Below, one piece after another: positions 1-64,000 of a stretch of DNA of 64,000 nt. Origin of the DNA: Anaerolineales bacterium (GTDB taxonomy: Bacteria; Chloroflexota; Anaerolineae; Anaerolineales; UBA11579); assembly GCA_025450445.1 (NCBI GenBank), contig JANWHN010000055.1, positions 1,325 through 65,324 on the forward strand. The letters are read 5' to 3'. The position numbers and the translations under genes were made by a program. The notes under the pieces were generated by a model. That model was given only the letters and a program-made list of their open reading frames with translations. It was not told where the DNA came from and searched no databases. How positions within the stretch are numbered: the stretch's first letter is position 1; every line of letters begins with the position of its first letter.

Positions 1-480
1 CTTAGTATTGTCACAGAGGGCGGCGAAATGGTTTTCGATATTGAGGAAGAGCAGGTCTTTGCATATCTGACTTATGACGCCTACTACTATGAGGATGTCC
101 GAATCGACACCAGTGCACGCAATCTCGGTTCGAACAACAACAACGTCAGCCTGGTCTGTCGCGAGACAGAGGACGGTTGGTACGAATTCAATATCGCCAA
201 CAACGGCCTGTATTCAATTCTTAGGTACGACGCCAACATCAACGAATACACCTTGCTTTACAACGGTGGTTCGACTGCGATCAAGACCGGCAAGGCCACC
301 AATGAGTACACAGCCATCTGTGATGGAGATACTCTTAGCCTGTTTATCAATGGCGTTGAAGCCCGCACGATTGATCACGATAATCGCTATCCTGAAGGAC
401 GCGTTGGGATCTCGGTTTCTTCGTTTGAGAACGTTCCCGTCACCGTTAACTTTGAATGGTTGACGATCAGCGAACCGTAA
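1..480 (+). CDS. C-terminal part of a secreted beta-sandwich (LamG/DUF1080-like) domain protein, open to the left window edge
   Basis: The frame of ORF 28..480 has no stop codon back to nt 1, so the gene probably starts outside the window. The sequence has a beta-rich Asn/Gly/aromatic pattern. A strong hairpin terminator follows. Confidence 0.4.
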   Translation, partial: LSIVTEGGEMVFDIEEEQVFAYLTYDAYYYEDVRIDTSARNLGSNNNNVSLVCRETEDGWYEFNIANNGLYSILRYDANINEYTLLYNGGSTAIKTGKATNEYTAICDGDTLSLFINGVEARTIDHDNRYPEGRVGISVSSFENVPVTVNFEWLTISEP

Positions 481-496
481 ACCGAATCTGACATCT

Positions 497-530
497 TAAA
501 AAAAGGACGGGCAACGCCCGTCCTTTTTTG
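497..530. terminator. Bidirectional intrinsic terminator between convergent genes
   Basis: A-run, stem GGACGGGC/GCCCGTCC, then T-run. Confidence 0.7.
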
Positions 531-2828
531 TTAATTGTTCACAGTTACTAGGCTATACGCCCTGAACAAATTGCCTTCCTGATCAAAAACCTGCAGCTGA
601 ATTGCGTACAATCCGCTTAAGCCAGCTGTATCCCATTCGGCTAAAGAGCCAACACTCGGAATCCCGTCTCGCTCTGCGATCAAGGTCCATTCGCTTGGAA
701 AGAGTCCCTCTCCGATTTGAACGTCGTATGAACCGACATCTGCCGGCACACGGCCAAAGATTCTTACGATCCCGCTCACGGTATCAAATGGTTCAGGAGC
801 AAGAATGGCCGCAGCCGCGCTCTCCAAATCTAGGATGGAAAAAGAATCATAGTCGGTTGGGATTAAGTCAATGCCCGCGGCCCGTGCCCAGTCCTCTGCT
901 TCAACCGGAATCTGAATAAAGAGCCGCTCCTCGATAAATTCTGCTGGGGTAAACACGGTAGCCAGTTTGTTGGTCAGCGTATTCACTGCGACCCTTTCAA
1001 AGAGGGTGTCAGTTGTCGTCGGCAAATTTCCGCTGAGGAAAAACTCACGGCGTGTAGCCGGACAATCCGCATCAGGCAGTTGCCCTGAGGGAACACAGAC
1101 GATCATCGAGCTTAGGCCAGGCGGAACATGCCAGTCTTGGATCGGCAGATCGCGATGAGCGGCCTCAAAAGCGACAGATCCAATATCTGCGGAACCCGGC
1201 TGCGCCCTCCACATCGCCAACACCCGTTGTGCCGAATAGGCTAAGAACCAGGAACCTTCGCCAGTTTCCTCCGCTTGCACGGCTGTCGGGCGCGCAAAAC
1301 TCACTTCTGCCAACGAGGCAGTCGATCGCACGCTGGCGTCGCCCAGTACATCGGTCACAAGATAGGCCAGTTCGCCGCTAATAACTGCAGCGCCTTGGGT
1401 TTGGCTGTGATCCAGTAAGAGATTGTCCCCATCGTGAACAAAGAGAATTGCAGTCCGCGCTTGCGCCCGAATTCCGCCATTTGCAAGGATCGCGTAAGCC
1501 GCGGCAAGATCTAAAGCGGAATGAGGCTCTGACCCCAAGCCAAATTGAGCGAAGACAGTTCCAGCGTAATCGTTTCCGAGGTCTTTTTCAACCGCCGCAG
1601 CCGCGCTCTCGTATCCATTAGCCAAAGCCTCGCGCATGCTGACTGGCCCGTGATTAAGATAAGAGTCAGATTGAGAGCTGTCAGGCAGATCCCAGATCAG
1701 CGACGCTGGAGAACGGCCTTGGGCAAACGCACCAAGATAAATAAACGGATAGAGCATTTTTTCGACTGGGTGAGGTGTGCGGGCATCGCCTAGAAGAGCA
1801 AGAATTTGGCCGTTGCTTGGGTTGAGCACGACCACTTCAGCTTCCTGTGCTTCAATTTCCTGCTGCAGCGACAGGTCGAGCGTAGTGATCACCTCCAAGG
1901 CCCCGCGCTGGATCCGCGTTCGCCCCAGCTCGTCTTCGAGTTGCGAAATTACCAAGTTTGCAAAATCTGGAGCTTGCTCCGCTACCGCCGGTAAGCTGGC
2001 AAAATGTAACGGCTCCGTCAGCGCGGCCGCAAACTGCGCGTCGTTGATAAATCCCTGTTCGTGCATCGCCACCAGCACGAGCCGCTGATACTCAATCGCA
2101 AGCTCGGGCGCGTCGAAAGGATTGAGCGCTGGTACCTGTGCCACCGCCGCTAACAGCGCCGATTCCGCCAGGCTCAGCTCTGCCGCCGGCTTGCCAAAGT
2201 AAAGCTTCGCCGCGCTCTCGACTCCAAATGTCCAATACCCAAAAGTGGCTGAATTGAGCGCCCAGGTCAAGATCTGCTGCCGTCCATATCGCGCCGTTAC
2301 AAAACTTGCTAGCATCCGAGCGCGCAGATTCTTTAGCCAGCCATCTGCCTCATCCGCGAGCAACAGGTCGGCAGCCAGGCGCTCGGCTAGCGTGGTTGGG
2401 CGCTGATTCAGGCTCGTCCACAAGAAGCCGCCGTGATCTAAAAATCCGGGATCGGCGCTAGCAATGAATGCTGTAGCGAGCATCGGGTTGTCGCTTGCTT
2501 CAATGAAAACACGTGGCGCGTTGGGCGGCTCGAGTGTGGTTAAAAGATTCTGCCCAGTCCGGTCGTACAGACGGGTGGGCTGTAGCAACTCGCCGGTTTG
2601 TGGATTTAGCAAAATCTCTAGCTCCTGAACACTTGGCAATCCGAATGAAACGTAAGCATAGAGTGGTGCAGCGGCAAGGGCGGCGAAGGCCAAGACAATG
2701 CTCACGGCTGCGAGGACAACCGTTGCGATAGCCAGCGTGCGTTGACCAACCGTGCGCGCCCGCCTGCGTTTGCGTGCACGCCGCTGGTGGATCAGTTCTA
2801 CGACATGCACTAGATGTGAGTCTGCCAC
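531..2828 (-). CDS. Class A penicillin-binding-protein homologue (GT51 + transpeptidase fold) with substituted catalytic motifs, plus a C-terminal Ig-like domain
   Basis: Basic N-terminus plus a TM helix. GT51-like blocks IASADPGFLDHGG and RQQILTWALN..YFGKPAAELSLAESALLA. Transpeptidase-like blocks VVVLNPSNGQILALLGD and WFLAYS. Confidence 0.75.
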   Translation of the reverse strand: MADSHLVHVVELIHQRRARKRRRARTVGQRTLAIATVVLAAVSIVLAFAALAAAPLYAYVSFGLPSVQELEILLNPQTGELLQPTRLYDRTGQNLLTTLEPPNAPRVFIEASDNPMLATAFIASADPGFLDHGGFLWTSLNQRPTTLAERLAADLLLADEADGWLKNLRARMLASFVTARYGRQQILTWALNSATFGYWTFGVESAAKLYFGKPAAELSLAESALLAAVAQVPALNPFDAPELAIEYQRLVLVAMHEQGFINDAQFAAALTEPLHFASLPAVAEQAPDFANLVISQLEDELGRTRIQRGALEVITTLDLSLQQEIEAQEAEVVVLNPSNGQILALLGDARTPHPVEKMLYPFIYLGAFAQGRSPASLIWDLPDSSQSDSYLNHGPVSMREALANGYESAAAAVEKDLGNDYAGTVFAQFGLGSEPHSALDLAAAYAILANGGIRAQARTAILFVHDGDNLLLDHSQTQGAAVISGELAYLVTDVLGDASVRSTASLAEVSFARPTAVQAEETGEGSWFLAYSAQRVLAMWRAQPGSADIGSVAFEAAHRDLPIQDWHVPPGLSSMIVCVPSGQLPDADCPATRREFFLSGNLPTTTDTLFERVAVNTLTNKLATVFTPAEFIEERLFIQIPVEAEDWARAAGIDLIPTDYDSFSILDLESAAAAILAPEPFDTVSGIVRIFGRVPADVGSYDVQIGEGLFPSEWTLIAERDGIPSVGSLAEWDTAGLSGLYAIQLQVFDQEGNLFRAYSLVTVNN

Positions 2829-2862
2829 GTCGAGATTCTACTCAATGACCCCATTTGCCCCT

Positions 2863-2871
2863 ATGCTAAAA
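2863..2871 (+). promoter_or_regulatory. Candidate extended -10 promoter (TGCTAAAAT) for the 2918 gene
   Basis: TGnTAAAAT lies about 45 nt upstream of an AAGGAG Shine-Dalgarno and the ATG at 2918. Confidence 0.35.
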
Positions 2872-2917
2872 TGATTTCAAGACCCGCAGATTTTGTAAAC
2901 TTGCTTAAGGAGCGATC

Positions 2918-3313
2918 ATGGGCAGCTTGTCTGACGTGCGTTGGGGTAGGGTGCTGGTGGGAACCATAGGTTCGTTAGTACTCAGCTTTCTAATTGGCGT
3001 TCTTATCGTAACCTTATATGCATCATATCTAGCCTTCCAGGTTCGCGGAGCTCCCGATCAGGGGGCGATTCAAGGATTTGCTACTAGCATTTTGCCTTGG
3101 CTGAGTCCCTTGGTTACCTTCGCCTCCACGTTTTTTATGGCCCGTTGGGCAGCCAAAGGCGCTGCCAGCGGTAAACAGATTAACGGTCTAATTGTCGGTA
3201 TCCTTGTCGCTGTTGTTGGCTTGGTCCTGAATGGCTTCAGTTTTGCTGTTGCCTCGTTGCTCGACGCCGTTATTGCTATCGTCGCTGGCTGGGTTGGCGG
3301 TCGCGCCGCATGA
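2918..3313 (+). CDS. Small integral membrane protein (4 predicted TM helices)
   Basis: AAGGAG Shine-Dalgarno upstream; hydrophobic helices throughout. Confidence 0.6.
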   Translation: MGSLSDVRWGRVLVGTIGSLVLSFLIGVLIVTLYASYLAFQVRGAPDQGAIQGFATSILPWLSPLVTFASTFFMARWAAKGAASGKQINGLIVGILVAVVGLVLNGFSFAVASLLDAVIAIVAGWVGGRAA

Positions 3314-4449
3314 GTTCAAATCACAAATTAACCATCCCCGATCGCGTCTTGCTTGGGCCCGGGCCGAGCGAGATGCCAGCCCGCGTGCTCCAAGCGCTGG
3401 CGATGCCAGTCATCGGTCATCTCGACCCCGCATTTCTCCAGATCATGGATGGCGTGCAGCAAATGCTGCGCGATATTTTCCAAACAAAGAACAAACTCAC
3501 TATCCCAGTCTCTGGCACTGGCAGCGCCGGTATGGAAGCCGCGCTCTCCAACTTCATCGAACCCGGAGATCGCGTATTGATCGGTGTGATCGGCTATTTT
3601 GGCGAGCGCATGGTCGACATGGCCGGGCGTTACGGCGCCACTGTCGACCGCATTGAAGTCCCTTGGGGGCAGGTGTTGGATCTCGAGGAAGTCAAAAAAG
3701 CGCTCGGCAAACATTCTTACAAATTGCTCGCTGTTGTACATGGCGAAACATCCAGCGGAGCGCAACAGCCAAATATCAAAGAATTGGCCAAGCTTGCCCA
3801 CGAACACGGCGCGCTGTTCATCTTGGACACAGTCGCTTCGCTCGGCGGCGTGCCCGTCGAAGTCGACGATTGGAATGTCGACGTTGCCTTTAGCGGATCT
3901 CAAAAAGCTATTTCGGCTTCCCCCGGCCTCGCCCCGATCACCATTGGTAAACGGGCCGAAGAAGTGTTGAGCAATCGCAAGACCCAAGTCGGCAACTGGT
4001 ATCTCTCACTGAGTGAAGTCCAAAAATATTGGGGAAAAGAACGTACGTATCACCACACCGCGCCCATCCAGCTCAACTACGCAATGCATGAAGCTCTAAG
4101 CATCGTAGCCGAAGAGGGTCTCGAAGCACGGTTCTCCCGCCACCGTCAGAACGCCGAAAAGCTATGGGAGGGGATCGAAGAGCTGGATATGGAAATGCTC
4201 GTGAAAAAGGAAAACCGCCTCGTCACTGTGACATCGGTAAAGGTTCCCCCTTCAGCTAGTCACGACCATGTCAAGAAGCATTTGCTTGAGGATTACGGGA
4301 TTGAAGTTGGGGCTGGCCTGGGGCAACTAAAGGGACAGATCTGGCGCATCGGTTTGATGGGTCACAGTAGCCGCCGCGAATACGTTACTCTAGTGCTGGC
4401 AGCTCTGCGCGAGATAGTGGCCGCCGGAGGGCCGCAGAACGCAAATTAG
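3310..4449 (+). CDS. Class V PLP aminotransferase (serine-pyruvate / alanine-glyoxylate aminotransferase type)
   Basis: LLGPGPS start, GTGSAGMEAA, and the PLP-lysine block FSGSQKAISASPG. Confidence 0.85.
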   Translation: MSSNHKLTIPDRVLLGPGPSEMPARVLQALAMPVIGHLDPAFLQIMDGVQQMLRDIFQTKNKLTIPVSGTGSAGMEAALSNFIEPGDRVLIGVIGYFGERMVDMAGRYGATVDRIEVPWGQVLDLEEVKKALGKHSYKLLAVVHGETSSGAQQPNIKELAKLAHEHGALFILDTVASLGGVPVEVDDWNVDVAFSGSQKAISASPGLAPITIGKRAEEVLSNRKTQVGNWYLSLSEVQKYWGKERTYHHTAPIQLNYAMHEALSIVAEEGLEARFSRHRQNAEKLWEGIEELDMEMLVKKENRLVTVTSVKVPPSASHDHVKKHLLEDYGIEVGAGLGQLKGQIWRIGLMGHSSRREYVTLVLAALREIVAAGGPQNAN

Positions 4450-4463
4450 TTTTCAGGAGGCTC

Positions 4464-4700
4464 ATGCGCAAACTGGAGTTCACCAGGGTGGTAGCCATCC
4501 GGAATATGAAACTGACTAAGGGCGGATCCGATGCTGCCATCTACGATTGCGATGTGATTGAGCACGACAACCGCAAGCTGCTCCGCCAACCACTGGTCGA
4601 TTACCTCAACAAGCTCGGCCAGGAAGGCTGGGAGATCAAAGCCTCCGATAGCAGCGAAAATGCTTTTTCAGTAATTTTGCAGCGCGAAGCCCTTTCCTAA
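4464..4700 (+). CDS. Small conserved hypothetical protein (DUF4177-like by recollection)
   Basis: AGGAGG Shine-Dalgarno 6 nt upstream; C-terminal LNKLGQEGWEI motif. Confidence 0.5.
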   Translation: MRKLEFTRVVAIRNMKLTKGGSDAAIYDCDVIEHDNRKLLRQPLVDYLNKLGQEGWEIKASDSSENAFSVILQREALS

Positions 4701-4740
4701 ACCGCAAAATCTTGGCTAAAATCTTGCATCATCTTGTAAC

Positions 4741-5100
4741 GTGAACCGTTATATCGCTTTTGGTGTCACCATTCTGGTTGGCTTGATCGCCAGCCTTTAT
4801 TTTGCTTGGATGGGTGGGATCGCGAATGTCAGCGACGCTGAGCCCAACCTTCTGCGCGAGGATTTCCGCGCCGACTATGCGCTCATGGTCGCTGAGGCTT
4901 TCCAGACAAATACCGATGTCGAGGAAGCTGTTGCGCACCTTGCTTTCTTGGACGCAGAAAGCGCGATCACGCCTGTCGAGGAAGCGATCGACTTCGGCCA
5001 GGAAGCTGGTTTCTCGGATAGCGACCTCGCTCTGCTCGACAATCTTGCCGATGCCTTGGTTGTATTCAATCCTGACTTCGCGCCCACGCCGACACCATGA
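4741..5100 (+). CDS. N-terminally membrane-anchored hypothetical protein
   Basis: GTG start, one TM helix, acidic ectodomain. Its stop overlaps the next start (ATGA). Confidence 0.5.
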   Translation: MNRYIAFGVTILVGLIASLYFAWMGGIANVSDAEPNLLREDFRADYALMVAEAFQTNTDVEEAVAHLAFLDAESAITPVEEAIDFGQEAGFSDSDLALLDNLADALVVFNPDFAPTPTP

Positions 5101-5867
5101 TCAAGCCCCCCGAACGCCGTCCTCCGTTTTATCTAGTCACCGGTTTAATCATTGGCGCGCTCATTGGCTTTCTTTCCGCTTGGGTTTTCCCTGCGGTTGC
5201 GGTCGATGTTTCCCCTGCCAGCCTTTCCGCTGAACACAAAGAGACATATCGCCTCTTGGTAGCGCTCTCTTATGCGGCTTCCGGCGACCTGGGCCGCGCC
5301 CAGGCGCGACTCACTCTCATCGAAGACGGTGATCCCGTTCGCGCTTTAGCCAGCCAGGCGCAGGTTGCGCTCACCAATAATAGTACCCAGCGCGAAGCCC
5401 GAGCTCTCGCAAGCCTAGCCGCCGATCTGGACGCGGTGATCGAAGCTCAGCAAGCCACTCAGGTCGCCGTCAACACGCCCAATCCGGATGAACAAGGCGA
5501 GATCTCAACCCCATTCACGACAGGGGCGGAAGAAGCGACTTATTTCTTAGACAACCAAGAGTTGATCTGCGAAAGCAGCCAAACTCCGCCAATGATCAAG
5601 TTGTTCGTGTTCGATCCGAATCACAATGCCCAGGCTGGCGTTCGCATTACCGTGAGTTCCCTTGAAGAAATTGAGGAATTTGTAACTGGCTCCAAGCCCG
5701 AATTTGGTCCAGGATATGCCGATTACGTTTTAACCCCTGGGCAGCAATACACTTTGTCGATCAACGGAGTTGAAATGTTGGGTGGATTGCAAGCCGCTGC
5801 CTGCGAAACCGATGCCGGCGAGCCGGCCTGGGGCGCCTGGCTCATGCTTTTCAATGCGGCAGAATAG
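5097..5867 (+). CDS. N-terminally membrane-anchored hypothetical protein with a C-terminal beta domain; its N-terminal module is paralogous to the previous gene
   Basis: One TM helix. L..EHKETYRLLVALSYAAS..A.A.L resembles LREDFRADYALMVAEAF...A.AHL in the upstream ORF. Confidence 0.55.
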   Translation: MIKPPERRPPFYLVTGLIIGALIGFLSAWVFPAVAVDVSPASLSAEHKETYRLLVALSYAASGDLGRAQARLTLIEDGDPVRALASQAQVALTNNSTQREARALASLAADLDAVIEAQQATQVAVNTPNPDEQGEISTPFTTGAEEATYFLDNQELICESSQTPPMIKLFVFDPNHNAQAGVRITVSSLEEIEEFVTGSKPEFGPGYADYVLTPGQQYTLSINGVEMLGGLQAAACETDAGEPAWGAWLMLFNAAE

Positions 5868-8072
5868 TTAATCCTTTACTCCAAAATGTTGCGGCTTGAG
5901 CTTCAGACCGGCAGGGTTGAGCCTTTTCGCCAAACCGCTCCAACGTTCCGCAACCTTGTTATTCTTGATCGCCATCGCGATCGCTTTCTTGTTTCCTACC
6001 AGCACGCACAATCGTTGTGCACGCGTTACTGCCGTGTAAAGTAAATTGCGCTGCAACATTACATAGTGCTGCGTCAAAACCGGAAAAACAACCACTGGAA
6101 ATTCCGATCCTTGTGCCTTGTGCACAGTGATCGCGTAAGCCAGAGTAAGCTGGTCGGCTTCGCTCCATTCGTAAATTACGCCGCGGCCTTCGAACTCAAC
6201 CGTTAGAGTCTGTTCTTCCATGTCAAATCCCTTTAGCAATCCTATATCACCATTGAAGACGGCTTTGTCGTAGTCGTTCTTGACCTGCATTACCCGGTCG
6301 CCGACTCGCAGCAGCTGGCCAAAGAACGAACGCTCAACTTTCAGCGCGCTGGCTGGATTGAGGGCGTCTTGCAAAGCAGCATTCAGCGCGCTGACACCAG
6401 CTGGTCCCCGATACATCGGGGTCAAGACCTGGATATCTTGCAGCGCATCCTTTTTGAAATTCTTCGGAATTCGTTCAGAGACCAATGTCACCACTTTCGC
6501 AGCAGCGTCTTCTGCGCTATCGGTCGAATCCACAAAAAAGTCACCGTTCGTGTTCTTGCTTGAGACCGGCATCTCGCCTGCGTTGATCCGGTGGGCATTG
6601 GTGATAATCTGCGAACCTTCATCCTGCCGGTAGATCATCTGCAGTCGGGTCAGCGGCGCCACCTCGCTGGCGATGATCTCGCGTAGCACATCACCGGCAC
6701 CCACAGATGGCAGCTGATCGACGTCGCCGACCAACACAAGATGCGTTCCTGGTTTCAGGGCTTTTAGCAAACTATTCGTCAGCAGCAGGTCGAGCATTGA
6801 AGCTTCGTCCACCACCAGCATATCGATTGGCAGCGTGTTTTCCTCGTTGTACTTTGCACCTTCGGTTCCTTTGTAACCAAGCAGGCGGTGAATTGTGCTG
6901 GCTTGCCGGTTGGCCGCTTGCCCCAGCCGCTTCGCCGCCCGACCAGTAGGCGACGCCAGCGAATACTTCTTCCCACTCAGCTCCAACGCCGCGATAAGTG
7001 CGCGGATGGTCGTGGTTTTTCCAGTCCCTGGACCTCCGGTCAGCACGCTTACGGGATGCTGCAACGATTGCACAACTGCCTTTTGCTGATCCGCACTAAG
7101 CCGCTGATCTAGAGCCAACAGCCCGAGCCCAAAGCGCAGCTCAGGTAAATCCAGCATCGCGCTCTCTTTGGTGTCGAGCACCCCGCGCAGGAGTTTGGCG
7201 ATGCTTACTTCGGCTTCGTGCAACGCTGCCGGATAGATCGCCTCGCCTTCTATCACTATCGCTACTTGAAAGCCAAGCCGATCAACAGCTGCCTCAATTG
7301 GTTCTCTTTGCGTGCCAAGCAATTCGGCGGCCCGGTTAATCAATTCCGCCCTTGGAGCATAGACATGGCCTTCGCCTGTAAATTCATTTAGAGTGTAGAT
7401 CAGCCCGGCTTCCAGGCGAGTGGGGTGGTCTGCCGGCAAACCTAGCGACTGGGCGATTCGGTCGGCGGTCTTGAAACCAACGCCATACATATCGCGGGCT
7501 AGCTGGTACGGATCGCGCTGCACGATCTCGAGTGACCGATTGCCGTATTGCTTGTGTATCTTGGTCGCCAGGTTCGTGCTCACTCCATGGCTGTGGAGGA
7601 ATAACATCACCTGCCGGACTTGCTTCTGATCTTCCCAAGCAGCCAGGATTCGTTCGCTGCGTTTTGGTCCAATGTCCGCCACCTCGCGCAATCGCTCGGG
7701 ATGCTTATCGATGATCTCGATCGTTTTCTCGCCGAAATGGCTGACGATGCGCTCGGCGAATGCTGGCCCCACACCCTTCAACAATCCTGAGCTCAAATAG
7801 CGCCGAATGCCTTCAAGGGTTACCGGCATTGTTTGTTCGAGAATGTCTACTTTGAACTGGACGCCATGCTTTGGATGCTTGACCCACTCGCCGCTCAGTT
7901 GCAAATATTCGCCAATCACCAGTTCGGGCAGATTGCCGGTGACTGTGACTAGGCCTTCCTTATCCTGAGATAAAGCGTCCTCGTCCGGCTTAATCCTCAG
8001 CACGCAGTAACCGTTCTCTGCGTTGTAGTAGGTCACCCGCGTCACAGAACCGCTCAGTTTGTCTTCTGGCAT
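5868..8072 (-). CDS. recD2: RecD2-type SF1B ATP-dependent DNA helicase
   Basis: Walker A GGPGTGKTT, DEASMLD, VGDVDQLPSVG, TVHKAQGSEF, and helix-hairpin-helix N-terminal region. Confidence 0.9.
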   Translation of the reverse strand: MPEDKLSGSVTRVTYYNAENGYCVLRIKPDEDALSQDKEGLVTVTGNLPELVIGEYLQLSGEWVKHPKHGVQFKVDILEQTMPVTLEGIRRYLSSGLLKGVGPAFAERIVSHFGEKTIEIIDKHPERLREVADIGPKRSERILAAWEDQKQVRQVMLFLHSHGVSTNLATKIHKQYGNRSLEIVQRDPYQLARDMYGVGFKTADRIAQSLGLPADHPTRLEAGLIYTLNEFTGEGHVYAPRAELINRAAELLGTQREPIEAAVDRLGFQVAIVIEGEAIYPAALHEAEVSIAKLLRGVLDTKESAMLDLPELRFGLGLLALDQRLSADQQKAVVQSLQHPVSVLTGGPGTGKTTTIRALIAALELSGKKYSLASPTGRAAKRLGQAANRQASTIHRLLGYKGTEGAKYNEENTLPIDMLVVDEASMLDLLLTNSLLKALKPGTHLVLVGDVDQLPSVGAGDVLREIIASEVAPLTRLQMIYRQDEGSQIITNAHRINAGEMPVSSKNTNGDFFVDSTDSAEDAAAKVVTLVSERIPKNFKKDALQDIQVLTPMYRGPAGVSALNAALQDALNPASALKVERSFFGQLLRVGDRVMQVKNDYDKAVFNGDIGLLKGFDMEEQTLTVEFEGRGVIYEWSEADQLTLAYAITVHKAQGSEFPVVVFPVLTQHYVMLQRNLLYTAVTRAQRLCVLVGNKKAIAMAIKNNKVAERWSGLAKRLNPAGLKLKPQHFGVKD

Positions 8073-8126
8073 GTTTCGATTATAAGAGGCCCGAGTCCAG
8101 TGTTATCCTCTTCTGCAAGGAACAAA

Positions 8127-9101
8127 ATGGAATATGCAAAATTAGGAAAATCGGATCTAAACGTATCTCGCATTTGTCTGGGCATGATGAGCTATGGCAC
8201 GTCCAAATGGCGCGATTGGGTGCTGGACGAAGAACCCAGCCGCCCGATCATTCAACGGGCGATTGAAATGGGAATTAACTTCTTCGATACGGCCAATATG
8301 TATTCCAATGGCGTAAGCGAAGAAGTTACCGGCCGAGCGTTGAAAGACTTTGCTAAGCGCGATCAAGTTGTGCTTGCTACCAAAGTCTTTTTTCCCTACA
8401 CGGGCTGGCAAGGTGGGCTGAAGCGTGCCCAGATCACCCAGGCGATCGAAGACTCACTCCGCCGCCTCGGTACCGATTATGTGGACCTCTATCAAATTCA
8501 CAGATGGGATTACGACACGCCAATCGAGGAAACTCTCGAAGCGCTTCATAGGCTTGTCCAAGCCGGCAAAGTGCGCTACATCGGGGCTTCCAGCATGTTC
8601 GCTTATCAATTCTCAAAATCCCTCTACCTGGCCGATCTGCATGACTGGACCCGCTTCGTCAGCATGCAAAATCATTACAACTTGGTTTACCGCGAAGAAG
8701 AGCGCGAAATGATTCCCCTCTGCGTTGAAGAAGGCGTCGGTCTCATCCCCTGGAGCCCGCTCGCTCGCGGCTTTCTCGCCGCCAACCGCACCCCGGATAG
8801 GGGCGGAGCGACCACTCGCGCAAAGTCAGATGCGTACGCCAAAGACATGTATTACGCGGACGAGGACTTCAAGATTGTCGAGCAGGTGCAAACCTTGGCT
8901 GAAAAGAAAGGGGCCAAGCCCGCCCAGATCGCGCTGGCTTGGATCCTTCACAAGCCGGGCGTTGTTGCCCCAATCATTGGCGCCACCAAGATGTACCAGC
9001 TTGAAGATGCGGTTGCCGCTTCGCATATTGAACTATCAGCTGAAGATATGGATCACTTGGAGGAATTCTACGTGCCGCACCGAGTCCTTGGACACAGCTG
9101 A
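8127..9101 (+). CDS. Aldo/keto reductase family oxidoreductase
   Basis: LGKSDLNVSRICLGMM, FFDTANMY, DLYQIHRWD, IIGATK. ATG 8127 has an AAGGA Shine-Dalgarno; the track start at 8100 is a GTG without one. Confidence 0.9.
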   Translation: MEYAKLGKSDLNVSRICLGMMSYGTSKWRDWVLDEEPSRPIIQRAIEMGINFFDTANMYSNGVSEEVTGRALKDFAKRDQVVLATKVFFPYTGWQGGLKRAQITQAIEDSLRRLGTDYVDLYQIHRWDYDTPIEETLEALHRLVQAGKVRYIGASSMFAYQFSKSLYLADLHDWTRFVSMQNHYNLVYREEEREMIPLCVEEGVGLIPWSPLARGFLAANRTPDRGGATTRAKSDAYAKDMYYADEDFKIVEQVQTLAEKKGAKPAQIALAWILHKPGVVAPIIGATKMYQLEDAVAASHIELSAEDMDHLEEFYVPHRVLGHS

Positions 9102-9104
9102 CAA

Positions 9105-9134
9105 CAAAAAACCCCGGCGATGCCGGGGTTTTTA
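9105..9134. terminator. Bidirectional intrinsic terminator
   Basis: A-run, stem CCCCGGC/GCCGGGG, then T-run. Confidence 0.7.
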
Positions 9135-9135
9135 T

Positions 9136-10578
9136 TTATTGCGCTGGTATCGTCCACTCGGGACCGACGATCACCTCAACATCGATCTGGCTGTTGGGAT
9201 CATAGCGGCTGAAGATGTGGGTCGGCGAAACGTGTAACAGTTGCACCAAGTATTGCACGGTATATGGGTTTCCGGTGTAGTCGATGATCGTGGTTCCCGA
9301 AACAACGTCGGAATTCCCGGTGCTCGCTACCGTGAAACCTTGGCCCTCGAGATAAACTCGAGTTAGATCTGCCAATCCTGCCACGCCTGCGCCATTGTTG
9401 ATCGAGAGCTGTGCGGCTTCCGCCTGCATCAGTTGGCCCGCTTCAGAGCTGTTTGCTACTTGGCTGCGCGCCGTACCTGAAGAGAAGACTTGGTCGCGCA
9501 GCAAGCGGATGTTTTCCGTAATAGGCTTCAAAATATCCAGACCGTCAGGAGACTTGCCGATGGTCACATAATCAGGCGGGGCGATCACGGCTTGCACAAT
9601 GTTGTAGGTCTCGATGTCTTTGGCTGCCCAACCCAAACTGATCATCTCGGGGAGCGACATATTGGTGTTGACGCCTGTCGAAAGTTGCTCGTAGATCTGG
9701 AAGCCTTGCGTTAGCAGCAAGTTCAGTACCTCCGGGCGCAGCAATTGGTTGCGAATGGCGAAGATGACTTCCTGTTGACGGCTAGCACGGGCGAAATCGC
9801 CGTCCATGGTGTGGCGAGCCCGCGCATAAGCAAGCGCATATGCACCGTTCAACGTCTCGTTGTGTGCAGGGCAGTTTTCGTCCTTCGGGCAACCAATCAG
9901 CCTGGTTTGCTCCTCGCCAATTAGTTGCACCCGGATGTGTTCGTTTTCCTCCAACTGGATCTTGATCCCGCCGATCATGTCAATGAATCGCTCGAACGCA
10001 TGAAAATCGATTTGGGCATAATAATTGATCGTAATTCCGAGAAACTGCTCCACCGTTTTTACGGCCAACCCAGCCCCGCCCCCCGGCAGCTGGGCGCCTT
10101 CGCCCAGGAAGTAAGCATTGTTGATCTTGTCGTGCCCGAAGCCCGGGATATCGATCCACAGGTCACGCGGGATTGAGAGCATGCCCGCGGTGTTGGTCAC
10201 CGGGTCGAATGTCAGCAGCATCATGGTGTCGGTGCGCGGGGGTCCGCCAGCTTCCCAGTCGCGCGCATCCAAGCCCATCACCAGCACGTTCACTCGGCTC
10301 GATCCGTCCCAAGGTTCCGGCTCCAGGCCGGTTCCCGTGATGGGCGCTACATCCACAACTTCCCCGGCTTCATTCGTGGTTTGTGCCTGGATAGGAGCAC
10401 CTGGCAATTGAAAAGATGTGGTGCTGATCACCAATTGGCGCACAAAGCTAAACGCCAGCACGCTGGTCACTAGCGCCGCCAGGACAAACGCGCCGACGAA
10501 GATCTGGCTAAGCCGATCCAGCGCTCTGAAATTTGTAATTAGTCTTCTAAATCTTGATTCCTTCATCTGTTTGTTCAA
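9136..10578 (-). CDS. LytR-CpsA-Psr (LCP) family cell-envelope phosphotransferase with a LytR_C-like C-terminal domain
   Basis: TM anchor, VLVMGLDARD, RTDTMMLLTFDP, SIPRDLW. Confidence 0.85.
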   Translation of the reverse strand: MNKQMKESRFRRLITNFRALDRLSQIFVGAFVLAALVTSVLAFSFVRQLVISTTSFQLPGAPIQAQTTNEAGEVVDVAPITGTGLEPEPWDGSSRVNVLVMGLDARDWEAGGPPRTDTMMLLTFDPVTNTAGMLSIPRDLWIDIPGFGHDKINNAYFLGEGAQLPGGGAGLAVKTVEQFLGITINYYAQIDFHAFERFIDMIGGIKIQLEENEHIRVQLIGEEQTRLIGCPKDENCPAHNETLNGAYALAYARARHTMDGDFARASRQQEVIFAIRNQLLRPEVLNLLLTQGFQIYEQLSTGVNTNMSLPEMISLGWAAKDIETYNIVQAVIAPPDYVTIGKSPDGLDILKPITENIRLLRDQVFSSGTARSQVANSSEAGQLMQAEAAQLSINNGAGVAGLADLTRVYLEGQGFTVASTGNSDVVSGTTIIDYTGNPYTVQYLVQLLHVSPTHIFSRYDPNSQIDVEVIVGPEWTIPAQ

Positions 10579-10697
10579 TCCTTAACAAGCCGAAATTATA
10601 GCAATTCGACAATTTGCCTGCATTAGCCTGCGCTTAGCTGTTTTCTATAGTCTCTTTGATGCAAATTGGATGCCAAAGAGTCTTACAATAAACAGCT

Positions 10698-11849
10698 GTG
10701 ATTGCTAAAAGCGATCTTTCCAGTCTCATCGAACAGGTCTACGCCTCGGGCGCCAAGGCCGCGTTTGTCGTCACTGGCGCAGGTTCGTCGGCTATCCACC
10801 GGCTGCTCAGCGTCGCCGGGGCTTCGGGCACCGTGCTGGAGGCCGTCATACCGTACAGTGCGCAAGCTTTGCAAGACTACGTCGGCTTCCTGCCAGCCAA
10901 ATTCGTTTCGGAGGTCACTGCAGCCTCCTTGTCTGCGGCTGCTTACGCTCGCGGGTTGCGCTACCAAGTCGGCAACGCCGAGAGCTTGCTTTCGGTTGCT
11001 AGCTCGGCCACCATCGCCACTAACCGCGTCAAAAAAGGGGATCACGGTGCGGTAGTCAGTGTCCGCAATTCTGATCGCGCCACCAATTATTCGTTGAGCA
11101 TCAAAAAAGGGCTGCGCGATCGCGCTGGCGAAGAAGAGCTTGTCAGCCAACTGATTTTGCAAGCGCTGTTTGTCGAGCTCCAACTTCAATCCAAGATCGC
11201 ATTGGACCTCGATCCCGAAGAGGGTTTTGCGCAATCCATCAATCATGCAAAGCAACCGCTCGACGACCTTTACAAATCAAAGGCTGCTAACGTGCTCTGC
11301 TACGGCTCAGCCGCCCAGGTCGCCAATGTGCCCTTCTCGGGCCTGATCCTGCCAGGCTCGTTTAACCCCGCCCACGAAGGTCACCTGCTGCTTGCCCGCA
11401 CTGCGGAGCGCAAGCTCGGCCGCTGGCTGGCTTTCGAAATGTCGGTTGGCAACGTCGATAAGGCCGATCTAACCCCGCAAGAAATACTCGAACGCTTGAA
11501 AGAACCACGCCTCTCCGCAGAACGGATTCTGCTCACCCGCCTCCCGCTCTTCCGCGATAAAGCCAAACTGTTTCCTGGCAGCACCTTTGTGGTCGGCTTT
11601 GATACTGCCAGCCGAACCGTCGACCCTCGCTACTACGATGACGATGTGGATAAAATGCGCTCAGCCCTCGAAGAGATCCGCCAAACCGACTGCAATTTCC
11701 TCGTCGCCGGTCGCCGCACCGATGGCAAGTTTTACACTTTGAAAGATTTGGAGTTACCAAGAGGATACGAAGATCTGTTCCTTGGTTTGACTGAAGATGA
11801 ATTTCGTCTCGATCTCTCTTCCACCGAGATCAGGCAACAAAGCGGGTAG
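10698..11849 (+). CDS. Two-domain protein: CinA/PncC-like N-terminal domain fused to an HxGH nucleotidyltransferase (NMN/NaMN adenylyltransferase-like) domain
   Basis: The N-terminus VTGAGSSAIHRLLSVAGASGTVLEAVIPYS resembles the CinA ESCTGG...PGSS...Y(S/A) pattern. The C-terminal half has GSFNPAHEGH. Confidence 0.6.
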   Translation: MIAKSDLSSLIEQVYASGAKAAFVVTGAGSSAIHRLLSVAGASGTVLEAVIPYSAQALQDYVGFLPAKFVSEVTAASLSAAAYARGLRYQVGNAESLLSVASSATIATNRVKKGDHGAVVSVRNSDRATNYSLSIKKGLRDRAGEEELVSQLILQALFVELQLQSKIALDLDPEEGFAQSINHAKQPLDDLYKSKAANVLCYGSAAQVANVPFSGLILPGSFNPAHEGHLLLARTAERKLGRWLAFEMSVGNVDKADLTPQEILERLKEPRLSAERILLTRLPLFRDKAKLFPGSTFVVGFDTASRTVDPRYYDDDVDKMRSALEEIRQTDCNFLVAGRRTDGKFYTLKDLELPRGYEDLFLGLTEDEFRLDLSSTEIRQQSG

Positions 11850-11851
11850 CG

Positions 11852-12310
11852 ATGTCAAAAAGTAACGGCGCTTTCGAGATCGTTCGCGCTAGTTTGCTCG
11901 ACCTGAACCCCGTCCGCGAACTTGAGAATCTGGCTTTCGAGCAGGATGCCTGGCCCCTCATCGAAATGATCGGCGTGCTCAGCCTGCCTAGCATCGAGCG
12001 CTGGAAGGCTGTCCAGGGCGAAAAGCTGGTCGGCTTCGTCGCCGCCGACATCCGGCGCCGCCAGGATCTAGCTTGGATAGCTACGATAGCTGTTCACCCC
12101 GATCACCGCGGCCTGGGTATCGGGGACGCGCTTATGCAAACCGTTGAGGAGCGCGTCGGTATGCCTGCCATGCGCCTCAGCGTCCGCGCCACCAACCTGA
12201 AAGCCATGCGGCTCTATCAGCGCCGTGGTTACGAACAGATCGATGTGTGGCCGAACTATTACATTGGGGGCGAAGATGCAATTGTGATGGAGAAAAAACT
12301 TACTAAGTAA
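11852..12310 (+). CDS. GNAT N-acetyltransferase (RimI-like)
   Basis: IAVHPDHRGLGIGDALM acetyl-CoA-binding motif. Confidence 0.8.
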   Translation: MSKSNGAFEIVRASLLDLNPVRELENLAFEQDAWPLIEMIGVLSLPSIERWKAVQGEKLVGFVAADIRRRQDLAWIATIAVHPDHRGLGIGDALMQTVEERVGMPAMRLSVRATNLKAMRLYQRRGYEQIDVWPNYYIGGEDAIVMEKKLTK

Positions 12311-13199
12311 CCTTGCCGCGCACGATCGCGTCTGTCATCTTAGCCACTCGCGCGATCTGCGCCACATCATGCACGCGCACAATATCGGCACCGCGCAGGA
12401 CGGCAACTGCCACCGCCGCCGCCGTACCCTCGACCCGTTGGTCGGGCGGCAGGTCCAGCGTATAGCCGATAAAAGATTTGCGCGAAGCGCCAACCAGCAA
12501 TGGATAACCAAGCTCGCGGATTTCTCCGCAACGGTTTAGTAGATCTAAATTTTGTTCGACAGTTTTCCCAAAGCCTATGCCCGGGTCGAGGATAATTTTC
12601 TCGTCCGGTATTCCAGCTTTGTGGGCAATTGAAACACTCTCAAGTAATTCTTTCTTCACATCTTCGATCAGGTTTGCGTACTCCACACCCACATAACGAC
12701 CGCCCAATCGCTCGCGTATTTCGGCGTTAGCTGGCTGGCTGCGGTTGTGCATCAAAATCACCGCTACGTCGCGTTCCGCCACCAAACCCGCCAGCTCTGG
12801 GTCGGCCCGCAAGCCCCACACATCGTTCACCAGGCTCGCGCCCGCATCCAGCGCGGCCGCGGCCACGGACGCTGTGTAAGTATCTATAGAGATAGGTGTC
12901 TCAACTTCACGCGAGAGTTGCTCCACTACGGGAACGACTCGTTCCATTTCTTCCGTCGCGCCCACCGGCTCAGCCCCTGGCCGCGTGCTCTCGCCGCCCA
13001 CATCCAAGATATCGGCGCCACTTTCCACAAAACCCCGCGCCTGCTTGAGCGCAGCTTCGATCATTTGGTTGCCTTGAAACAATCCATCGCCAGAAAAGCT
13101 ATCTGGCGTGATATTAAGGATGCCCATTACATAAGTACGTGAGCCCCACGCGAACGTGCTATTCCCGATCTTCATTTCCTTCATTTTGAGGGTTTTCAA
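12303..13199 (-). CDS. folP: Dihydropteroate synthase
   Basis: MGILNITPDSFSGDG, DVGGESTRPG, GASRKSFIG. Confidence 0.9.
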   Translation of the reverse strand: MKTLKMKEMKIGNSTFAWGSRTYVMGILNITPDSFSGDGLFQGNQMIEAALKQARGFVESGADILDVGGESTRPGAEPVGATEEMERVVPVVEQLSREVETPISIDTYTASVAAAALDAGASLVNDVWGLRADPELAGLVAERDVAVILMHNRSQPANAEIRERLGGRYVGVEYANLIEDVKKELLESVSIAHKAGIPDEKIILDPGIGFGKTVEQNLDLLNRCGEIRELGYPLLVGASRKSFIGYTLDLPPDQRVEGTAAAVAVAVLRGADIVRVHDVAQIARVAKMTDAIVRGKVT

Positions 13200-13693
13200 A
13201 ACGCCGGCTTAGCTTGGTACTCGTGAACACCACTTGCGTCTAGTCGCTCTATCAGCTCGGCCACTGTCGTGTCCTGGCCTGGGACTATCAAATCAGAAGC
13301 AAGCTCTGCCAGCGGGACCAACATAAACGCTCGTTCATGCAACCTGGGGTGGGGGATGCTGAGTCCGGACTCGGAACATTCGAGGTCGTCATAGAGCAGG
13401 ATGTCGATATCGATCTCGCGCGGCCCATTGCGAAAAGTCGCTTGCCGCCCGACTTTCCTCTCTACGTCCTTGATCTTTTTTAGCAGGGCAGGTGGCTCCT
13501 GCTCCGTCTCCGCTTCGATCACCATGTTGAGAAACTCTTCCTGCTCCTCGAACCCCCAGGGCTTTGTTTCGTAGATCGCAGACCTGCGCAGAACCTGCAC
13601 CTCCGGCCCCATTTCTTCCAGAGCTTTCTCAAGTTGGGCGGAACGATCACCTAAATTGGAGCCGAGCCCGAGATAAACCTTATGCATTTGCAT
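13196..13693 (-). CDS. folK: 2-amino-4-hydroxy-6-hydroxymethyldihydropteridine pyrophosphokinase (HPPK)
   Basis: YLGLGSNLGDR, GPREIDIDILLY, IPHPRLHERAF. Translationally coupled to folP. Confidence 0.9.
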   Translation of the reverse strand: MQMHKVYLGLGSNLGDRSAQLEKALEEMGPEVQVLRRSAIYETKPWGFEEQEEFLNMVIEAETEQEPPALLKKIKDVERKVGRQATFRNGPREIDIDILLYDDLECSESGLSIPHPRLHERAFMLVPLAELASDLIVPGQDTTVAELIERLDASGVHEYQAKPAF

Positions 13694-13739
13694 TTCGCCT
13701 TGATTTCGAGCGAGAATAATACAGCATCACCAGAAGTCA

Positions 13740-13804
13740 TGGAGTTGCGTCAGTCGGCGAAAGCCGACCAGCACACTCCAACGCGAACGGTTTTATCGTT
13801 CGCA
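13740..13804 (+). repeat. Two-hairpin element, copy A
   Basis: TGGAGT..(GTCGGCgaaaGCCGAC)..ACTCCA followed by ACGCGAACG-gttttat-CGTTCGCA. Shares conserved flanks with copies at 33857, 50982(-) and 62831. Confidence 0.6.
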
Positions 13805-13836
13805 CGCATGCTATAATTTTTTTTTGCAAAAATAAT

Positions 13837-13923
13837 GGAGAGGTCGCATAGTCCGGCCTAGTGCGCACGCTTGGAAAGCGTGTATACCGCAAGGTATCGA
13901 GGGTTCGAATCCCTCCCTCTCCG
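13837..13923 (+). tRNA. tRNA-Ser (anticodon GGA), type II with long variable arm
   Basis: Acceptor GGAGAGG/CCTCTCC, anticodon stem-loop CACGC-TTGGAAA-GCGTG, T-arm GAGGG-TTCGAAT-CCCTC. CCA is not encoded. TATAAT lies at 13812-13817. Confidence 0.9.
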
Positions 13924-13932
13924 CTCTTGAAT

Positions 13933-13965
13933 AAAAAAAACCGCCGGTTCCGGCGGTTTTTCTTT
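13933..13965. terminator. Bidirectional intrinsic terminator
   Basis: A8, stem CCGCCGG/CCGGCGG, then T-run. Confidence 0.7.
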
Positions 13966-14243
13966 TAACTCTGCGGCCTCACGAACAAACTGACTATTAA
14001 GAACATAAATGCCAGTGACCCATACATCACCGCCCGCGCTTCTTTCTGCGCCCAGCGTCTATTTACGAAATTCGCCACTAAGCCCACGAGCACCGCGCCG
14101 ATAAACAGCAGGTCGCCCGCCGCCAATCCGAAAAGCCCGGGCGCGATCGCCGGGTCGAACATGCTGCCGCGATAAATAAAAAATCTGCCTGCAGTCGTAA
14201 AAACCAAGGTCAGTAAAAGACTAGGGAACAGATACTCAAACAT
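13965..14243 (-). CDS. Small membrane protein (3 TM helices)
   Basis: Hydrophobic ORF; last gene of the same-strand cluster 13965-16461. Confidence 0.5.
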   Translation of the reverse strand: MFEYLFPSLLLTLVFTTAGRFFIYRGSMFDPAIAPGLFGLAAGDLLFIGAVLVGLVANFVNRRWAQKEARAVMYGSLAFMFLIVSLFVRPQS

Positions 14244-14255
14244 GGTTCTCCTTTT

Positions 14256-14783
14256 CTATAATCCTAAAAATCCGAGGTCAACAACTTCCAGGACCACAAA
14301 TCCCATCAGGATGCCTAGCACCCACCCGACGACCACGTCGGAAATAAAGTGCAATCCGGTTGCCACGCGCGCTAAGCCCACCAGTGGCGCCCACACGAGT
14401 AACAGAGTGCCGAACCATGATGGCCCCAGCCCAAACCCGACCACCGCCAACATCATTGCCCTGGCTGCGTGGCCAGACGGAAACGAATGCGGATCTGTGC
14501 GCCGATACAGCTGGCCCCATTCGCCTTCGGGTCGCTGGCGCCGCACAGTAAATTTGATCAATAGCACAACGCCGGCGGTCACAAGAATTCCCACCATCAT
14601 CGCTGCGGGGACTTCTCGCCATTCCTGGTCACCGCGCCAAAACAAGAGCAGCAACCCAACTAGCCAAAACCACGAGTCGCCCGAATGACCAAACAATATC
14701 GCCAGCCTGCGCAACAAGCCCGGCTTCTCGGCCACTCGCAACTGAGTCGAGATGCGCGCGTCAGTTTCGATCCACGATTGCAT
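14256..14783 (-). CDS. PAP2-family (type 2 phosphatidic acid / undecaprenyl-PP type) membrane phosphatase
   Basis: RRQRPE, SFPSGHAA, ATGLHFISDVVVG (the three PAP2 motifs). Confidence 0.8.
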   Translation of the reverse strand: MQSWIETDARISTQLRVAEKPGLLRRLAILFGHSGDSWFWLVGLLLLFWRGDQEWREVPAAMMVGILVTAGVVLLIKFTVRRQRPEGEWGQLYRRTDPHSFPSGHAARAMMLAVVGFGLGPSWFGTLLLVWAPLVGLARVATGLHFISDVVVGWVLGILMGFVVLEVVDLGFLGL

Positions 14784-15565
14784 TAGTGCTTAGCCCGCCG
14801 TTCGAGATCGCCTCGCACGATTTCCAGGTGATGGGTCTTGTCCACGTCCATGCCCAGCTCGGCATAGGGACACACTACCCCGCGCCCGCGCATGTTCAGG
14901 TTCTTGCTCGCCCGCCGCGCCGCATCTTCCAATGTGAGCGCTCGGATAAGCGCTAGAAACAGCAGGTCAAATCCCACCAGCGCAGCTTGCTTCAGGGGAT
15001 TCTTGCGTGCCGCAGCTAATTTTTCCCAGAAGCCCGTATCCGAAAGAATGAGATTCAATGCCGCAGGAGTCAAATCGCCGCCGCAAACTTCGATGCCCTT
15101 TAGCTTTGTGAAGGTCCGCTTCGAATTAGGGAAGCGAGCTTCCATCACGCTGCGCTCGATCACGTTGTAAACAACGTCATCTTCGCCAGGCCGAACCTGG
15201 TCAGCCACCCAATCCACCATTGCGGCCGTGATTGTCGGGATATCAGACGAAACGATCAAGGTGTATTCAGCTTTTGGATTGATCTCTTTGATCTTGTTCG
15301 CGCCCGCTCGAATGTTGCTGATCATCCCGCCTTGGTTTGGCACATACGCCGACGGCTTCTTGGAAGTGACTCCACTGCTTTCATCCAGGCCAACAATGAC
15401 GACTTTGCCCACGCTCTTGGCTTCGCTGAGCGCGTCCAGCACCCATTGCACCATTGGCTTGCCGGCCACATCGATCAGCGCCTTCGACTTGCCTTGCGTG
15501 AATTCGTAGAGCGAGTCGCCGGTCTCGGGCACTCCACCGGCGGTCACTAGGGCATCAAAAATCAA
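14783..15565 (-). CDS. MobA-like NTP-transferase (nucleotidyltransferase) domain protein
   Basis: N-terminal ALVTAGGVP...KALIDVAGKPMVQWVLDAL glycine-rich NTP-binding loop. Confidence 0.7.
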   Translation of the reverse strand: MIFDALVTAGGVPETGDSLYEFTQGKSKALIDVAGKPMVQWVLDALSEAKSVGKVVIVGLDESSGVTSKKPSAYVPNQGGMISNIRAGANKIKEINPKAEYTLIVSSDIPTITAAMVDWVADQVRPGEDDVVYNVIERSVMEARFPNSKRTFTKLKGIEVCGGDLTPAALNLILSDTGFWEKLAAARKNPLKQAALVGFDLLFLALIRALTLEDAARRASKNLNMRGRGVVCPYAELGMDVDKTHHLEIVRGDLERRAKH

Positions 15566-16461
15566 TTGAGCTCCATGATCTGCGGCTCGAGCTTCAGCTC
15601 GTCGATCATTGAATTAAGCTCATCATGCGTCAGCTTGCGCCCTTTGCCAGAGGCGGCAATCAGCGCCGCTTCTAGCATGTTCGTGCCAAATGAGCGCCCA
15701 TCGAATATGGGCGTCGTCGTGACTAAATACTTGATCCCGATCTTGCGCAGCATCTCAACGTCATCAGGCGTGGTCGTATTGGCCAAAACCACTTTGCCGG
15801 GCAGGCTTTCAGGAATATGGCGCTTAATAAAATGGAAATCGCCGGCGATCACGTTTGCCCATTCATAATACTTGTGCCACTTTGGGATTCTTTTCCCTTG
15901 CTTCTCGCCAGTCGGGTACAGCCACTCGAAGGGGAGCCGGCTGGCAACCGGCACCACCACCGCCGCTAGCGTTTTGATCGCTCCCTCTGTCCGCAGCGGA
16001 ATCGGCAATCCCAACGCGAACATAAAGTCCCCAAACACGCAGTCGTAGCCTGCATCGAGGAATGAACGCGTCATTCCCCAACGGTCCGCCCCGCTTGTAA
16101 TTAGTGCCTTTCTCTCTTTAACGTAATCGCCCGTCTTGGCATGAAAAAAACCTATGGCTCGATTTTCCAGCGTGTTCTTGATCCCTTCACCATCAACCAG
16201 GGGTGTTTTTTCCACGAACCGCACAATCGATTTGACTGAATGTAACGGATAGAATTTTTTGTCCACCAGCAGCCCGAGGTCCGCGCCTCCCAAACCGAAA
16301 GCGTCAACCTTGCCATCCAATTCCTTGAATAGATGAGCGGCTTTCTCCATATCCCCATTGGTGCCGATGCGCTCGATGCGCACGGTTTCACCAAGCAGCT
16401 TAACTTCCACCGCCTTGTCGCGCTTTGATGACCCGATGCTTATGCTTACCGCTCGTTTCAT
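15562..16461 (-). CDS. Conserved hypothetical protein, function unknown
   Basis: Coherent 299-aa ORF, translationally coupled to the NTP-transferase gene. I recognise no motif. Confidence 0.5.
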   Translation of the reverse strand: MKRAVSISIGSSKRDKAVEVKLLGETVRIERIGTNGDMEKAAHLFKELDGKVDAFGLGGADLGLLVDKKFYPLHSVKSIVRFVEKTPLVDGEGIKNTLENRAIGFFHAKTGDYVKERKALITSGADRWGMTRSFLDAGYDCVFGDFMFALGLPIPLRTEGAIKTLAAVVVPVASRLPFEWLYPTGEKQGKRIPKWHKYYEWANVIAGDFHFIKRHIPESLPGKVVLANTTTPDDVEMLRKIGIKYLVTTTPIFDGRSFGTNMLEAALIAASGKGRKLTHDELNSMIDELKLEPQIMELN

Positions 16462-16640
16462 GGCTCCTCTTTTCTAACCGAGTTGGCATTGTACACCTTG
16501 ACTTAATGCTGCATTTCTCTTTCCAATTGTCTATTCCACCGTTTTCCGCCCGAAACACGCTTAATGAAGTCTCTTGACACCATGCGCTATAATCAATTGG
16601 CCTCTAAGGCCTAAAGAAAAAAGCAATCCCCGGAGGTCTG

Positions 16641-17591
16641 ATGAAAACTCCCATCCCAAATTACGCCTATTTCCGCGGCAAGATCGTTCCTTATTCCGAA
16701 GCAAAGATCGGGGTCATGTCCCACGCTTTGAATTACGGCACCGCCGTTTTCGGAGGCATTCGTGGCTATTGGAACGAATCCGAAGAAGAGTTATTTATTT
16801 TCCGACCCACCGACCATTTCAAGCGCCTCTTCAATTCTGCAAAATTGATGGTTATGGACCTCGGCCATACCCAGCAAGAATTGATTGACCTGACCGTTGA
16901 GTTACTTCAAACCGAAGGCTATCGCCAGGATGTCTATGTTCGCCCCATGGCTTATTTCTCAGACCAGATCATTGGGGTCAAGTTACACGACCTGCAAACC
17001 GAGGTCACGATCTTCTCGGTCCCATTCGATAAATATGTAGATAACGACACTGGCGCCCATGTCACCTTTTCCTCTTGGCGCCGAGTGGATGACAACATGA
17101 TTCCCGCCCGCACCAAGGTCGCCGGAGCCTACGTCAACACTGCCTTCATCAAGACCGACGCGGTTCGCGCTGGCTTCGACGAGGCTTTGGTCCTTAGCGC
17201 GGACGGGCATATCTCAGAAGGCAGTGCAGAGAACATCTTCATGATGCGCGATGGTCTGCTTATCACTCCGCCCATCACTGACAACATTCTCGAAGGCATC
17301 ACTCGTAAGACAATCATTGAGCTCGCCGAGCAGGACCTGGGTATGAAGGTCGTTCAACGCTCGGTGGATCGCACCGAAGTCTTCATCTGCGAGGAGCTCT
17401 TCATGACCGGCACCGCCGCTGCGGTCACCGCCATCACCAAGGTCGATCATCGCGTTGTCGGAGACGGAAAGATGGGACCGGTCACCACTAAGCTCCGCAA
17501 ACTTTACGACGATGCGGTCCGCGGGAAGCTAAAGCACCACCGCGATTGGAACTATCCCGTTTACGAAAAGATGATGGTCAAGGCTAAATAG
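16641..17591 (+). CDS. ilvE: Branched-chain amino acid aminotransferase (fold type IV)
   Basis: GGAGG Shine-Dalgarno; HALNYGTAVFGGIR, EGSAENIFM, LEGITR, MTGTAA. Confidence 0.9.
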   Translation: MKTPIPNYAYFRGKIVPYSEAKIGVMSHALNYGTAVFGGIRGYWNESEEELFIFRPTDHFKRLFNSAKLMVMDLGHTQQELIDLTVELLQTEGYRQDVYVRPMAYFSDQIIGVKLHDLQTEVTIFSVPFDKYVDNDTGAHVTFSSWRRVDDNMIPARTKVAGAYVNTAFIKTDAVRAGFDEALVLSADGHISEGSAENIFMMRDGLLITPPITDNILEGITRKTIIELAEQDLGMKVVQRSVDRTEVFICEELFMTGTAAAVTAITKVDHRVVGDGKMGPVTTKLRKLYDDAVRGKLKHHRDWNYPVYEKMMVKAK

Positions 17592-17606
17592 AAGCTCCGA
17601 CTTAAA

Positions 17607-17640
17607 CAAAAAAACCGCAGGCATTGCCTGCGGTTTTTGT
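17607..17640. terminator. Bidirectional intrinsic terminator
   Basis: A-run, stem ACCGCAGGC/GCCTGCGGT, then T-run. Confidence 0.7.
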
Positions 17641-17650
17641 TTGAGCCTCG

Positions 17651-17905
17651 TTATACGCCAACTTCAGTATCTTCATCCTCCATCACCTCTTCGCCTGTTC
17701 GGCGATTCGGATCCGAGGGATCAACCGGCTGGCGATCTTGCCAATTCTGGGTTGTGCTGCTGTTTTGCGAGTTGCGGTTCATGTCCCACTGTTTGTCGGC
17801 CTGAGGCTTGTTAGCCTGAGCGTTGCCCTTTGGCATGGAATTCTTGGGCATCGCAGACTTCTTGGCCTTCCGCGGTTTTTCGCGGGTACCTTTTTTGCCT
17901 GGCAT
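17651..17905 (-). CDS. Small low-complexity protein, basic N-terminus and acidic C-terminus, probably disordered
   Basis: Perfect AAGGAGG Shine-Dalgarno 7 nt upstream of the ATG and a terminator downstream. No recognisable domain. Confidence 0.55.
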   Translation of the reverse strand: MPGKKGTREKPRKAKKSAMPKNSMPKGNAQANKPQADKQWDMNRNSQNSSTTQNWQDRQPVDPSDPNRRTGEEVMEDEDTEVGV

Positions 17906-18034
17906 TCTTCCTCCTTACGAATAGGGAATGATGCTACAAACCCAACAACGCTTCAGCCAAAGGGCTGTTACAAAGCCTTCTCTGGGCTAACGTGGCTATT
18001 AACCAATTAATCATCTTTAGGCTGGTTTAGCCCC

Positions 18035-18063
18035 TTGACCCTGGTTAATACTTGCCCTATAAT
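18035..18063 (+). promoter_or_regulatory. Sigma-70-type promoter TTGACC-N17-TATAAT for the cysteine-operon leader
   Basis: TTGACC at 18035-18040, a 17-nt spacer, TATAAT at 18058-18063. Confidence 0.55.
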
Positions 18064-18088
18064 TTTTTATAAGTTTCTAAGATAAATT

Positions 18089-18136
18089 ATGTTGACCAAA
18101 CGAAATCATTGCTTGTGTTGTGGGCGGGGGAGCTAA
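18089..18136 (+). CDS. Candidate 15-aa leader peptide MLTKRNHCLCCGRGS (3 Cys codons)
   Basis: ATG 18089 to TAA 18134-18136. Cys codons at 18110, 18116 and 18119. The stop codon lies inside the antiterminator arm. Confidence 0.5.
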   Translation: MLTKRNHCLCCGRGS

Positions 18137-18237
18137 CCGCCTACTAACCTCAAAGCGCATTAGCTGCGGCTAACAGAGGACGGGCGGTTGCCACCCCGCA
18201 TGCAATTTTTGCATGCCGCCGGCAAGCCCGTTTTTTT
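18122..18237 (+). promoter_or_regulatory. Terminator/antiterminator (attenuator) of the cysM leader
   Basis: 18124-18141 can pair with 18183-18199 (6 + 7 bp). The latter overlaps the 5' arm of the hairpin ACGGGC(18180)...GCCCGT(18231), which is followed by T7. Confidence 0.5.
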
Positions 18238-18270
18238 ATTTCTGTTAGTCGCTTTTGTTTTTGAGATGAG

Positions 18271-19218
18271 ATGTTAAATACAAAAACAGATCTCCCACCG
18301 ATTAGGAAAAGCATCAGCACCAGCCTGCTGGATGCTGTTGGCAACACGCCATTGCTGCAATTGAATCGTGTCACCGCAGGTTTGCCCAGCGGTGTGGGCG
18401 TATTCGCTAAAGCCGAGTGGTTTAACCCGGGTGGGTCCGTAAAGGATCGGCCGGCTGCAAACATCATTCGTGCTGCTCTTTCATCCGGTGAATTGGGCAA
18501 GGGTAAGGTGCTGCTCGATTCTACGTCTGGAAATATGGGCATTTCATATGCGACTTTGGCTGCCTCTTTTGGAATTCCGGTCACTCTCGCCGTTCCAGCC
18601 AGCGCAAGCCCCGAACGCATGGCAATCCTGGGCATGCTCGGTGCGGAAGTGCATCTTAGCGATGCGCTCGAAGGTTCCGATGGTGCGATCTTGCTGGCAC
18701 GCCAGATGGTTGAAGCGGATCCATCGCGCTACTACTATGCCAATCAATACAACAACCCCGCCAACTGGCAAGCTCATTTCCAAACCACCGGCCCAGAGAT
18801 CTGGCAGCAATTCAACAATGAGATTACCCATTTCGTTATTGGCCTCGGCACAACGGGCACGCTAATGGGTGCTGGACGCTACCTTCGCGACCAAAATCCA
18901 AGCGTCAAAATCATCGGCTTCCAGCCCGACGCGCCGTTCCACGGATTAGAAGGACTCAAACATTTGCCAACTGCTATTCCGCCTGGAATTTACGAACCGG
19001 ATTTTGCCGACGAGATTTTAGAAGCCAGCACAGAAGAAGCCCATGCAATGACCAAGCGTCTCGCCCGCGAAGAAGGCTTATTCGTCGGCGTGTCCTCTGG
19101 CGCCGCCGCGGTTGCTGCCCTGCGCGTCGCCCAACGGCTTAACCACGGAACGGTGGTCACGATATTCCCAGACGCCGGTTACAAATACCTCTCCGAATCT
19201 TTCTGGGGATTTGCGTAA
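18271..19218 (+). CDS. cysM: Cysteine synthase, CysM-like (PLP, sulfur-carrier dependent by context)
   Basis: NPGGSVKDRPA, TSGNMGISYA, GTTGTLMG, VGVSSGAA. Confidence 0.85.
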   Translation: MLNTKTDLPPIRKSISTSLLDAVGNTPLLQLNRVTAGLPSGVGVFAKAEWFNPGGSVKDRPAANIIRAALSSGELGKGKVLLDSTSGNMGISYATLAASFGIPVTLAVPASASPERMAILGMLGAEVHLSDALEGSDGAILLARQMVEADPSRYYYANQYNNPANWQAHFQTTGPEIWQQFNNEITHFVIGLGTTGTLMGAGRYLRDQNPSVKIIGFQPDAPFHGLEGLKHLPTAIPPGIYEPDFADEILEASTEEAHAMTKRLAREEGLFVGVSSGAAAVAALRVAQRLNHGTVVTIFPDAGYKYLSESFWGFA

Positions 19219-19661
19219 TGAAATTGCAGCTATCCGCCGAGCTTCTCGCTCAGATCCATGCCCACGGCGAAGCCGCCTATCCCGAAGAGGGTGCCGGGTT
19301 CTTGCTCGGCAAAGCCGATGGCGAAAGTCGCACTGGCACCCTGATCCTGCCCGCCAACAATTCTCGCGAAGATTCAGCCCGCCAGAATCGATACCAGATT
19401 ACCCCGCAAGAGAATCTAAAAGCTGAGGAACTTGCAACCGCCCGCGGCTTGGATGTCATTGGGATCTTCCATTCGCATCCCGATCATCCTAACCAGCCCT
19501 CGGACTTTGATCGCGAGTGGGCTTTGCCCTGGTATAGCTACCTGATCACAAGTGTGAACAAGGGCAAGGCGGTCGAAACGCGCTCATGGCGACTCAGTGA
19601 CGATCGTTCCAAATATTCTGAAGAAGCAATTGCAATCATAGAATCCACCAAGGAGAATTAA
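19218..19661 (+). CDS. mec: JAMM/MPN+ metalloprotease (Mec+-like)
   Basis: EEGAGFLLG plus HSHPDHPNQPSDFD (ExnHxHx7Sx2D). TAATG coupling on both sides. Confidence 0.85.
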   Translation: MKLQLSAELLAQIHAHGEAAYPEEGAGFLLGKADGESRTGTLILPANNSREDSARQNRYQITPQENLKAEELATARGLDVIGIFHSHPDHPNQPSDFDREWALPWYSYLITSVNKGKAVETRSWRLSDDRSKYSEEAIAIIESTKEN

Positions 19662-20407
19662 TGGCAACTTTAAGAATCCCCACTCCGCTCCGCGCCTATG
19701 CCGGCGGGGCATCTCAACTGGATATCAAATCCGAAAAAGTTTCGGGAGCGCTTGATGAGCTTGTCAAAGCCCATCCTGAGCTGAAGCCGCATTTGTTTCA
19801 GGAATCCGGCGAATTGCGCGCTTTCGTCAACCTCTTCGTGAACGATGAGAATGTGCGCGACCTCGCCGGCGCCGACACGCCGCTCAAATCCGGCGACACC
19901 CTTATGATCCTGCCCAGCATCGCCGGCGGCGTCGATCTTCAAAAGGTCGACCATGCCGCCTTGCGTACGAACCAAGTCTTCATCATTGGTTTGAGTCTCG
20001 CTGCCTTCATCTTGGACGCAGCCTGGTTGGCAGGCTTCGTTGGCCTGGCTATGCTTATCGGCACATTGCTCAAAAAACCCGGCTTCGGCTTTGTCTACCA
20101 AGGTTGGCTGAAGCCCAGCGGTATTCTGAAACCAGACGTGATCGCAGACAATCCTGAGCCGCATCGCTTCGCGCAGGGTTTCGGCGCGGTCGTTGACTTG
20201 GCTGGGTTTGCTTTGCTACTCGTCGGCGCAACGGGTGCCGGTTGGGCTTTGATATGGATCGTTATCTTCCTGGCGGCCCTGAACCTTTTCTTCGGTTTCT
20301 GTGCTGGCTGCGCCGTCTACTACTGGCTCAACCGCCTGCGAGTGCCCGGCTTCGTTAAAGCCGCGCCCGCCGGCTCCTTTCCCGGGCTCCGGCCAAAGGC
20401 AAGCTAG
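19661..20407 (+). CDS. cysO: ThiS/MoaD-like sulfur carrier (CysO-like, residues 1-90 ending Gly-Gly) fused to a DUF4395-like 4-TM membrane domain
   Basis: MATLRIPTPLR...GDTLMILPSIAGG (GG at 19925-19930), then VDLQKVDHAALRTNQ plus hydrophobic helices. Confidence 0.75.
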   Translation: MATLRIPTPLRAYAGGASQLDIKSEKVSGALDELVKAHPELKPHLFQESGELRAFVNLFVNDENVRDLAGADTPLKSGDTLMILPSIAGGVDLQKVDHAALRTNQVFIIGLSLAAFILDAAWLAGFVGLAMLIGTLLKKPGFGFVYQGWLKPSGILKPDVIADNPEPHRFAQGFGAVVDLAGFALLLVGATGAGWALIWIVIFLAALNLFFGFCAGCAVYYWLNRLRVPGFVKAAPAGSFPGLRPKAS

Positions 20408-20874
20408 TGCAAGATATCCTTCTCCGCGCTGGCTGGGCGCTCGCTATTGCAGCTTTGGGATTCCTTGCTTATCTGGCTTGGAATAGCGTCCAGATTGCCC
20501 GCTTGCGTAAGCCTGCCAGCGGTCTCGAGGCTTTTGTTCCCGGCCAGCCCGGCATCCTCTACTTCACTACACCCGATTGCGTGCCATGCAAAACCCAGCA
20601 GCGCCCGGCTTTCCAAAAGCTGACCGAAGGCCTTAGCGTCAAGGTGCAAATTATTGAGATAGATGCAACTCAGCGCCCAGACCTCGCCGATTACTGGGGT
20701 GTGCTTTCTGTGCCCACGACGTTTATCATTGACTCAAAGCTGGAGCCGCGCGCCATCAACCACGGAGTTGCCAGCGCAGAAAAACTGAAAAAGCAAATCG
20801 ACTCGGCCGAAGGCGGGGCTGCGCTCTGGATCCAAGAAAAGCGCGTCGGTTTCGCCAGTGATCGAGAAAGTTAG
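20407..20874 (+). CDS. Membrane-anchored thioredoxin-fold protein (CxxC = CVPC)
   Basis: N-terminal TM helix; FTTPDCVPCK; SVPTTFII (cis-Pro loop). Confidence 0.7.
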   Translation: MQDILLRAGWALAIAALGFLAYLAWNSVQIARLRKPASGLEAFVPGQPGILYFTTPDCVPCKTQQRPAFQKLTEGLSVKVQIIEIDATQRPDLADYWGVLSVPTTFIIDSKLEPRAINHGVASAEKLKKQIDSAEGGAALWIQEKRVGFASDRES

Positions 20875-20882
20875 GAGCATTC

Positions 20883-22052
20883 ATGTTGAACGTTCAGCAA
20901 AGTAACGATCTTTCCCGCGAAGAAGTCCTTCGCTATTCGCGCCACCTACTGATTCCCGAAGTCGGTCTCGCCGGCCAGCGCAAACTTAAGGCCTCGTCCG
21001 TCTTGGTCATCGGCACAGGTGGTTTGGGCTCACCAGTCGCCATGTACCTGGCCGCGGCCGGGGTGGGGCGGATTGGTCTCGTTGATTACGACGTTGTCGA
21101 TTTCTCCAACTTGCAGCGCCAGGTCATCCACGGCACTTCGAAACTTGGCAAGCTAAAAGTTGAATCTGCCAAAGAACGCATTCTCGATATCAATCCTTCC
21201 GTCCAGGTCGAGGTCTATAACGTTCCCTTTACTTCAGCCAACGCGCTGAGCATCGCCGAAGGCTATGAGCTCGTCATCGACGGCACCGATAATTTCCCGA
21301 CCCGCTATTTGGTAAACGATGTGTGCGTCAAGCTGGGGATTCCAAATGTCTACGGCTCTATTTTTCGGTTCGATGGCCAGGTCAGCGTGTTCGACGGTCA
21401 GCAAGGTCCTTGCTATCGCTGCCTCTTCCCCGAGCCACCGCCGCCCGGTCTCGTCCCCTCGTGCGCGGAGGGTGGGGTGCTTGGCGTGTTGCCCGGCATC
21501 ATTGGCTCGATGCAAGCAAGCGAAGGTCTCAAATTGCTGCTTGGAATCGGCGAACCCTTGCGCGGCAAACTGCTGCTCTTCAACGCGCTCGACATGACCT
21601 TCGATTTTGTCAAGCTGCGCAAGAATCCAAATTGCGCCGTGTGCAGTCTCCCCAGCGAAAAAATTGAATTGATCGATTACGAAGCGTTCTGCGGCGTTCC
21701 CGCACACGACCACGAAGAGGCGAACATGGAAAATCAATATGAGATCGGCCCCAAAGAATTGGCCGAACAAATGAAGAACGGCCACAACATCAAGTTGATA
21801 GATGTGCGGGAGCCGCACGAGCTGCAGATCTCGCAGATCGACGGCGCCAAGCTCATCCCGCTCGGCGAAGTTGCCGGGCGTCTCTCCGAACTGGATACAG
21901 CCGACGAGCTCGTCGTCTTCTGCCGGACCGGCGGCCGCTCCGCTCGCGCCGTTGAACTCATGCTGTCCGCCGGCTTCCGCAAAGTGAAAAACTTGCGTGG
22001 CGGTATTAACTCCTGGGCTGAGCAAGTCGATCCTAGCCTGCCCAAGTACTAA
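20883..22052 (+). CDS. moeZ: MoeZ/MoeB-type adenylyltransferase-sulfurtransferase (E1-like domain + C-terminal rhodanese)
   Basis: RYSRHLLIPEVG, GTGGLGSP, CYRCLFP...CAEGGVLG; rhodanese active-site loop FCRTGGRS. Confidence 0.9.
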   Translation: MLNVQQSNDLSREEVLRYSRHLLIPEVGLAGQRKLKASSVLVIGTGGLGSPVAMYLAAAGVGRIGLVDYDVVDFSNLQRQVIHGTSKLGKLKVESAKERILDINPSVQVEVYNVPFTSANALSIAEGYELVIDGTDNFPTRYLVNDVCVKLGIPNVYGSIFRFDGQVSVFDGQQGPCYRCLFPEPPPPGLVPSCAEGGVLGVLPGIIGSMQASEGLKLLLGIGEPLRGKLLLFNALDMTFDFVKLRKNPNCAVCSLPSEKIELIDYEAFCGVPAHDHEEANMENQYEIGPKELAEQMKNGHNIKLIDVREPHELQISQIDGAKLIPLGEVAGRLSELDTADELVVFCRTGGRSARAVELMLSAGFRKVKNLRGGINSWAEQVDPSLPKY

Positions 22053-22080
22053 GCACTAGCTTCACCGAGTCGTAAAAAAA

Positions 22081-22914
22081 ATGGCGCGAGTACGTGAAAA
22101 GAAAACCATGCTTGTTGTGCTCGCCCATCCTGATGACGAGTCCTTCGGCATGGGGGGCACGATCGCGTATTACGCCGCCAAAGGCGTCGCCGTGCACCTG
22201 TTGTGTGCAACCCGCGGGGAAGCGGGCACGGTCGAGTCGCAATTCCTAAAAAAGCACAAAACAATTGCCAAGCTGCGCGAAGCCGAGCTAAGTTGCGCGG
22301 CTAAAGCTCTTGGATTGGCCAGCGTCATTTATCTTGGCTATCGCGATTCCGGCATGGCTGGCTCCGCCGACAATCGCAACCCCGCTTCGTTATTCCGCGC
22401 CCCAGTCGATAAAGTCGCCGAAAAGATCGTGCGCCACATCCGCCGCCTTCGACCTCAAGTCGTGGTCACCTTTGATCCAGTGGGCGGCTATCACCACCCC
22501 GACCATATCGCCATCCATAAAGCGACCGTCAGAGCCTTCAGTTCGGCAAAAGCTTTCAATCATGGATCCCAGCTTTATCACACCGCCCTGAACCGGCGTC
22601 GCCTGCGTTGGATCGTTTTCATGATGCGCCTCTCCGGCAAAGATCCCACCCAGGTCGGCCGCAACAAAGATATCGACCTGACCGCGCTGACCCGCGACAA
22701 GGACACACCCGCCCACGTCACCATCAACTACCGCAGCGTCCGCGCCCGCAAAGAGCAGGCCGATGCCTGCCATGCCAGCCAGCTCGAGGGACGCTTCACC
22801 CGCGTCACCCTAATGGACATTTATTGGCGCATCTTCGGCCGGTCGGATACCTTTACTCGCATGGTGCCTGCGACTACGAATGGCTACCACTCGACCGACC
22901 TGTTTGCCGCTTAA
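22081..22914 (+). CDS. LmbE/PIG-L family N-acetylglucosaminyl deacetylase
   Basis: VLAHPDDESFGMGGT, YRDSG, HPDH. Confidence 0.85.
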   Translation: MARVREKKTMLVVLAHPDDESFGMGGTIAYYAAKGVAVHLLCATRGEAGTVESQFLKKHKTIAKLREAELSCAAKALGLASVIYLGYRDSGMAGSADNRNPASLFRAPVDKVAEKIVRHIRRLRPQVVVTFDPVGGYHHPDHIAIHKATVRAFSSAKAFNHGSQLYHTALNRRRLRWIVFMMRLSGKDPTQVGRNKDIDLTALTRDKDTPAHVTINYRSVRARKEQADACHASQLEGRFTRVTLMDIYWRIFGRSDTFTRMVPATTNGYHSTDLFAA

Positions 22915-22966
22915 AATCGGCATGGTACAATCTGCCGCTGTTGCCGAATAGACAAAGGATTAAGAA

Positions 22967-23317
22967 ATGCCAGATCTGTTGAAGTTGGTTGAAGGAAAAG
23001 TAAACGAAAATATCCCTGCGTTGCGCGCTGGTGACCAGGTTAGCGTACACGTCAAGATCAAAGAAGGCGAACGCGAACGTATCCAGGAGTTCAAGGGCAC
23101 CGTTCTGCGCATCGGCAAGAAGGGCCAAACCCGAAATTTCACCGTCCGCCGTATGGCCAGCAATGGCATCGGCGTCGAGCGCACCTTTTTGCTTCGCTCC
23201 CCGATGATCGAGAAGGTCGTGGTCGAGCGCAATTCGAAGGTCCGCCGAGCCCACCTAACTTACCTCCGTGAAGCCCGCGGCAAGAGCGGCCGCCTCAAGC
23301 AGAAGTTTGAAGAATAG
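22967..23317 (+). CDS. rplS: 50S ribosomal protein L19
   Basis: PALRAGDQVSVHVKIKEGERERIQEFKGTVL, SPMIEKVVV. Confidence 0.95.
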   Translation: MPDLLKLVEGKVNENIPALRAGDQVSVHVKIKEGERERIQEFKGTVLRIGKKGQTRNFTVRRMASNGIGVERTFLLRSPMIEKVVVERNSKVRRAHLTYLREARGKSGRLKQKFEE

Positions 23318-23345
23318 CCGCAAAATGGTTCTGGTATAACAACGA

Positions 23346-23376
23346 GCGCAGTCAGTTGACTGCGCTTTTTCTTTTT
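23346..23376 (+). terminator. Intrinsic terminator after rplS
   Basis: Stem GCGCAGTCA/TGACTGCGC, then TTTTTCTTTTT. Confidence 0.65.
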
Positions 23377-23378
23377 CC

Positions 23379-24209
23379 GTGACCACACAAAACGACCCGC
23401 AAGCACCCATCGGCGCCTTTGATTCAGGAGTAGGGGGCCTTTCCGTCCTGCGCTCTATTCGAGCCCAACTGCCCGGCGAAGACATCATTTACATAGGCGA
23501 TCAGGCCAACGTGCCTTACGGTCCACGCGGCAAAGCTGAAGTTCGCCGACTCTCAGAAGGCATTGTCAGCTTTTTGATGGGCGAAGGCGCCAAGCTTATC
23601 GTCATTCCCTGCCACACCGCATCTGCCGCCGCGTTGCATTCATTGCGCGAGCAGTATCCAGGCTTTCCATTCGTCGGGATGGAGCCTGCGGTTAAACCTG
23701 CGGTTGAGCAGAGTAAGAGCGGGGTAGTTGGCGTGCTGGCGACGCCAACTACTTTCGAAGGCGAGCTGTATGCGTCAGTCGTTGAGCGTTTTGGTCAGGG
23801 CACCACGTTGCTGCAAAGTACATGTCTGGGATTGGTGGCTGAGATCGAAGCTGGCCGTGCTAACGGTCCAAAGGCCAAGCGAATTCTCCAAGAAGCTCTG
23901 GAACCAATGATCGCAAAAGGTATCGATACGGTTGTACTAGGCTGTACCCACTACCCATTTTCGTTCGACAGCATTCGCCAGATTGTCGGCGACGATGTTC
24001 GCCTGATTGACCCCGCGCCGGCGATCGCCCGCCGCGTTGAAAGTCTATTGGCCGAAATGCACGCAAAAAATCCAAGCGATCAAGGCAGTATGCGTTATCT
24101 GACCAGCGGCGATCCAGTGACTATGAGAGCCAGGATTGCTGAATTGGTGAACGAAAATGTTAAAGTTGAAAAAGTCGACTGGAAAAACGGCGAGCTAACT
24201 AAGCGGTAG
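23379..24209 (+). CDS. murI: Glutamate racemase
   Basis: IGAFDSGVGGLSV, GDQANVPYG, IPCHTASA, LGCTHYP. GTG start. Confidence 0.9.
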   Translation: MTTQNDPQAPIGAFDSGVGGLSVLRSIRAQLPGEDIIYIGDQANVPYGPRGKAEVRRLSEGIVSFLMGEGAKLIVIPCHTASAAALHSLREQYPGFPFVGMEPAVKPAVEQSKSGVVGVLATPTTFEGELYASVVERFGQGTTLLQSTCLGLVAEIEAGRANGPKAKRILQEALEPMIAKGIDTVVLGCTHYPFSFDSIRQIVGDDVRLIDPAPAIARRVESLLAEMHAKNPSDQGSMRYLTSGDPVTMRARIAELVNENVKVEKVDWKNGELTKR

Positions 24210-24849
24210 TTGCTTTCTTTTCTTCCTGTTTCGTGTCTGCAAACTTAATCCCCACCCGTTTCATGTCGTACTTGACGTTCTTGAGATTGTCAAAGGTCAG
24301 ATCGGGAAAGTTCATGCTGAACAATTCTTTCAAACGGCGAAAGATACTGATATAGGTCTCTGGAAGCCGTTCGTCCCAATTTAGTCCTAGCCGCAAAGAA
24401 GCTTCTTTGATTGGCAAGGCCTGGTTTCCTTCGATCTCCACGAAATGGCCGTAGGGCATTTCGTCAAGAGTGACCTTGAGTCCGTTCAAATCGTACGTGG
24501 TTCGATACTTCTCGTAAACAAATTTCGAACGAAATCCCAGCGCCTCAATTAGCTTCTGTGCCGAGGTGAAGTTGCTCACCTCGAATTCGATCTCTTGTCG
24601 CGCCAGCACTCCGCCCAATGTGCTGCTCGGCCCCTTGAAGGTAACGTGGCTGCTTGAGTCGCGGCGCAAGCGCAGCATGCTCGACTCTTGCGCAAGCCCA
24701 CCTTCAGGCGTGTCGAAGCGTAAGTTGTATTCGTGGGTGCGCGGCTGCACCAACATCGCGCCAGCTTTAACGAGGCGATTTTCCATCTCAGCTAAATCGC
24801 TGACGAAAAATTTGACTTCTAGTTCTTTGTCGCTTGCCAACATGATCAT
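24199..24849 (-). CDS. CYTH-domain protein (triphosphate tunnel metalloenzyme / class IV adenylate cyclase fold)
   Basis: N-terminal ELEVKF (ExExK). Confidence 0.7.
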   Translation of the reverse strand: MIMLASDKELEVKFFVSDLAEMENRLVKAGAMLVQPRTHEYNLRFDTPEGGLAQESSMLRLRRDSSSHVTFKGPSSTLGGVLARQEIEFEVSNFTSAQKLIEALGFRSKFVYEKYRTTYDLNGLKVTLDEMPYGHFVEIEGNQALPIKEASLRLGLNWDERLPETYISIFRRLKELFSMNFPDLTFDNLKNVKYDMKRVGIKFADTKQEEKKATTA

Positions 24850-24851
24850 TG

Positions 24852-25352
24852 TTATTCCACACTCAGCATAGCCTGACGCTGTTCCACGCTATCTCCAGCC
24901 TTCACCTGAATTCTCACGACTTTGCCATCCCGCGGCGATTTGAGTTCGTTTTGCATTTTCATTGACTCAAGGATAATGAGCACGTCACCCTTCTTCACTA
25001 CTGCCCCATCTTCAACCGCAACCTTTACAATCAATCCCGGCATTGGCGCCCGCATCGTGAATTCGCCGCTGGCCGCGGTGCCCACTCCGCCTGCAACCTT
25101 TAGCCTTTTCTCGCGCTCATCCTCGATCGTCGCCGTGTAAAGCGCGCCGCGCAAAATTACTTGCAGCGTGCCTTCCTCTCCCTGGTCCACGTGTGCCTGA
25201 TGCGACTGTCCGTCCACTAACAAACTGTAGATCGGCTGCCCGCTGACAGATTGGAAATCCACCTCGTAGACATGACCATTTACGCTAACCTGGCCTGGCC
25301 CAAGGATCTCAACTTCGTATTGCTTTTCGTCGATTGTGGTAATGTATTTCAT
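24852..25352 (-). CDS. Biotin carboxyl carrier subunit (biotinyl domain)
   Basis: C-terminal GDVLIILESMKMQNEL biotinylation motif. Confidence 0.85.
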   Translation of the reverse strand: MKYITTIDEKQYEVEILGPGQVSVNGHVYEVDFQSVSGQPIYSLLVDGQSHQAHVDQGEEGTLQVILRGALYTATIEDEREKRLKVAGGVGTAASGEFTMRAPMPGLIVKVAVEDGAVVKKGDVLIILESMKMQNELKSPRDGKVVRIQVKAGDSVEQRQAMLSVE

Positions 25353-25355
25353 GAG

Positions 25356-26876
25356 CTATTGGTGCATGCGCTCCCAGCGAGAGATCCACTTCCAGTTGCT
25401 GGTATCCCGTTTGCCACGGGCAATAATGTGGGCGGATCGCTCGGCTTGCTGGTTGGCTACCAGCGTGGCAACGATCGCCGCGATTTCAGGGTGTGTCTCG
25501 CGCCCTTCATCCGCTTGCTCCAATGAGAAGCGCTCCTCGACGAACCGTGTGTCGAAATTTCCGGCAATGAAACGAGCTTGCTCCAGGATGCGTTGGTGGA
25601 AGGGGATGTTGGTCTTAACGCCAACGATTCGATATTCCTCAAGCGCGCGGCGCATGCGCAATATTGCCTGACCACGTGAATCACCGCGCACTACCAATTT
25701 AGAGATCAATGAATCGTAATAGGGCGAGATCTGGAAACCGGCGTAAACGCCGCTATCCACTCGCACTCCAGGCCCGGTTGGTACGGAATGATGGGAAACA
25801 AATCCAGTGGACGGCAAGAAATTGTTATATGGGTCCTCAGCGTTGATGCGGCACTCGATTGCCCAACCCTGCATCTTGACCTGCTCTTGCGTCAGGCTCA
25901 GTTGGCGGCCGCGGGCGATGCGCAATTGCTCAGTAACGATATCGACCCCCGTCACTTCTTCGGTGATTGGGTGCTCGACCTGCAAGCGCGTGTTCATTTC
26001 CAAAAAGAAGAAGTTCTTGTCTTTGTCGACCAGGAATTCGATCGTGCCCGCGTTGGCGTAATTGACCGCTTTGGCTGCTTTTACTGCCACCGCGCCCATC
26101 CGCTGCCGAAAATCCTCGTTGTCATCAATGAAAGGGGAGGGCGCTTCCTCGAGCAGCTTCTGATGCCGCCGCTGCAGCGAGCATTCGCGCTCGCCAAGAT
26201 GGATGGTGTTGCCTTCCATATCCGCCAGGATCTGGAATTCGATGTGCCGGGCCCCTTCGACCAGTTTCTCCAAGTACACGTTGCCGTCTCCGAAAGCCGC
26301 TTGTGCTTCGCGCCGAGCTGATTCCAGCAGAGAAGGCATTTCTTCTATGGCCTTGACCTCTCGCATGCCTTTGCCGCCGCCGCCAGCGGTGGCTTTGATC
26401 AAGAGCGGGAAACCAATTTGCGGTGCCACACGCAGCAGTTCTTCGTCGCTCAGGCTGCCTTCGCCTTCAGTGCCAGGCACGACCGGCACGCCGGCTGCGA
26501 CAACCGTCGCCCGCGCCACCGCCTTGTCACCCATGGCCGCTATGGCCGAAGCCCGTGGCCCAATGAACGTTATGCCCGCATCTTCACAGGCCTGCGAAAA
26601 GTCAGATCGCTCAGCAAGGAACCCGTAGCCTGGGTGGATCGCTCCGGCGCCAGATTTTTTGGCGACATCCAGAATCTTGTCCATCCGCAAATAAGAATCT
26701 TTCGACGGCGCTGGTCCGATCGGGTAGGCCTCGTCGGCGTAGCGAACATGCATCGCCTGCCGATCCGCTTCTGAGAAAACCGCAACCGTGTGCAGGCCAA
26801 GTTCACGACAAGCACGGATGATGCGGATGGCGATCTCGCCGCGGTTGGCGACCAGTACTTTGCTGAAATTACTCAT
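25356..26876 (-). CDS. accC: Biotin carboxylase subunit of an acyl-CoA carboxylase
   Basis: [44 protein letters not shown]. Confidence 0.95.
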
Positions 26877-28435
26877 AGGGGGATATTGCCATGCTTTTTA
26901 GCAGGGTTGCTGTCGCGCTTGTTGGTCAACATCTCAAGGGCATTGATCAGCCGAGGGCGAGTGTCGCGCGGCTCGATCACGTCATCGATATATCCGCGGC
27001 TCGCAGCCACGTAAGGATTAGCAAATTTCTCGCGATAATCCGCCACCAACTCGGCTCTTTTCTTTTCCGGGTTTTTGGCTTTAGCCAATTCTTTGCGGAA
27101 AATGATATTGACCGCGCCGTCCGGCCCCATCACGGCGATCTCAGCTGTCGGCCATGCTAAGTTCAGGTCGCCGCGAATGTGTTTGCTGCTCATGACATCG
27201 TACGCGCCCCCGTAAGCTTTGCGCGTCACAACAGTCAGCTTCGGCACGGTCGCTTCGCAATAGGCATACAACAGCTTCGCGCCCGCTCGAATAATGCCGC
27301 CGTGTTCCTGTGCAGTACCCGGCATAAAGCCCGGCACATCTTCCAGCGTTATGATCGGAATATTGAAGCTATCGCAAAAGCGCACAAAGCGTGCTGCTTT
27401 CTCCGATGCGTCGATATCGAGCACCCCGGCCAGCACCATCGGCTGGTTGGCCACCACGCCCACCGCGTGGCCACCCATCCGGGCGAAGCCGACCACGATG
27501 TTCATTGCAAATTGGTTATGGATCTCAAAGAACGCGCCATCATCCACTAACATGCGAATGACTTCTTTGACGTCGTAAGGCTTATTCGCTTCGTCCGGAA
27601 TGATCTCGTCAAGCGCGTCATCGCGGCGCAGCGGGTTGTCCTTCGTAGGCCGGAATGGTGGGTCTTCTAAATTGTTCTGAGGTAAATACGAAAGCAGCTT
27701 GCGAATTAGGAATAGCGTGTCAGCCTCACTATCGGCCACGACATGACACACACCCGATTGAGTTGAGTGAATGCTTGCTCCGCCCAGGTCCTCGAATGAG
27801 ACTTCCTCGTGGGTCACGCTCTTAACCACTTCGGGCCCAGTGACGAACATATATGAAGAGTTGCGCACCATGAAGATGAAATCGGTCAGCGCTGGCGAAT
27901 AAACTGCCCCACCCGCGCACGGTCCCATGATTGCGCTGATCTGCGGCACAACGCCGGATGCCATCGTGTTGCGCAGGAAAATATCCGCGTACCCGCCGAG
28001 CGAAACGACACCTTCTTGAATACGTGCTCCACCGGAATCATTGAGCCCGATCACCGGCGCGCCGTTCTTGATCGCCATATCCATCACTTTGACGATCTTC
28101 TCCGCATGGACTTCACCCAAGCTTCCACCGAACACAGTGAAGTCTTGAGAGAACACATACACTAGGCGCCCGTCGATCGTGCCCCAGCCCGTCACCACGC
28201 TGTCACTCAAGAATTGCTGTTGATCAAGCCCAAAGGCCGTCGTGCGATGTTTAACAAAAGCGTCTATCTCACGGAAGGATCCTTTATCCAGCAAAAGGTC
28301 CAACCGCTCACGCGCCGTCAGCCGCCCTTGATCATGTTGGGCCTTGATCCGGTCCGGTCCACCGCCTTCCTGGCTCTCGGACCGCAGTTCGTTTAGTTCT
28401 TCGATTTTGGACCGTTCACTCATGGTCTGCTCCAA
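26873..28435 (-). CDS. pccB: Acyl-CoA (propionyl-CoA/methylmalonyl-CoA type) carboxyltransferase beta subunit
   Basis: [35 protein letters not shown], the two crotonase-like halves. Confidence 0.9.
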
Positions 28436-28838
28436 AGTAAGCCCGCACTCGCGGGAGAGCCAAGCCGGCGAAAACCAATGCCAGCAGGGTAATCGCTAAA
28501 AAAGAATCAAATGGCCAGGTTACGTTTTGTGGACCCTTGGCTTGCAGAATGGCCCGGTCTAGCAATCCAAAAGCCGCAAAACCAATCGCTGTCCACGCGG
28601 TCCATTTGGGTGCCCACGCTTTGCCTATCCAAACCCCTCGCAAAAGCCAAAGCCCCAAGCCTCCCCAAAACAAGCCGCTCACAACGAAAAAAATAGGGGG
28701 CACACTCAGGGGCAGGTCGCTAAGAAAATCCCAGTTGCTTAGCATGGCCCAGGCCCGCAGAATCTGCATCCCTGTGAACGTTAACACTAACGCCGCGAGG
28801 CAGGTTACGGCAAAGGGCCTTTTTGGCTTTTCAGCCAT
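28416..28838 (-). CDS. Integral membrane protein (4 TM helices), unknown function
   Basis: Hydrophobic ORF heading the carboxylase operon; its end overlaps the pccB start by 20 nt. Confidence 0.5.
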
Positions 28839-28886
28839 CTAGTCCCTCAAACCAGCGATGGGTCAGGGCACCGCTAATCTTAGCTC

Positions 28887-29915
28887 CTAGCCAATCTGCA
28901 GCATGATCTTGCCCATCTGGTTGCCTGCCTCCAGCCGCTCGTGCGCCGCTCGCGCATCTCTAAGAGGGAAGCTGGTATCGATTACCGGCTTCAGCTTGCC
29001 TTCGTAAACCTGCTCCATCACCTCCGCGAAATCCGCCCGCGTTCCCATTGTGGAACCCAGAATGCTGAGATGCTTGCTAAAAATATAACGGTTGTCGATC
29101 TCGAATTTTGGCCCGCCGGTATTGCCCACCGTCAGCAGCCGGCCGCCTTTGCGGAGCGCCCGCATGCTCAACGGAAAGGTCGTGCCAACATTGTCGACCA
29201 CCACATCCACGCCGCGCTTGTTCGTGAGTGCATACGCAGCTTTCGACCAATCCTCCTTCGAGCGATCGATCAGATAATCAGCTCCCAAAGATTCGGCCAG
29301 ATTTAGTTTCTCGGCATCCGAACCGACCACGATCACTGTGGCTCCTAAATATTTCGCCACTTGCACGGCCGCCGTATTCACGCCTCCCGACGCGCCCACA
29401 ATCAGCACAGTTTCGCCTTTTTGGAGTTTGCCGCGCTTCACTAGCGAATGCCAAGCCGTCACAAACACCAGCGCCGCGGCCGCAGCTTTATCCGCCAAGA
29501 ACCCATCGGGGATCTCCAGCAGATTCACCGCCGGCACGGCGACATATTCCGCGTAGGTCCCATGTAGCGTTTCGCCGAGCAATTCCCAATGCTTGCAAAG
29601 GTTCTCTTGACCTCCGTGTGTGAAATCGTCTTCCTCCATGCACACGCTCGCATTGATCACAACCCGCTGTCCCACCTTCCATCCTGTCACGCCCGCATTC
29701 AGCGTCGCGATCGTGCCCGCGCCGTCCGCGCCCAGCACATGGGGTAATGCTAGCTTGAATCCAGGCCATCCCGCTCTCACAAAAAGATCGGCATGATTCA
29801 ACCCAGCAGCATCCAGCTTGACCAACACCCAACCGTGCGGCAATTGCGGATCAGGCAGCTCTCCATATTCAAGAACTTCCGGGCCGCCATGCAGTCGAAA
29901 AAAAACCGCTTTCAT
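28887..29915 (-). CDS. Medium-chain dehydrogenase/reductase (quinone oxidoreductase / Zn-ADH-like)
   Basis: GLNHADL, HVLGADGAG, VLIVGASGGVNTAAVQ. Confidence 0.85.
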   Translation of the reverse strand: MKAVFFRLHGGPEVLEYGELPDPQLPHGWVLVKLDAAGLNHADLFVRAGWPGFKLALPHVLGADGAGTIATLNAGVTGWKVGQRVVINASVCMEEDDFTHGGQENLCKHWELLGETLHGTYAEYVAVPAVNLLEIPDGFLADKAAAAALVFVTAWHSLVKRGKLQKGETVLIVGASGGVNTAAVQVAKYLGATVIVVGSDAEKLNLAESLGADYLIDRSKEDWSKAAYALTNKRGVDVVVDNVGTTFPLSMRALRKGGRLLTVGNTGGPKFEIDNRYIFSKHLSILGSTMGTRADFAEVMEQVYEGKLKPVIDTSFPLRDARAAHERLEAGNQMGKIMLQIG

Positions 29916-29970
29916 TTCCGCGGTCGATTATAACGGCGTGAGTTTTTGAGCTTTTCCGACGCCTGTTAGA

Positions 29971-30372
29971 ATGAATCTCGCCCCGGCTGCAATGCTCGAA
30001 TTTCTCACTGTCTTCCACGCCCGTTTTGCGAACACCGCCATGCTCTATTTCGGCGTCATCTCGCTCTGGGGCTACTTCCGCTTTTTCCGCCGGCAGGGCA
30101 TCGACCCCGCTTACTGGGGCGCCCTCGTAATTGCCGAGATCATCGTCGTCGCCGAAGCGCTGCTCGGCATTTATCTCTGGGCCAGCGGGCTGGCCCCGGC
30201 GCGCCCGGTCCACTTCCTTTACGGCGCGCTGATTCCCATCATGATTCCCGCCGCCTACCTCTACACCCGCGGTCGCGCCGCCCGCGCCGAAAACATGATC
30301 TACGCAACGGCCACCCTTATCACTGTTGGGTTCATTATCCGAGCCATCTACACTGCCCAAGTTATCCCGTAG
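29971..30372 (+). CDS. Integral membrane protein (4 TM helices), unknown function
   Basis: Hydrophobic ORF. The start is uncertain because TAGAAT overlaps the first ATG; an alternative ATG lies at 29991. Confidence 0.45.
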   Translation: MNLAPAAMLEFLTVFHARFANTAMLYFGVISLWGYFRFFRRQGIDPAYWGALVIAEIIVVAEALLGIYLWASGLAPARPVHFLYGALIPIMIPAAYLYTRGRAARAENMIYATATLITVGFIIRAIYTAQVIP

Positions 30373-30393
30373 CGAAACGCGGATGAGAATTGC

Positions 30394-30422
30394 TTGTCAG
30401 CACCTTTCAGTAGTGATAAAAT
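30394..30422 (+). promoter_or_regulatory. Candidate promoter TTGTCA-N17-TAAAAT for the Rieske/cytochrome b operon
   Basis: Hexamers at 30394-30399 and 30417-30422. Confidence 0.45.
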
Positions 30423-30461
30423 ACGCAAAGTAACCTCTGAAGCAAGTGGAGAAAAGCCCGA

Positions 30462-31049
30462 ATGACTGACGCTACCGTCCCCGCTACCCAGGCTGAAACC
30501 CCCACACCCCAAGCCCAACAAGAAAAAATTGAGCTCAACCGCCGCGAGTTCCTTAACCTGGCTTGGCTCGCTTCGCTTGGCTTCCTGACCCTGAGCATCG
30601 GCGGGGTGGCCGTCCTGTTCGGTATGCCTCGTTTCCGGGAGGGCGAGTTCGGTGGCACATTCACCTTTGGCCCGGTCTCCGATCTTCCAGGCACAGACGT
30701 TGCCCCGGCCAATTTCCCCAAAGTCAAGCTCTGGCTTTCCAACGATCCCGAAGGCGTTACCGCCCTCTACAAGGTTTGCCCCCATCTCGGCTGCCTGTAT
30801 GCCTGGAATGATCAGGAATTCAAGTTCATTTGCCCCTGCCACGGTTCGCAGTATGAACATGATGGCGATTACATCTCCGGTCCCGCGCCACGCAGTTTGG
30901 ACAAATTCGTGATTACCATCGAAGACGAGAACGGCAACGTGCTGGCCACGACTCCTGAGGATGGCGGCCCGGTGCGTTTGCCCGATAATCCGAACGCGAT
31001 CATTCGCATCGATACCGGTACCAAGATCCTCGGCGAGACCCACACCTAA
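30462..31049 (+). CDS. Rieske [2Fe-2S] protein of a cytochrome bc/b6f-type complex
   Basis: Tat-like RREFLNLAW plus a TM helix; CPHLGC...CPCHGS cluster boxes. Confidence 0.85.
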   Translation: MTDATVPATQAETPTPQAQQEKIELNRREFLNLAWLASLGFLTLSIGGVAVLFGMPRFREGEFGGTFTFGPVSDLPGTDVAPANFPKVKLWLSNDPEGVTALYKVCPHLGCLYAWNDQEFKFICPCHGSQYEHDGDYISGPAPRSLDKFVITIEDENGNVLATTPEDGGPVRLPDNPNAIIRIDTGTKILGETHT

Positions 31050-31076
31050 CCCCCATGCATTTGTGCGGAGAATCTG

Positions 31077-32810
31077 ATGCTTAACGCTCTCAGACAACGC
31101 TTCAACATCCCGCCACGCAACGAGTGGCGCTCGTGGATCGGCAAGATGATCGACGAACGCGTGCGCATCATCACCGCCGGTCTGAGCATCAAGGAGCTGC
31201 GCGCAGTCGTGCGCGGCGATCCGCCAACCGAGAAACCGAACCCGCGCTATAAGGTCATCACCACCAGCTTCATCGCCCACTTGCGCCCACGCTACTATCC
31301 GGCCGCCTCAACTTGGTTCACCCACACGTTCCGCCTGGGTTGGTTTACGACATTCTTCTTTATTGTCGAAACCCTCACGGGTGTCATCTTGATGGTTTAC
31401 TACATTCCCTTCCCCGATCAAGCCTATGGCTCGATCTTGGAAATCGAAAGCAATGTTTTCTTCGGCGAGCTGATGCGCGATGCGCATCGTTTGGGTGCCG
31501 AAGGAATGGTTATCTTCAGCTGGCTGCACCTGCTGCGCACATATTTCACGGGCTCCTACAAAGGTCCGCGTACATTCACCTGGCTCACCGGCGTGCTGCT
31601 TCTCTTGATCACCGCCTGGCTCAGCTTCACAGGTTACCTGCTGCCTTGGGATCAGTTGGCTTACTGGGCGGTCACCGTCGGCACCAGTATTACCGACTCC
31701 GGACCTGTGGTTGGTCCCGCGCTGAACATCCTGATGCGTGGGGCTCCCGATATCGGCACTGGCGGTTTGCTGCGCTTCTATTTGCAGCACGTGATCCTGT
31801 TCCCACTTATCGCCATCTTGTTCATCAGCATTCACTATTACAAAGTAGCTCGCGAGCATAGCATTTCGTTGCCCGCTGTCATTGAAGAGACTGAAATAAC
31901 GCAGGAAGAGAAAAAGGAAGCTAACCGTCGCATCGACTTGATCCCAGACCTGCTCAGTCATGAGATCTTCCTGATCAGCATCGGAACATTTGCGCTTTTG
32001 GCCATCTTGTACTTCCGTTTGTTCAATTCTCCACTTGAGACGCACGCCAATCCTCAGGCGACACCCCTGGATACGAAAGCCCCTTGGTACTTCTGGTGGC
32101 TGCAGGGCATGCTCAAGATCGATCCGGCGTCCATCATCGAGAATTTGGTCAACCCATTGTTCGAGATGGTTGGCATAAGCTTCCGCCTGGAGTTGAGCAA
32201 GCTCCTCAACAGTAAATTCATCATGGGCTTGGTCGTGCCGCCTGGCCTCGTACTCTTGCTGATGGCCATTCCTTACATCGATCGCAATCCATCTCGCCTT
32301 GCACGCAATCGACCCTTCGCCATCGCCTGGGGTCTTGCCTGGGTCTTCATCGTCATAGCCCTTAGTTACATGGGCACGCCACAATATGGCATCGAAACTC
32401 CACCTGCCACACGCATTATTCAAGACTTGGCTCCGGAGGAAGGCGAAGGTCCATTGCGCTTGATTCCTTATGCCGAGTTGCAACAAGGAATTTATGTTGT
32501 CGGCGAAGATTACGGCGATGACCTCTGTCCTGGTTTGGCTTACCAGCCAAATCCCGAGGAAGATGTCAACAACGTCGTCATCGGCTGCCCCCACCTGACC
32601 GCCGTTTTCGAACAATTCAGCGAGCGGCTGCTTGAAGCTGAAGCGGAAGGTGGGTTGCCAGACCTGAATGCTCGTCTCATTGTTGAGCAGCTGCAAGCAA
32701 ATATGTTCCGGGTAACCCCGCATGTCGAATGGTCGGACCCCATCACCGGTGATGCGAAAGCCTACGAACATACCTATTATCTGCACGAAGACAGAGCTCG
32801 TGAAGAGTAA
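31077..32810 (+). CDS. Cytochrome b (b6-like N-domain fused to subunit-IV-like domain) with a soluble C-terminal extension of about 150 aa
   Basis: R(D)AHRLGAEGM..WLHLLRTYFTGSYKGPRTFTWLTGV, LLRFYLQHV..IHY, PWYFWWLQ. The tail from about 32349 is hydrophilic. Confidence 0.85.
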   Translation: MLNALRQRFNIPPRNEWRSWIGKMIDERVRIITAGLSIKELRAVVRGDPPTEKPNPRYKVITTSFIAHLRPRYYPAASTWFTHTFRLGWFTTFFFIVETLTGVILMVYYIPFPDQAYGSILEIESNVFFGELMRDAHRLGAEGMVIFSWLHLLRTYFTGSYKGPRTFTWLTGVLLLLITAWLSFTGYLLPWDQLAYWAVTVGTSITDSGPVVGPALNILMRGAPDIGTGGLLRFYLQHVILFPLIAILFISIHYYKVAREHSISLPAVIEETEITQEEKKEANRRIDLIPDLLSHEIFLISIGTFALLAILYFRLFNSPLETHANPQATPLDTKAPWYFWWLQGMLKIDPASIIENLVNPLFEMVGISFRLELSKLLNSKFIMGLVVPPGLVLLLMAIPYIDRNPSRLARNRPFAIAWGLAWVFIVIALSYMGTPQYGIETPPATRIIQDLAPEEGEGPLRLIPYAELQQGIYVVGEDYGDDLCPGLAYQPNPEEDVNNVVIGCPHLTAVFEQFSERLLEAEAEGGLPDLNARLIVEQLQANMFRVTPHVEWSDPITGDAKAYEHTYYLHEDRAREE

Positions 32811-32837
32811 GCCGAGCGCCGAGGAGAATCTCAACGC

Positions 32838-33638
32838 ATGAAACGCGTCCAACTGGAAATTATTCTCGGCACTGTTTTTGTGCTGCTGAGTGCAGCCATC
32901 ATGATCGTTCTCGGCATCCGCGAACCTCAACGCTTAGCAGATTATGAGGTCCAACAGCGCGCCGAGGAGATTGAATTCGGCGCCTCCGTTTTTGTTACCA
33001 ACTGCACTCGCTGCCACGGCACTCAGGCTCAAGGCATCACCGGCATTGCTCCCAGCCTCCGCGACAATCATTTCTTTACCCAGCGCATTGCTGAGGTTGG
33101 GTGGGGTGCTGGTCTAGAGGACTACATTGTCTCGGTCGTCACTACTGGCCGTCAGGTCTCAACCCGTCCGCAGCTCTACGTTGGCGGCGGCACTCCTGCA
33201 ATGCCTACTTGGTCAGAAAAATTTGGCGGTCCATTGCGCGACGATCAGATTCGGGCCGTCGCGGCCTTTATCATGAATTTCGAGCCCTATGCTCTCGGTC
33301 AGGTTCCCACTGTCGAGCCACTCCTCCCAGTCGTGGATGAGTCCACTCCGGAAGGTCGCGGCCAAGTTGTTTTCCTGCAAGCTGGTTGTAATGCCTGCCA
33401 TACCATCAGCGGCTTAAGCACCGGTACCATCGGCCCGGTTCTAGATGGAGTTGGATTACGGGCTGCAACTCGGGTCGAAGGCCTTACCGCTGAAGAATAT
33501 ATCCATCAGTCAATTATTGAGCCTAGTGCTTATGTAGTCGAGGGTTATGCCGACGGCTTGATGCCGCAAACCTTCGCAGAAACCCTCACAGAAGAGCAGA
33601 TCGCCGATCTCATTGCCTTCCTGCTCACTCTGCAATAA
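32838..33638 (+). CDS. Membrane-anchored dihaem c-type cytochrome
   Basis: N-terminal TM helix; CTRCHG and CNACH haem-binding motifs. Confidence 0.8.
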   Translation: MKRVQLEIILGTVFVLLSAAIMIVLGIREPQRLADYEVQQRAEEIEFGASVFVTNCTRCHGTQAQGITGIAPSLRDNHFFTQRIAEVGWGAGLEDYIVSVVTTGRQVSTRPQLYVGGGTPAMPTWSEKFGGPLRDDQIRAVAAFIMNFEPYALGQVPTVEPLLPVVDESTPEGRGQVVFLQAGCNACHTISGLSTGTIGPVLDGVGLRAATRVEGLTAEEYIHQSIIEPSAYVVEGYADGLMPQTFAETLTEEQIADLIAFLLTLQ

Positions 33639-33658
33639 TCCGAACTCCTCATTAACCC

Positions 33659-33688
33659 AAAGGGCGACGATTACGTCGTCCTTTTTTG
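33659..33688 (+). terminator. Intrinsic terminator after the bc operon
   Basis: Stem GGGCGACG/CGTCGTCC, then T6. Confidence 0.65.
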
Positions 33689-33856
33689 CTTAAATTCTGT
33701 CACTCCGAGCGAGAACCAGCGCCACGTTTAGCGGCTCTGCTCGACAGGAATCCGTGGGTCGATTGTTTTTGAAAATTGCACATCTGATCGATGAAGGCAG
33801 GTAAAAAATCGGTTTCGGTTTCACCTTCGATGCATCCAAAAATTTCAGTGACTCGG

Positions 33857-33907
33857 TGGAGTTCGCTTCTTCTGCGAAGTCCAACGCGAACGGTTTCATC
33901 GTTCGCA
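33857..33907 (+). repeat. Two-hairpin element, copy B
   Basis: TGGAGTTCGC-ttcttct-GCGAAGTCCA followed by ACGCGAACG-gtttcat-CGTTCGCA. TATACT lies at 33911-33916. Confidence 0.6.
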
Positions 33908-33948
33908 AGTTATACTTTCAATCGTTCAAGTCCTAATCAACCCAAAAA

Positions 33949-34872
33949 ATGAAACGCGCCATCCAGATTTCCTTTTTCGCTTTACTTACCTGTTTGCTTT
34001 CTGTCGCCGCGGTTCGCGGCTCCCTTCCTGAGAAAGGTCCTGTTGAAGGCGACGCCGTCAATGGCGGGCGGATCTACAACAATTGGATGCTCGCTTTGGA
34101 TCTCTCGCCGCCAGCTGGCGAGCATCCATTGTGGCTGGACCAGGATTCAAATCCGCGCAGTGGCGTAGTTACTTGGCGCTGCACAGAATGTCACGGCTGG
34201 GATTACAAAGGCGCGGAGGGATCCTACAACGAGAGCTCTTCTCACTACACGGGCTTCCCCGGTCTTGGCAATTCCATCGGCTCAAGCCACGATCAAGTAA
34301 TGGCTTGGTTGGACGGCACCAACAACCCCGATCACAACTTTCTCTTCTATACGACTTCGGTTGCCCTTGAAGACCTGACTGCATTCTTGCGCACTCAACA
34401 GATCGATATGGATTTACTGATTGACCCAACCACCGGCAAGGCGTTAGGTGATTGGGAACGTGGTGGGCTCATCTACACCGAATCATGCTCGGGCTGTCAC
34501 GGGGCTGGCGGAGCCACCGTTAATTTCGGATCCCAAGCGAACCCGCTCTTTGTTGCCGATTTGGCTGAAGCTGAGCCTTGGCGGACAGTCCATGTTATTC
34601 GCTTCGGAACACCCAGTGGTCATATGCCCGCTAGCGAAGAACTTGGCTGGTCCCTTTCTCGCGTCGCCGATGTTTTAGCCTACGCTCAAACACTGCCGCG
34701 CGGCACGCCAGAATACGGGTTACAGCCAGGCGATCCTACTGACCCCTTTCAAGTCGAACGCCAGGGTGATATCCAGCCAATCATCTGGGGCGCATTCGCA
34801 ATGATGGCCGTTGTCTTAGCCAGCTTCGGATGGGATGCTCTCAAAAATCGCAGTACCAGGCGAGCCAAATAG
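33949..34872 (+). CDS. Dihaem c-type cytochrome with signal peptide and C-terminal TM anchor
   Basis: CTECHG and CSGCHG motifs; hydrophobic C-terminal helix IIWGAFAMMAVVLASFGW. Confidence 0.75.
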   Translation: MKRAIQISFFALLTCLLSVAAVRGSLPEKGPVEGDAVNGGRIYNNWMLALDLSPPAGEHPLWLDQDSNPRSGVVTWRCTECHGWDYKGAEGSYNESSSHYTGFPGLGNSIGSSHDQVMAWLDGTNNPDHNFLFYTTSVALEDLTAFLRTQQIDMDLLIDPTTGKALGDWERGGLIYTESCSGCHGAGGATVNFGSQANPLFVADLAEAEPWRTVHVIRFGTPSGHMPASEELGWSLSRVADVLAYAQTLPRGTPEYGLQPGDPTDPFQVERQGDIQPIIWGAFAMMAVVLASFGWDALKNRSTRRAK

Positions 34873-35122
34873 CTCACCATCCCCAAAACGTGTCACTCTG
34901 AGCGTGACTAAGAGTATTTCGTATCATTTCTAAAAAGCGACAATTTCAAGGAGAAGCGAATTTCCGTCAGTGCGAGACGGCGGTGGCCGCGTGGCAATCT
35001 GGTTTGTCTTCATTAAAGTCCAGTTGCTTGATATTCTCTGTGCTTCGCCCCTAATTCCGCGAATTTCGTGTTTAATGACGAACAATCAAAAACAGGGAGG
35101 AATCAGAGCATGAAACTTTTTT

Positions 35123-35191
35123 GTCAAGTTATTAGTCAATCGTGTCAAGTTATTAGCTATACCCCTCTCCGCCAGCACATAATAACTTGAC
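35123..35191. repeat. Three copies of GTCAAGTTATTA (two direct, one inverted) upstream of the yabE-like gene
   Basis: Copies at 35123-35134 (+), 35144-35155 (+) and 35180-35191 (inverted). Confidence 0.7.
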
Positions 35192-35243
35192 TATGTCAGC
35201 GCACCGTTGCTTCTGTTTAGTTTCAAATGGGTAGAATCTGCGC

Positions 35244-36644
35244 ATGACCCCAATTAGGATTCGCTGGCTCGCACTCGGCGCAGGCCTGCTTGTGCTCGCC
35301 TTCGGTTACTCCATGCTAACCCGCACAGTCACGATTCTGGCTGATGGGGAGCTTGTGACGGTCTCCACCCGCGCCCTAACGGTTCGCGGCGCTTTGGATG
35401 CCGCCGGCTTAGCGGCTGGACCACAGGACAAAGTCGAGCCGGCTCAATTCTGGCTGCTTACGGATGGCTTGGTCATCAACTTGCAGAGGGCTTCATTAAT
35501 TGAGCTGGAAGCCGACGGCGAGACTCACTACAAAACCAGCGCCGAGAAAGACCCGCTCGCCTTGCTTTCACAATTTGGGGTCGATCTTGGGGAGAATGAT
35601 GTTCTCTTGGTATCTGGCCGGCCGATCGCATCGGGTGAGCTGCTCTCATCACTGCCACGAATTCACATTGGGGTTCGACGTTCTTTCCCAATCACCTTAA
35701 TTGAAAATGGCCAAAGCTTTTCTTTTGAATCTTCCGCATCAACTCTGGGCGAAGCGCTGACCGAGCAAGGCGTACAGCTCAACCCCGCCGATCAACTCAA
35801 CCCATTGCCCGAAACCATTTTGACCGGGCGAGTGGATGCAACCATCGTTCGCGCTCAAACGATCGAAATCACTGCCGGCGGTGAAACACTCGCCTTGGCG
35901 ACGGCGGCCGCAACCGTTGGTGAAGCCCTCGCCGAAGCAGGAATTGCACTGCAAGGTTTGGATTACAGCGAGCCTGCTGAAGGCGAGCCGATCCCTGAGG
36001 ACCGCCAGGTCGAGGTTGTTCGCGTTTTGGAAACCGTCCTTCTTGAGCAGCAACTAATTCCTCACGAAACGGAATGGCAAGAAGATCCAGAATCCGAATT
36101 GGACACGATTTCTGTTGTTCAACTCGGGCAAGATGGTGTGCAGGCCGCGCGGGTTCGGGTCCGGTATCAAGATGGCGTTGAAGTTGCTCGTCAAGAAGAA
36201 GGAGAGCGCGTTCTAGTTCAACCCCAGAGGCAGATCAATGGCTACGGCACTCAGATCGTTCTCCGCACCATCGTGGTAGACGGCGTCATGATCGAATATT
36301 ATCGAGCGGTGCAGGTCTTTACCACCTGGTACTCCCCGTGCAATTCCGGCGTGACCAGCTGTTTATATGGAACATCTTCTGGCATGGACGTGACAAAGGG
36401 CACCATCGCAACTTACTTGAATTGGTACCGTGCGCTCAAGTTCAGCACCGTCTACGTCCCCGGCTATGGCGCTGGAGCAATTGGTGACGTCGGCGCATAT
36501 CCTTCCGGCGAGCCGTGGGTCGACCTGGCTTTCAGCGAAGCCGATGTGACAGCGGCTGGCGGCCAGCCCTGGTCCAACGCCTATGTGACACTTTATTTCA
36601 CGACGCCAGTTCCCGCCTACGTCCCGCTCACCTGGCCGCCATAG
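35244..36644 (+). CDS. YabE/RpfB-architecture cell-wall protein (TM anchor, DUF348 repeats, G5 domain, C-terminal 3D domain)
   Basis: Repeated V..T.A.TVGEAL.E.GI modules, a G5-like block VVQLGQDGVQAARVRVRYQDG, and a 3D-like C-terminus with GYG.A.GDVGA. Confidence 0.8.
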   Translation: MTPIRIRWLALGAGLLVLAFGYSMLTRTVTILADGELVTVSTRALTVRGALDAAGLAAGPQDKVEPAQFWLLTDGLVINLQRASLIELEADGETHYKTSAEKDPLALLSQFGVDLGENDVLLVSGRPIASGELLSSLPRIHIGVRRSFPITLIENGQSFSFESSASTLGEALTEQGVQLNPADQLNPLPETILTGRVDATIVRAQTIEITAGGETLALATAAATVGEALAEAGIALQGLDYSEPAEGEPIPEDRQVEVVRVLETVLLEQQLIPHETEWQEDPESELDTISVVQLGQDGVQAARVRVRYQDGVEVARQEEGERVLVQPQRQINGYGTQIVLRTIVVDGVMIEYYRAVQVFTTWYSPCNSGVTSCLYGTSSGMDVTKGTIATYLNWYRALKFSTVYVPGYGAGAIGDVGAYPSGEPWVDLAFSEADVTAAGGQPWSNAYVTLYFTTPVPAYVPLTWPP

Positions 36645-36645
36645 C

Positions 36646-37485
36646 TTGGCTACTTCCGCCACATCTATCAATGTGCCTGCGCTATTGCGTCGGCATGGCT
36701 TGCGTCCCAATAAGCGGCTCGGCCAAAATTTCCTCGTCGACGACAATCACTTGGCGCGGATTGTTGAAACTGCCGGGGTAGGCGCACAAGACGAAGTCCT
36801 CGAAGTTGGCGCCGGTTTGGGATCGCTTACTATCCACCTGGCAAACGCTGCGAAGCGCGTCGTCGCTGTTGAGCTGGATGACAAAATGCTCGGCCCATTA
36901 CGTGAAACCGTGGCGCAGCATCCCAACGTCGAGATTGTGCACGCCAATATTTTGGAGCTCGAACTCGCCAAGTATTTCAGCACATCCAGCTTTCTTGTCG
37001 TCGCCAATATTCCCTATTACCTCACTTCTAATTTGATCCGTCATTTGTTGGAAACCGAGCCACGCCCATCCAAACTTGCTCTCACTGTTCAAGTTGAAGT
37101 AGCTGAGCGCGCCTGCGCCCAACCGCCCGACATGTCTTTGCTTTCATTGAGTGTTCAGGTCTACGGTTCTCCTCGCATCGCTCATCGTATTCCCGCCGGC
37201 GCTTTTTATCCCCCACCAAAAGTGGACTCCGCGGTCCTGTTAATCGATCTTTTTGAAAAAGCAAAATTTCCCGCAGACAAGCTAAAAGTCTTCTTTAGGC
37301 TAACTAAAACAAGTTTTGCGCAGAAGCGCAAAACCCTGGCGAATTCTTTGGCCTCATTGCCCGAGTGGACGAAAGAACAAACAATTGCCCGCCTGCAAGC
37401 CGCTGGCATTGACGCGCGCCGTAGGCCACAAACCTTGAGCTTAGACGAGTGGGGGAAAATTGTGGAAAGTGCTAGCGCACTATAA
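36646..37485 (+). CDS. rsmA: 16S rRNA (adenine1518/1519-N6)-dimethyltransferase
   Basis: KRLGQNFLVD, VLEVGAGLGSLT, VVANIPYY. TTG start. Confidence 0.9.
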   Translation: MATSATSINVPALLRRHGLRPNKRLGQNFLVDDNHLARIVETAGVGAQDEVLEVGAGLGSLTIHLANAAKRVVAVELDDKMLGPLRETVAQHPNVEIVHANILELELAKYFSTSSFLVVANIPYYLTSNLIRHLLETEPRPSKLALTVQVEVAERACAQPPDMSLLSLSVQVYGSPRIAHRIPAGAFYPPPKVDSAVLLIDLFEKAKFPADKLKVFFRLTKTSFAQKRKTLANSLASLPEWTKEQTIARLQAAGIDARRRPQTLSLDEWGKIVESASAL

Positions 37486-38277
37486 ATCTGTTCGTGATTT
37501 TTCGACTTCGGCCAACACCGCAAGCATTTTCGGATGCAACTCGCGGTTTGCCGCGCATACGGATTGTGGCTTGCTGATGAAATCCGGCCCTCCGCGCACG
37601 TCGGTGACCAAAGCGCCAGCTTCCTGCGCGATCAAGCCGCCCGCCGCGACATCCCATGCGTTCAGCCTGATCTCCCAAAAGCCGTCAAGGCGGCCGGCTG
37701 CCACATAGCAAAGGTCCAGGGCCGCAGATCCTAGCCGGCGCACGCCTTGGCTGCGCTTCGAGAAAGCGGCGAACTCGGCCATGTTGTTTTGTGGATTGGT
37801 CCATGCGTCGTATGGAAAACCTGTTACCAACAAACTACTTTTTAAATCCTTAACAACTGAAACATGGATCGGGTTTGCATTTAGCCAGGCGCCTGTGCTG
37901 CGTTCCGCCAAATACATCTCATCCGCAATCGGGTCGTAAATTGCGCCAAGCGTCAGTTCGCCATTCTGCGCATACGCGATCGAAACAGCGAATAACGCCA
38001 TTCCGTGTGAATAGTTGAGCGTTCCATCGAGGGGATCGATATACCAAACATCGTCTGCTGAACCAGTTCGTTCTCCACTTTCTTCACTAAACACGCGGTG
38101 CTGAGGGAAGAGTTTTCCTACCTCACCAAGCAGATACGCTTCCGATTGATGATCGACCTCAGTAACGAGGTCGATCTCGCCCTTGTAGCTGATCTGGTGC
38201 ACATTGCCAAATCCGGCGCGCAAAATCTCGCCCGCCCCGCGGGCAAAACGCTCAATATCCTCAATGGTTGGTTGCAT
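37480..38277 (-). CDS. Inositol monophosphatase family protein (SuhB-like)
   Basis: FSEESG, WYIDPLDGTLNY, WDVAAG. Confidence 0.9.
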   Translation of the reverse strand: MQPTIEDIERFARGAGEILRAGFGNVHQISYKGEIDLVTEVDHQSEAYLLGEVGKLFPQHRVFSEESGERTGSADDVWYIDPLDGTLNYSHGMALFAVSIAYAQNGELTLGAIYDPIADEMYLAERSTGAWLNANPIHVSVVKDLKSSLLVTGFPYDAWTNPQNNMAEFAAFSKRSQGVRRLGSAALDLCYVAAGRLDGFWEIRLNAWDVAAGGLIAQEAGALVTDVRGGPDFISKPQSVCAANRELHPKMLAVLAEVEKSRTDL

Positions 38278-38282
38278 GGATG

Positions 38283-38915
38283 CTATTTCTGGCCGCGAGC
38301 TTCAGCCGCCAATTGTTCAAAGAATTGGGACAAGAATTTCTGTCTTTCGTCGGCGATTTTTTTCCCCGTTTCTGTTTGCATCCGATCTTTTATTTTTCCA
38401 AGCTTGAACAAGTACTCGTGATAAGAGCTGTATGTTTCGCCCGTATCAGGTTTCCCGGTTTCTTTGAACTTTTCGCTCGGTTCGGCGAAGAACGGCCACT
38501 TCATCACCACATCGTAACCGAGGGTGCGCGCCACTCCAAAAGCCCCGAGCACATCCAACTTGTCAGCGTCGAACATAACCTTGGCTTCGATCGTCTCTGG
38601 CTTCTCGTCACCGCGGAAACGGTGGGCACGGATGCAATGCTGCACTGCAGCAATTCGTTCATCTTGCCAGCCCTCCGCGCTCAGAATCTGGTGGGCAAAG
38701 TCCGCCGAAAGATGCTGGTGCTCGGCCCGTTTGCCACCACCGGTTTCACCGCCGCTGGCGTCGTGCAACAGGGTCGCCGCTCGAACGATTTCAAGGTCAG
38801 CGTTCTCGGCTTCAGCTAGTCGTTCAGCCAGATGATAGACGCGCAAAATGTGATCGAAGCCGTGCACTGGGTCGTATTCCGGATACCAGGCACGCGCTTG
38901 ATCTATGGTGGGCAT
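38283..38915 (-). CDS. HD-domain metal-dependent phosphohydrolase
   Basis: GFDHILRV, ATLLHDASG, DADKLD. Confidence 0.8.
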   Translation of the reverse strand: MPTIDQARAWYPEYDPVHGFDHILRVYHLAERLAEAENADLEIVRAATLLHDASGGETGGGKRAEHQHLSADFAHQILSAEGWQDERIAAVQHCIRAHRFRGDEKPETIEAKVMFDADKLDVLGAFGVARTLGYDVVMKWPFFAEPSEKFKETGKPDTGETYSSYHEYLFKLGKIKDRMQTETGKKIADERQKFLSQFFEQLAAEARGQK

Positions 38916-38918
38916 TCG

Positions 38919-39116
38919 TCAGAGGATGGTTGTGTAGTTGATCAGGTAGTAAATCGCGCCGAGCAGTATAACGCCCACCAATCCAATGAGGAAGGCACGC
39001 ATTGCTAGTCGGATCAGCCAGCGGATGAACACTACGCTCAGGCCGATCACTGCGATTAAACCCATGATCGCCCACTGGGTGGGCAAGCCGTCAAATATCG
39101 ATTGGATCCAGACCAT
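38919..39116 (-). CDS. Small 2-TM membrane protein (start uncertain)
   Basis: Hydrophobic ORF. The track start at 39146 overlaps hutI by 56 nt; in-frame ATGs at 39116 and 39065 are alternatives. Confidence 0.4.
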   Translation of the reverse strand: MVWIQSIFDGLPTQWAIMGLIAVIGLSVVFIRWLIRLAMRAFLIGLVGVILLGAIYYLINYTTIL

Positions 39117-40377
39117 TAGGCCAAGTTTGTACCGGGTAGGGCACACCTTTCTTGATCACTGTATGTACAAGATTGGTGCCAAATCGGTAACCAAGATGGC
39201 GATAATCGTCGACATCCAAAATCAGGAGGTCGGCCTGCTTCCCGACCTCAATCGAGCCAACATTCGCCTGCCTGCGGACCGCAGCCGCGCCATTTATCGT
39301 GCTTGCAGCAATTGCCTGGGCAGGCGTCAGCTTCAGGAAGCGGCAAGCAAGGGCTAGGGAGAATTGCATGTTTTCACACCAAGCGGTTCCTGGGTTTAAG
39401 TCACTGGCCACGGCGAGCAATCCATTTGCTGCCAAGATTGCTTTAGCGTTGGCATATTTGGTCTCTGCCAACCCAAATGGTGTTGCCGGCAACGCGACCG
39501 CAACCATTTCGCTCTCTCCAAGCTTCGAAATCTCAGCCGTGGATGTGCTGACTAAATGGTCCGCTGAGATTGCTCCCAATTCCATGGCCAGGTTTGTTCC
39601 GCCCAAATTGTCGAATTCGTCAGCATGGATCTTTGTTGGAAAGCCTAGATCGGTTGCAGTCTCCAAGATTTGGCGAGATTGTTCAAGGCTGAATGCGCCC
39701 GTTTCGCAAAACACATCGACAAATGCCAATGGGCGGCCAGCGACATTTTCATGCCACCAGTTTTTCACCTCAGGTAGCCAGTTGGCGCAAAGCTCCTTTG
39801 TGAACTCGTCGCCCCGCCCTTTGAATTCTGCTGGAATGGCATGCGCGCCCAGAAATGTGATGGCCAAGTCCCACGGACCTTCATTGTCAAGAGCAACCAG
39901 ACTCTTCAGCAGCCTCAGCTCCGTTTCTAAATCGAGGCCGTAACCTGTCTTTGCTTCGATAGTTGTGCTCCCATGAGCAAACATCTGGAGCAAACGTGGA
40001 CGCGTCTGATTAAGTAATTCCTCCGTCGATGCATTTCGCGTCGCTTTCACCGTGGAGAGAATCCCGCCGCCAGCCTCAAGGATCTCTAAGTAAGTCTTCC
40101 CCTGCAATCGCCGTTCGAATTCCGCCGCCCGATCCCCAGCCCACATTGGATGCGTGTGAGCATCAACAAATCCCGGCATTACTACCTTGCCACCCGCGTC
40201 CAACCTTGCCTCGGCCGGATGTCTGGCAATCAAGTCGGAACTCGCATCAACTTCAACGATTCTCGCATCGCGAAAAAGTACGGCGCCGTTTTCTATAATT
40301 CCTAAATTTCCAAGGATTTCGCCGCGCTGTGGGCCCCCGCGCAGGGTTAGCAATTGTTTTGCATTGTGAATCAACAT
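39091..40377 (-). CDS. hutI: Imidazolonepropionase (amidohydrolase superfamily)
   Basis: PGFVDAHTHP, TTIE(A)KTGYGL, KIHADE, ALPATPF, ASDLNPG. TATAAT (complement of 40385-40390) sits 7 nt upstream of ATG 40377, so I prefer this start over 40431. Confidence 0.85.
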   Translation of the reverse strand: MLIHNAKQLLTLRGGPQRGEILGNLGIIENGAVLFRDARIVEVDASSDLIARHPAEARLDAGGKVVMPGFVDAHTHPMWAGDRAAEFERRLQGKTYLEILEAGGGILSTVKATRNASTEELLNQTRPRLLQMFAHGSTTIEAKTGYGLDLETELRLLKSLVALDNEGPWDLAITFLGAHAIPAEFKGRGDEFTKELCANWLPEVKNWWHENVAGRPLAFVDVFCETGAFSLEQSRQILETATDLGFPTKIHADEFDNLGGTNLAMELGAISADHLVSTSTAEISKLGESEMVAVALPATPFGLAETKYANAKAILAANGLLAVASDLNPGTAWCENMQFSLALACRFLKLTPAQAIAASTINGAAAVRRQANVGSIEVGKQADLLILDVDDYRHLGYRFGTNLVHTVIKKGVPYPVQTWPNGLDPIDI

Positions 40378-40478
40378 GATCGGCATTATACAGTGCGAAA
40401 ATTTCTGTCTTTTTGCCGCATTTCTTGACACCCTAAAATCGCTATGCTACAGTTAGCCGCTTGACCTCGTCCGAGATT

Positions 40479-40850
40479 ATGAACAGATCGCGAACCCAAC
40501 TTCTTAACGAACGATTGAGCGGTCTGCAAGATTCGACTCCTGAGATCGTCGGAGCTGCAATTGTCAGCGCTGATGGCTTAAGTATCGCTTCAGTGCTCGC
40601 ACCGCCGATCGAAGAGGACCGCGTGGCAGCCATGTCTGCCGCAATGTTGTCGTTAGGCGAGCGTATCGCAGAAGAATTGGGCCGGGGCAAATTAGAGCAG
40701 GTTTACATCCGCGGGTCTGCAGGCTACGCCATCTTGACTGCCGTAGGTCCAAACGCTGTGCTCAGCATCATTGCAGTCCCTGAAGCCCGGCTCGGATTGC
40801 TTCTTCTGGAATTGCGCAAAATAGTCGCCGATTTACAACTTTTGCTTTAA
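40479..40850 (+). CDS. Roadblock/LC7 (MglB-like) domain protein
   Basis: GAAIVSADGLSIAS...AAMSAAMLSLGERIAEELGRG pattern. ATG 40479 is preferred to TTG 40461. Confidence 0.75.
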   Translation: MNRSRTQLLNERLSGLQDSTPEIVGAAIVSADGLSIASVLAPPIEEDRVAAMSAAMLSLGERIAEELGRGKLEQVYIRGSAGYAILTAVGPNAVLSIIAVPEARLGLLLLELRKIVADLQLLL

Positions 40851-40855
40851 TAGGT

Positions 40856-41500
40856 TTGGCTGAAATGCAGGCCATTCCAAAGAGCGGCTACACGTTGCCA
40901 AATCGGTTGGCTCGTATCACCGTTTTAGCGGTTGAAGAAATGCTGGGAAAAAAAGGGATGCATGCTTTACTGAACCTGGCTCACCTCTCCCATTTGATTG
41001 ATAACTATCCTGCGGCAAATTTGGAGCGCGGTTTCGATTTTTCCGAATACGCTGCCCTAAATTTTGGACTGGAAGAAATGTACGGTATTCGCGGCGGGCG
41101 CGGTCTCGCATTGCGGGCCGGGCGTGAGACCTTTTCGAGAGCGCTGAGCAACTTCGGCGCTCTAGCGGGCACTGGTGATGTAGCGTTCAAAGTTTTGCCA
41201 CTCGGGATGAAGATAAAGATTGCTCTTCCCGCGATGGCGCGCATTTTTAGCGAGGTCAGCGATATGGCTAGCAGTGTAGTGGATCAACAACACTCGGTCG
41301 ACTACCTGGTCCAACGCAATGCAGTTTGCTGGGGCCGAACCGGAGAAGAAAAACCTGTTTGCTATCTGATGGTTGGCCTGTTGCAAGAGTCGATGCATAG
41401 CACCTCCGGCGGTCGCGAGTTTCGTGTGGACGAAGCGGAATGCCAGGCGATGGGTCATGAAGCATGCCGCTTCGTGATTCAAAAGGAACCACTTAACTAG
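40856..41500 (+). CDS. V4R (4-vinyl reductase) domain protein
   Basis: The C-terminal half has the V4R-like cysteine pattern C-W-G..., PVCYLMVGLL, ECQAMGHEACRF. Confidence 0.6.
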   Translation: MAEMQAIPKSGYTLPNRLARITVLAVEEMLGKKGMHALLNLAHLSHLIDNYPAANLERGFDFSEYAALNFGLEEMYGIRGGRGLALRAGRETFSRALSNFGALAGTGDVAFKVLPLGMKIKIALPAMARIFSEVSDMASSVVDQQHSVDYLVQRNAVCWGRTGEEKPVCYLMVGLLQESMHSTSGGREFRVDEAECQAMGHEACRFVIQKEPLN

Positions 41501-41503
41501 CTC

Positions 41504-42238
41504 ATGAAGATTATGTTGGTTTTGCCAACTTACAACGAGGCAGAAAATCTGCCGAAGTTAATCCCGATCTTGATGGCATTACCTCTGCCAGATCTCAAAG
41601 TTTTGGTTGTTGACGATAAAAGCCCTGATCGCACCGGAGAGATTGCCGAAGAGCTAGCCAAGCAATTTCCCGGACGCATCGAAGTCCTGCATCGCAGTGG
41701 CGAGCGCGGGCTCGGGCGGGCATACGTATTTGGTTTCGATCATGCGCTCAAGAGCGATGCTGAGGCGATCGCTCAGATGGATTGTGACTTTTCACATCCG
41801 CCTGACAAACTGCCCGAGCTTGTCGCCAAGCTCACAGATTGTGATCTGGCTCTCGGTTCGCGCTACATCCCCGGCGGTGGGGTTGACAAACGTTGGCCAA
41901 TATGGCGCAAGGCGCTGTCTCGCTGGGGAAATTTCTACGCCCGCACTATTCTCGGTCTTCCAATTCACGATGTGACCGGCGCCTTCCGCCTTTGGCGCAG
42001 GGAAATGCTCGAGCGCCTCCCTTATCGTCAAGTCGTTTCAAATGGCTACGTCTTCATAGTGGAAATCCTTTATCTTGCCCAGCTGCATGGATGCCGCTTC
42101 GGCGAGGTGCCAATCTACTTTGCCGACCGACAATGGGGGCGATCCAAAATGAATTTCAAGATTCAGCTTGAGGCAGCTCTCCGGGTCTGGCAAGTGAAAT
42201 GGGCTTATCGAAATTTGCAACTTGATCGCTTAGCTTGA
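41504..42238 (+). CDS. GT2 polyprenol-phosphate mannose synthase (Ppm1/Dpm1-like)
   Basis: VLPTYNEAENL, VVDDKSPDRTGE, QMDCDFSHPP, GSRY. Confidence 0.85.
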   Translation: MKIMLVLPTYNEAENLPKLIPILMALPLPDLKVLVVDDKSPDRTGEIAEELAKQFPGRIEVLHRSGERGLGRAYVFGFDHALKSDAEAIAQMDCDFSHPPDKLPELVAKLTDCDLALGSRYIPGGGVDKRWPIWRKALSRWGNFYARTILGLPIHDVTGAFRLWRREMLERLPYRQVVSNGYVFIVEILYLAQLHGCRFGEVPIYFADRQWGRSKMNFKIQLEAALRVWQVKWAYRNLQLDRLA

Positions 42239-43296
42239 AAAGACTAGCTTTAACACCAATCCCATTGATCTTGCTGGCTGTCCTTTTTCTGGTTATTGCT
42301 TTTAACCAGTTGCCTGTCGAAAATTCCGGATTGGCTATTGATTGGAAGCAGATCTGGAGGGCGACGCACAATTTTGAAGCCAACTACGGCAGCACTGAGT
42401 TTCGCACTCCTCCTTGGGTCCTTCCTTTGCTGTGGCCTCTGACCCTGTTTCCCCTTAGCGCTAGTTGGGGGCTTGCGGCTAGTCTGACCCTGGGTGTTTT
42501 GGTAGTCAGTGTTCCTCGTCAGGTCCAGCGAAAGACTTGGTTCGTTGGAGTACTGTTGCTGGTGACCTCATATCCGGCGCTTCGTCAGATCATTGATGGC
42601 AATCTTGAGGCGCTGATAATTGGTGCGGTGCTATTGTTGCTTTGGGGTGTCAAAATTAGAAATCCGTGGGCGCTCGGAATTGGGATTCTCTTAGCCGCGG
42701 CAAAGATCCAAGAGACTTGGCTAGTGCTTATCGTCCTGTCATTTTGGTTGCTCCTAAATTGGCCGCGCCAATCCATTTTGAAAGCGACCCTGGTTGCTTT
42801 TGTCATTGCACTTCCCTTCGTCTTATGGAAGGGAGCAGAATGGTCCCATGCGATGTTGCATTTCTCCTGGCCCGGCACTGCCATTGATAGCAGTTTGCAG
42901 GCAGCAATGAAGCGCCTGACAATACCGTCTCCAGTCTTTTGGTTCTTATGGGCTGTGATATTTTTAACCACAATTAACATTCTGCTTTGGCGAAAACCTC
43001 CAATAGGAAGGAGCGAAGCTGGCTTGCTCATCTCCGCGAGCCTCTTACTTGGGCCTTACGCTGCTAGCAACAGTGTGCTGACGCCATTAGCTATCGGCGT
43101 CGTCCCCTTGCTTCAAAGACGCCCACTTTTTGCGCTTTCTTTAATTGCGCTCTATGACATTCCCTTTATCGCTTTGGGCAGGCCTGACCTGCGTGCCACG
43201 TTGGAAAGCAGTTATTGGACCTTGATTTTGTTGATCACTTGGATGATTTTTGTGTTCGATGTAGGGCGACAGCGTCATGAGGACGAGTCAAACTGA
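42235..43296 (+). CDS. Polytopic membrane protein, probable GT-C type (DUF2029/GT87-like) polyprenol-P-sugar dependent glycosyltransferase
   Basis: About 10 TM helices; translationally coupled to the Ppm1-like gene. TTG start. Confidence 0.55.
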   Translation: MKRLALTPIPLILLAVLFLVIAFNQLPVENSGLAIDWKQIWRATHNFEANYGSTEFRTPPWVLPLLWPLTLFPLSASWGLAASLTLGVLVVSVPRQVQRKTWFVGVLLLVTSYPALRQIIDGNLEALIIGAVLLLLWGVKIRNPWALGIGILLAAAKIQETWLVLIVLSFWLLLNWPRQSILKATLVAFVIALPFVLWKGAEWSHAMLHFSWPGTAIDSSLQAAMKRLTIPSPVFWFLWAVIFLTTINILLWRKPPIGRSEAGLLISASLLLGPYAASNSVLTPLAIGVVPLLQRRPLFALSLIALYDIPFIALGRPDLRATLESSYWTLILLITWMIFVFDVGRQRHEDESN

Positions 43297-43428
43297 TCAA
43301 AGTGCCGCGCGGAAGGTAAAAGAAAAATTCGTCCATAGCGCTAAGCGCGCACTCATTGCGATTTTTATGCGTGCCGTCTAATTGATATTGGTGGGTGGCT
43401 AAAAACTGGGCGGAGTTAAGCTTGGCGC

Positions 43429-44244
43429 TCATGGCTCGCGCAGCTGCTTTTCTAATTCTTGCAACGACACCCGCGACGTAAGATCCATGCTTACCGGCGT
43501 AACTGCTACCTGCCGTTTTACGATCACCGCGTGTACGTCTGTGTCCTCTGCGAAGGTACTTGCATCCGGAACTTGCTCGTACCCGGTTGAGCCGCGCTCG
43601 CTCCATGCCTTGCGTTGTGGGGCAGTCGGTAAGTAAAAGCGCAGCCTCGATAATTTGGTCATCACCCATGGGGTTTCTGCTGTAGCGTCAGAAGGGACTT
43701 CAACCTTTAGCACGTGCATATCTTCCGGGAATCTTTTGGCCAGCAATTGGCGGGCAAACAATGTTGTGAAGTGTGCTGATGCTTTGAAGTCAACCTCTTT
43801 TGAAAGGCTCAAATGATATTTATGGTCGGTCTCTAAAGAAATCGCCAGTGACGGAACCCCGTGCGACGCTCCTTCAAGAGCCGCGCCAACAGTGCCTGAA
43901 ATGGTTACTCCGGTCCCAAAGTTAGTCCCATAATTGATACCGGCAACCACCAGATCCGGAGGCGTCGGCATAATTTCCAGGATTGCATGTTGTACGGTCT
44001 GCGCTGGCGTGCCGCCAACTGCGTGAATGGTCCAATCGTTGCCATGGATTTTTATTTTCTGCGTAGTGATGATTCCGTCTGATGTTGGCGGCATGCTGCG
44101 GCCCATACCGGACGATTGCTCGCGTGGCGCAGCAACCCAAACATAGCCTAAGCTGGATAGCGCTTCTGCTGCCAACCATAGCCCTGGCGAATTGATCCCG
44201 TCATCATTTGTGAGCAGGATTTGTGGACGGCCGTTTTGAGCCAT
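43429..44244 (-). CDS. surE: 5'/3'-nucleotidase SurE
   Basis: ILLTNDDGINSPGL, GTPAQTV, GINYGTN. Confidence 0.9.
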   Translation of the reverse strand: MAQNGRPQILLTNDDGINSPGLWLAAEALSSLGYVWVAAPREQSSGMGRSMPPTSDGIITTQKIKIHGNDWTIHAVGGTPAQTVQHAILEIMPTPPDLVVAGINYGTNFGTGVTISGTVGAALEGASHGVPSLAISLETDHKYHLSLSKEVDFKASAHFTTLFARQLLAKRFPEDMHVLKVEVPSDATAETPWVMTKLSRLRFYLPTAPQRKAWSERGSTGYEQVPDASTFAEDTDVHAVIVKRQVAVTPVSMDLTSRVSLQELEKQLREP

Positions 44245-44297
44245 AGCGGGAAATTGTATCAGCCAGACTTGGGCAGTCTGGCGCGGATGTTTAGACC

Positions 44298-45692
44298 TTA
44301 AGGAATTCTATTGATTGCGTCAGAACCAAGCCGTATCTCAACATCAACAGCAGCGCTCGCATCATACTCATGAATGATGCGAACATTTGGGATATCAAAC
44401 AGCTCAGCCAGGTATGCCAGTGTGTATGGGTTGCCGGTGTGGTCCACCAGTACAGTCAGCCCAGAATTAGACGACGCATTGCCCGCGTTCACCACTGTGG
44501 CCCCCAACCCGCTAATCCACGTCTGCGCCCGCGCAGTCAGGTTTGCGTCGCCTGAACCATTCTGGATCGAAACTCGGGGTGCTTCTGCAGCCATTTTCTC
44601 AGCGGAAGTACCAGGTGTTTGCGGTCCTAAAGCAGTGTTGCTTGTGAAGATCTCATCACGCAGGTCTCGTATCTTGTCTGGGATCGGGATCAAGATCGCC
44701 AGATCGTCAGGTGATCGGCCGTAAATGACATATTCCTGACCAATAACACCTTTCTTGATGTCTTGTTCCTGAATTTGCATTGCCAGCACGGCCAGCTGGA
44801 TTGCATCTTCGAGGGTGAGATTAGTTTGAATACCGGCAGAAAGCTCTGCGAACAATTGTGGGGCGTTTGCGATTAGGCCGGGCAGCATGTCATATTCGAG
44901 TATTCGCTCGCGAATAGCAAAGATGATTTGCTGCTGGCGTTGAGCGCGTGCAAAGTCACCTCCCTCAGCGTGCCGTTCGCGCGCGTAGGCCAGCGCCACA
45001 TTTCCCGGCAAGGTTTGCCGTCCGGGTTTCAAGTTCTTCGGATTTGTATCGTTGCCTAATGGGTCTACAGTAATCGGAGCGAGTACGTCCACCGTGACAC
45101 CGCCGATTAGGTCAATAAAGCGAATAAATGCCTCAAAGTCGATCTGTGCGTAATAGTCGATAGGCACGCCGATGGTCTGCTCCACAGTTCGCATCGCCAG
45201 TTCAGGTCCGCCGCCTGGCGTTTTATACAGCTCGCCGAAATAATAGGCAGTGTTGATCTTATTGGGATTGAAGCCGGGAATAACCGCCCATAGATCGCGC
45301 GGCACCGAGAGCATCCCAGCAGTCTTTGACACTGGATCAATTGAAAGCAGCATCATCGTGTCAGTCCGTGAGGGGCCTTCGCCTGAACTCCAATCGCGAT
45401 AATCCAGACCCATCACCAAGATCGTGACTCGCTCGGCTCCGCTCCAGGCAGGAGGCAATGTAACCCCTTGCCCGCTGGCCTGAATTTCTTCGGAGGTGAG
45501 TCCCTCGTCGCCCGCACCCGCATCCGCGAAGAGGGGAAGGCCAAACAAGCCAGTCGGCGCCGAACCTGCGTATCTAGACCACGAATAAGCCGTGGGTACC
45601 AGGAAAAGCGAAAGAATTACAAAAAAGACCAGAGCCACAATCGAAAGGCGTCGGTGCTGCTGAACAAACGCGGGCAGTTTTATGCGTGCCAT
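44298..45692 (-). CDS. LytR-CpsA-Psr (LCP) family protein, second paralogue
   Basis: TM anchor, ILVMGLDYRD, RTDTMMLLSIDP, SVPRDLW. Same architecture as 9136..10578. Confidence 0.85.
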   Translation of the reverse strand: MARIKLPAFVQQHRRLSIVALVFFVILSLFLVPTAYSWSRYAGSAPTGLFGLPLFADAGAGDEGLTSEEIQASGQGVTLPPAWSGAERVTILVMGLDYRDWSSGEGPSRTDTMMLLSIDPVSKTAGMLSVPRDLWAVIPGFNPNKINTAYYFGELYKTPGGGPELAMRTVEQTIGVPIDYYAQIDFEAFIRFIDLIGGVTVDVLAPITVDPLGNDTNPKNLKPGRQTLPGNVALAYARERHAEGGDFARAQRQQQIIFAIRERILEYDMLPGLIANAPQLFAELSAGIQTNLTLEDAIQLAVLAMQIQEQDIKKGVIGQEYVIYGRSPDDLAILIPIPDKIRDLRDEIFTSNTALGPQTPGTSAEKMAAEAPRVSIQNGSGDANLTARAQTWISGLGATVVNAGNASSNSGLTVLVDHTGNPYTLAYLAELFDIPNVRIIHEYDASAAVDVEIRLGSDAINRIP

Positions 45693-45694
45693 GG

Positions 45695-46945
45695 CTACGG
45701 CGTCGGCGTTTCCGTCGGAGTTTCGCTTGGCGGTTCAGGCGTGTCGCTCGGCACCGGCGTATCGCTTGGCGCCGGAGACGTGTCCGTGGGTGTTTCTGTA
45801 TCAAACAGTGGAGTATCCGATGCAGTTGGTGGCACGACCGTCCAAGTTGGTGTTAATGTGAAAGGCAGTGTGCTGGTCGGCAAATCTGTCGGCCCGATGC
45901 AGGCCTCGAAGGCAAAATTCAGTTTGGCCTGCAGCTCCGCGTCAATACGCACATTCAAGGCATCCTGATACGCATCTGCGGCCGCGCACCAATCGCCTTC
46001 GGCTCCAAGTTGATCGCCAATGTGAACTAAGGATTGCCAATATCTTGTAAAGGCAGCAATGCCATTCGAGTCGCGCAGGTCTGGCGCCATGCCAACCAGC
46101 AGGCCATAGTAATAAGCCGCATCTTGCGGATAGGCTAACCAGAAGGCGTTGCCGTACAGGTACAACCGCGCCCATTCTCGATAATTTGATGCCAGTCCAT
46201 CCAGAGGCCCGAATTTTTCGGCCAGTGCAAAGTCGTAAAGGCCGGGCTCGAACAACCCGAACTCCACAATGTTCTGAGCGCCGCGATTGCGTAGCGCAGC
46301 AAATAACATTCCATCAACGTCTGCAGTATTGAAACCCGCATCCGCCTGGCGTAAAGCCAGCAGTGTATCGATTGCCTCGGTCCAATCGTGGGCCACCATC
46401 CGAGCTCGTGCCGCGACAAGCAGCTCTTCTTTCGGGCGGGGATCCTGAGTCGGGGTGGGCGATTCAGTGGGCAACTCCACTGAAGTAGATTGCGGCGTGT
46501 TGCCGATCACCAGCATCACTTCGATCCACAAGTCAGCTACGTCTAAAAATTCTGGATCTTGTGAAAAAATGTATTCGAGGCGCTGCCGCGCTAACTCGTA
46601 ACTTCCCGCTTCCATGTCCGCGATCGCAAGGTTGTATTGTTCCAGCATGTAGAAGCTGGCCTGCATGGTGGCTGTGGCATTGAACTCGGACCGACCAACA
46701 GACCACCCCGCTGCCCCGCTGGCTGCCGACACCAACAAGAGGGCGATGAAAACGGTCAGAACGACCACAGCGATCGGCGAGCGCAAAAATCTTCGCAATC
46801 GCCCTCCGCCTTTGGCTGGCGGCGCTGAATAACCGGGTTTCACCGGACGCGAAACGAGCCGGGAGCCTGATGCTGAAGACGGCCTCGTAGTTTGCGGACC
46901 CGAATTGAAACCCTTATTGGGTTTTGTGTCGCCTTGATTAGACAT
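45695..46945 (-). CDS. Membrane-anchored TPR-like repeat protein with a Thr/Pro/Asp-rich C-terminal tail
   Basis: ATG 46945 (MSNQGDTKPNKG) lies downstream of the terminator at about 47000. The track start at 47248 would overlap the upstream gene. One TM helix, helical-repeat body, tail ...TPTDTSPAPSDTPVPSDTPEPPSETPTETPTP. Confidence 0.65.
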   Translation of the reverse strand: MSNQGDTKPNKGFNSGPQTTRPSSASGSRLVSRPVKPGYSAPPAKGGGRLRRFLRSPIAVVVLTVFIALLLVSAASGAAGWSVGRSEFNATATMQASFYMLEQYNLAIADMEAGSYELARQRLEYIFSQDPEFLDVADLWIEVMLVIGNTPQSTSVELPTESPTPTQDPRPKEELLVAARARMVAHDWTEAIDTLLALRQADAGFNTADVDGMLFAALRNRGAQNIVEFGLFEPGLYDFALAEKFGPLDGLASNYREWARLYLYGNAFWLAYPQDAAYYYGLLVGMAPDLRDSNGIAAFTRYWQSLVHIGDQLGAEGDWCAAADAYQDALNVRIDAELQAKLNFAFEACIGPTDLPTSTLPFTLTPTWTVVPPTASDTPLFDTETPTDTSPAPSDTPVPSDTPEPPSETPTETPTP

Positions 46946-46983
46946 CTGGTCCGCGTATTCTACTTTTCTTTGAACACGGTTGC

Positions 46984-47020
46984 TTAAGAAAACATAGGGC
47001 GCAGAGATGCGCCCTATGTC
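46984..47020 (-). terminator. Intrinsic terminator after the lipoprotein gene
   Basis: Stem CATAGGGCGC/GCGCCCTATG, followed on the minus strand by TTTT. Confidence 0.6.
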
Positions 47021-47039
47021 TTTGTTCAGCTTTTCTGAC

Positions 47040-49163
47040 CTACTTGCTTTCGTCGTTGTCGGCTGCGCTCGAGCATTCTCGGTCGCCACCACCGGCTCCG
47101 GCGGTACTAAAGTCGATCCTTCCGTCGCCATCGTTGTCGATACCGTCGCTGCATTGGGCGGTCGCCTGAGTGTTGGCAGGAACGCGTGTCGGTGTGGGGG
47201 TTGCCGTTGGGTACAAGATGTAAGGCAGGTCGCTAGCCGGCACCTCATTCAATGGCCCGAATGGAATGTCGAAGAGGAAAACTGCTGCCCAACAACGATT
47301 GTTGGTAACCGGGCCTCTAAACAGCATCCACATGTTGTCGGGTCCGCGGCCGAGCGGCACATAACCCACTCCCTCAAACAATGTGTCCACGATCTGCGCG
47401 TCGTTGCTATTGCTGCGGCGGCAGTTCGCGTTCTGTTCGGGGAAGACCATCATTGCGGCCGTTGCAGGAGTCGGCGTGCAAGGTACTTGCCCCGCCGCTC
47501 CAGCTACGTTTGGTCCCGCGCACAACGTTGCAGTTGGGGTTGGCGAGCAAGTGATGAAAGTGCCCGTGTTGTCGGGAACGTAACACGGCGTTGCAGTTGG
47601 CGTCGATGTGCAAAGAACCAGGGCTGCGACCACGGCACCATTCACGCACACTGTCGGCGTCATGGTTGCGGTCGGGGTTGGCGTGCAGGTTACCTGCAGC
47701 TGTTGGCCGGGGTTGTTCGGCGCCGTTACAGATGTTGGCGTTCCCGTTGTGGTTGTCGTCGTTGTCACGCTCGGGGTCGTCGTGATGACGCCATAGCAAG
47801 TTGTGGCCGTCACCGTTGGTGTTGCCGTGTAAGTCGGCGTGCAGTTGATCACTGCAAACGGGTAGGGCGCTATGCAGTCAGTCGGCGTGTAGGTTGCCGT
47901 AGGCGTTGGTGTGCAATCTTCAAACTGACCAGCCTGGTTGTAGTAGAAGCACACGGTTGGTGTCGCCGTTTGAGTCAGGGTCGATGTTGATGTGGGCGTA
48001 CAAGTTGGAGCTTGTCCAACAGTTGAATTCGGTGGCAGGCACGGCGTGCCAGTCAGAGTTGGTGTCGGAGTGCAGGTCGCGTCAGGGGTCGACGCATTCG
48101 GGTCAACGCAAGGAGTTGTCACGGGTGGGGTTGGTGTTATGTCATCCGGGGTCGGCGATGGGGTCGGCGTGTCCGTCCGGTCATCTGGCAAGGTCGGAGT
48201 CGCTGTGGTTACTGGCGGCGTTGTCGTTGCGCTTGCTGCGGTGGGCGGCGCCACCGAGGGGTCATTCACACAAAGATCCGGGTCATCACCGGGTTGTCCA
48301 CCCCAGATCGAGGCACAGGTGTTATCCAACTCGTTGATTTCTTGAGATGGGAAGAAAGGTTGCCCTTCGATCGGATCACCAGCTTCAGGATGATCGAACG
48401 TGTCGTGATAATCCGCACCGGATGGGTTGTTGACGCCCTGATCTGTCCATGCCCACCATTTGAAGGTGGGATCATTTAGGATCGAGGAAGCCTTGAACGC
48501 GATCTCAACATGAGCCGGCTTACCTGGGTCGACACGCACCCAGGCCAGGTCAGGGTCGTCGCCTGCGCCCTGATCGAAGATCACGGAGTCAAAGCCATCG
48601 CCCGAGCTGGGTGGATCTGGCACTAGCGGGCGCTCATCGCCGACGTCATTGTCGTCGTCGCCGATGAAGCGCACACCGGCCACACTCCAGTCTTCAAGCG
48701 CTTCTTCGCTAGGGTCGTTAGCTAGGATCAAAACGTCGCCACGGCCATCGATATCCAGATCAATTTCAATTGCGTAGGTTCCGTCTAGTTGCTCAGTCCG
48801 GTCATTTTGGTCGAAGACTGTTAATCGAAAGTAGAACCATTCACCATCCTCACCCAACTCGGCAGACATAATGTCTAGGTCGGGGAAGAAGCGGTCCTGG
48901 CTTTCTGCGTTGAACGGACGCTCGTATCGGTTGATCTGCCAGCTATCGCAGCCACCGTCGGGCTGGATCGGCCCGTCGCTGCTGTAATCGGCTGGCAGTG
49001 CATCACCTGTGTTGCAGTCCCAGATGAGCTGCTCATAGACTGGGCTTCCCGGGCGACCGAAATGGTCGACCGTGGGCGCGGCGTTGCCGCCCGGGCCGCA
49101 GGCTGCAGCCAGCAGGCCGAGCAGCAAAAACAGATTGGCGTTCAGTAAAATTTTCTTTCTCAT
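47040..49163 (-). CDS. Large lipoprotein: acidic N-terminal domain, Cys-loop/TPTPT linker array, SH3b-like module, Cys-flanked DxDxD motif
   Basis: Lipobox LLAAAC after a signal peptide, GAGGAG Shine-Dalgarno, and a domain order visible in the translation. Confidence 0.75.
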   Translation of the reverse strand: MRKKILLNANLFLLLGLLAAACGPGGNAAPTVDHFGRPGSPVYEQLIWDCNTGDALPADYSSDGPIQPDGGCDSWQINRYERPFNAESQDRFFPDLDIMSAELGEDGEWFYFRLTVFDQNDRTEQLDGTYAIEIDLDIDGRGDVLILANDPSEEALEDWSVAGVRFIGDDDNDVGDERPLVPDPPSSGDGFDSVIFDQGAGDDPDLAWVRVDPGKPAHVEIAFKASSILNDPTFKWWAWTDQGVNNPSGADYHDTFDHPEAGDPIEGQPFFPSQEINELDNTCASIWGGQPGDDPDLCVNDPSVAPPTAASATTTPPVTTATPTLPDDRTDTPTPSPTPDDITPTPPVTTPCVDPNASTPDATCTPTPTLTGTPCLPPNSTVGQAPTCTPTSTSTLTQTATPTVCFYYNQAGQFEDCTPTPTATYTPTDCIAPYPFAVINCTPTYTATPTVTATTCYGVITTTPSVTTTTTTTGTPTSVTAPNNPGQQLQVTCTPTPTATMTPTVCVNGAVVAALVLCTSTPTATPCYVPDNTGTFITCSPTPTATLCAGPNVAGAAGQVPCTPTPATAAMMVFPEQNANCRRSNSNDAQIVDTLFEGVGYVPLGRGPDNMWMLFRGPVTNNRCWAAVFLFDIPFGPLNEVPASDLPYILYPTATPTPTRVPANTQATAQCSDGIDNDGDGRIDFSTAGAGGGDRECSSAADNDESK
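47454..48251 (-). repeat. Coding repeat array: 10-13 residue Cys-bounded loops alternating with TPTPT-type linkers
   Basis: Residues about 305-570 of the lipoprotein, for example C-VDPNASTPDAT-C-TPTPTLTGTP-C-LPPNSTVGQAPT-C-TPTSTS... Confidence 0.7.
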
Positions 49164-49251
49164 TTCGATCTCCTCTTTCTAGCTTGTCTCTTTTATTAGA
49201 TGAGCAAAAGCCTAGTTTGCTTCATTTTGCCCAGGCGTATTTGCTCGCTGC

Positions 49252-50139
49252 TTATCGATTAAGTTCATCATCATCTTGCGCGTTGCGGCATTGTGGGTCT
49301 CGAAGATCGGTGTACTTATCATTGTCATTATCAACCCCGTCATTGCATTCAGGTAACGAAGGTGCGATGGTCTCGCTGGGCTCTGGCGTAAAGGTCAGGG
49401 TAGGCGAGGGAGTCGGGGTGGGTGGATAGTTGACGAACGGCAACAAAGTTTCCGAGACCTGTTCGATTTGCACCGGGTCGTCATTGATCAAGAGGGTCAG
49501 GTTTTCGAGGAAAACCCAGCAGTTGGTTTGGAACGATGGCCCCTCAAATAGCACCCAGAGATTGTCAAAGCCGCGCCCGATCGGGGAGTACTCTTCGCCC
49601 GCAAATAGTGTGTCCGCAATCTCGAACACGGACCCGTTGCCTTCGCGGCAGTTGGCATTTTGCAGTGGGATAGCCGTCAGGATCTGCACAGCGACGGTCT
49701 CGCTGGGAATGACGGCTGGAACCAAGGTAGACGTCGCAGTTGACGTAGCGGTTGGCGTATCCGTGGCAGTCGGCTCGGCCTTTGCTCCACCTGGGAATAA
49801 TTGCGAAGCTCCAAACAACCCCAGCACGAGCAGAATGAGAATCAGCAGGATCCCCAATCCCCCGAATGGGAAAGAAAATCCACCTGGCTGAAAGCCGGAC
49901 TGTACATTCTTAATCAGTTCGCTTTCACTCGCCTTGGTTAATCCTTTTTGCGGCCACTCCGCTTTCATCGCAGCAGCCAGGGCGCCCTCCAGCCCGGCAA
50001 GCTCCGCGGCGAATGCCCGGCATTCTGCGCAGGTCTTGAGATGGCCTTCCAGAGCGCGTTGCTCGGATGCCTCGAGCAAACCATCGCTGGCTTGCTCGAT
50101 CCATTCGCGTGCCTGAGAATGAGAAAGCTGTGCCATCAT
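49252..50139 (-). CDS. Anti-sigma factor (zf-HC2 N-domain, one TM helix, extracytoplasmic SH3b-like + DxDxD module)
   Basis: HLKTCAECRAF (Hx3Cx2C) and the TM helix GILLILILLVLGLFG. ATGA overlap with the sigma gene. Confidence 0.75.
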   Translation of the reverse strand: MMAQLSHSQAREWIEQASDGLLEASEQRALEGHLKTCAECRAFAAELAGLEGALAAAMKAEWPQKGLTKASESELIKNVQSGFQPGGFSFPFGGLGILLILILLVLGLFGASQLFPGGAKAEPTATDTPTATSTATSTLVPAVIPSETVAVQILTAIPLQNANCREGNGSVFEIADTLFAGEEYSPIGRGFDNLWVLFEGPSFQTNCWVFLENLTLLINDDPVQIEQVSETLLPFVNYPPTPTPSPTLTFTPEPSETIAPSLPECNDGVDNDNDKYTDLRDPQCRNAQDDDELNR

Positions 50140-50696
50140 GTGGTCCTGTTTATGCCCTGCGTTCGTTTCAAATCGCCGCCCAAACGCTCCCGGGCGATCG
50201 AGAGCCGAGAATGGATCGTGCCCACGTTGACTCCAAGCGTCTCGGCGATCTCTTGGGTCGAAAGGTCGTGGTAGTAGCGCAAAATAATTGGCAGGCGGTG
50301 TTTTTCGTCAAGGTTGTTGATCGCCTGCAAAAGAGCTTGCGACTTTTCTGTTTCCATAAATTCGCGTTCAGGGTTTTGTTTGCCTGTCCCGTGACTGATT
50401 GATGGGTCAGCCAAAGTATTGGTGAGCACGGTTCGGCGTTTGCGTTGGCGCAGATAATGTCGGCTCGTATTGATCGCGATCGAGAAGAGCCATGTGTGAA
50501 ACGCGCTGTCACCCCGATAATTTTTGAGGGCCTTTAGAGCGGCGATAAAGCTTTCTTGAGTGGCGTCTTCCGCATCGGCTGCATCGTCCAGGATCGATAG
50601 GCAAAGTCGGAAAATCCTTGCTTGATGCTCATGAACAAGGTCTTCAATGGCTTTCGGGTCGCCAGAGCGACATTTAGCGAGTTGGTCTTTGTCCAA
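50136..50696 (-). CDS. ECF-type RNA polymerase sigma-70 family factor
   Basis: Region 2 (DATQESFIAALKAL..F.TWLFSIAIN) and region 4 (LSTQEIAETLGVNVGTIHSRLSIAR). TTG start. Confidence 0.9.
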   Translation of the reverse strand: MDKDQLAKCRSGDPKAIEDLVHEHQARIFRLCLSILDDAADAEDATQESFIAALKALKNYRGDSAFHTWLFSIAINTSRHYLRQRKRRTVLTNTLADPSISHGTGKQNPEREFMETEKSQALLQAINNLDEKHRLPIILRYYHDLSTQEIAETLGVNVGTIHSRLSIARERLGGDLKRTQGINRTT

Positions 50697-50820
50697 GTCT
50701 TGGTTCTAGCCGATTAGATGGGCCTTGGTATGGTTTGCTTCATTTCCCATGTCTTTCGAATAGCGGCATTATCGCGCTGATTAATTGGGAAGGGGATTAT
50801 TGGTCAAAAATCAAGGTACA

Positions 50821-50849
50821 AAAATGCCGCCCAATTGGGCGGCATTTTG
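50821..50849. terminator. Bidirectional intrinsic terminator ending the tRNA operon
   Basis: AAAA, stem TGCCGCCC/GGGCGGCA, then TTTT. Confidence 0.7.
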
Positions 50850-50855
50850 TTTCAG

Positions 50856-50928
50856 CGCTCTCGCCGCGACTCGAACGCGGGACCCTTTGCTCCGCAAGCA
50901 AATGCTCTATCCACTGAGCTACGAGAGC
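50856..50928 (-). tRNA. tRNA-Arg (anticodon GCG)
   Basis: Reverse complement GCTCTCG-TA-GCTC-AGTGGATA-GAGC-A-TTTGC-TTGCGGA-GCAAA-GGGTC-CCGCG-TTCGAGT-CGCGG-CGAGAGC-G. Confidence 0.85.
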
Positions 50929-50982
50929 TTGCGAGCCGCTATGCGGCTCGCGTTGGAGTTTCGTGATTTTCGAAACTCCAAC
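50929..50982 (-). repeat. Two-hairpin element, copy C, directly abutting the 5' end of tRNA-Arg
   Basis: Minus strand: TTGGAGTTTCG-aaaatca-CGAAACTCCAA followed by CGCGAGCCGC-ata-GCGGCTCGCA. Confidence 0.6.
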
Positions 50983-51020
50983 GATCTGAATTGTAACCAG
51001 CGAGGGTTATAAATTCAAGG

Positions 51021-51112
51021 CGGGGAGGGAGGGATTCGAACCCTCGTCCGAGGAAAACCCCCGGAACCCACTTAGCAGGCGGGCGCACTAGACCGGGCTA
51101 TGCGACCTCCCC
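51021..51112 (-). tRNA. tRNA-Ser (anticodon GCU), type II
   Basis: Acceptor GGGGAGG/CCTCCCC, anticodon stem-loop CCCGC-CTGCTAA-GTGGG, long variable arm, T-loop TTCGAAT. Confidence 0.9.
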
Positions 51113-51139
51113 GAGTTAACGGTGCTTGATTGTATTACA

Positions 51140-51227
<88 letters not shown>

Positions 51228-51403
51228 AGGTTGATTCCCTTCCTGAAAAAATTTTACCATCCCCTGAGTAAATTTTGAGAGACCCACCTGGCTATCTCAG
51301 CGTTCGCGATGTGCCGAGCGTATAATAGTTGAGTTCATTTTAAGTGTATCGTCGCCCACAGGCGCGTGTTAACCCAATACAGAAGAATTTAGGAGCTGCC
51401 CGC

Positions 51404-52588
51404 ATGTCTAAACCGCTCGCCTGGGTTGGCGAGGAACTCCAAAGCCTAAAAGAAGCCGGGCTATATAACAATATCCGCACAATCGGCTCGCCGCAGGGCG
51501 CTTGGCTGCAGGTCGATGGTCAGCGTGTGCTCAACTTTTGCTCGAACAATTATCTTGGGCTAGCGAATCATCCGCGCTTATTGCAGGCTGCGCAGAAGGC
51601 GATGGACGAATTTGGCATGGGTCCCGCCGCCGTGCGCAGCATCGCTGGCACTATGGACCTGCATTTCGAGCTGGACCGACGTATAGCGGCCTTCAAAGGC
51701 GTCGAAGCGGCGGTTACTTTTCAATCGGGCTTTACCGCCAACTTGGGTGTAATCCCAGCGCTCGTCGGCAAGGAAGACGTCATTTTCTCAGATGAGCTCA
51801 ACCACGCCAGCATAATTGATGGTAGCCGCCTCTCTGGCGCCAGCATTGTCCGCTACGCCCACTGCGACGCCGGCGACTTGCGCATGCAGCTCGCTTCCGA
51901 GCGCAGCAAGTATCGCCGCGCGCTGGTAATTACTGATGGTGTCTTTAGCATGGACGGAGACGTTGCCCCGTTAGCAGACATATATGAAGAAACCCACTCT
52001 GCTGAAGCGCTGCTCATGGTGGACGATGCCCACGGCGAAGGGGTCCTGGGCAAAGGTGGCAGAGGCATCGTGGACCATTTCGAGTTGCACGGCAAGGTGG
52101 ATGTCGAGGTCGGGACATTTTCCAAAGCTTTCGGTGTGGTCGGCGGAGTAGCCGCAGGTGACGCCAAAATTGTGGAATGGCTGCGACAGCGCGGCCGGCC
52201 ATTCTTGTTCTCGTCAGCAATGACCGCCCCCGATGTCGGCGCGTGCATTGCGGCGATCGATCTTCTCGAAGAATCGACCAAGCTGGTCGAAAGGTTATGG
52301 ACAAACACGGAATTTTTTAAAAAGGAATTGAAAACGATGGGCTTTGACACTGCCCACAGCACGACGCCAATCACACCGGTGATGCTGGGCGACGCAAAGC
52401 TCGCACAAGATTTCAGCCGCGAATTATTTGAGGCTGGTGTATTTGCAATGGCCATCAAATTTCCTACAGTAGCGCGCGATAAAGCGCGGATCCGGGTAAT
52501 GATTTCTGCCGCCCATTCCACGGATGACCTCGAACAAGGCTTGCATGCGTTCTCTGAGGTCGGGCGCAAGCTTGGAGTGATCCAGTGA
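51404..52588 (+). CDS. kbl: 2-amino-3-ketobutyrate CoA ligase (glycine C-acetyltransferase), AONS family
   Basis: SNNYLGLANHP, SDELNHASIIDG, VITDGVFSMDGD, MVDDAHG, GTFSKAFG. ATG 51404 has an AGGAG Shine-Dalgarno; the track start at 51344 is a GTG without one. Confidence 0.9.
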   Translation: MSKPLAWVGEELQSLKEAGLYNNIRTIGSPQGAWLQVDGQRVLNFCSNNYLGLANHPRLLQAAQKAMDEFGMGPAAVRSIAGTMDLHFELDRRIAAFKGVEAAVTFQSGFTANLGVIPALVGKEDVIFSDELNHASIIDGSRLSGASIVRYAHCDAGDLRMQLASERSKYRRALVITDGVFSMDGDVAPLADIYEETHSAEALLMVDDAHGEGVLGKGGRGIVDHFELHGKVDVEVGTFSKAFGVVGGVAAGDAKIVEWLRQRGRPFLFSSAMTAPDVGACIAAIDLLEESTKLVERLWTNTEFFKKELKTMGFDTAHSTTPITPVMLGDAKLAQDFSRELFEAGVFAMAIKFPTVARDKARIRVMISAAHSTDDLEQGLHAFSEVGRKLGVIQ

Positions 52589-53736
52589 GCGGCTGGCCGA
52601 ACAAATTCGTGATCGGACTGACTGGCAACATTGCCACCGGCAAGAGCGTGGTGCGCCGCATGCTCGAACATGCCGGCGCCTTTGGCATTGACGCCGATTC
52701 GCTTTCCCATCGTGCCATCGAACCAAATGCCCCTGGATACAACAAGGCGATTGATGCGTTCGGCAAATATATTTTGAAAGAAAATGGTGAGATCGACCGG
52801 GGAAAATTGGGTCAGATAGTCTTTGCGGATCCTAAAGGCCTCGCGCTTCTTGAAGCTATCGTTCATCCTATTGTCCGCGGCGCAGTAGACCACTTAGCTC
52901 GCAGCAGCAACCATCGTGTGATCGTCATTGAGGCGATCAAATTATTGGAATCGCCTTTGCGCAACCAATGCGACGTTATTTGGGTGGTTACGGCAGACGA
53001 AAATGTGCAATTGGCACGCCTCAAAGCCGGTCGAGGCATGGAGGCGGCCACAGCGCGAGAACGCATGTCCGCCCAATCGTCGCAGGCGGAGAAGGCTGCC
53101 GCGGCAGACACTGTGATCGAGAATGACGGTTCTATTGAAGAAACATGGGAGCAGGTGAAGCGCGCTTGGAAAAAGCTCTTTCCCAAAGCCGCTGGTGAAA
53201 CCGTGCCAACCCACATCCGCGCTGCTTTAACTGGGGAACGGACCAACACACTTCAAGTAATCCGGGCGCGTCCACGGCAGGCAGGGGAAATTGCTGATTT
53301 CATGGCCTCTTCGAATGGGAACCAGGAACGCTTGACCAGCGGCCAAGTGGTCAACAGCTTCGGCGACAAAGCTTTCCTCCTTTTACAAAGCGCGGATGGT
53401 TTGAAAGGCCTTCTGGGTTGGAAGGTTGAAAACCTGGTCGCCCGTGTTGACGAAATCCACCTGCGTAAAGATCTGTCCATCGCTGAGAACATGCCGTTCC
53501 TGATCACCGAGGTTGAAGAAGCCTCGAAGGAATTGCAATGCGAGATCGCATTGCTTTTCGTCAGCCCCGAGTTGGCCGCTCACCGCGATCTTTGGCTAGG
53601 GCTCGGCTATGAGGAGCGCTTGCCACAGGAGTTGACGGTTGGCGCCTGGCAGGAGGCAGCCCTCGAATCAAATCGCAAAGGTTCTGTGATGCTGTTTAAA
53701 CAGTTGCGGGCCGACAGAGTGTTAAGGCCGATCTAG
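52585..53736 (+). CDS. coaE: Dephospho-CoA kinase fused to a C-terminal domain of about 180 aa and unknown function
   Basis: P-loop IGLTGNIATGKS and DADSLSH. The extra domain starts at about residue 200 (LQVIRARPRQAGEIADFM...). Confidence 0.8.
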   Translation: MSGWPNKFVIGLTGNIATGKSVVRRMLEHAGAFGIDADSLSHRAIEPNAPGYNKAIDAFGKYILKENGEIDRGKLGQIVFADPKGLALLEAIVHPIVRGAVDHLARSSNHRVIVIEAIKLLESPLRNQCDVIWVVTADENVQLARLKAGRGMEAATARERMSAQSSQAEKAAAADTVIENDGSIEETWEQVKRAWKKLFPKAAGETVPTHIRAALTGERTNTLQVIRARPRQAGEIADFMASSNGNQERLTSGQVVNSFGDKAFLLLQSADGLKGLLGWKVENLVARVDEIHLRKDLSIAENMPFLITEVEEASKELQCEIALLFVSPELAAHRDLWLGLGYEERLPQELTVGAWQEAALESNRKGSVMLFKQLRADRVLRPI

Positions 53737-53739
53737 CCA

Positions 53740-54618
53740 ATGAGTCAATTCTTCGACGAAATTTCTTTTATCCTCCAGCGTCTAACTATTTCTGGAGTTG
53801 TCGACCTCCTCCTTGTCGCCCTGATTTTCTTCGCGGTGCTAAGTTTCCTGCGCAACACCCGCGCCATGGTCTTGCTGCGCGGGATTTTCCTGCTTTACGT
53901 TTTGATCGCCTTGCTTATCGCCATATTCGATTTGCCGGCTTTCTCCTGGCTGGTGCGCAACTCCGTTCCGGCTATCCTCGTTGCCATCCCGGTCATCTTC
54001 GCCCCTGAGATCCGCCGCGCCCTCGAACGGCTGGGCCGCGCTGGCCAATTCCTGCGCCCAACCAACTCCCAAAAAGAAGAGACCGATGTAATTGCCGCTG
54101 TCACTCAAGCGGCCAATCGATTATCAGAACGCCGGCATGGGGCCCTAATCATCCTGCAACGTCTCGACAGCCTGGAAGAATTTGTGGAAACCGGCGTCCG
54201 TCTGGACGCAGATGTCACTCCCGACTTGCTCTTGCAAGTTTTCTATCCTAATACGCCTCTCCATGACGGGGCTGTGATTGTCGCTGACGCCAAGATTATT
54301 GGAGCTGCGTGCGTGATGCCTTTGTCAGCGACTGGCGTATTGTCAAAGCCGACCGACAGGCAAATGGGCTTGCGCCACCGCGCCGCTCTTGGTACTTCTG
54401 AAATCAGTGATGCCGTAGCGGTTGTTGTTTCTGAGGAGACCGGCGCCATTTCCGTTGCTTTCGGCGGACGCATCATTCAACGCTTGGGCCGGGAGCGATT
54501 GGAAGGCGTGTTACGCGCATTCTACAAGCCGGTTCAAGGTGAAGCAGGAATTGAGCAATTCCTTGCGCGCTATCTGCCCTTCTTGGTCCCGGAACAAAAG
54601 GACGCAACCGAAGTCTAA
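53740..54618 (+). CDS. cdaA: Membrane-bound diadenylate cyclase (DisA_N/DAC domain)
   Basis: Three N-terminal TM helices; HGALIIL, TPLHDGAVIV, RHRAALG, VVVSEETG. Confidence 0.9.
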   Translation: MSQFFDEISFILQRLTISGVVDLLLVALIFFAVLSFLRNTRAMVLLRGIFLLYVLIALLIAIFDLPAFSWLVRNSVPAILVAIPVIFAPEIRRALERLGRAGQFLRPTNSQKEETDVIAAVTQAANRLSERRHGALIILQRLDSLEEFVETGVRLDADVTPDLLLQVFYPNTPLHDGAVIVADAKIIGAACVMPLSATGVLSKPTDRQMGLRHRAALGTSEISDAVAVVVSEETGAISVAFGGRIIQRLGRERLEGVLRAFYKPVQGEAGIEQFLARYLPFLVPEQKDATEV

Positions 54619-55859
54619 TGTTTCGCACCTTCTTACGCAGGCTCTGGGCAAACGTGGGCACGGTGTTGCTTGCCTTCGCGCTTGCGTTTGCAGTCTGGAT
54701 ATCTGCAGTTGTTGCAGCTGACCCAAACGAGCAGCGCGATTACCCTAAGCCGCTTACGCTTGAGATCCGCGGCCAAAACCCCAGCATAATCCTACTCGGC
54801 AATTTGCCCCAGCAGGTTTCAGTCCGCTTGAGCGCTCCGGTTTCACTTTGGGAGCAGCTCAGCGGGGAAACCGATGCGCTGACTGCATTCATTGACCTCG
54901 GCGGACTGGAAGCGGGGGACCACACACTTCCCGTGCAAATCGATTCCGATCTGAGCCCATTGCGTGTTGTGCAAGTGCTGCCCAACGAAGTAACCCTGGA
55001 ATTGCAGCCGCGCGCAGTTCGCGAATTCACGATCACCCCTCAGGTAGAAGGTGAGCCGGCTCTGGGCTTTCAGGCGGGAGAGCTGTTGATCGATCCCGAA
55101 ATGGCAACTGTCACCGGACCGCAAAGCTTGCTTCTCCAGGTTGCCGAGGTGATAGCTCCTCTGAACGTAGCGGAAGCGACCGAGCCGATTGTGCGCGAGG
55201 TCGAATTGCAAGCCGTCGACCTGGATGGCAACGTTCTGAGCGGTCTCACTATTGAGCCCAGCGTCGTCGCTGTGGATTTAAGCATTCGCCAGGCGGGTGG
55301 CTATCGCACCGTGGCCGTGCGGGTTGAGACCATCGGGCAGCCGGCTAGCGGCTACCGAGTAACCAACATCGCAGTCACGCCCACAGTCGTGGTTTTGTTT
55401 TCAACCGACCAGCAACTCATTGACAGCTTGCCGGGGTTTGTTAGCACCCTCGGCGTGGATCTGACAAATATACAAAATGATCTCGAAACACGACTTTCGC
55501 TTGCGCTCCCCGAGGGAGTCATCCTGGTTGGTGACGAGCAAAGCGTCGAAGTTGTCATTGGCGTTGCCCCGATCGAGAGCAGTGTGCTGGTGACCTTCCA
55601 AGTCGAAGTGGTTGGGTTGGCCACCGGCTTTGAGTCCCAGTTATCCCCGCAAACTGTTTCCGTGGTCATCTCTGGTCCGCTTTCTGTGTTGCAGGGCTTG
55701 GGGCCGAATGACATGCGCTTCTTTGTCAGAGTAACTGGCCTGCCGGCCGGCGTCCATTTATTGGAACCCCAGGCGGAGATCCTACGCGAGGACCTGCAGG
55801 TCCTTTCGATCACCCCAAGCTCGATCGAAGTAGTCATCTCTCGCAGTCAGACTCAATAG
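54618..55859 (+). CDS. cdaR: YbbR-repeat protein (CdaR-like regulator of CdaA)
   Basis: TM anchor plus four repeats of the YbbR-like beta module. TAATG coupling to cdaA. Confidence 0.8.
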   Translation: MFRTFLRRLWANVGTVLLAFALAFAVWISAVVAADPNEQRDYPKPLTLEIRGQNPSIILLGNLPQQVSVRLSAPVSLWEQLSGETDALTAFIDLGGLEAGDHTLPVQIDSDLSPLRVVQVLPNEVTLELQPRAVREFTITPQVEGEPALGFQAGELLIDPEMATVTGPQSLLLQVAEVIAPLNVAEATEPIVREVELQAVDLDGNVLSGLTIEPSVVAVDLSIRQAGGYRTVAVRVETIGQPASGYRVTNIAVTPTVVVLFSTDQQLIDSLPGFVSTLGVDLTNIQNDLETRLSLALPEGVILVGDEQSVEVVIGVAPIESSVLVTFQVEVVGLATGFESQLSPQTVSVVISGPLSVLQGLGPNDMRFFVRVTGLPAGVHLLEPQAEILREDLQVLSITPSSIEVVISRSQTQ

Positions 55860-55861
55860 AT

Positions 55862-57244
55862 ATGCCCAAACCAATCGTTGCCATTGTTGGCCGTCCCAAC
55901 GTTGGCAAGAGCACTTTATTTAACCGCCTGGCCGGCGAACGCCTGGCTGTGGTTGATGACGTCGCCGGTACGACCCGCGATCGCTTGCATACTGAAGCCG
56001 AATGGGCCGGAGTCCCCTTCGTTATTGTTGATACGGGCGGCATTGATCCGATCAAGGTGGGGGGCAAAGGCGCAAAACGCAGGCCTTTATCTGTTGGCTC
56101 GGCTGATTTTGTTGAACAGATTCGCGACCAAGCCAAAATGGCGATCCGCGATGCGGACGCGATCATCTTTGTGGTGGATGTCGAAAGCGGGGTAACTCCG
56201 GCCGATCTCGAAGTTGCCGAGATCCTGCGCCGCGAACAACGCAAAGTTGATGGCACCCTTCAGCCTCCAGTCATACTCGCCGTAAACAAAACCGACTCCG
56301 CCGCCCGCCGCCAGGATGTGCCCGCGTTCTATGAGCTCGGCATGGGCGAGCCGTACCCGGTTTCGGGAATCCATGGCAGCGGAACGGGTGACATGCTCGA
56401 CGTCCTGATCAGCTCTCTTGACCGAAAAGAAGAAGTGGACACGACAGGGGAACAGGATCTTTCTATCGCGATCCTGGGAAAGCCTAATGTTGGCAAGTCG
56501 ACACTCTTCAATGCCCTGGTCGGCGAAGAGCGGGTCATCGTCAGCGATATCCCGGGAACCACCCGCGATTCCATTGACACGATTCTCGAATGGAACGACA
56601 AAAAAATTCGGCTGATCGACACGGCAGGTTTGCGCAAGCGGGGCAGCATTGAACCTGGCGTCGAAAAATTCAGCAGTATCCGAACATTGAAGGCGATCGA
56701 GCGGGCGGATGTCTGCCTGCTGGTTATTGACGCGGTTGAAGGCATGACCGCGCAAGATGCGCATATAGGCGGCTACATTCAAGATGCATTGAAGAGCGCG
56801 GTCATCGTGGTGAACAAATGGGACGCGATCAGCAAAGATAACTTCACGATGGAAGACTTTACCAAGCGCGTCCGCCAAGACCTGAATTTTATCGGTTACG
56901 CCCCATTGATCTTTATTTCGGCAAAGACCGGCCAGCGGGTTAAGGAAGTTCTGCCTCTCGCTACGAAAGTGGGTGAGGAGCGGTTAGCAAAAATGACGAC
57001 CTCGCAACTCAACAAGATACTTGGAGAAGCGCAAGATAAACAACCGCCACCGACTCGTTCGGGTCGCCAGCTCAAGATCTACTATGGCACCCAGGTGCGC
57101 AGCGACCCGCCGACCTTTTTGATTTACGTGAACGATTACAAGCTGGTCCACTTTACTTACAAACGCTATCTGGAGAATCAGATCCGGGCGGTGCACAGCT
57201 TTTTGGGTACACCGATCCGGCTGGTGTTCAAAGCGCGCGAGTAG
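55862..57244 (+). CDS. der: Ribosome-associated GTPase Der/EngA (two G domains + KH-like domain)
   Basis: GRPNVGKST, DTGG, NKTD; GKPNVGKST, DTAG, NKWD. Confidence 0.95.
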   Translation: MPKPIVAIVGRPNVGKSTLFNRLAGERLAVVDDVAGTTRDRLHTEAEWAGVPFVIVDTGGIDPIKVGGKGAKRRPLSVGSADFVEQIRDQAKMAIRDADAIIFVVDVESGVTPADLEVAEILRREQRKVDGTLQPPVILAVNKTDSAARRQDVPAFYELGMGEPYPVSGIHGSGTGDMLDVLISSLDRKEEVDTTGEQDLSIAILGKPNVGKSTLFNALVGEERVIVSDIPGTTRDSIDTILEWNDKKIRLIDTAGLRKRGSIEPGVEKFSSIRTLKAIERADVCLLVIDAVEGMTAQDAHIGGYIQDALKSAVIVVNKWDAISKDNFTMEDFTKRVRQDLNFIGYAPLIFISAKTGQRVKEVLPLATKVGEERLAKMTTSQLNKILGEAQDKQPPPTRSGRQLKIYYGTQVRSDPPTFLIYVNDYKLVHFTYKRYLENQIRAVHSFLGTPIRLVFKARE

Positions 57245-57435
57245 CGGGCGGTGAAGACGGGGATCGAGTTCCGCAAATATCATCATCACTGGCTGGATAG
57301 AGGGTTTCGTTAAAAGTTAAATAGGTGTGGGTCTTTCCCCGGCAGAAGATAGATGGTATTGGTAAACATATTGCAGATATCTAAGCAAAATGTTGCGAAA
57401 AATAGTGAAAGCTCGACCAAATGTCAAGCAACAAA

Positions 57436-57462
57436 AAGGCGCAAAGTTTGCGCCCTTTTTTC
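57436..57462. terminator. Bidirectional intrinsic terminator
   Basis: A-run, stem GGCGCAAA/TTTGCGCC, then T7. Confidence 0.65.
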
Positions 57463-57489
57463 TACGATGCGGTGGTTGGGGATCCGTGG

Positions 57490-57942
57490 CTACTTCGCTG
57501 AGTTGACCAGCGAAGTTAGCGTCTTTGTGACGCCTTGCAATTCGGCGGCATGCCCCTTTAGGCGACTTACATCGCCGGTCTTGAGGCCTACTTTCACATC
57601 TGAGATGGCGCCGGCTGTCTTAGCGTTGTTATCTATGATCTGTTGGGTCCAGCGCTCAAGATTGACCAACAGGTCACGGGCTTGTTTGGGCACAATGGGC
57701 AAGTTCTGGACAACTGGCAGGATTAGGTCGAGGAATTGGTTGGCGGTGCCGGCATATTTGACTGTCAGGGTATGCAGGCTGCCGATGGCTTCCGTTAGTT
57801 CCAGCGCGACTTCCTGAATCGAATCGATCATCGTCTGGTGTTCCTGGACCATGTCGGCAATGTTGTTGAGCGATCCGCTCAGTTGGTCTGAGAAACGAAC
57901 GTAACCCTTGGCGGGGCGGATGGGAAGTTTTGGCGTTGGCAT
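57490..57942 (-). CDS. All-helical hypothetical protein, unknown function
   Basis: AAGGAGA Shine-Dalgarno upstream and a terminator downstream; heptad-like Leu/Ile/Val spacing. Confidence 0.55.
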   Translation of the reverse strand: MPTPKLPIRPAKGYVRFSDQLSGSLNNIADMVQEHQTMIDSIQEVALELTEAIGSLHTLTVKYAGTANQFLDLILPVVQNLPIVPKQARDLLVNLERWTQQIIDNNAKTAGAISDVKVGLKTGDVSRLKGHAAELQGVTKTLTSLVNSAK

Positions 57943-57989
57943 TTGGTCTCCTTGGTTTTCTGCCAGTATAAAACAAGCTTGCCAGTTAA

Positions 57990-58026
57990 ATAAAAGAGCC
58001 CGCGTTAGCGGGCTCTTTTATTTTTA
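57990..58026 (-). terminator. Intrinsic terminator after the DUF1328-like gene
   Basis: Stem GAGCCCGC/GCGGGCTC flanked by A/T runs. Confidence 0.65.
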
Positions 58027-58033
58027 GGTTGGG

Positions 58034-58198
58034 TTAGGCCAATGGGCGGCGGCCAAATAGCAAGGAAACAACGAACAAGATTAGGACCAGAACGAAAAGG
58101 ATTTCGGCGATGCTCGAAGCTGTCCCGGCTAGTCCACCAAACCCCAGCACACCGGCAATCAAAGCGATGATCAAAAAGGTAAGCGCCCAACTAAGCAT
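58034..58198 (-). CDS. 54-aa 2-TM membrane protein of the UPF0391/DUF1328 type (not in the supplied ORF track)
   Basis: My translation: [61 protein letters not shown] Shine-Dalgarno 5 nt upstream. Confidence 0.75.
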
Positions 58199-58357
58199 TA
58201 ATGCTCCTTTCTGGGCAGTTTGGCCTTGTTATCCTCTAAAACGTCAGGTCCCCAGTTGCGGTTATGGGTATTGACAGAAGGCCCAGAATTCGGTTATCCT
58301 AATGGTATAGGACATGTTGGAATAGGTTGGTATAATCAGATGCGGCATTCAATAGAG

Positions 58358-59131
58358 ATGACTGAAGGGCCTCTATACCAGGCCGTTTCGGATTCCATTC
58401 TCGAGCAGATCCGTCGTGGCGAGCTAAAACCCCACCAGCGGATCCCTTCGGAGAGCGAACTCACTACTTTATATGGGGTGGGTCGCAACACGATCCGGCA
58501 TGCCCTTGCCGATCTGGCCTCAAAAGGATTTTTGCGTACTGTCCAGGGCGTGGGAACTTTTGTGACTGAGCCCTTGATCAGTAAAACAGCGGAATACCTA
58601 CTCGGATTCACGCAAGAGATGCAAATGCAAGGCAAGGGCGTGAGCAGCAAGGTCTTGGAGGCCAAAATCGTCTCGGCTGATCCATTTCTCGCACGGCGGC
58701 TAGGCCTTCAACTTGGGGCTGAGGTCGTCTACTTGGCTCGGTTGCGCTATATGGATGGGGAGCCGACCGCCATCGAGCGAGCGCACTTGCCGCATGAGCT
58801 CTGTCCAGGCATTCTCGCTTATGACTTTTCGCAGGCTTCCTTGTACCAAGTACTGGCCGAGAAATACAATCGCAAGCCCGACCACGCTGAGCAAGAAATT
58901 GAAGCAAGCCTCGCCACACCGCAAGTCGCTGAGATGCTAAACCTGACCTCGCCGGCGGTTGTTTTCGTTTTCCATCGCGAAACGCTGCTTGCGGATGGGC
59001 GCGTGATCGAATATGTGGACAGCGAAGTGCGCGCTGACCATTTCCGCTTCTATACGAATCTCAAATTGCATGCGCCAGTGCAGGATTTCGGTTTCCGCCG
59101 CCTGCCCATATCCACCTCAGTTGGCTCTTGA
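58358..59131 (+). CDS. GntR-family (HutC/UTRA subfamily) transcriptional regulator
   Basis: LPSESELTTLYGVGRNTIRHALADL winged-helix domain plus a UTRA-like C-terminal domain. The start is uncertain (ATG 58358 or 58340); TATAAT lies at 58331-58336. Confidence 0.85.
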   Translation: MTEGPLYQAVSDSILEQIRRGELKPHQRIPSESELTTLYGVGRNTIRHALADLASKGFLRTVQGVGTFVTEPLISKTAEYLLGFTQEMQMQGKGVSSKVLEAKIVSADPFLARRLGLQLGAEVVYLARLRYMDGEPTAIERAHLPHELCPGILAYDFSQASLYQVLAEKYNRKPDHAEQEIEASLATPQVAEMLNLTSPAVVFVFHRETLLADGRVIEYVDSEVRADHFRFYTNLKLHAPVQDFGFRRLPISTSVGS

Positions 59132-59137
59132 AAGCGG

Positions 59138-59166
59138 TTGTGCGCCCCTCTAGCCGTCCCTATAAT
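59138..59166 (+). promoter_or_regulatory. Candidate promoter TTGTGC-N17-TATAAT of the microcompartment operon, only 8 nt from the ATG
   Basis: Hexamers at 59138-59143 and 59161-59166. The rpiB ATG is at 59175, implying a leaderless or near-leaderless mRNA. Confidence 0.5.
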
Positions 59167-59174
59167 CCCTTCCG

Positions 59175-59729
59175 ATGACAACTGTCTCTGATTCCGAGGT
59201 TCAACAGATCGTGCAGCGGGTCGTGGCGCGGCTGCGTCCGGAGGGGGAGGCTGTTTTTGTTTCCCAGCCAAAGACCGGAGGCACGGAAAACGTGGTCGCC
59301 ATAGGGTCCGATCACGGCGGCTTTGCACTTAAAGGCGAATTGAAACTTTATTTGGTGGGCAATGGCTACGAAGTATTTGATTGTGGCACCAACAGCGCTG
59401 AAGCCGTTGACTATCCGGATTTTGCCGAAGCCGTGGCTCGCAAAGTAAGCAGCGGCGAAGCCTGGCGCGGCGTGATCGTGGATGGGGCCGGCATTGGCAG
59501 CTGCATGGCAGCCCACAAGGTCCCCGGCGTGCGTGCGGCGATGTGTTACGACCATGCCACCGCGGTCAACAGTCGCGAGCACAACGACGCCAATGTACTG
59601 ACCCTGGGCGCTGGGCTTATCGGGCCGACGCTGGCACGCCAGATCGTGAACACCTGGCTGCTCACAGAATTTGGCGGCGGCCGCCATTCCAAACGCGTTG
59701 ACAAGATTATGGCAATAGAGAGTCACTAA
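59175..59729 (+). CDS. rpiB: RpiB/LacAB-family sugar-phosphate isomerase with an N-terminal extension of about 40 aa (encapsulation-peptide-like)
   Basis: The core starts at [14 protein letters not shown], followed by [12 protein letters not shown] and [10 protein letters not shown]. The extension is [14 protein letters not shown] plus a linker. Confidence 0.85.
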
Positions 59730-60667
59730 TGGCTCCGGATTCTGAGAATGTACGCAAGATCGTTGAGATTGTCACCCGTGAAGTGCTTTTGGCCCTGGCT
59801 GAAGATGAACAGCGCCACCAACATGTTCACGGAGAAAGCTGCGCAGAAGAATGCGCGGATGGTGTTTGCGTGAAAACTTGTTTTGATCGAGTTGGTAGGG
59901 TCATCAGCGCTGGCGCGGAACGTATCACCTCCTCGCTCGGTGGCATTCCGCATGATCCGAGCGTAGCTGGCATGATCGACCACACGCTGCTCAAACCCGA
60001 CGCAACGCCGGACCAGGTTGCACAGCTCTGTTACGAAGCGCGCAAGTTTAATTTCGCTTCTGTATGTGTGAACCCATCCTACGTAAAACTTTGCGCCGAT
60101 CTATTGAAAGGCAGCCCGGTCAAAGTTTGCACTGTGATCGGCTTCCCGCTGGGTGCATCCGCCCCGGACGTGAAGATGTTCGAGACGGAGACTGCGTTGC
60201 GCGAAGGCGCCACAGAGATCGACATGGTGATTAATATCGGCGCTCTCAAGGGGCGCGATTACACATTAGTCGCTCGTGACATAGCTGGGGTAGTGCACGT
60301 AGCCCACGAAGCCGGCGCGTTGGTCAAAGTAATTATTGAGACCGCATTGCTAAATGAAGAAGAGAAGATCACCGCATGCCTGCTGGCAAAAGAAGCCGGC
60401 GCCGATTACGTGAAAACTTCGACAGGATTTTCCGGTGGGGGCGCGACAGTTGCCGATATTGCCCTAATGCGCCGCGTGGTCGGTCCGGAAATGGGCGTCA
60501 AGGCTTCGGGCGGCGTGAAGGATTACGCCGACGCCAAGAGCCTGATGGACGCAGGGGCGACTCGCATCGGCGCCAGCGCCGGTGTCAAGATTGTTGCTGG
60601 CGAAAAAGAAATGGCCACCACCCGCGTGCAAGCCGTTAAGATGCTTGAACCTGCGAAGGCTTATTAG
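59729..60667 (+). CDS. deoC: Deoxyribose-phosphate aldolase (class I) with an N-terminal extension of about 85 aa (encapsulation-peptide-like helix + Cys-rich linker)
   Basis: [42 protein letters not shown]. The extension is [18 protein letters not shown]...[14 protein letters not shown]. Confidence 0.9.
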
Positions 60668-60673
60668 GAGACT

Positions 60674-60964
60674 ATGTTAATTGCGAAGGTGATCGGCACC
60701 ACGGTGGCAAGCATCAAAGACGAGAAGCTCGAGGGGCGCAAGCTGCTAATCTGTCGCGAAACCGACGAGACTGGCAAGGCGACCGGCAAGCCCTACGTGG
60801 CAGTCGATAGCGTGGATGCGGGCATCGGCGACCTGGTGCTAACTGCTCACGGCTCCAGCGGCCGTCAAACATATCTCACCAAGGATTCGCCCGTGGATGC
60901 GGTGATCATGGCGGTGATCGATTCTCTTCAGGTTGATGGCAAAGAAGTGTTTCGCAAGAGTTAG
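60674..60964 (+). CDS. BMC-P pentameric vertex shell protein (EutN/CcmL family)
   Basis: MLIAKVIGTVVASIKDEKLEGRKLL...AVDSVDAGIGDLVL. Confidence 0.9.
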   Translation: MLIAKVIGTTVASIKDEKLEGRKLLICRETDETGKATGKPYVAVDSVDAGIGDLVLTAHGSSGRQTYLTKDSPVDAVIMAVIDSLQVDGKEVFRKS

Positions 60965-60975
60965 GCGAGGCAACT

Positions 60976-62448
60976 ATGGCTGAACTAGACAAAGACCTGC
61001 GCTCCATCCAAGAAGCCCGCTCAATGGTTGAGCAGGCTTATGCTGCCCAGAAAATTTGGGCCAAGGCTACGCAAGAAGAAGTGGATCGGGTTTGCTCAGC
61101 CATGGTTGATGCTGCGTTCAACGCATCTGAGCGACTTGGCCGAATGGCCAGCGAAGAGACCGGCTATGGTGTTCCCGAGCACAAGAAGTTAAAGAACCAA
61201 TTCGCGTCTCGGCATGTGTGGGAAAGCATCAAGGACGTCAAGACTGTTGGCGTTGTGCGCCACGACCCGCAGACGCGGGTCTACGACATCGCCTGGCCGA
61301 TGGGCGTGGTGGCTGCGCTAACCCCGAGCACCAATCCCACCTCGACAACGATCAACAAGATCCTCATTTCGGTGAAGGCGCGCAACGGCGTCATCGTCGC
61401 CCCCCATCCTTCGGCAGTGAATTGCTGCGTGGAGACGGCTAAGCTGATGGCGCAGGCCGCGGCGCAAGCTGGGGCGCCAGAAGGCTTGATCCATTGCATG
61501 TCCCAGGTCAGCCTGCAGGGCACCAATGAGCTGATGAGCCATCGTCACACCGCGGTGATTTTAGCGACTGGCGGCAGCCCGATGGTGCGGGCTGCTCATT
61601 CGCAGGGCAAACCGGCATATGGCGTTGGTCCGGGCAATGTGCCGGCCTATGTCGATCGCAGCGCGGATCTCGAAAAGGCGGCCCGTTACATCGTTGCCAG
61701 TAAAGCCTTTGACTTCTCTGTGATCTGCGCGACCGAGCAGGCCGCAATTGTTGACCGCCCTGTGGCTGAGCGCTTCGAACAATTGATGAAGAACGAAGGC
61801 GCTTATTTTATGGACGAAGCGCAAACGCAGGCGATGCGGACAACTCTCTTTCATCCTGATGGCAGCATCAATACCGCCACGGTTGGCAAATCGGCGCAAG
61901 TTTTGGCTGGAATGGCAGGGTTCAGCGTTCCGAGCAATGCCCGCATCCTTGTCGCCCGTTTGGAAAAAGTCGGTCGCGAGGAACCGCTGTCGCGTGAAAA
62001 ATTGACAACCGTGCTCGGCTGGTACTTGGTTGACGGCTGGGAGCAGGGCTGCGATCGGGCCATTGAAATGATCATGTTCGGTGGGCGTGGCCATAGTGTG
62101 ATCGTGCACACCACTGACGACAAAATCGCCATGGCATTTGGTCTGGAGAAACCCGTTTTCCGCATAGGTGTAAACACGATGGGCACACTCGGCACGATCG
62201 GTCTCACCACTAAAGTGATGCCGTCCATGACCCTCGGTTCCGGCGGCATCGGTGGCGCGATCACAGGCGACAACATCACTGTCCATCACTTATTCAATAT
62301 CAAGCGCCTGGCTTATGAAACCGTCGCCCCGCCGGATTCAGCGATGCGACCTGGAAGCAGATCGGCCGGTCCTCTGTTTGGACCCGATGCACAACAGATC
62401 GAAAAAATTGTCGCAGAAGTAGTCAAGGACATCCTGCGCGCACGATGA
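60976..62448 (+). CDS. CoA-acylating aldehyde dehydrogenase (PduP/EutE type) with a C-terminal encapsulation-peptide-like helix
   Basis: IQEARSMVEQAYAAQ, catalytic Cys block FDFSVICATEQA, and C-terminal tail AQQIEKIVAEVVKDILRA. Confidence 0.9.
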   Translation: MAELDKDLRSIQEARSMVEQAYAAQKIWAKATQEEVDRVCSAMVDAAFNASERLGRMASEETGYGVPEHKKLKNQFASRHVWESIKDVKTVGVVRHDPQTRVYDIAWPMGVVAALTPSTNPTSTTINKILISVKARNGVIVAPHPSAVNCCVETAKLMAQAAAQAGAPEGLIHCMSQVSLQGTNELMSHRHTAVILATGGSPMVRAAHSQGKPAYGVGPGNVPAYVDRSADLEKAARYIVASKAFDFSVICATEQAAIVDRPVAERFEQLMKNEGAYFMDEAQTQAMRTTLFHPDGSINTATVGKSAQVLAGMAGFSVPSNARILVARLEKVGREEPLSREKLTTVLGWYLVDGWEQGCDRAIEMIMFGGRGHSVIVHTTDDKIAMAFGLEKPVFRIGVNTMGTLGTIGLTTKVMPSMTLGSGGIGGAITGDNITVHHLFNIKRLAYETVAPPDSAMRPGSRSAGPLFGPDAQQIEKIVAEVVKDILRAR

Positions 62449-62495
62449 AAGAGCGCGAGCAAAAATTTTCGCAGCGTAGATAAAGGAGAGAAGAA

Positions 62496-62822
62496 ATGGC
62501 ACAAGAACTAGGTTTGATCGCTCTGGGCATGGTGGAAACCCGTGGCCTGGTGGGCGCCGTGGAGGCAGCTGACGCAATGGTCAAAGCTGCCAACGTGACG
62601 CTCATCGGCTCGGAGTATGTCGGCGGAGGCTTCGTGACCGTAATGGTCCGCGGCGACGTCGGCGCGGTGAAAGCCGCCACCGATGCAGGAGCCGCGGCAG
62701 CCAAGCGTATCGGCGAGCTCGTATCGGTGCATGTGATCCCGCGCCCGCACGAGAATGTCGAAATGATCTTGCCGCAAAGCAGCCGGGGTGGGTTTGGTGG
62801 CCGCACCGGGGCTAAGTCATAG
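62496..62822 (+). CDS. BMC-H hexameric shell protein (single BMC domain, PduA/EutM-like)
   Basis: [26 protein letters not shown]...[13 protein letters not shown]. Confidence 0.95.
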
Positions 62823-62830
62823 GTAGGGCG

Positions 62831-62892
62831 TAGACGTTGCCTGCTCGGCGCAGCCGAGCAGCAACTCTAGCGCGAACAGTTTCACCGTTCGC
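62831..62892 (+). repeat. Two-hairpin element, copy D, between the BMC-H and BMC-T genes
   Basis: TAGA(C)GTTGC(C)TGCTCGGC-gca-GCCGAGCAGCAACTCTA followed by GCGCGAACA-gtttcac-CGTTCGCA. Confidence 0.6.
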
Positions 62893-62963
62893 AACGCGAC
62901 GCCTGCCCTTTGCTCATTGCGCGCTGGATGGCGATTCGCGTTGCTCGAAGAATGGAGTAATTG

Positions 62964-63593
62964 ATGGCAGAAGAAAAATTTTCCTTACGCTGTTACTGCT
63001 ACCTGGATCGAATGCAGCCACAGTACGCAGCCTTCGTTGGCACGATCACTCAAGGTGATCTTCCTACGGAAGGGATGGCATCTCTGTATGTAGAGATGGC
63101 GCCCGGCAACGAGGCGTTCCGCATGGTGGATATCGCCGTTAAGGCGACCGAAGCCAAACCCGGCGCGCAGCTGGTCGAACGCGAATTCGGCATGTTCGAA
63201 GTCCATTCGCACAACCAGTCTGCAGTGCAAGAAGCTGGCAAAGCTGTGCTGGATCGCTTGGGTCTTAGGATCGAAGATCGCATCCGGCCAAAGATCGCTT
63301 CGATGCAAATCATCACCAATGTCGATCCTTATCAGGCGCAGTTGCTCAACCGCTTCCGCCGAGGCAGTATGCTCGTGCCCGGTGAGACGATGTTGGTCCT
63401 CGAAGTTGCGCCAGCTGCTTATATCAACCTGGCTTGCAACGAAGCTGAGAAGAAAGCTAGCATTAAAGTGATGCATGTTTCCTCAGTCGGGCGCTTTGGC
63501 CGCATGTGGCTGAGCGGATCTGAATCCGAGATCATCACTGCCAACGAGGCTGCGACCCAAGCGATGAACGCCCTTGAAGGAATTGACGGCTAA
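62964..63593 (+). CDS. Tandem BMC-domain shell protein (BMC-T type)
   Basis: Two BMC-like halves (...MVDIAVKATEA.. and ...LEVAPAAYINLACNEAEKKA...). GGAG Shine-Dalgarno before ATG 62964; the track start at 62961 is a TTG. Confidence 0.75.
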   Translation: MAEEKFSLRCYCYLDRMQPQYAAFVGTITQGDLPTEGMASLYVEMAPGNEAFRMVDIAVKATEAKPGAQLVEREFGMFEVHSHNQSAVQEAGKAVLDRLGLRIEDRIRPKIASMQIITNVDPYQAQLLNRFRRGSMLVPGETMLVLEVAPAAYINLACNEAEKKASIKVMHVSSVGRFGRMWLSGSESEIITANEAATQAMNALEGIDG

Positions 63594-63595
63594 TC

Positions 63596-63952
63596 ATGCC
63601 GAAAGTTTTTTACACCGAGCGCGATATCGAAGACCTTGCTAAGCAAGGGGTCAAATCTATCAATGTCAATGACGACGTCGTGGTGACTGACGCAGCGCGC
63701 GAGAAGGCTCGCCGGGTTGGCGTCGACCTGATCGTTGAACGGCCTCCGTCAGCAAGCAAGCCGGCAAGCGCTCCCCAACCAACTGGTGCGCACATGTCTG
63801 CTCCATCTGCGCCAACCCGGCCCGCGCAAGAAAGCACCGGTGATCTGGAAACGCGCGTCTATAACTCGGTCAAGGCGCGCCTCAATGGGCAAGTAGATGA
63901 CGCCCTGTTGCGCACCATCGTGCAGCGCGTGCTCAAGAGTCTCGGCCGCTAA
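63596..63952 (+). CDS. Small BMC-associated protein: EutQ-N-terminus-like module, Pro/Ala/Ser linker, C-terminal encapsulation-peptide-like helix
   Basis: FYTERDIEDLAKQGVKSINVNDDVVVTDAAREKARRVGVDLI resembles, from memory, the N-terminal 45 aa of EutQ. The C-terminus is DDALLRTIVQRVLKSL. Confidence 0.6.
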   Translation: MPKVFYTERDIEDLAKQGVKSINVNDDVVVTDAAREKARRVGVDLIVERPPSASKPASAPQPTGAHMSAPSAPTRPAQESTGDLETRVYNSVKARLNGQVDDALLRTIVQRVLKSLGR

Positions 63953-64000
63953 TGCTGTTCGGCCGCGTGCGCGGGGTCGCGATCAGCACGATGAAATATC
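63952..64000 (+). CDS. Start of a second BMC-P (EutN/CcmL) gene, truncated by the window end
   Basis: TAATG overlap; the translation MLFGRVRGVAISTMKY matches the M..(A/G)(K/R)V.G.V..T.K start of EutN/CcmL proteins. Confidence 0.65.
   Translation, partial: MLFGRVRGVAISTMKY

Follow-up and report, generated by a model that had tools for sequence, protein, structure and literature searches.

RESULTS

A cysteine-codon leader lies directly upstream of cysM

The 64,000-nt stretch of Anaerolineales DNA analysed here (the window) carries a putative operon headed by cysM, with a PIG-L deacetylase gene coming after its MoeZ-like gene. The operon is preceded by a compact leader of about 180 nt. The features of the locus, all on the + strand, are as follows.

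18035..18063, +, sigma-70-type promoter: -35 TTGACC (18035-18040), N17, -10 TATAAT (18058-18063); 11/12 in the promoter scan
18089..18136, +, leader short open reading frame (sORF): ATG 18089, 15 codons, TAA 18134-18136, product MLTKRNHCLCCGRGS; frame kept across the family
18110..18121, +, putative regulatory codons TGC-TTG-TGT-TGT; conserved pair TGC 18110-18112 and TGT 18116-18118
18117..18127, +, segment 1, GTTGTGGGCGG: 5' arm of helix 1:2 in MFE structures; overlaps GCGGGG 18124-18129
18135..18148, +, segment 2: starts within the stop codon, two alternative partners
18166..18178, +, L, GCGGCTAACAGAG: 5' strand of a long-range helix, within the antiterminator loop (RNAalifold, folding, pair counts)
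18179..18199, +, segment 3: shared by terminator 1 and antiterminator (folding, covariation)
18179..18237, +, terminator 1: long hairpin 18179-18232, then T7 18231-18237; -31 kcal/mol
18240..18252, +, L', TTCTGTTAGTCGC: 3' strand of the long-range helix, partner 18166-18178 (folding, pair counts)
18253..18262, +, second U-run, TTTTGTTTTT: directly 3' of L', kept in 68/78 leaders
18271..22052, +, putative regulated operon, cysM first (gene and domain annotation)
18271-19218, +, cysM (PALP/CysM)
19218-19661, +, JAB/Mec-like gene
19661-20407, +, ThiS/CysO-like gene fused to DUF4395
20407-20874, +, thioredoxin-like gene
20883-22052, +, MoeZ-like ThiF+rhodanese gene

From the promoter position, the transcription start is expected at ~18070, ~15-18 nt 5' of the sORF ATG. 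The first-pass annotation of this locus had described the promoter, the 15-codon sORF, the complementarity between two segments named A and B, the T7 terminator and a cysteine operon 33 nt past the T-run; each of these was recovered in place, including the gene set from cysM at 18271 onward. It had also counted three Cys codons among the four at 18110-18121, which is correct (TGC 18110, TGT 18116 and a third, TGT 18119), with only the first two conserved, and had seen no obvious Shine-Dalgarno (SD) sequence. None is present before the window's sORF; an SD-like motif does occur in 20 other leaders. Within the window and 80 genomic neighbourhoods, a search by regular expression and covariance model found no second copy of the leader, giving one copy per locus.

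The leader RNA can form three mutually exclusive helices

Three helices compete for the same segments: 1:2, the 2:3 antiterminator and the 3:4 terminator. In helix 1:2, CCGCCTAC-AAC of segment 2 (18137-18148) pairs with segment 1. Alternatively, AACCGCC(T) of segment 2 (18135-18142) pairs with segment 3, in which GGCGGTT (18183-18189) forms the antiterminator 3' strand opposite AACCGCC (18135-18141). CCCCGC, also in segment 3 (18194-18199), pairs with the sORF's GCGGGG (18124-18129), which thereby doubles as the 5' strand of an outer antiterminator helix. RNAfold, applied to RNA cut after 18199, returned exactly the A:B helix of 6+7(8) bp. In terminator 1, GACGGGC of segment 3 (18179-18185) forms the 5' base opposite GCCCGTT (18226-18232), and the inner stems pair TTGCC with GGCAA and GCATGCAA with TTGCATGC. 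The terminator is the MFE structure (-57.9 kcal/mol, z = -2.06 versus shuffles), and it went undetected in a simple terminator scan because its stem is long and interrupted. Helix L:L', of 11-13 bp, encloses terminator 1 and is followed by the second U-run. Helix 1:2, L:L' and the second U-run are all present in the window and were absent from the first-pass annotation, which had drawn a small TTAGC-tgcg-GCTAA hairpin (18160-18173). That hairpin does exist in the window; it is not conserved, and relatives have the L strand in its place.

The leader is conserved across Anaerolineae

We compared 80 Anaerolineae cysM loci that had been retrieved by CysM protein similarity, with no use of the leader sequence. 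The same leader was found upstream of cysM in 79/80, and the contig of the 80th ends early. Recurrence at this rate means that the arrangement exceeds chance. The statistics below are for 78 genome leaders, and the metagenome codon counts for 93 leaders.

Relatives have a TTGACAA-N16/17-TAAAAT promoter whose -10 ends 22-25 nt 5' of the sORF ATG, too far for a leaderless mRNA. Their sORFs span 11-17 codons and share the 3' end TGC-NNN-TGT-NNN-nGG-CGG-GGn-NNN-stop. An in-frame ATG at most 15 codons upstream, followed by an uninterrupted frame, was found in 73/78 leaders, versus 1/78 for frame +1 and 1/78 for frame +2, and admitting GTG and TTG as starts extends this to 78/78. The stop falls exactly 8 codons past the first Cys codon (TAA in 55, TAG in 21 and TGA in 1 of the 78). 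Where an SD-like motif precedes the sORF start (20 leaders), it is mostly GGAG, 6-10 nt upstream, and GGAG marks one subclade. Leader L042, which comes from a MAG assigned to Anaerolinea thermophila, carries GGGAG as its SD. Most leaders, the window's included, lack an SD, which counts against an attenuator; initiation on these leaders would therefore need the short A-rich 5' UTR of ~15-18 nt.

The C-x-C pattern occurs in all 78 genome leaders, at sORF positions 4-10. Its first Cys codon is TGC and its second TGT in 78/78, and the metagenome leaders agree (92/93 and 93/93). Apart from helix nucleotides, the two Cys codons are the only invariant alignment columns. That just two Cys codons are conserved, with one free codon between them, is a further point against an attenuator. 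Selection purely at the amino-acid level does not predict essentially invariant wobble bases, so some additional nucleotide-level constraint must act on TGC and TGT. Pairing of the Cys codons was considered as the cause of the fixed wobble and set aside (z = -2.7 by partner swap, a pairing probability of 0.64-0.78 and formal counts short of significance).

Termination signals are likewise retained. U-run 1 is found in 72/78 leaders and U-run 2 in 68/78, with 63/78 having both and 1/78 neither; a hairpin with at least one U-run is thus kept in 77/78. In Thermoflexus-type leaders, U-run 2 is the sole U-run. The distance from L' to the cysM ATG varies among homologous leaders from about 17 to >100 nt.

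The alternative helices co-vary

Register shifts between clades hampered columnwise covariation of helices 1:2 and 2:3 in a plain MAFFT alignment, and we therefore used an alignment-free partner-swap test (2000 permutations) together with a covariance-model alignment. No permutation attained the observed value for helix 1:2 (z = -6.2 to -7.5), 2:3 (z = -11.2), GCGGGG:CCCCGC (z = -4.8), 3:4 (z = -10.7) or L:L' (z = -16.3). Antiterminator cells were paired in 82.9%, versus 78.2 +/- 0.5 when shuffled and <=54.8 when slid, with double-sided changes at 12/17 pairs versus 6.6 +/- 1.1. For L:L' plus terminator in the plain MAFFT alignment, 81.5% of cells were paired versus 73.6%, double-sided changes occurred at 21/24 pairs, and compensatory cells numbered 192 versus 60 +/- 11. 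RNAalifold recovered L:L' with compensatory changes at 11/11 pairs and 92.5% of cells paired, and L:L' is the best-supported helix of all. Segment 3 pairing is retained through compensatory variants such as GCGAGAT:ATCTCGC (leader L076) and GCGGAGT:ACTCCGC (leader L018). Formal covariation of helix 1:2 is weak because its conserved core, GGCGG:CCGCC, never varies.

Ribosome position is predicted to set the fold

Thermodynamic folding was carried out with a ribosome footprint masked on all 78 leaders, the RNA being cut just before L', and the probability that segment 3 lies in the terminator, P(terminator), was read out. With the ribosome at the stop codon, P(terminator) was 0.95 on average and 1.0 in the window. 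With the first Cys codon in the A site it fell to a mean of 0.40, and to 0.02 in the window, where the antiterminator reached 0.95. With no ribosome it was 0.71 on average and 0.82 in the window. With the stall moved to the second Cys codon, mean P(terminator) at equilibrium stayed as high as 0.64, so an attenuator model relies on co-transcriptional kinetics. While the terminator 3' arm is still to be made, 73-75/78 leaders form the antiterminator, versus 26/78 with a ribosome at the stop codon. Once L' is transcribed, equilibrium favours the L:L'+terminator stem over the antiterminator under every condition, which counts against an attenuator, since read-through would have to survive the second U-run.

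The first-pass annotation had proposed trp/his-style attenuation and several checks on it. Masked folding bore it out, a ribosome at the stop codon giving the terminator and one at the Cys codon the antiterminator, as did alignment of orthologous leaders, in which sORF and Cys codons are both retained and the A:B and B:terminator complementarities co-vary. The riboswitch that it had named as an alternative found no backing, as neither a riboswitch nor a T-box model matches. The conserved sORF and Cys codons, covariation and masked folding together support its proposal.

The same leader precedes other sulfur genes

In metagenomes, a scan located this leader ahead of CysM at 77 loci, ahead of a rhodanese followed by SufE at 18 and ahead of DUF4395 at 4, all of them sulfur or cysteine genes. 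As the leader also precedes the rhodanese-SufE and DUF4395 operons, its distribution suggests that it may mark a sulfur/cysteine regulon.

DISCUSSION

A probable attenuator sensing cysteinyl-tRNA

Since the arrangement is conserved across Anaerolineae, we consider it very probable that the leader is a trp-style cysteine-shortage switch, that is, a ribosome-mediated transcription attenuator of the trp/his type sensing cysteinyl-tRNA supply. Established for it are the sequence features, conservation, reading-frame signature, covariation and thermodynamic plausibility. The sORF would be translated in vivo, and ribosomes would stall at its Cys codons according to Cys-tRNA charging. The 3' half of the sORF (segment 1) could pair with segment 2 just past the stop codon; alternatively, segment 2 and the sORF's GCGGGG could pair with segment 3 to make a long antiterminator, or segment 3 could serve as the 5' arm of the long terminator hairpin ahead of its U-run. 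When cysteine is plentiful, the ribosome would reach the stop codon and mask segments 1 and 2, allowing the terminator to form and transcription to stop before cysM. When Cys-tRNA is scarce, the ribosome would stall with UGC or UGU in its A site, breaking 1:2 and leaving segment 2 free. The antiterminator would then form once segment 3 is made, and transcription would read through into cysM-mec-cysO-trx-moeZ. In the event of no translation, helix 1:2 would sequester segment 2 and the terminator would again form. L:L' would extend the terminator stem outward to the second U-run, making a second, nested terminator that serves as a back-up and answers to the same antiterminator, and termination would occur at either U-run.

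We tentatively entertain, as possible and rather doubtful, a reading that goes beyond a plain trp-style switch: two nested terminators under one antiterminator, a functionally required UGC-UGU order and an Anaerolineae class-wide 'Cys ribulon'. Here the inner terminator may be the 3:4 hairpin with U-run 1 and the outer one the L:L' closure before U-run 2. The codon order may reflect the wobble-read minor codon UGU as the true sensing position, or a sequence-specific contact. The ribulon may comprise cysM-cysO, rhodanese-SufE and DUF4395, having arisen independently of the mycobacterial one and converged on the same target genes.

Alternative explanations

The several co-varying helices of this highly structured leader, the nucleotide-level fixation of the CGG codon and of both Cys wobble positions, and the missing SD in most leaders are what one would expect of a structured RNA switch (a riboswitch, or a protein- or RNA-binding leader) that controls the terminator and antiterminator via a sulfur metabolite or factor, the sORF being incidental or secondary. 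We judge this highly unlikely, as the start-codon signature is frame-specific (73/78 versus 1/78), a TAA, TAG or TGA is kept at a single position, and in one subclade a GGAG SD stands at the right distance from the start. Moreover, all three positions are free to vary in the codon between the Cys codons and in the final sense codon, and internal-loop and junction nucleotides are not conserved. Rfam searches of the whole window and 16 homologous loci at gathering thresholds, and of 17900-18320 at E <= 10, returned only tRNAs and noise, leaving no known family of riboswitch, T-box or leader that fits; we also know of no cysteine riboswitch. Quite unlikely, too, is a translation-dependent switch that does not sense Cys-tRNA, in which the sORF reports general translation capacity, or a C-x-C...RG nascent peptide acts as an arrest or redox/metal sensor that sets stop-codon dwell. 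The presence of just two Cys codons, the fixed synonymous codons and the maintenance of C-x-C and an R-G-x-stop tail at the peptide level would fit such a switch. Yet a co-varying helix has the R-G codons as its 5' strand, and in L076 the GCGAGAT:ATCTCGC variant makes the peptide T-R-D; S, L, W, R, K or P can stand at the last position of the peptide, neither the length nor the sequence of its N-terminus is constant, and the operons are specifically cysteine and sulfur-transfer genes, which fits sensing of the cognate amino acid.

Mycobacterial Cys sORFs act by translational attenuation (bioRxiv 10.1101/834739), and L' and the second U-run do lie just upstream of the cysM SD, where an sORF could govern access to the cysM ribosome-binding site. 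No conserved pairing with the cysM SD or start codon was found, however, the L'-ATG distance is variable, and hairpin-plus-U-run terminators are present in 77/78 leaders. The invariant UGC would also fit the specifier codon of a T-box-like tRNA-Cys sensor, and we regard either of these mechanisms as extremely unlikely. A T-box riboswitch with a UGC specifier and a GGUGG..CGCG-like stretch was considered and rejected: RF00230 had no match at E <= 10 in 17900-18320, nor at gathering score in the 16 loci, there is no Stem I and no room for one (~70 nt from UGC to segment 3), and the UGC codon lies within a conserved ORF.

Relation to known leaders

On comparative and thermodynamic grounds, the Anaerolineae leader has the sORF signature, cognate codons, exclusive helices, terminator and ribosome-position-dependent fold of the trp/his type. 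The classical trp, his, leu, thr, ilv and pheA attenuators of E. coli and Salmonella likewise have a leader ORF with codons for the end product, exclusive helices 1:2, 2:3 and 3:4, of which 3:4 is the intrinsic terminator, and a stop codon placed so that a terminating ribosome covers segment 2. The trp leader also has only two regulatory codons. Unlike the classical examples, the Anaerolineae leader concerns cysteine, occurs in Chloroflexota, mostly lacks an SD and has fixed synonymous codons; its antiterminator has a second helix to the last sORF codons (GCGGGG:CCCCGC), and a co-varying long-range helix closes around its terminator, with a second U-run behind it.

Among cysteine systems, one with parallel targets is the mycobacterial 'Cys ribulon', in which polycysteine leaderless sORFs precede cysteine/sulfur operons (Canestrari et al. 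2020; bioRxiv 10.1101/834739; Mol Microbiol 114:93). In both, Cys-codon sORFs precede several such operons as a regulon, a putative one in Anaerolineae, and the mycobacterial targets, the cysA2 thiosulfate sulfurtransferase operon (with a gene for a small hydrophobic protein in first place) and cysK/cysE, overlap with rhodanese-SufE, DUF4395 and cysM-cysO. This parallel suggests convergent evolution. The mycobacterial sORFs differ in being leaderless, with 2-8 consecutive C-terminal Cys codons, SD sequestration and no intrinsic terminator, and share no sequence similarity with the Anaerolineae leader, where the -10 lies 22-25 nt upstream and no Cys tract:SD pairing is conserved. The uORFC-8-2 motif before cysS in Rhodobacterales, a predicted ribosome-mediated attenuator (Brewer et al. 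2021, PMC8632094), likewise has two conserved Cys codons inside a stem, followed by a U-run terminator. It differs in its Cys-tRNA synthetase target, its alpha-proteobacterial hosts, its two stems only and its tandem Cys codons at ~14-15, mostly UGC with some UGU. Compared with the motif as described, the Anaerolineae leader falls outside it, preceding cysM, rhodanese or DUF4395 with C-x-C at 4-10. Candidate cys leader peptides before cys/cbs operons in Actinobacteria (Seliverstov et al. 2005, PMC1262725) are likewise short ORFs in which runs of Cys codons lie close to the stop; they differ in that no conserved hairpins or terminators were found, and for this reason their mechanism was left open, with Rho-dependent termination suggested. 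uORF-mediated cysteine attenuation was stated to be undescribed as late as 2020 (bioRxiv 10.1101/834739), and our literature search for a cysteine attenuator in Chloroflexi or before cysM/cysO found no report.

If our reading is true, this leader would give a cysteine-biosynthesis operon its first well-supported leader-peptide attenuator of the classical, terminator-based kind. Its nested double terminator would be an unusual architecture, the fixed UGC/UGU would offer a clean natural test of codon-specific decoding in attenuation, and the leader could be used as a cysteine-responsive genetic part. Membership of the regulon would hint at functions for DUF4395 and the operon's thioredoxin-like and MshB-like genes, and the logic of attenuation would extend to Chloroflexota (Anaerolineae), a phylum in which cis-regulation is essentially uncharacterised.

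A conserved Cys-codon leader upstream of cysM

Reading the sequence of 17700-18500 recovered every feature that the first-pass annotation had listed in the leader, the 5' region before cysM (18035-18270). Its promoter was the sole plus-strand promoter-like site in a scan of 17600-18600. RNAfold gave 18070-18240 a 5' hairpin containing the Cys codons plus a long terminator (-57.9 kcal/mol, z = -2.06). The window leader matched no Rfam family, by gathering score or at E <= 10.

Leader features in the window (from sequence reading, except L:L', from folding)
18035-18063, +: promoter TTGACC-N17-TATAAT, score 11/12
18089 (ATG) to 18134-18136 (TAA), +: short ORF (sORF), product MLTKRNHCLCCGRGS
18110 (TGC), 18116 (TGT), 18119 (TGT), +: sORF Cys codons
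18124-18141, +: segment A
18183-18199, +: segment B, its downstream partner
18166-18178 with 18240-18252, +: 13 bp L:L' helix
18231-18237, +: T7 at the end of the long hairpin
18253-18262, +: TTTTGTTTTT directly after L'
18271, +: cysM start

Divergent from the leader promoter lies an 84-aa Lys/Gln/Asn-rich ORF (17651-17905, -) preceded by a strong SD (GGAGGA) and without matches in Pfam or NCBIfam. The window has four tRNA genes, one at 13837-13923 (+) and a cluster of three at 50856-51227 (-).

We compared 80 cysM loci from GTDB species representatives, all Anaerolineae/Chloroflexota, chosen by CysM protein (64-73% identity) independently of leader sequence. Within 400 nt upstream of cysM, practically all carry a short ORF whose peptide closes with C-x-C-x-[RG]-R-G-x-stop, with the codon pattern TGC NNN TGT NNN nGG CGG GGn NNN TAR. 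A covariance model made from the leader's 5' half gave 79 matches from 81 sources, with a single copy at each locus and in the window (18107-18202). Pooling these with regex matches places the leader at 79 of 80 loci; the remaining locus, L020, is on a contig that stops 87 nt upstream of cysM. Invariant columns in a 78-sequence alignment are the two Cys codons, the GCG of GGCGG, one G of segment 3 and the CG of CCCCGC. The sORF and its Cys codons, proposed from the window alone, are conserved among relatives.

The sORF has the conservation signature of a coding sequence

In 73/78 leaders the frame is open up to an ATG at most 15 codons upstream (1/78 in each of the other two frames), and all 78 have an in-frame ATG, GTG or TTG. 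The start most often lies 6 codons from the first Cys (41/78), and the stop 8 codons past it (TAA 55, TAG 21, TGA 1; one leader is a codon shorter). An SD-like motif occurs in twenty leaders, mostly as GGAG 6-10 nt ahead of a start from which just three codons lead up to the first Cys. The remaining 58, the window type included, share a conserved promoter (TTGACAA-N16/17-TAAAAT) whose -10 ends 22-24 nt before the ATG, indicating a short 5' UTR without an SD. The codon separating the two Cys codons and the final sense codon vary at all three positions. In L063 (3186-3296), loss of one base from the sORF tail (TGT A-AA GGC) changes the frame and lengthens the ORF to 25 codons, and the RNA helices are kept despite this; the locus either carries a MAG sequencing error or is a copy in decay.

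The Cys codons are fixed at the synonymous level. The first is TGC in 78/78 genome and 92/93 metagenome leaders, the second TGT in 78/78 and 93/93, and additional Cys codons are TGT without exception. Since TGC outnumbers TGT 98 to 31 in the window's own long ORFs, the codon fixed at the second position of the leader is the minor one, read by wobble. In helix 1:2 the Cys codons pair only moderately, to an extent that differs by clade. A kinetic reason is possible, and we speculate that UGU may be the more sensitive 'hungry' codon.

Alternative helices covary

Reading the leader 5' to 3', segment 1 (GGCGGGG, in the sORF tail) and the stop codon come first. Segment 2 (CC(A)CCGCC plus CTGAG) is followed by L (GCAGTCAACGG in the main clade), CTCAG, segment 3 (ACGGTGG..) and CCCCGC. 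An inner hairpin, which is variable, separates these from segment 4 (..CCGTCT), after which come U-run 1, L' (CCGTTGACTGC), U-run 2, the SD and cysM. In an alignment-free test comparing duplex energies of cognate strands with swapped partners, all proposed helices were more stable with their own partner, and 0/2000 permutations matched the observed value: hairpin 1:2 (z = -6.2, core -7.5), antiterminator 2:3 (-11.2) and its outer helix GCGGGG:CCCCGC (-4.8), terminator 3:4 (-10.7), and L:L', which encloses the terminator (-16.3). Compensatory changes include GCGAGAT:ATCTCGC (L076), GCGGAGT:ACTCCGC (L018), CTACCG:CGGTAG (L002), AGCCAACG:CGTTGGCT and GCAGTCAGCAG:CTGCTGACTGC.

On the covariance-model alignment the antiterminator is 82.9% paired, with double-sided changes at 12/17 pairs and 0/500 shuffles as high. 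In a plain MAFFT alignment, L:L' together with the base of the terminator is 81.5% paired, with double-sided changes at 21/24 pairs and 192 compensatory cells versus 60 +/- 11. RNAalifold alone found L:L' (11/11 pairs compensatory). Helix 1:2 has a conserved core and weak formal covariation. Of 78 leaders, 72 have U-run 1, 68 have U-run 2, 63 have both and 1 has neither. In Thermoflexus-type leaders, where U-run 1 is missing, the terminator consists of L:L' stacked on 3:4 and has one U-run.

Fifteen leaders (L005, L012, L015, L016, L019, L024, L025, L028, L029, L031, L047, L053, L054, L059, L080) have 50-110 nt of additional GC-rich, hairpin-forming sequence inserted between L'/U-run 2 and the cysM SD (in L053, GGCGCTCTCCAGCGCTGGCAAGGCAAGAGAGCGTCGCTTGCGC). 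This insert has no Rfam match and may represent either a further regulatory module or a repeat element.

Ribosome position is predicted to select the fold

We computed partition functions for 78 leaders with the ribosome footprint (A site -15 to +12) held unpaired and the RNA ending just before L'.

Probability of segment 3 in terminator-type pairing, by ribosome position
None: 78 leaders 0.71; window 0.82
First Cys codon in A site: 78 leaders 0.40; window 0.02 (antiterminator 0.95)
Second Cys codon in A site: 78 leaders 0.64; window 0.66
At stop codon: 78 leaders 0.95; window 1.0

With RNA ending right after CCCCGC, where the terminator 3' arm is absent, 73-75 of 78 leaders form the antiterminator; with the ribosome at the stop just 26/78 do, and its probability in the window is 0. 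The deciding event would therefore be the ribosome reaching the stop and covering segment 2. This modelled behaviour agrees with the switch first suggested for the window, in which a ribosome at the stop would mask segment A and let the terminator form. With L' added, the composite stem (L:L'+3:4) prevails at equilibrium under every condition (>=0.94), so escape must be kinetic if U-run 2 terminates. Such escape past U-run 2, which we infer, is the weakest part of the model.

Leader-associated genes

Downstream of the leader follow PALP/CysM, JAB, ThiS+DUF4395, thioredoxin-like, ThiF+rhodanese (MoeZ-like) and PIG-L/MshB-like deacetylase genes. The PIG-L gene (22081-22914, +) adjoins the MoeZ-like gene; its best NCBIfam matches, MshB/Mca and BshB, are all under cut-off, and this sequence similarity hints that a low-molecular-weight thiol pathway may be tied to the operon. 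Many Anaerolineae loci encode another PALP (CysK/CysM-like) paralog on the cysM strand, ~3-4 kb further downstream (L002 (~7966), L019 (~7078), L029, L033, L054, L055, L061, L071, L079 and others).

A metagenome contig scan with a pattern degenerate at both Cys wobbles (TGY) gave at least 120 loci. The covariance model agrees with 94 of the first 100, among which L180 (22.9 bits), in GC-rich coding DNA, is doubtful; the six unmatched loci lie in similar DNA and are chance matches.

First gene among the matches listed (n=120)
CysM: 77
Two-domain rhodanese, then SufE: 18
DUF4395: 4
Contig too short to assign: 14
Not a leader: 7

Identified targets among the matches listed all belong to sulfur or cysteine metabolism, which fits cognate-amino-acid sensing; judged from gene content, the leader appears to define a small sulfur/cysteine regulon. 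Rhodanese-type leaders (L081, L104, L110, L111, L118, L121, L132, L142, L158, L161, L171, L174, L184, L191, L199 and others) have the sORF tail ..YCSCLWRGS and precede genes for a 279-aa two-domain rhodanese and a 144-aa SufE-like protein. In their segments 3 and 4, GGACAG:CTGTCC replaces the GACGG:CCGTC of cysM leaders, a compensatory change.

In the window, DUF4395 is fused to a CysO-like ThiS/MoaD domain (19661-20407, +), and free-standing DUF4395 is the first gene behind the Cys leader at metagenome loci (L137, L159); together these tie DUF4395 to cysteine/sulfur-carrier metabolism. By analogy, the small hydrophobic Ms5788 heading the mycobacterial cysA2 operon may be its counterpart.

Relation to known attenuators

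The architecture and logic of the leader match classical trp/his-type attenuation. Cys-specific precedents differ from it: mycobacterial polycysteine leaderless sORFs act translationally via SD sequestration, and their authors stated that uORF-mediated cysteine attenuation had not previously been described (bioRxiv 10.1101/834739); candidate Cys leader peptides in Actinobacteria were reported without terminators (Seliverstov et al., PMC1262725); and in Rhodobacterales, cysS has a predicted Cys attenuator, the uORFC-8-2 motif (PMC8632094). We found no Chloroflexi or cysM/cysO counterpart in the literature, and Rfam holds no model for the leader of the window or of 16 homologous loci. Comparative and folding evidence together bear out the original observation and support its reading as an attenuator: the leader very probably acts by Cys-sensing, ribosome-mediated attenuation. 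It is a new class-wide family within a known regulatory kind. Two of its features are unusual, namely the co-varying helix nesting the terminator ahead of a second U-run and the fixation of synonymous Cys codons.

Follow-up and report, generated by a model that had tools for sequence, protein, structure and literature searches.

An SH3b-like module common to an ECF anti-sigma factor and the products of its predicted regulon in Anaerolineales

In an uncultured Anaerolineales bacterium we identified a stress-type (ECF) sigma/anti-sigma pair whose anti-sigma factor has a single folded part outside the cytoplasm, a paralogue of the C-terminus of the lipoprotein encoded next to it. The module belongs to the SH3b fold class; in related genomes the sigma/anti-sigma pair is regularly followed by a gene of changing identity whose product ends in this module, and such genes share a promoter motif with the sigma gene. 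We favour, with slightly better than even confidence, the view that the ECF system is autoregulated, that module-tagged surface proteins make up its regulon and that the anti-sigma factor senses the ligand common to them.

The genes in question lie on the minus strand of the window, i.e. the whole 64-kb stretch of DNA that was analysed. The first of them (50136..50696, TTG start) encodes an ECF (group 4) sigma factor of 186 aa, containing regions sigma-2 and sigma-4 only and falling within the size range of the class (approximately 180-200 aa). It matched Pfam Sigma70_r2 (1.5e-18), Sigma70_r4_2 (7e-15) and Sigma70_ECF, and scored 119 bits against TIGR02937 (cut-off 42.9). Its stop codon overlaps the start codon of the following gene (ATGA, 50136-50139), which gives the adjacent, translationally coupled arrangement of ECF systems. 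This second gene (49252..50139) encodes a single-pass zf-HC2 (class I, zinc-binding) anti-sigma factor of 295 aa (PF13490, 25.3 bits; cut-off 22.2). The HxxxCxxC motif of the class lies in its N-terminal anti-sigma domain (H33-x3-C37-x2-C40), which is followed by a TM helix (residues ~92-112, with a hydropathy peak at residue 92); the outer part runs from a Thr/Pro linker through the SH3b-like domain and another linker to an acidic tail. The protein is the predicted cognate inhibitor of the adjacent sigma factor.

A gap of 88 nt separates the anti-sigma gene from a 707-aa ORF (47040..49163) encoding a lipoprotein whose signal peptide bears the lipobox LAAAC (residue 22, lipobox Cys22). Just 3' of its stop codon there is an intrinsic-terminator-like hairpin (46992..47019, minus strand), with a 12-bp GC-rich stem followed by TTTTCTT. 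The identity of both regulators and the whole gene order, from the sigma gene to the terminator, agree with the initial annotation. It also described the lipoprotein gene as co-transcribed; the 88-nt gap was confirmed, but since this gap holds a second copy of an ECF-type promoter motif, simple co-transcription does not describe the locus. In the lipoprotein, residues ~23-305 form an N-terminal domain and residues 306-568 a Thr/Pro stalk containing Cys loops, after which come the SH3b-like domain (569-652) and an acidic tail (663-707). The N-terminal domain is beta-rich and uncharacterized, and its AF2 model (pLDDT 88, pTM 0.82) produced no significant match in PDB. It has 159 homologous clusters and no Pfam family, and its named homologues come from Anaerolineales/Anaerolineaceae or Chloroflexota MAGs.

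The outer part of the anti-sigma factor and the C-terminus of the lipoprotein are paralogous. Their similarity, previously noticed by eye, was upheld by formal alignment: comparison of anti-sigma residues 124-292 with lipoprotein residues 538-705 (BLASTP) gave an E-value of 3e-27 and 38% identity across 181 columns. When the Thr/Pro linkers were excluded, the 85-residue core scored 168, compared with 24.4 +/- 4.7 in 2000 shuffles (z=31), and the pair of acidic tails scored 70, compared with 24.4 +/- 4.5 (z=10). Each of the sequence blocks noted by eye coincides with alignment columns showing little or no variation among homologues, namely NCR, DTLF..G..Y.P.GRG.DN.W.LF.GP....CW, LP..Y.P and C.DG.DND. 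These two copies of the module, both distally placed on long stalks, are the only ones detected in the 64-kb window (tblastn). In a neighbour-joining tree the modules group mostly by class of host protein, with all anti-sigma copies together, which points to an old duplication maintained vertically under selection rather than a recent copying event.

The first block of the module (49426..49680 in the anti-sigma factor, residues 154-238 with the Cys164/Cys207 pair; 47208..47459 in the lipoprotein, both on the minus strand) is, judging from model and profile comparisons, a divergent SH3b domain. The AF2 model of the anti-sigma domain is all-beta, with pLDDT mostly of 87-93 and one 10-residue block of 66. 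Its best Foldseek matches in PDB were the bacterial SH3 domains 2krs, 2kt8, 4krt and 6sqx (TM-score on target ~0.65; 0.6-0.74 for the top SH3b/SH3 matches), i.e. SH3b domains of cell-wall hydrolases and endolysins, with E-values that are weak (0.004-0.08). An exhaustive profile search with the domain returned 199 matches; seven of the eight lower-ranked matches that were scanned carry PF08239 SH3_3 (E 1e-16 to 1e-7), and the similarity to these repeat proteins spans positions 7-57. The SH3b-like pattern proposed earlier is therefore supported at the superfamily level, by the small beta-barrel fold and distant homology, while a Pfam scan of both modules gave no SH3 family match even at E<=10, let alone one above the gathering score of PF08239. 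The fold, the distant profile similarity and the occurrence as an accessory, non-catalytic domain on exported enzymes are shared with the SH3b (PF08239) domains of endolysins, NlpC/P60 proteins and amidases. Unlike these domains, which Pfam detects directly, the module has a conserved Cys pair, a C-terminal extension of ~30 residues ending in LLPFxxYP and, usually, an acidic tail. The literature search turned up no report of an anti-sigma factor that uses an SH3b domain as its sensor.

The acidic tail is bounded by two Cys residues in both the anti-sigma factor (49255..49365, minus strand; C265...C284, CNDGVDNDNDKYTD...C...DDDE) and the lipoprotein (47043..47177, minus strand; C671...C697, CSDGIDNDGDGRID...C...DNDE). 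It was originally likened to MopE and thrombospondin-type repeats, a resemblance that holds at a sub-threshold level: the pattern C.DG.DND.DG..D with flanking Cys residues also occurs in NF033662, PF11617 and thrombospondin type 3 repeats. The profile scores stay below the cut-offs, however. The acidic double-disulfide repeat NF033662 gave 23.8 bits with the anti-sigma tail and 26.1 bits with the lipoprotein tail (cut-off 41), and the MopE motif PF11617 gave E=0.09 and 13.4 bits with the lipoprotein tail (cut-off 27). With these scores, and with two Cys residues instead of four per repeat, the tails fall outside both families, and they differ from all three repeat types in being present in a single copy, always at the extreme C-terminus. 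Direct inspection of the lipoprotein tail revealed a DxDxDGxxD loop, and from its sequence the acidic loop resembles a calcium site.

The arrangement of an ECF sigma gene, an anti-sigma gene with the module and a gene whose product ends in the module recurs in at least 14 Anaerolineales loci (L001, L002, L006-L009, L011, L013 and L021, as well as L005, L019, L022, L025 and L026, whose contigs end within or just before the third gene). In most loci the third gene belongs to the lipoprotein family of the window. It is replaced by an operon encoding a membrane protein and an Ig-like lipoprotein in L008 and L026, by a gene for a 1362-aa beta-helix protein in L011, and by a gene for a different, 434-aa lipoprotein in L013, while in L010 the anti-sigma gene is followed by no such partner. 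Elsewhere the module occurs on right-handed beta-helix proteins, Ig-like lipoproteins and M4 metalloproteases, and in these proteases it comes after genuine TSP_3 repeats. All loci come from one order and include near-identical contigs (L009/L021/L022/L029 and L030/L031), so part of the conservation of motif and synteny reflects shared descent.

The promoter data connect these genes with the sigma factor. ECF-type motifs with the pattern TGAAG-N17-C[A/G]TC[T/C]AAT were identified, as anticipated, upstream of positions 50696 and 49163: one precedes the sigma gene (50713..50742, minus strand, TGAAGCAAACCATACCAAGGCCCATCTAAT) and is a predicted autoregulatory promoter, and the other lies in the 88-nt gap 5' of the lipoprotein gene (49195..49224, minus strand, TGAAGCAAACTAGGCTTTTGCTCATCTAAT). 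These are the only two matches in the 64-kb window, where 0.21 would be expected for a looser pattern. The 335 kb of partial genome sequence examined, on both strands, contain 31 matches (26 distinct sequences), compared with ~0.03 expected; all 31 are on the coding strand, and 30 of them immediately precede a sigma gene or a module-bearing gene or operon. At least 11 further loci have the motif, as TGAAG-N17-C[AG]TCTAAT, 5' of their sigma orthologue, and it stands ahead of the lipoprotein orthologue or its replacement in L001, L002, L006, L007, L008, L009, L011, L021, L022 and L025, with the TCCAAT variant in both L008 promoters. It also precedes module genes near which no sigma gene was seen, i.e. 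the M4 protease genes of L012 and L015, the beta-helix genes of L016, L024 and L030/L031, and the Ig-lipoprotein operon of L028. Two homologues of the lipoprotein N-terminal domain that lack the module (P0011 and P0039) have neither the motif nor an adjacent sigma gene. Some module genes are without the motif (L017 and the lipoprotein genes of L005 and L019); those of L005 and L019 may be transcribed by readthrough out of the sigma operon. Because the motif-bearing module genes carry the -35/-10 motif of the sigma gene, they most likely constitute the direct regulon of the sigma factor.

As the same module is present on the anti-sigma sensor and on the exported products, both probably recognize the same surface molecule. 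That the module binds a ligand, what this ligand is and which way the system responds are inferred. The anti-sigma factor crosses the membrane once and presents the SH3b-like domain and the acidic loop outside, on a Thr/Pro-rich stalk. The module would bind a single ligand outside the cell, most probably a glycan of the cell-wall type or a peptidoglycan-like polymer, a prediction taken solely from the fold class, since other SH3b domains bind such polymers; its source might be the cell's own wall or material on which the cell feeds. The ligand state of the anti-sigma copy of the module would set the stability of the anti-sigma factor, presumably because this protein, like other single-pass anti-sigma factors, undergoes regulated proteolysis, and the freed sigma factor would transcribe its own gene together with genes for proteins directed to the same ligand. 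As a point against this reading, several of the cargo proteins start with a lipobox-like motif and might be held at the membrane even without the module, whose function is thus more than simple retention.

A comparable logic is known from Clostridium thermocellum, where the RsgI anti-sigma factors bear extracellular CBM3, GH10 or PA14 domains, the targets include cellulosomal proteins with CBM3 or GH10, and the SigI gene and its target genes have a common specific promoter consensus (PMC4711584, PMC10328401). In both cases the membrane anti-sigma factor carries a module of the same family as the products, pointing to recognition of the same ligand (predicted here), and the sigma gene and its targets (again predicted here) have a common promoter pattern. 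The resemblance concerns logic only, and the systems are built from unrelated parts. The sigma factor described here is an ordinary ECF protein with regions 2 and 4, not of the SigI type, and its anti-sigma factor scores as a zf-HC2 protein and not as an RsgI, which has an N-terminal domain of its own and an autoproteolytic periplasmic domain; in place of a CBM or glycoside hydrolase, sensor and products have in common an SH3b-like domain plus an acidic Cys loop; and the host belongs to Chloroflexota, not to Firmicutes. In its machinery the pair resembles the classical ECF/zf-HC2 pairs of the RpoE/RseA and SigW/RsiW kind, with which it shares the two-region sigma factor, the coupled anti-sigma factor with HxxxCxxC and one TM helix, and a predicted autoregulatory promoter whose -35 is of the GAA type and whose -10 is of the CGTCT/CATCT type. 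It differs from them in having a sensor from a domain family without a Pfam model, and a predicted regulon defined by a shared protein module.

It was feared that the module might be merely a tag present on many unrelated secreted proteins. This is partly the case, since at least five unrelated exported protein types end in it; however, through their common promoter motif the module genes remain connected with the sigma factor. A related explanation, which we consider unlikely, is that the module is a lineage-specific domain for surface localization or anchoring, which indicates a common location and not a signal, the anti-sigma factor being controlled otherwise, e.g. via its disordered Thr/Pro-rich stalk or its cytoplasmic zinc site. 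Besides the variety of host proteins, this would fit with the dispensability of the acidic tail, which is missing from the L001 anti-sigma factor and several partner proteins, and with the capacity of a zf-HC2 motif, in principle, to sense redox state. A precedent is RsgI of Bacillus subtilis, in which sensing is reported to be performed by a disordered extracytoplasmic region (PMC9732909). Against such an explanation, the module, as the sole folded outer part of the anti-sigma factor, is retained in every orthologue found, module genes share the promoter motif of the sigma gene even at distant loci, and the slot after the anti-sigma gene holds a module gene although the remainder of this gene changes (L010, without a partner, being the exception).

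Less likely still is feedback by mimicry, the second of the initial suggestions, in which module proteins made under sigma control would compete with the anti-sigma factor for a limited docking site or bind it directly, so that sigma activity would track how full the surface is of such proteins. The lipoprotein gene has its own ECF-type promoter motif and is therefore a predicted regulon member, it directly follows the anti-sigma gene in most loci, both proteins present the module at the end of long stalks, and same-operon co-regulators are known in other ECF systems, e.g. RseB with RseA. Nevertheless, the L010 anti-sigma gene has no partner, the partner differs between genomes, the paralogues, just 38% identical, have evolved separately, and SH3b domains are known as ligand binders rather than self-associating units. 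We would give equally little credence to the idea that the anti-sigma factor is a "dummy cargo", equipped with the docking module of a family of surface enzymes and lipoproteins and gauging free capacity on a shared surface scaffold or a wall or sheath polymer. Its module would dock in a Ca-dependent manner through a dockerin-like acidic Cys loop, and synthesis of the module-tagged set would be adjusted as by a surface-occupancy homeostat. If true, this would be a principle of sensing new to ECF systems and would imply a cellulosome-like organized surface assembly in Anaerolineales.

Downstream of the terminator, on the minus strand, lie genes for a TPR-like single-pass membrane protein (45695-46945; true start MSNQGD..., ~416 aa; TPR_20 at just E=0.01), an LCP glycopolymer transferase (44298-45692; LytR_cpsA_psr 4.7e-40) and SurE (43429-44244; 1.4e-45). 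The proposal, in line with an initial inference, that the chief targets of the sigma factor are the TPR-like and LCP genes, serving the attachment of cell-wall polymers, with the lipoprotein as an accessory, is the least probable of all: although the order sigma/anti-sigma/(third gene)/TPR-like/LCP/SurE is kept in all longer loci and the TPR-like gene of L010 directly follows the anti-sigma gene, a strong terminator-like hairpin follows the lipoprotein gene, none of the loci examined has a promoter motif 5' of its TPR-like or LCP gene, and within a single order the synteny may be inherited rather than functional. The link of these genes with the sigma genes is one of conserved synteny only, observed together with SurE in L001, L002, L006-L011 and L013 (L006 ending within the TPR-like gene).

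The locus is organized around an ECF sigma / zf-HC2 anti-sigma pair encoded on the minus strand. The sigma gene (50136-50696) specifies a protein of 186 aa (Sigma70_r2, 1.5e-18; r4_2, 7e-15; TIGR02937, 119 bits), whose stop codon overlaps, within an ATGA, the start of the gene (49252-50139) for a 295-aa anti-sigma factor (PF13490, 25.3 bits vs a cut-off of 22.2). The latter contains the zinc motif H33-x3-C37-x2-C40 and a single hydrophobic helix at approximately residues 92-112. After a gap of 88 nt follows the gene of a 707-aa lipoprotein (47040-49163, minus strand; lipobox LAAAC, Cys22), with a terminator-like hairpin (12-bp GC-rich stem, then a T-run; 46992-47019, minus strand) at its 3' end. 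Further downstream on the same strand are genes for a TPR-like single-pass membrane protein, an LCP transferase (44298-45692) and SurE (43429-44244). The TPR-like assignment is weak (TPR_20, E=0.01), and the listed ORF (45695-47248, minus strand, 517 aa) runs into the 3' end of the lipoprotein gene; from its orthologues (413-438 aa, starting MS(Q/T)NL...) and the position of the terminator, the correct start is at about 46945 (MSNQGD...). The C-terminus of this protein is a long Thr/Pro/Ser-rich tail. Three tRNA genes (Ser-TGA, Ser-GCT, Arg-GCG; 50855-51227, minus strand) lie immediately 5' of the sigma promoter, and since a terminator-like hairpin (gccgcccaattgggcggcattttt, approximately 50815-50845, minus strand) closes this cluster, transcription of the sigma gene seems to start from a promoter of its own.

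The outer part of the anti-sigma factor is a paralogue of the C-terminus of the lipoprotein. This had been proposed by eye in the initial annotation, and formal alignment bore it out: BLASTP matched anti-sigma residues 124-292 to lipoprotein residues 538-705 with 38% identity (E=3e-27). Because linkers rich in Thr and Pro could raise a score of this kind, the pieces were scored separately; the 85-residue core reached 168 vs 24.4 +/- 4.7 (z=31), and the acidic tail 70 vs 24.4 +/- 4.5 (z=10; 2000 shuffles each). According to tblastn, these are the only two copies of the module in the 64 kb. In a neighbour-joining tree of 24 modules, one cluster holds all anti-sigma copies, and those of the lipoproteins and of M4 metalloproteases form separate clades, the sole misfit being a copy from an Ig-like lipoprotein (locus L008), placed among the anti-sigma copies. 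Because the modules cluster by host protein, the duplication is likely to be old, with copies largely kept in the same type of protein. Gene conversion or recent copying between the two genes was rejected on the basis of these separate clades and of the identity values (59-67% for orthologues vs 38% between the paralogues).

The AF2 model of the anti-sigma module has an all-beta core (pLDDT mostly 87-93) and a poorly defined tail. The first Foldseek matches in the PDB were bacterial SH3 domains (2krs, 2kt8, 4krt of the phiSM101 endolysin, 6sqx of an NlpC/P60 protein, and a YrvJ model), with a TM-score on the target of approximately 0.65 and weak E-values (0.004-0.08). Pfam did not recognize the core (at E<=10 the module as a whole gave only noise and a weak MopE match), and a module profile found no PDB sequence at E<=1. 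A word-indexed protein search retrieved only six relatives of the module; an exhaustive profile search of 1.84 billion representative proteins gave 199 at E<=1e-3 and 52 at E<=1e-10. Seven of the eight lower-ranked matches scanned with Pfam contain PF08239 (SH3_3), most of them in several repeats, and the profile match to these proteins covers roughly positions 7-57. Taken together, the Foldseek and PF08239 matches identify the core as a divergent SH3b domain. It has a pair of conserved Cys residues and an additional C-terminal extension of approximately 30 residues ending LLPFxxYP. The tail (C.DG.DND.D...C...D(N/D)DE), always found at the extreme C-terminus, holds a DxDxDGxxD-type loop; its sequence resembles NF033662 (acidic double-disulfide repeat; 24-26 bits, cut-off 41) and the MopE motif (E=0.09) rather than belonging to either family.

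Contig look-ups, a GTDB species genome scan and a metagenome scan (the latter performed for the module with the narrow alignment A2) yielded 38 related loci. The named genome-scan loci come from Anaerolineales, Anaerolineaceae or Chloroflexota MAGs, with one exception: L014 (JAKSDB010000192.1, 1274 bp), a module-bearing fragment on a contig binned as Chlorobiales, which, given where all the others come from, was probably misbinned. Loci L001, L002, L007-L009, L011 and L013 share the gene order sigma, anti-sigma with module, module-ending gene (gene X), TPR-like, LCP and SurE. L006 has the same order from the sigma gene up to the TPR-like gene, inside which the contig stops, and parts of it are present on shorter contigs (L005, L019, L021, L022, L025, L026, L029). 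The anti-sigma orthologue of L002 (671-1592) is divided into two ORFs of 184 and 120 aa by a break inside the SH3b domain, which reflects a frameshift or else a fault in the assembly of the contig.

The pairing of the sensor with a module-ending gene X is conserved while the remainder of the X protein changes between loci. In the window, L001, L002, L005, L006, L007, L009 and L019, gene X encodes the same lipoprotein family; in L008 and L026 its place is taken by an operon for an 814-aa membrane protein and a 259-aa Ig-like lipoprotein, in L011 by a right-handed beta-helix protein (1362 aa) and in L013 by an unrelated 434-aa lipoprotein. The module also ends M4 metalloproteases with TSP_3 repeats (L012, L015/P0139, P0152) and the beta-helix proteins P0142, P0146, P0149, P0156 and P0161. 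Not every module has the acidic tail, and its presence on the anti-sigma factor does not strictly go with its presence on X: strict co-occurrence, suggested by L001 (without the tail on both), was rejected, since in L008 and L009 only the anti-sigma factor carries it. A search for distant anti-sigma orthologues with other sensor domains, using the first 120 anti-sigma residues as the query, gave none above the threshold. The operon of the membrane protein (approximately 814-826 aa) and the Ig-like lipoprotein (approximately 260 aa, ending in the SH3b module) changes place between genomes: it lies 5' of the sigma gene in L001 (992-4268), downstream of the anti-sigma gene in L008 (8562-11813) and L026 (from 1617), and on a contig with no sigma gene nearby in L028 (988-3761).

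Such a distribution bears on the possibility that the module is a localisation tag without a signalling role, akin to the tag on unrelated secreted proteins that the initial annotation had set against its own proposal. Unrelated exported proteins do carry the module, which bears out this objection in part, but it is rare, with 52 clusters at E<=1e-10 across the entire protein library, and we regard a pure tag as unlikely. Feedback by mimicry or competition, in which the lipoprotein would imitate the anti-sigma sensor or compete with it, would also fit the paralogy of the two copies; we consider it quite unlikely, and L010 has no gene X at all.

The sigma gene and the module-bearing genes share an ECF-type promoter motif. 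Alignment of the regions upstream of the sigma genes revealed a conserved ATGAAG-N17-C(A/G)TCTAAT, which has exactly two matches in the window (0.21 expected for a looser pattern), both on the minus strand: one upstream of the sigma gene (50713-50742) and one in the 88-nt gap preceding the lipoprotein gene (49195-49224). A scan of both strands of the window plus the 38 loci (335 kb in total) with TGAAG-N17-C[AG]TC[TC]AAT gave 31 matches (26 distinct sequences), with approximately 0.03 expected by chance; these counts overstate the number of independent observations, since the contigs of several loci are almost identical and every locus stems from the same order. Every match is on the coding strand, and 30 of the 31 are found a short distance 5' of either a sigma gene or a gene or operon bearing the module; nothing but the end of the contig follows the remaining one (L028, 7398). 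Module genes with no sigma gene visible nearby likewise have the motif upstream: those of M4 proteases (L012, L015) and beta-helix proteins (L016, L024, L030/L031), and the Ig-lipoprotein operon of L028. A TCCAAT variant of the -10 element replaces TCTAAT in L008 (6930 and 8500), L016 (4878) and L024 (3110); in L008 it occurs in both the sigma promoter and the X operon promoter, which is what recognition of the two by a single sigma factor would predict. Upstream of the Ig-lipoprotein operon the motif is exact in L008 and L028, with only a weak match in L001 and a near match ending TCTATA in L026. It is absent from L017 and from the region upstream of the lipoprotein genes in L005 and L019, which may be transcribed by read-through from the sigma operon. 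A regulon centred on LCP, as put forward in the initial annotation from the TPR-like and LCP genes that follow on the same strand, is very unlikely, for all the conservation of this gene order: neither gene has the motif upstream in any locus. The observation made in that annotation was confirmed, and its interpretation found partial support.

We favour the view that the locus encodes an ECF system in which an uncharacterised sensor module doubles as the mark of the predicted regulon. The sigma factor would transcribe its own gene and those of the module-tagged proteins, and the module would bind one extracellular ligand. Judging from known SH3b domains, this ligand is probably a glycan of the wall type or a polymer resembling peptidoglycan; release of sigma would then depend on the ligand state of the anti-sigma copy. 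The ligand may belong to the envelope of the cell itself or to material outside it. The proteases and beta-helix proteins of the predicted regulon would suit a role in breaking down external material.

The closest known system in logic is SigI/RsgI of Clostridium thermocellum. Published reports describe anti-sigma factors bearing CBM3, GH10 or PA14 modules, and SigI factors that drive genes of CBM3- or GH10-bearing cellulosomal proteins through specific promoter consensus sequences (PMC4711584; PMC10328401; PMC6852018). The present locus falls outside that family, being composed of a plain ECF sigma factor, a zf-HC2 anti-sigma factor and an SH3b-like module. Full-text literature searches found no description of an SH3- or SH3b-type anti-sigma sensor, nor of such a system in Anaerolineae, and nothing relevant on ECF factors there. 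To our knowledge, both the signal and the regulon of most ECF sigma factors are unknown, and regulation in Chloroflexota is largely unexplored by experiment. Here sequence alone yields a compact system with a defined motif, a predicted regulon recognizable by its module and a sensor bearing the same module. The phylum is little studied, and the case is a clean one whose principle, though not its parts, has a precedent. If our reading is correct, the SigI/RsgI principle, in which the sensor takes over the module that targets the enzymes under its control, had an independent origin here, with an SH3b-type module and ECF components. The system would also provide a handle on surface display and binding in Anaerolineales. 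The predicted surface proteins include beta-helix proteins, M4 proteases and a lipoprotein of unknown fold.

Two uncharacterised domain families are defined by this analysis: the SH3b-plus-acidic-tail module and the N-domain of the lipoprotein (residues 23-305; 48249-49097, minus strand). The latter has no Pfam family and 159 homologous clusters, and its homologues with named taxonomy come from Anaerolineales/Anaerolineaceae or Chloroflexota MAGs. Its AF2 model is confident (pLDDT 88, pTM 0.82); Foldseek found no meaningful match in the PDB (best E=0.0095, TM-score 0.24), and a profile search of PDB sequences none at E<=1. Some family members end in SdrD_B or CarboxypepD_reg domains in place of the SH3b module. 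A link of the whole N-domain family to ECF loci was rejected, as the homologues P0011 and P0039, which lack the module, reside in unrelated contexts with no sigma gene near and no motif upstream. Between the N-domain and the module extends a stalk (residues 306-568; 47460-48248, minus strand) with approximately eight short Cys-x(10-13)-Cys loops (e.g. CVDPNASTPDATC, CLPPNSTVGQAPTC, CFYYNQAGQFEDC, CIAPYPFAVINC) separated by TPTPT-type linkers; from its sequence the stalk resembles a chain of small hairpins, each closed by a disulfide. These loops are more numerous in the L001 and L002 orthologues.

What the first reader, a model, noticed from the sequence alone, without database searches (positions are those of the whole stretch)
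58358..64000. Deoxyribose-phosphate-aldolase type bacterial microcompartment locus (SPU-like), truncated by the window edge
The same-strand, tightly spaced genes are: GntR/UTRA regulator, RpiB-family isomerase, DeoC, BMC-P, CoA-acylating aldehyde dehydrogenase, BMC-H, BMC-T, a small EP-bearing protein, and a second BMC-P cut at nt 64000. DeoC splits deoxyribose-5-P into glyceraldehyde-3-P and acetaldehyde. The acylating dehydrogenase would trap the acetaldehyde as acetyl-CoA, which is the canonical aldehyde-sequestering logic of metabolosomes. The gene set matches the bioinformatically defined sugar-phosphate-utilisation (SPU) class of BMC loci. To my knowledge no member of that class has been characterised biochemically. 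The phosphotransacylase (PduL-type), cofactor-recycling enzymes and further shell genes are expected just beyond the window.
Basis: partly seen in the sequence, partly recalled or inferred. Interest (0 to 1): 0.7.

Follow-up and report, generated by a model that had tools for sequence, protein, structure and literature searches.

The report
Known-type deoxyribose-phosphate microcompartment locus (SPU6)

Summary
Window 58358-64000 (+) encodes GntR/UTRA, an RpiB-like protein, DeoC/DERA, BMC-P, an acylating AldDH, BMC-H, a CcmP-like BMC-T(dp), a 118-aa protein and the start of a second BMC-P.

The SPU reading is right, and the locus can be placed in subtype SPU6 of Anaerolineales. Three parts of the interpretation fail:
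- SPU is no longer uncharacterised. Dwyer et al. 2024 assayed the DERA and RPI of an SPU6 locus with the same architecture.
- No PduL, AckA or alcohol dehydrogenase lies beyond the edge. A 99.83 %-identical metagenome contig extends the window by 1.39 kb and shows only two more BMC-P genes, then signal peptidase.
- The RpiB-like protein has Asp in place of the catalytic Cys, as in all SPU RPIs, so it is probably a packaging partner rather than an isomerase.

Two details appear new:
- The "small EP-bearing protein" is a stand-alone homologue of the EutQ N-terminal shell-cargo linker (hhalign 91.7 %, E 7.7e-07).
- The DERA N-extension carries four Cys, invariant among its 120 closest homologues, on a predicted hairpin.

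Verdict: new member of a known kind, low-to-moderate interest.

The parts
58271..58333 (+). Promoter-like site (TTGACA-18-TATCCT, 58271-58300) followed by the conserved 22-nt motif ACATGTTGGAATAGGTTGGTAT (58312-58333). This is a candidate operator of the GntR regulator.
   Evidence: Promoter scan. The block is conserved upstream of gntR in L082, L083 and L002. The motif is unique in the window, with 0 expected by chance. Function is inferred.
58358..59131 (+). GntR-family regulator of the HutC/UTRA subfamily, 257 aa.
   Evidence: Pfam GntR E 7.2e-20 and UTRA E 5.6e-41. Best NCBIfam matches are HutC/PhnF-like. The orthologue occupies the same position in L001, L002, L082 and L083.
59175..59729 (+). 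RpiB-like protein, 184 aa. It has an N-terminal amphipathic helix (res 8-21, nt 59196-59237) and Asp103 in place of the catalytic Cys. It is a probable non-catalytic packaging partner of DERA.
   Evidence: Pfam LacAB_rpiB E 1.3e-52. The alignment to RpiB structure 3ph3 shows 'vivDgag' against 'ivicgtg'. D103 occurs in 51/51 and H136 in 51/51 linked homologues. Helix scan. Dwyer 2024 found the SPU6 RPI inactive on R5P and in complex with DERA.
59729..60667 (+). Deoxyribose-5-phosphate aldolase (DERA), 312 aa; the signature enzyme. It has a 77-aa N-extension made of an amphipathic helix (res 5-31) and a Cys hairpin (res 37-52, nt 59837-59884), followed by a class I aldolase barrel (78-294).
   Evidence: NCBIfam deoC 278.6 bits (cutoff 117.3). 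PDB 6d33 E 1e-90 over res 78-294. D165/K229/K258 are present and conserved in 84/84. AF2 model: H5-31, E37-43, E46-52. C38/C42/C47/C51 are invariant in 120/120.
60674..60964 (+). BMC-P (pentamer/vertex protein) no. 1, 96 aa.
   Evidence: Pfam EutN_CcmL E 2.7e-27.
60976..62448 (+). CoA-acylating acetaldehyde dehydrogenase, 490 aa, catalytic Cys251. Its C-terminal 40-aa tail ends in an amphipathic helix (res 473-489, nt 62392-62442), read as a C-terminal encapsulation peptide.
   Evidence: PDB 5j78 (acetylating acetaldehyde dehydrogenase) E 1.5e-146 over res 5-450; the tail is unmatched. NCBIfam TIGR02518 569.8 bits. Highest helical moment in the protein lies at 475-488. A C-terminal EP is the SPU6-specific arrangement.
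62496..62822 (+). BMC-H hexamer shell protein, 108 aa.
   Evidence: Pfam BMC E 1.1e-29. PDB PduA/EutM-type hexamers E 1e-41 to 1e-35.
62964..63593 (+). BMC-T(dp): a tandem permuted, CcmP/CsoS1D-like gated trimer, 209 aa. The pore-gating Glu73-Arg74 pair is conserved.
   Evidence: PDB CcmP 4ht5 E 4.6e-65 and CsoS1D 3f56 E 1.6e-45. NCBIfam CcmP model 260.9 bits, below the cutoff of 340. E73/R74 occur in 31/31. Start codon from relatives.
63596..63952 (+). 118-aa EutQ-N-like linker protein. It has a small N-domain (res 1-47), a Pro/Ala-rich disordered linker (48-80) and two C-terminal helices (81-116).
   Evidence: The family has 267 close members and 528 representatives, with no Pfam family. AF2 model. 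hhalign against the EutQ N-terminus: Prob 91.7 %, E 7.7e-07, residues 3-115 against 2-100. Multi-repeat relatives hit NCBIfam EutQ positions 2-100 and TIGR02536. It is present in all SPU6-type loci that reach this position and absent from other SPU subtypes in the sample.
63952..64000 (+). Start of BMC-P no. 2 (106 aa in full), cut by the window end. BMC-P no. 3 (92 aa) follows off-window, and the locus then ends.
   Evidence: Sequence. L085 overlaps the window at 99.83 % over 1203 nt and carries BMC-P 106 aa, BMC-P 92 aa, then Peptidase_S26.

Best explanation
The region is the first 5.6 kb of a roughly 6.4-kb, ten-gene SPU6-type bacterial microcompartment operon of an Anaerolineales (Chloroflexota) bacterium.

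Proposed working:
1. A HutC/UTRA-type GntR regulator controls one operon from a promoter just upstream of its own gene. This step is inferred.
2. [quoted passage not shown]
3. [quoted passage not shown] This activity was shown for an SPU6 orthologue by Dwyer et al. 2024.
4. The lumen also holds a CoA-acylating acetaldehyde dehydrogenase that converts the confined acetaldehyde to acetyl-CoA plus NADH. This is inferred from family membership and the intact catalytic Cys.
5. DERA, the RpiB-like protein and AldDH each carry a terminal amphipathic helix of the same type (..IVxxVxxxL..) for encapsulation.
6. The RpiB-like protein has Asp in place of the catalytic Cys. It most likely acts as a non-catalytic partner or solubiliser of DERA rather than as an isomerase.
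7. The 118-aa protein is a stand-alone version of the EutQ N-terminal module. Its N-domain would dock on the shell and its two C-terminal helices would grip the cargo encapsulation peptides. This is inferred from homology to Salmonella EutQ residues 1-99.
8. The locus has no phosphotransacylase, alcohol dehydrogenase or PduS. NAD+/NADH and CoA/acetyl-CoA therefore have to cross the shell, most plausibly through the BMC-T(dp) pore, as proposed by Dwyer et al. This remains untested.
For: - Gene identities.
- Catalytic residues are intact and conserved: DERA D165/K229/K258 in 84/84, AldDH C251 in 39/39, BMC-Tdp E73/R74 in 31/31, RpiB D103 in 51/51.
- The SPU6 hallmarks given by Dwyer 2024 and Sutter 2021 are all seen here: GntR/UTRA first gene, RPI then DERA, C-terminal EP on AldDH, one BMC-H, one BMC-Tdp, three BMC-P, no PTAC or PduS, Anaerolineae host.
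- The locus end is defined by L085 (99.83 % identity) and by L083, L001 and L002.
- No recurrent PTAC, AckA or ADH in the flanks of 16 related loci, and none among the 50 of 56 ORFs of at least 100 aa scanned in the rest of the window.
- Shared EP-like helices.
- Homology of the 118-aa protein to the EutQ N-terminus. EutQ R67, L89 and V93, which contact the EP, align with invariant R87, I108 and V112.
- A multi-repeat relative lies next to a cupin-only EutQ gene.
- EutJ is present in about half of the sister loci. Sutter 2021 places the SPU6 AldDH and BMC-Tdp next to EUT3.
Against: - Nothing here is experimental for this organism. Shell assembly, encapsulation, induction and substrate are all untested.
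- The window and its relatives show no nearby genes supplying dR5P (deoB, deoA/D, deoK or transporters), so the physiological substrate rests on the enzyme family and on one orthologue assay.
- The EutQ link is remote: about 22 % identity, hhalign probability 91.7 %, and a direct NCBIfam hit of the window protein only to TIGR02536 at E 0.044.
- Foldseek found no significant structural match for the 118-aa protein.
- The C-terminal helix of the 118-aa protein also resembles the cargo EPs, so a plain EP reading is not excluded.
- How NAD+ and CoA are recycled is unexplained.
Confidence: 0.8

Rival explanations
1. One reading: a canonical complete metabolosome, in which PduL-type phosphotransacylase, acetate kinase, alcohol dehydrogenase and more shell genes follow just beyond nt 64000.
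For: Most characterised metabolosomes (PDU, EUT) and SPU1, SPU4 and SPU7 carry a PTAC. Some SPU6 loci are reported to have an Fe-ADH.
Against: L085 is 99.83 % identical to the window end. It shows only BMC-P, BMC-P and then signal peptidase within 1.39 kb. L083, L001 and L002 end the same way. No recurrent PTAC, AckA or ADH occurs in 122 flank ORFs of 16 loci.
Confidence: 0.03
2. The compartment processes a sugar phosphate other than, or in addition to, dR5P. The Asp-variant RpiB-like protein would be an active isomerase for an unusual (deoxy)pentose phosphate that feeds DERA.
For: The Asp103/His136 pair is strictly conserved (51/51), which suggests selection on the site. The protein still scores above the NCBIfam rpiB equivalog cutoff, 156.2 against 138.65. 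Dwyer et al. note that RPIs have broad specificity and tested only R5P. Axen 2014 mentions a deoxyribulose/deoxyribose-5-P pathway.
Against: The orthologous SPU6 RPI showed negligible R5P isomerase activity and formed a roughly 1:1 complex with DERA. LacA, which has the same Asp, is the non-catalytic partner in LacAB. SPU5 lacks RPI altogether. DERA is about 65 % identical to bona fide DERAs.
Confidence: 0.15
3. The 118-aa protein is simply a small cargo or accessory protein carrying a C-terminal encapsulation peptide. It is not a shell-cargo linker.
For: Its last helix, LRTIVQRVLKSLGR, has the same amphipathic pattern as the enzyme EPs. A disordered linker before a terminal helix is the classic EP layout.
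Against: Both the N-domain and the C-terminal two-helix unit align with EutQ 2-100, including the EP-binding residues. In Salmonella that unit is the EP receptor, not an EP. Relatives carry 2-3 copies of the N-domain, which suggests multivalent docking. The 47-aa N-domain is too small to be an enzyme.
Confidence: 0.3
4. The locus is a decaying or non-functional remnant, or the shell proteins do not form closed compartments.
For: There is no experimental evidence for compartments in any Anaerolineae. Some related MAG contigs lack AldDH/BMC-T or BMC-H/BMC-T (L010, L018, L033).
Against: All nine ORFs are intact, with catalytic and gating residues conserved. Gene order is kept across relatives ranging from 62 to 99 % identity. 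A full H + T + 3P shell set is present.
Confidence: 0.05

Closest known systems
SPU6 locus of Chloroflexi bacterium GWB2_54_36 (Dwyer, Sutter & Kerfeld 2024, Commun Biol, PMC11585597); SPU6 subtype of Sutter et al. 2021
   Same: Gene set and order match: GntR/UTRA, RPI, DERA, AldDH, one BMC-H, one BMC-Tdp, three BMC-P and small hypothetical protein(s). DERA catalytic numbering is identical (D165, K229, K258). DERA has a roughly 70-aa N-extension of a helix plus two strands. RPI has Cys->Asp. AldDH carries a C-terminal EP. There is no PTAC or PduS. The host is in Anaerolineae/Chloroflexi.
   Different: It is a different genome: the conserved RPI His is at position 136 here against 152 in the paper, so the RPI N-terminus is shorter. 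This window lacks the EutJ gene that about half of the sister loci carry. I could not retrieve the GWB2_54_36 sequences to give percent identities.
Other SPU subtypes (SPU1-5, 7) and the SPU-type archaeal microcompartments of Hodarchaeales (PMC12747264)
   Same: They share the DERA + AldDH core chemistry, the RpiB-like protein with Asp, the BMC-P triplet and a Cys-rich N-extension on DERA.
   Different: Those loci place BMC-Tdp and BMC-H directly after DERA. Their AldDH belongs to another clade (about 30 % identity here) and carries an N-terminal EP. They usually encode PTAC and/or PduS-type MNdh for cofactor recycling. They lack the 118-aa EutQ-N-like gene at E <= 1e-3.
EUT microcompartments: Salmonella/E. 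coli EutQ N-terminal linker (Yang et al. 2025, PMC12487888), EutJ, and the EUT3 subtype
   Same: The 118-aa protein aligns with EutQ residues 2-100: H1/H2 shell-binding, a flexible region, then H3/H4 EP-binding. Sister loci carry EutJ. The AldDH is of the EutH_ACDH/AdhE-N type, which Sutter 2021 places next to EUT3 together with the BMC-Tdp.
   Different: There is no ethanolamine ammonia-lyase, no EutQ cupin/acetate-kinase domain and no EutD. The signature enzyme is DERA. So it works partly like EUT in assembly but is not a EUT locus.
Beta-carboxysome CcmP / alpha-carboxysome CsoS1D
   Same: The BMC-T here is a tandem permuted BMC protein 50-55 % similar to CcmP, with the Glu-Arg gating pair.
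   Different: It scores below the NCBIfam CcmP cutoff, 260.9 against 340. There is no RuBisCO or carbonic anhydrase context.

Membership tests
SPU (sugar-phosphate-utilising) BMC locus | Shell genes are present: at least one BMC-H (PF00936) and BMC-P (PF03319). | tested here: met
   BMC E 1.1e-29; EutN_CcmL E 2.7e-27; BMC-Tdp by PDB CcmP E 4.6e-65.
SPU (sugar-phosphate-utilising) BMC locus | DERA (PF01791, DeoC type) with intact Asp/Lys/Lys active site and an N-terminal extension absent from free DERAs. | tested here: met
   NCBIfam deoC 278.6 bits. D165/K229/K258 present. The 77-aa extension is unmatched by any PDB DERA. Free DERAs in L043, L044, L057 and others lack it.
SPU (sugar-phosphate-utilising) BMC locus | Acylating aldehyde dehydrogenase (PF00171) with catalytic Cys and an encapsulation peptide. 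| tested here: met
   Cys251 present. Terminal amphipathic helix at 473-489.
SPU (sugar-phosphate-utilising) BMC locus | RpiB-type protein (PF02502) adjacent to DERA, with catalytic Cys replaced by Asp and an N-terminal EP. | tested here: met
   D103 and H136 present. Helix at res 8-21.
SPU (sugar-phosphate-utilising) BMC locus | Triplet of BMC-P paralogues. | tested here: met
   One complete and one truncated copy lie in the window. The second and third are complete on L085, which has a 99.83 %-identical overlap.
SPU6 subtype | The EP of AldDH is at the C-terminus (N-terminal in all other SPU subtypes). | tested here: met
   The N-terminus aligns from residue 5 with PDB 5j78. The 40-aa C-terminal tail carries the strongest amphipathic helix.
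SPU6 subtype | BMC-Tdp present; PTAC (PF06130) and PduS homologue absent from the locus. | tested here: met
   for this genome. for orthologues. Elsewhere in the genome cannot be checked.
SPU6 subtype | Shell-protein HMM 'colour' clades (fuchsia/pink BMC-H, bright-blue BMC-Tdp, squash/bordeaux/silver BMC-P) as in BMC Caller. | not testable with these tools
SPU6 subtype | Host in class Anaerolineae (Chloroflexota). | tested here: met
   The nearest DERA and whole-locus relatives are Anaerolineales MAGs and Levilinea saccharolytica. Flanks are syntenic with Anaerolineales MAGs.
Functional metabolosome (any type) | The shell assembles and encloses the enzymes; the pathway is induced by its substrate. 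| not testable with these tools
   This needs EM, proteomics and growth experiments.
EutQ N-terminal shell-cargo linker module (for the 118-aa protein) | Sequence homology across EutQ residues about 1-99 (H1/H2, flexible region, H3/H4). | tested here: met
   hhalign Prob 91.7 %, E 7.7e-07, 98 columns. E 1.7e-4 against the single E. coli EutQ. Relatives hit NCBIfam PRK15457 positions 2-100 at E down to 9.4e-07. R67, L89 and V93 align with invariant R87, I108 and V112.
EutQ (full-length acetate kinase) | C-terminal cupin domain (PF06249). | tested here: not met
   The protein is 118 aa with no Pfam hit. It is therefore not a EutQ orthologue, only a homologue of the N-terminal module.
EutQ N-terminal shell-cargo linker module (for the 118-aa protein) | Binds shell proteins through the N-part and cargo EPs through the C-terminal helices. 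| not testable with these tools
   This needs pull-down, ITC or in vivo localisation.

The most novel reading that the evidence does not exclude
SPU6 compartments may be assembled by a minimal, stand-alone EutQ-N-type linker, the 118-aa protein. It would dock on the shell with its 47-aa N-domain and capture the shared ..IVxxVxxxL.. encapsulation helices of DERA, RPI and AldDH with its C-terminal helix pair. That would extend the EutQ 'bridge' mechanism, shown only for Salmonella Eut, to a non-EUT organelle.

In addition, the Cys38/51 and Cys42/47 cross-strand pairs, invariant among the closest homologues, in the DERA N-extension could form a metal- or redox-sensitive element controlling core aggregation. 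All of this would operate in a metabolosome that lacks any internal NAD+/CoA recycling enzyme.
Probability: 0.45. Interest if true: 0.5.

Novelty: new member of a known kind. Interest (0 to 1): 0.3.

Why it matters
As a locus it adds little. SPU is one of the commonest BMC types, and SPU6 in Anaerolineae is catalogued and partly characterised.

Its value lies in three places:
- **Defined extent.** It is a clean ten-gene, roughly 6.4-kb example of the smallest SPU design. It confirms that this design has no PTAC, ADH or PduS, which sharpens the open question of how such metabolosomes recycle NAD+ and CoA.
- **Annotation of the conserved 'hypothetical'.** Recognising it as a EutQ-N-like linker gives a testable assembly model. 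It also offers a compact parts list for engineering DERA-containing compartments, since DERA is an industrial C-C bond-forming enzyme.
- **An experimental handle.** The 4-Cys hairpin on the signature enzyme is a specific target for mutagenesis. The cultured carrier Levilinea saccharolytica makes experiments feasible.

Tried and rejected
- **Exact look-ups of the window's own AldDH and DERA** found no contig on record. The window was therefore extended indirectly, through a cluster-mate of the 118-aa protein (L085).
- **Pfam** misses the BMC-T and the 118-aa protein.
- **Foldseek of the AF2 model of the 118-aa protein against PDB** gave nothing significant; the best E was 0.44.
- **Rfam scan of 56000-64000** found no family at gathering score, only two sub-threshold hits on a hairpin at 57986-58043 outside the locus.
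- **The 138-nt BMC-H/BMC-T spacer** folds strongly (-61.8 kcal/mol, z -2.7), but its sequence is not conserved in relatives. I do not claim a regulatory RNA.
- **Search for pta, pduL, ackA, Fe-ADH, deoA/B/D or deoK in the rest of the window** found only housekeeping genes. A Zn-ADH at 28890-29915 lies 30 kb away on the other strand and is not linked.
- **Supplementary tables of Dwyer 2024** are not held, so per-subtype counts could not be checked.
- **A mobile-element or recent-transfer origin** was considered and rejected. GC is uniform, and the housekeeping flanks CoaE-DAC-YbbR-Der are syntenic in relatives.

Full report
**1. What is in the sequence**

Nine ORFs lie on the + strand from 58358 to the window end. 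They are separated by 43, -1, 6, 11, 47, about 140, 2 and -1 nt.

Family assignments are strong.
- GntR + UTRA, 58358-59131.
- RpiB/LacAB, 59175-59729.
- DeoC, 59729-60667.
- EutN/CcmL, 60674-60964.
- Aldedh, 60976-62448.
- BMC, 62496-62822 (all).

The 210-aa ORF gets no Pfam hit. It matches the tandem-permuted shell trimers CcmP (4ht5, E 4.6e-65) and CsoS1D (E 1.6e-45) over both domains, so it is a BMC-T(dp). Its real start is probably ATG 62964.

The 118-aa ORF, 63596-63952, has no Pfam family.

The last 49 nt begin an ORF reading MLFGRVRGVAISTMKY. A 2,593-nt metagenome contig, L085, is 99.83 % identical over window 62798-64000 (2 mismatches in 1,203). It completes this ORF as a 106-aa EutN/CcmL protein.

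**2. Where the locus ends**

Exact look-ups of the window's own proteins failed. L085, however, extends 1,390 nt past the window. It carries BMC-P (106 aa), BMC-P (92 aa), an 85-nt gap and then a signal peptidase I gene.

The same ending is seen in the syntenic Anaerolineales loci L083, L001 and L002. I also ran a Pfam census of 122 flank ORFs from 16 related loci. It found only extra GntR/UTRA regulators and housekeeping genes as recurrent families, with no recurrent PTAC, acetate kinase or Fe-ADH.

I scanned 50 of the 56 ORFs of at least 100 aa in the rest of the window. They are housekeeping genes and include no pta, pduL, ackA or deo genes.

So the operon has ten genes and spans about 6.4 kb.

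**3. What kind of locus it is**

The nearest DERA homologues (71-100 % identity) and whole-locus relatives are Anaerolineales MAGs and the isolate Levilinea saccharolytica KIBI-1. More than 20 of these loci keep the order RpiB-DERA-BMC-P-AldDH-BMC-H-(EutJ)-BMC-Tdp-118aa-BMC-P-BMC-P.

The literature places this squarely in SPU subtype 6.
- Sutter et al. 2021 state that Anaerolineae contain SPU6. They also place its AldDH and BMC-Tdp next to EUT3.
- Dwyer et al. 2024 describe an SPU6 operon with GntR/UTRA, RPI, DERA, AldDH, one BMC-H, one BMC-Tdp, three BMC-P and two hypotheticals. It has a C-terminal EP on AldDH, found only in SPU6, and no PTAC or PduS.

Every one of these features is present here. 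Even the DERA active-site numbering is identical (D165, K229, K258).

The claim that no SPU member has been characterised is outdated. The SPU6 DERA cleaves dR5P. The SPU6 RPI is inactive on R5P and forms a roughly 1:1 complex with DERA. Separately, shells of SPU-type archaeal compartments have been reconstituted.

**4. Enzyme details**

*DERA.* Residues 78-294 match class I DERA structures at E 1e-90. The protein scores 278.6 bits on the NCBIfam deoC equivalog model.

*AldDH.* It is of the AdhE-N/EutH_ACDH type: PDB 5j78 at E 1.5e-146 and TIGR02518 at 569.8 bits. Cys251 is intact, and a 40-aa C-terminal tail lies outside the homologous region.

*RpiB-like protein.* It reads 'VIVDGAG' where active RpiB has 'IVICGTG'. 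Asp103 and His136 are invariant in 51 of 51 locus-linked homologues. This is the substitution Dwyer et al. report for all SPU RPIs.

*BMC-Tdp.* It keeps the Glu73-Arg74 gating pair in 31 of 31 homologues.

*Amphipathic helices.* The strongest helical segments sit at protein ends and share one pattern.
- RpiB 8-21: [14 protein letters not shown].
- DERA 6-19: [14 protein letters not shown].
- AldDH 475-488: IEKIVAEVVKDILR.
- 118-aa protein 105-118: LRTIVQRVLKSLGR.

**5. The 118-aa protein**

It defines a conserved family, with 267 close members and 528 representatives at E <= 1e-3. The protein has three parts.
- An invariant-rich N-domain, residues 1-47, predicted as beta-alpha-beta-beta-alpha-beta at pLDDT about 82.
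- A variable Pro/Ala linker.
- Two conserved C-terminal helices, residues 81-116.

Foldseek found nothing significant. Sequence profiles were more informative.
- Some relatives have two or three copies of the N-domain plus the same C-terminal helices. They hit NCBIfam EutQ (PRK15457) positions 2-100 at E down to 9.4e-07, and TIGR02536 at E down to 2.9e-09.
- hhalign of the family against enterobacterial EutQ N-termini gives 91.7 % probability, E 7.7e-07, residues 3-115 against 2-100. Against E. coli EutQ alone E is 1.7e-4.
- One multi-repeat relative lies directly after a cupin-only EutQ gene.

Yang et al. 2025 studied Salmonella EutQ residues 1-99. H1/H2 bind the shell. H3/H4 bind cargo EPs, and L89A and V93A abolish that binding. 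In the alignment R67, L89 and V93 fall on invariant R87, I108 and V112 of the 118-aa family.

I therefore read this protein as a stand-alone EutQ-N-type shell-cargo linker, not as an EP-bearing cargo. Confidence is about 0.55. Within my sample it is specific to SPU6-type loci. Dwyer et al. stated that the hypotheticals had no homology to BMC proteins, so this link appears new.

**6. The DERA N-extension**

AF2 predicts a helix at 5-31 and a hairpin at 37-43/46-52 with low-to-moderate confidence. This matches Dwyer's description.

C38, C42, C47 and C51 are invariant in the 120 closest homologues. By position they form two cross-strand pairs, 38/51 and 42/47.
- A subclade (L013, L014, L016, L021) has lost exactly the inner pair.
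- Other SPU subtypes keep four Cys with other spacings, or have a C..HH..C variant.
- Free DERAs have no extension.

The papers I could read do not mention this. A metal, redox or assembly role is speculation.

**7. Regulation**

A promoter-like TTGACA-18-TATCCT lies upstream of gntR, followed by a 22-nt motif at 58312-58333. Both are conserved in close relatives, and the motif is unique in the window. This is a plausible autoregulated operator but is untested. No Rfam family lies in the locus.

**8. Verdict**

The most interesting residue of the analysis is the EutQ-N-like linker and the conserved Cys hairpin. Both are testable in the cultured carrier Levilinea saccharolytica.

Noticed in passing
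window 59837-59884 (DERA residues 37-52): Four cysteines (C38, C42, C47, C51; CxxxCxxxxCxxxC) are invariant in 120/120 close DERA homologues. They sit as two cross-strand pairs on a predicted beta-hairpin of the N-extension. A subclade (L013, L014, L016, L021) lost only the inner pair. Other SPU subtypes keep 4 Cys with other spacing, or C..HH..C. This is not mentioned in the SPU papers I read.
   Followed up: partly
window 58271-58333: A conserved promoter-like site is followed by the 22-nt motif ACATGTTGGAATAGGTTGGTAT upstream of the GntR gene. The block is shared with L082, L083 and L002, and the motif is unique in the window. It is a candidate operator.
   Followed up: partly
window 62823-62960; L001 13297-14190 and about half of the related loci: A EutJ-family actin-like gene (NCBIfam PRK15080, E 2e-98) sits between BMC-H and BMC-Tdp in about half of the SPU6-type loci but is absent here. 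In its place the window has a 138-nt spacer with two strong hairpins (-61.8 kcal/mol, z -2.7) whose sequence is not conserved.
   Followed up: partly
L010, L018, L033: Some related MAG contigs show reduced loci. L010 and L018 lack AldDH and BMC-Tdp, and L033 lacks BMC-H and BMC-Tdp. L003, L004, L005 and L011 have a tandem duplicate of the first BMC-P. These could be real variants or assembly artefacts.
   Followed up: no
L087 1130-1879; L088 479-1216: Relatives of the 118-aa protein carry 2-3 copies of its N-domain plus the same C-terminal helices. One follows BMC-H and BMC-Tdp. Another follows a cupin-only EutQ gene, i.e. a 'split EutQ' arrangement.
   Followed up: partly
window 57490-57942 (-) and 58034-58198 (-): A conserved 150-aa ORF without any Pfam family and a 54-aa DUF1328 membrane protein lie just upstream of the locus on the opposite strand. 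Both are also neighbours in L001, L082 and L083. A hairpin at 57986-58043 between them gives two sub-threshold Rfam hits.
   Followed up: no
window 47043-50696 (-): An ECF sigma factor gene (50139-50696) is followed by two large ORFs of 295 and 707 aa with no Pfam match at E <= 1e-8. These may be an anti-sigma factor and its partner.
   Followed up: no
window 18271-22049 (+): A cluster of PALP enzyme, JAB-domain protein, ThiS-DUF4395 fusion, thioredoxin-like protein and ThiF-rhodanese resembles a sulfur-carrier-protein (CysO/Mec-type) pathway.
   Followed up: no
window 30462-34869 (+): Genes for Rieske protein, cytochrome b and two c-type cytochromes indicate a bc-type respiratory complex in this Anaerolineales genome. 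Three tRNA genes (Arg, Ser, Ser) lie at 50855-51227 (-).
   Followed up: no
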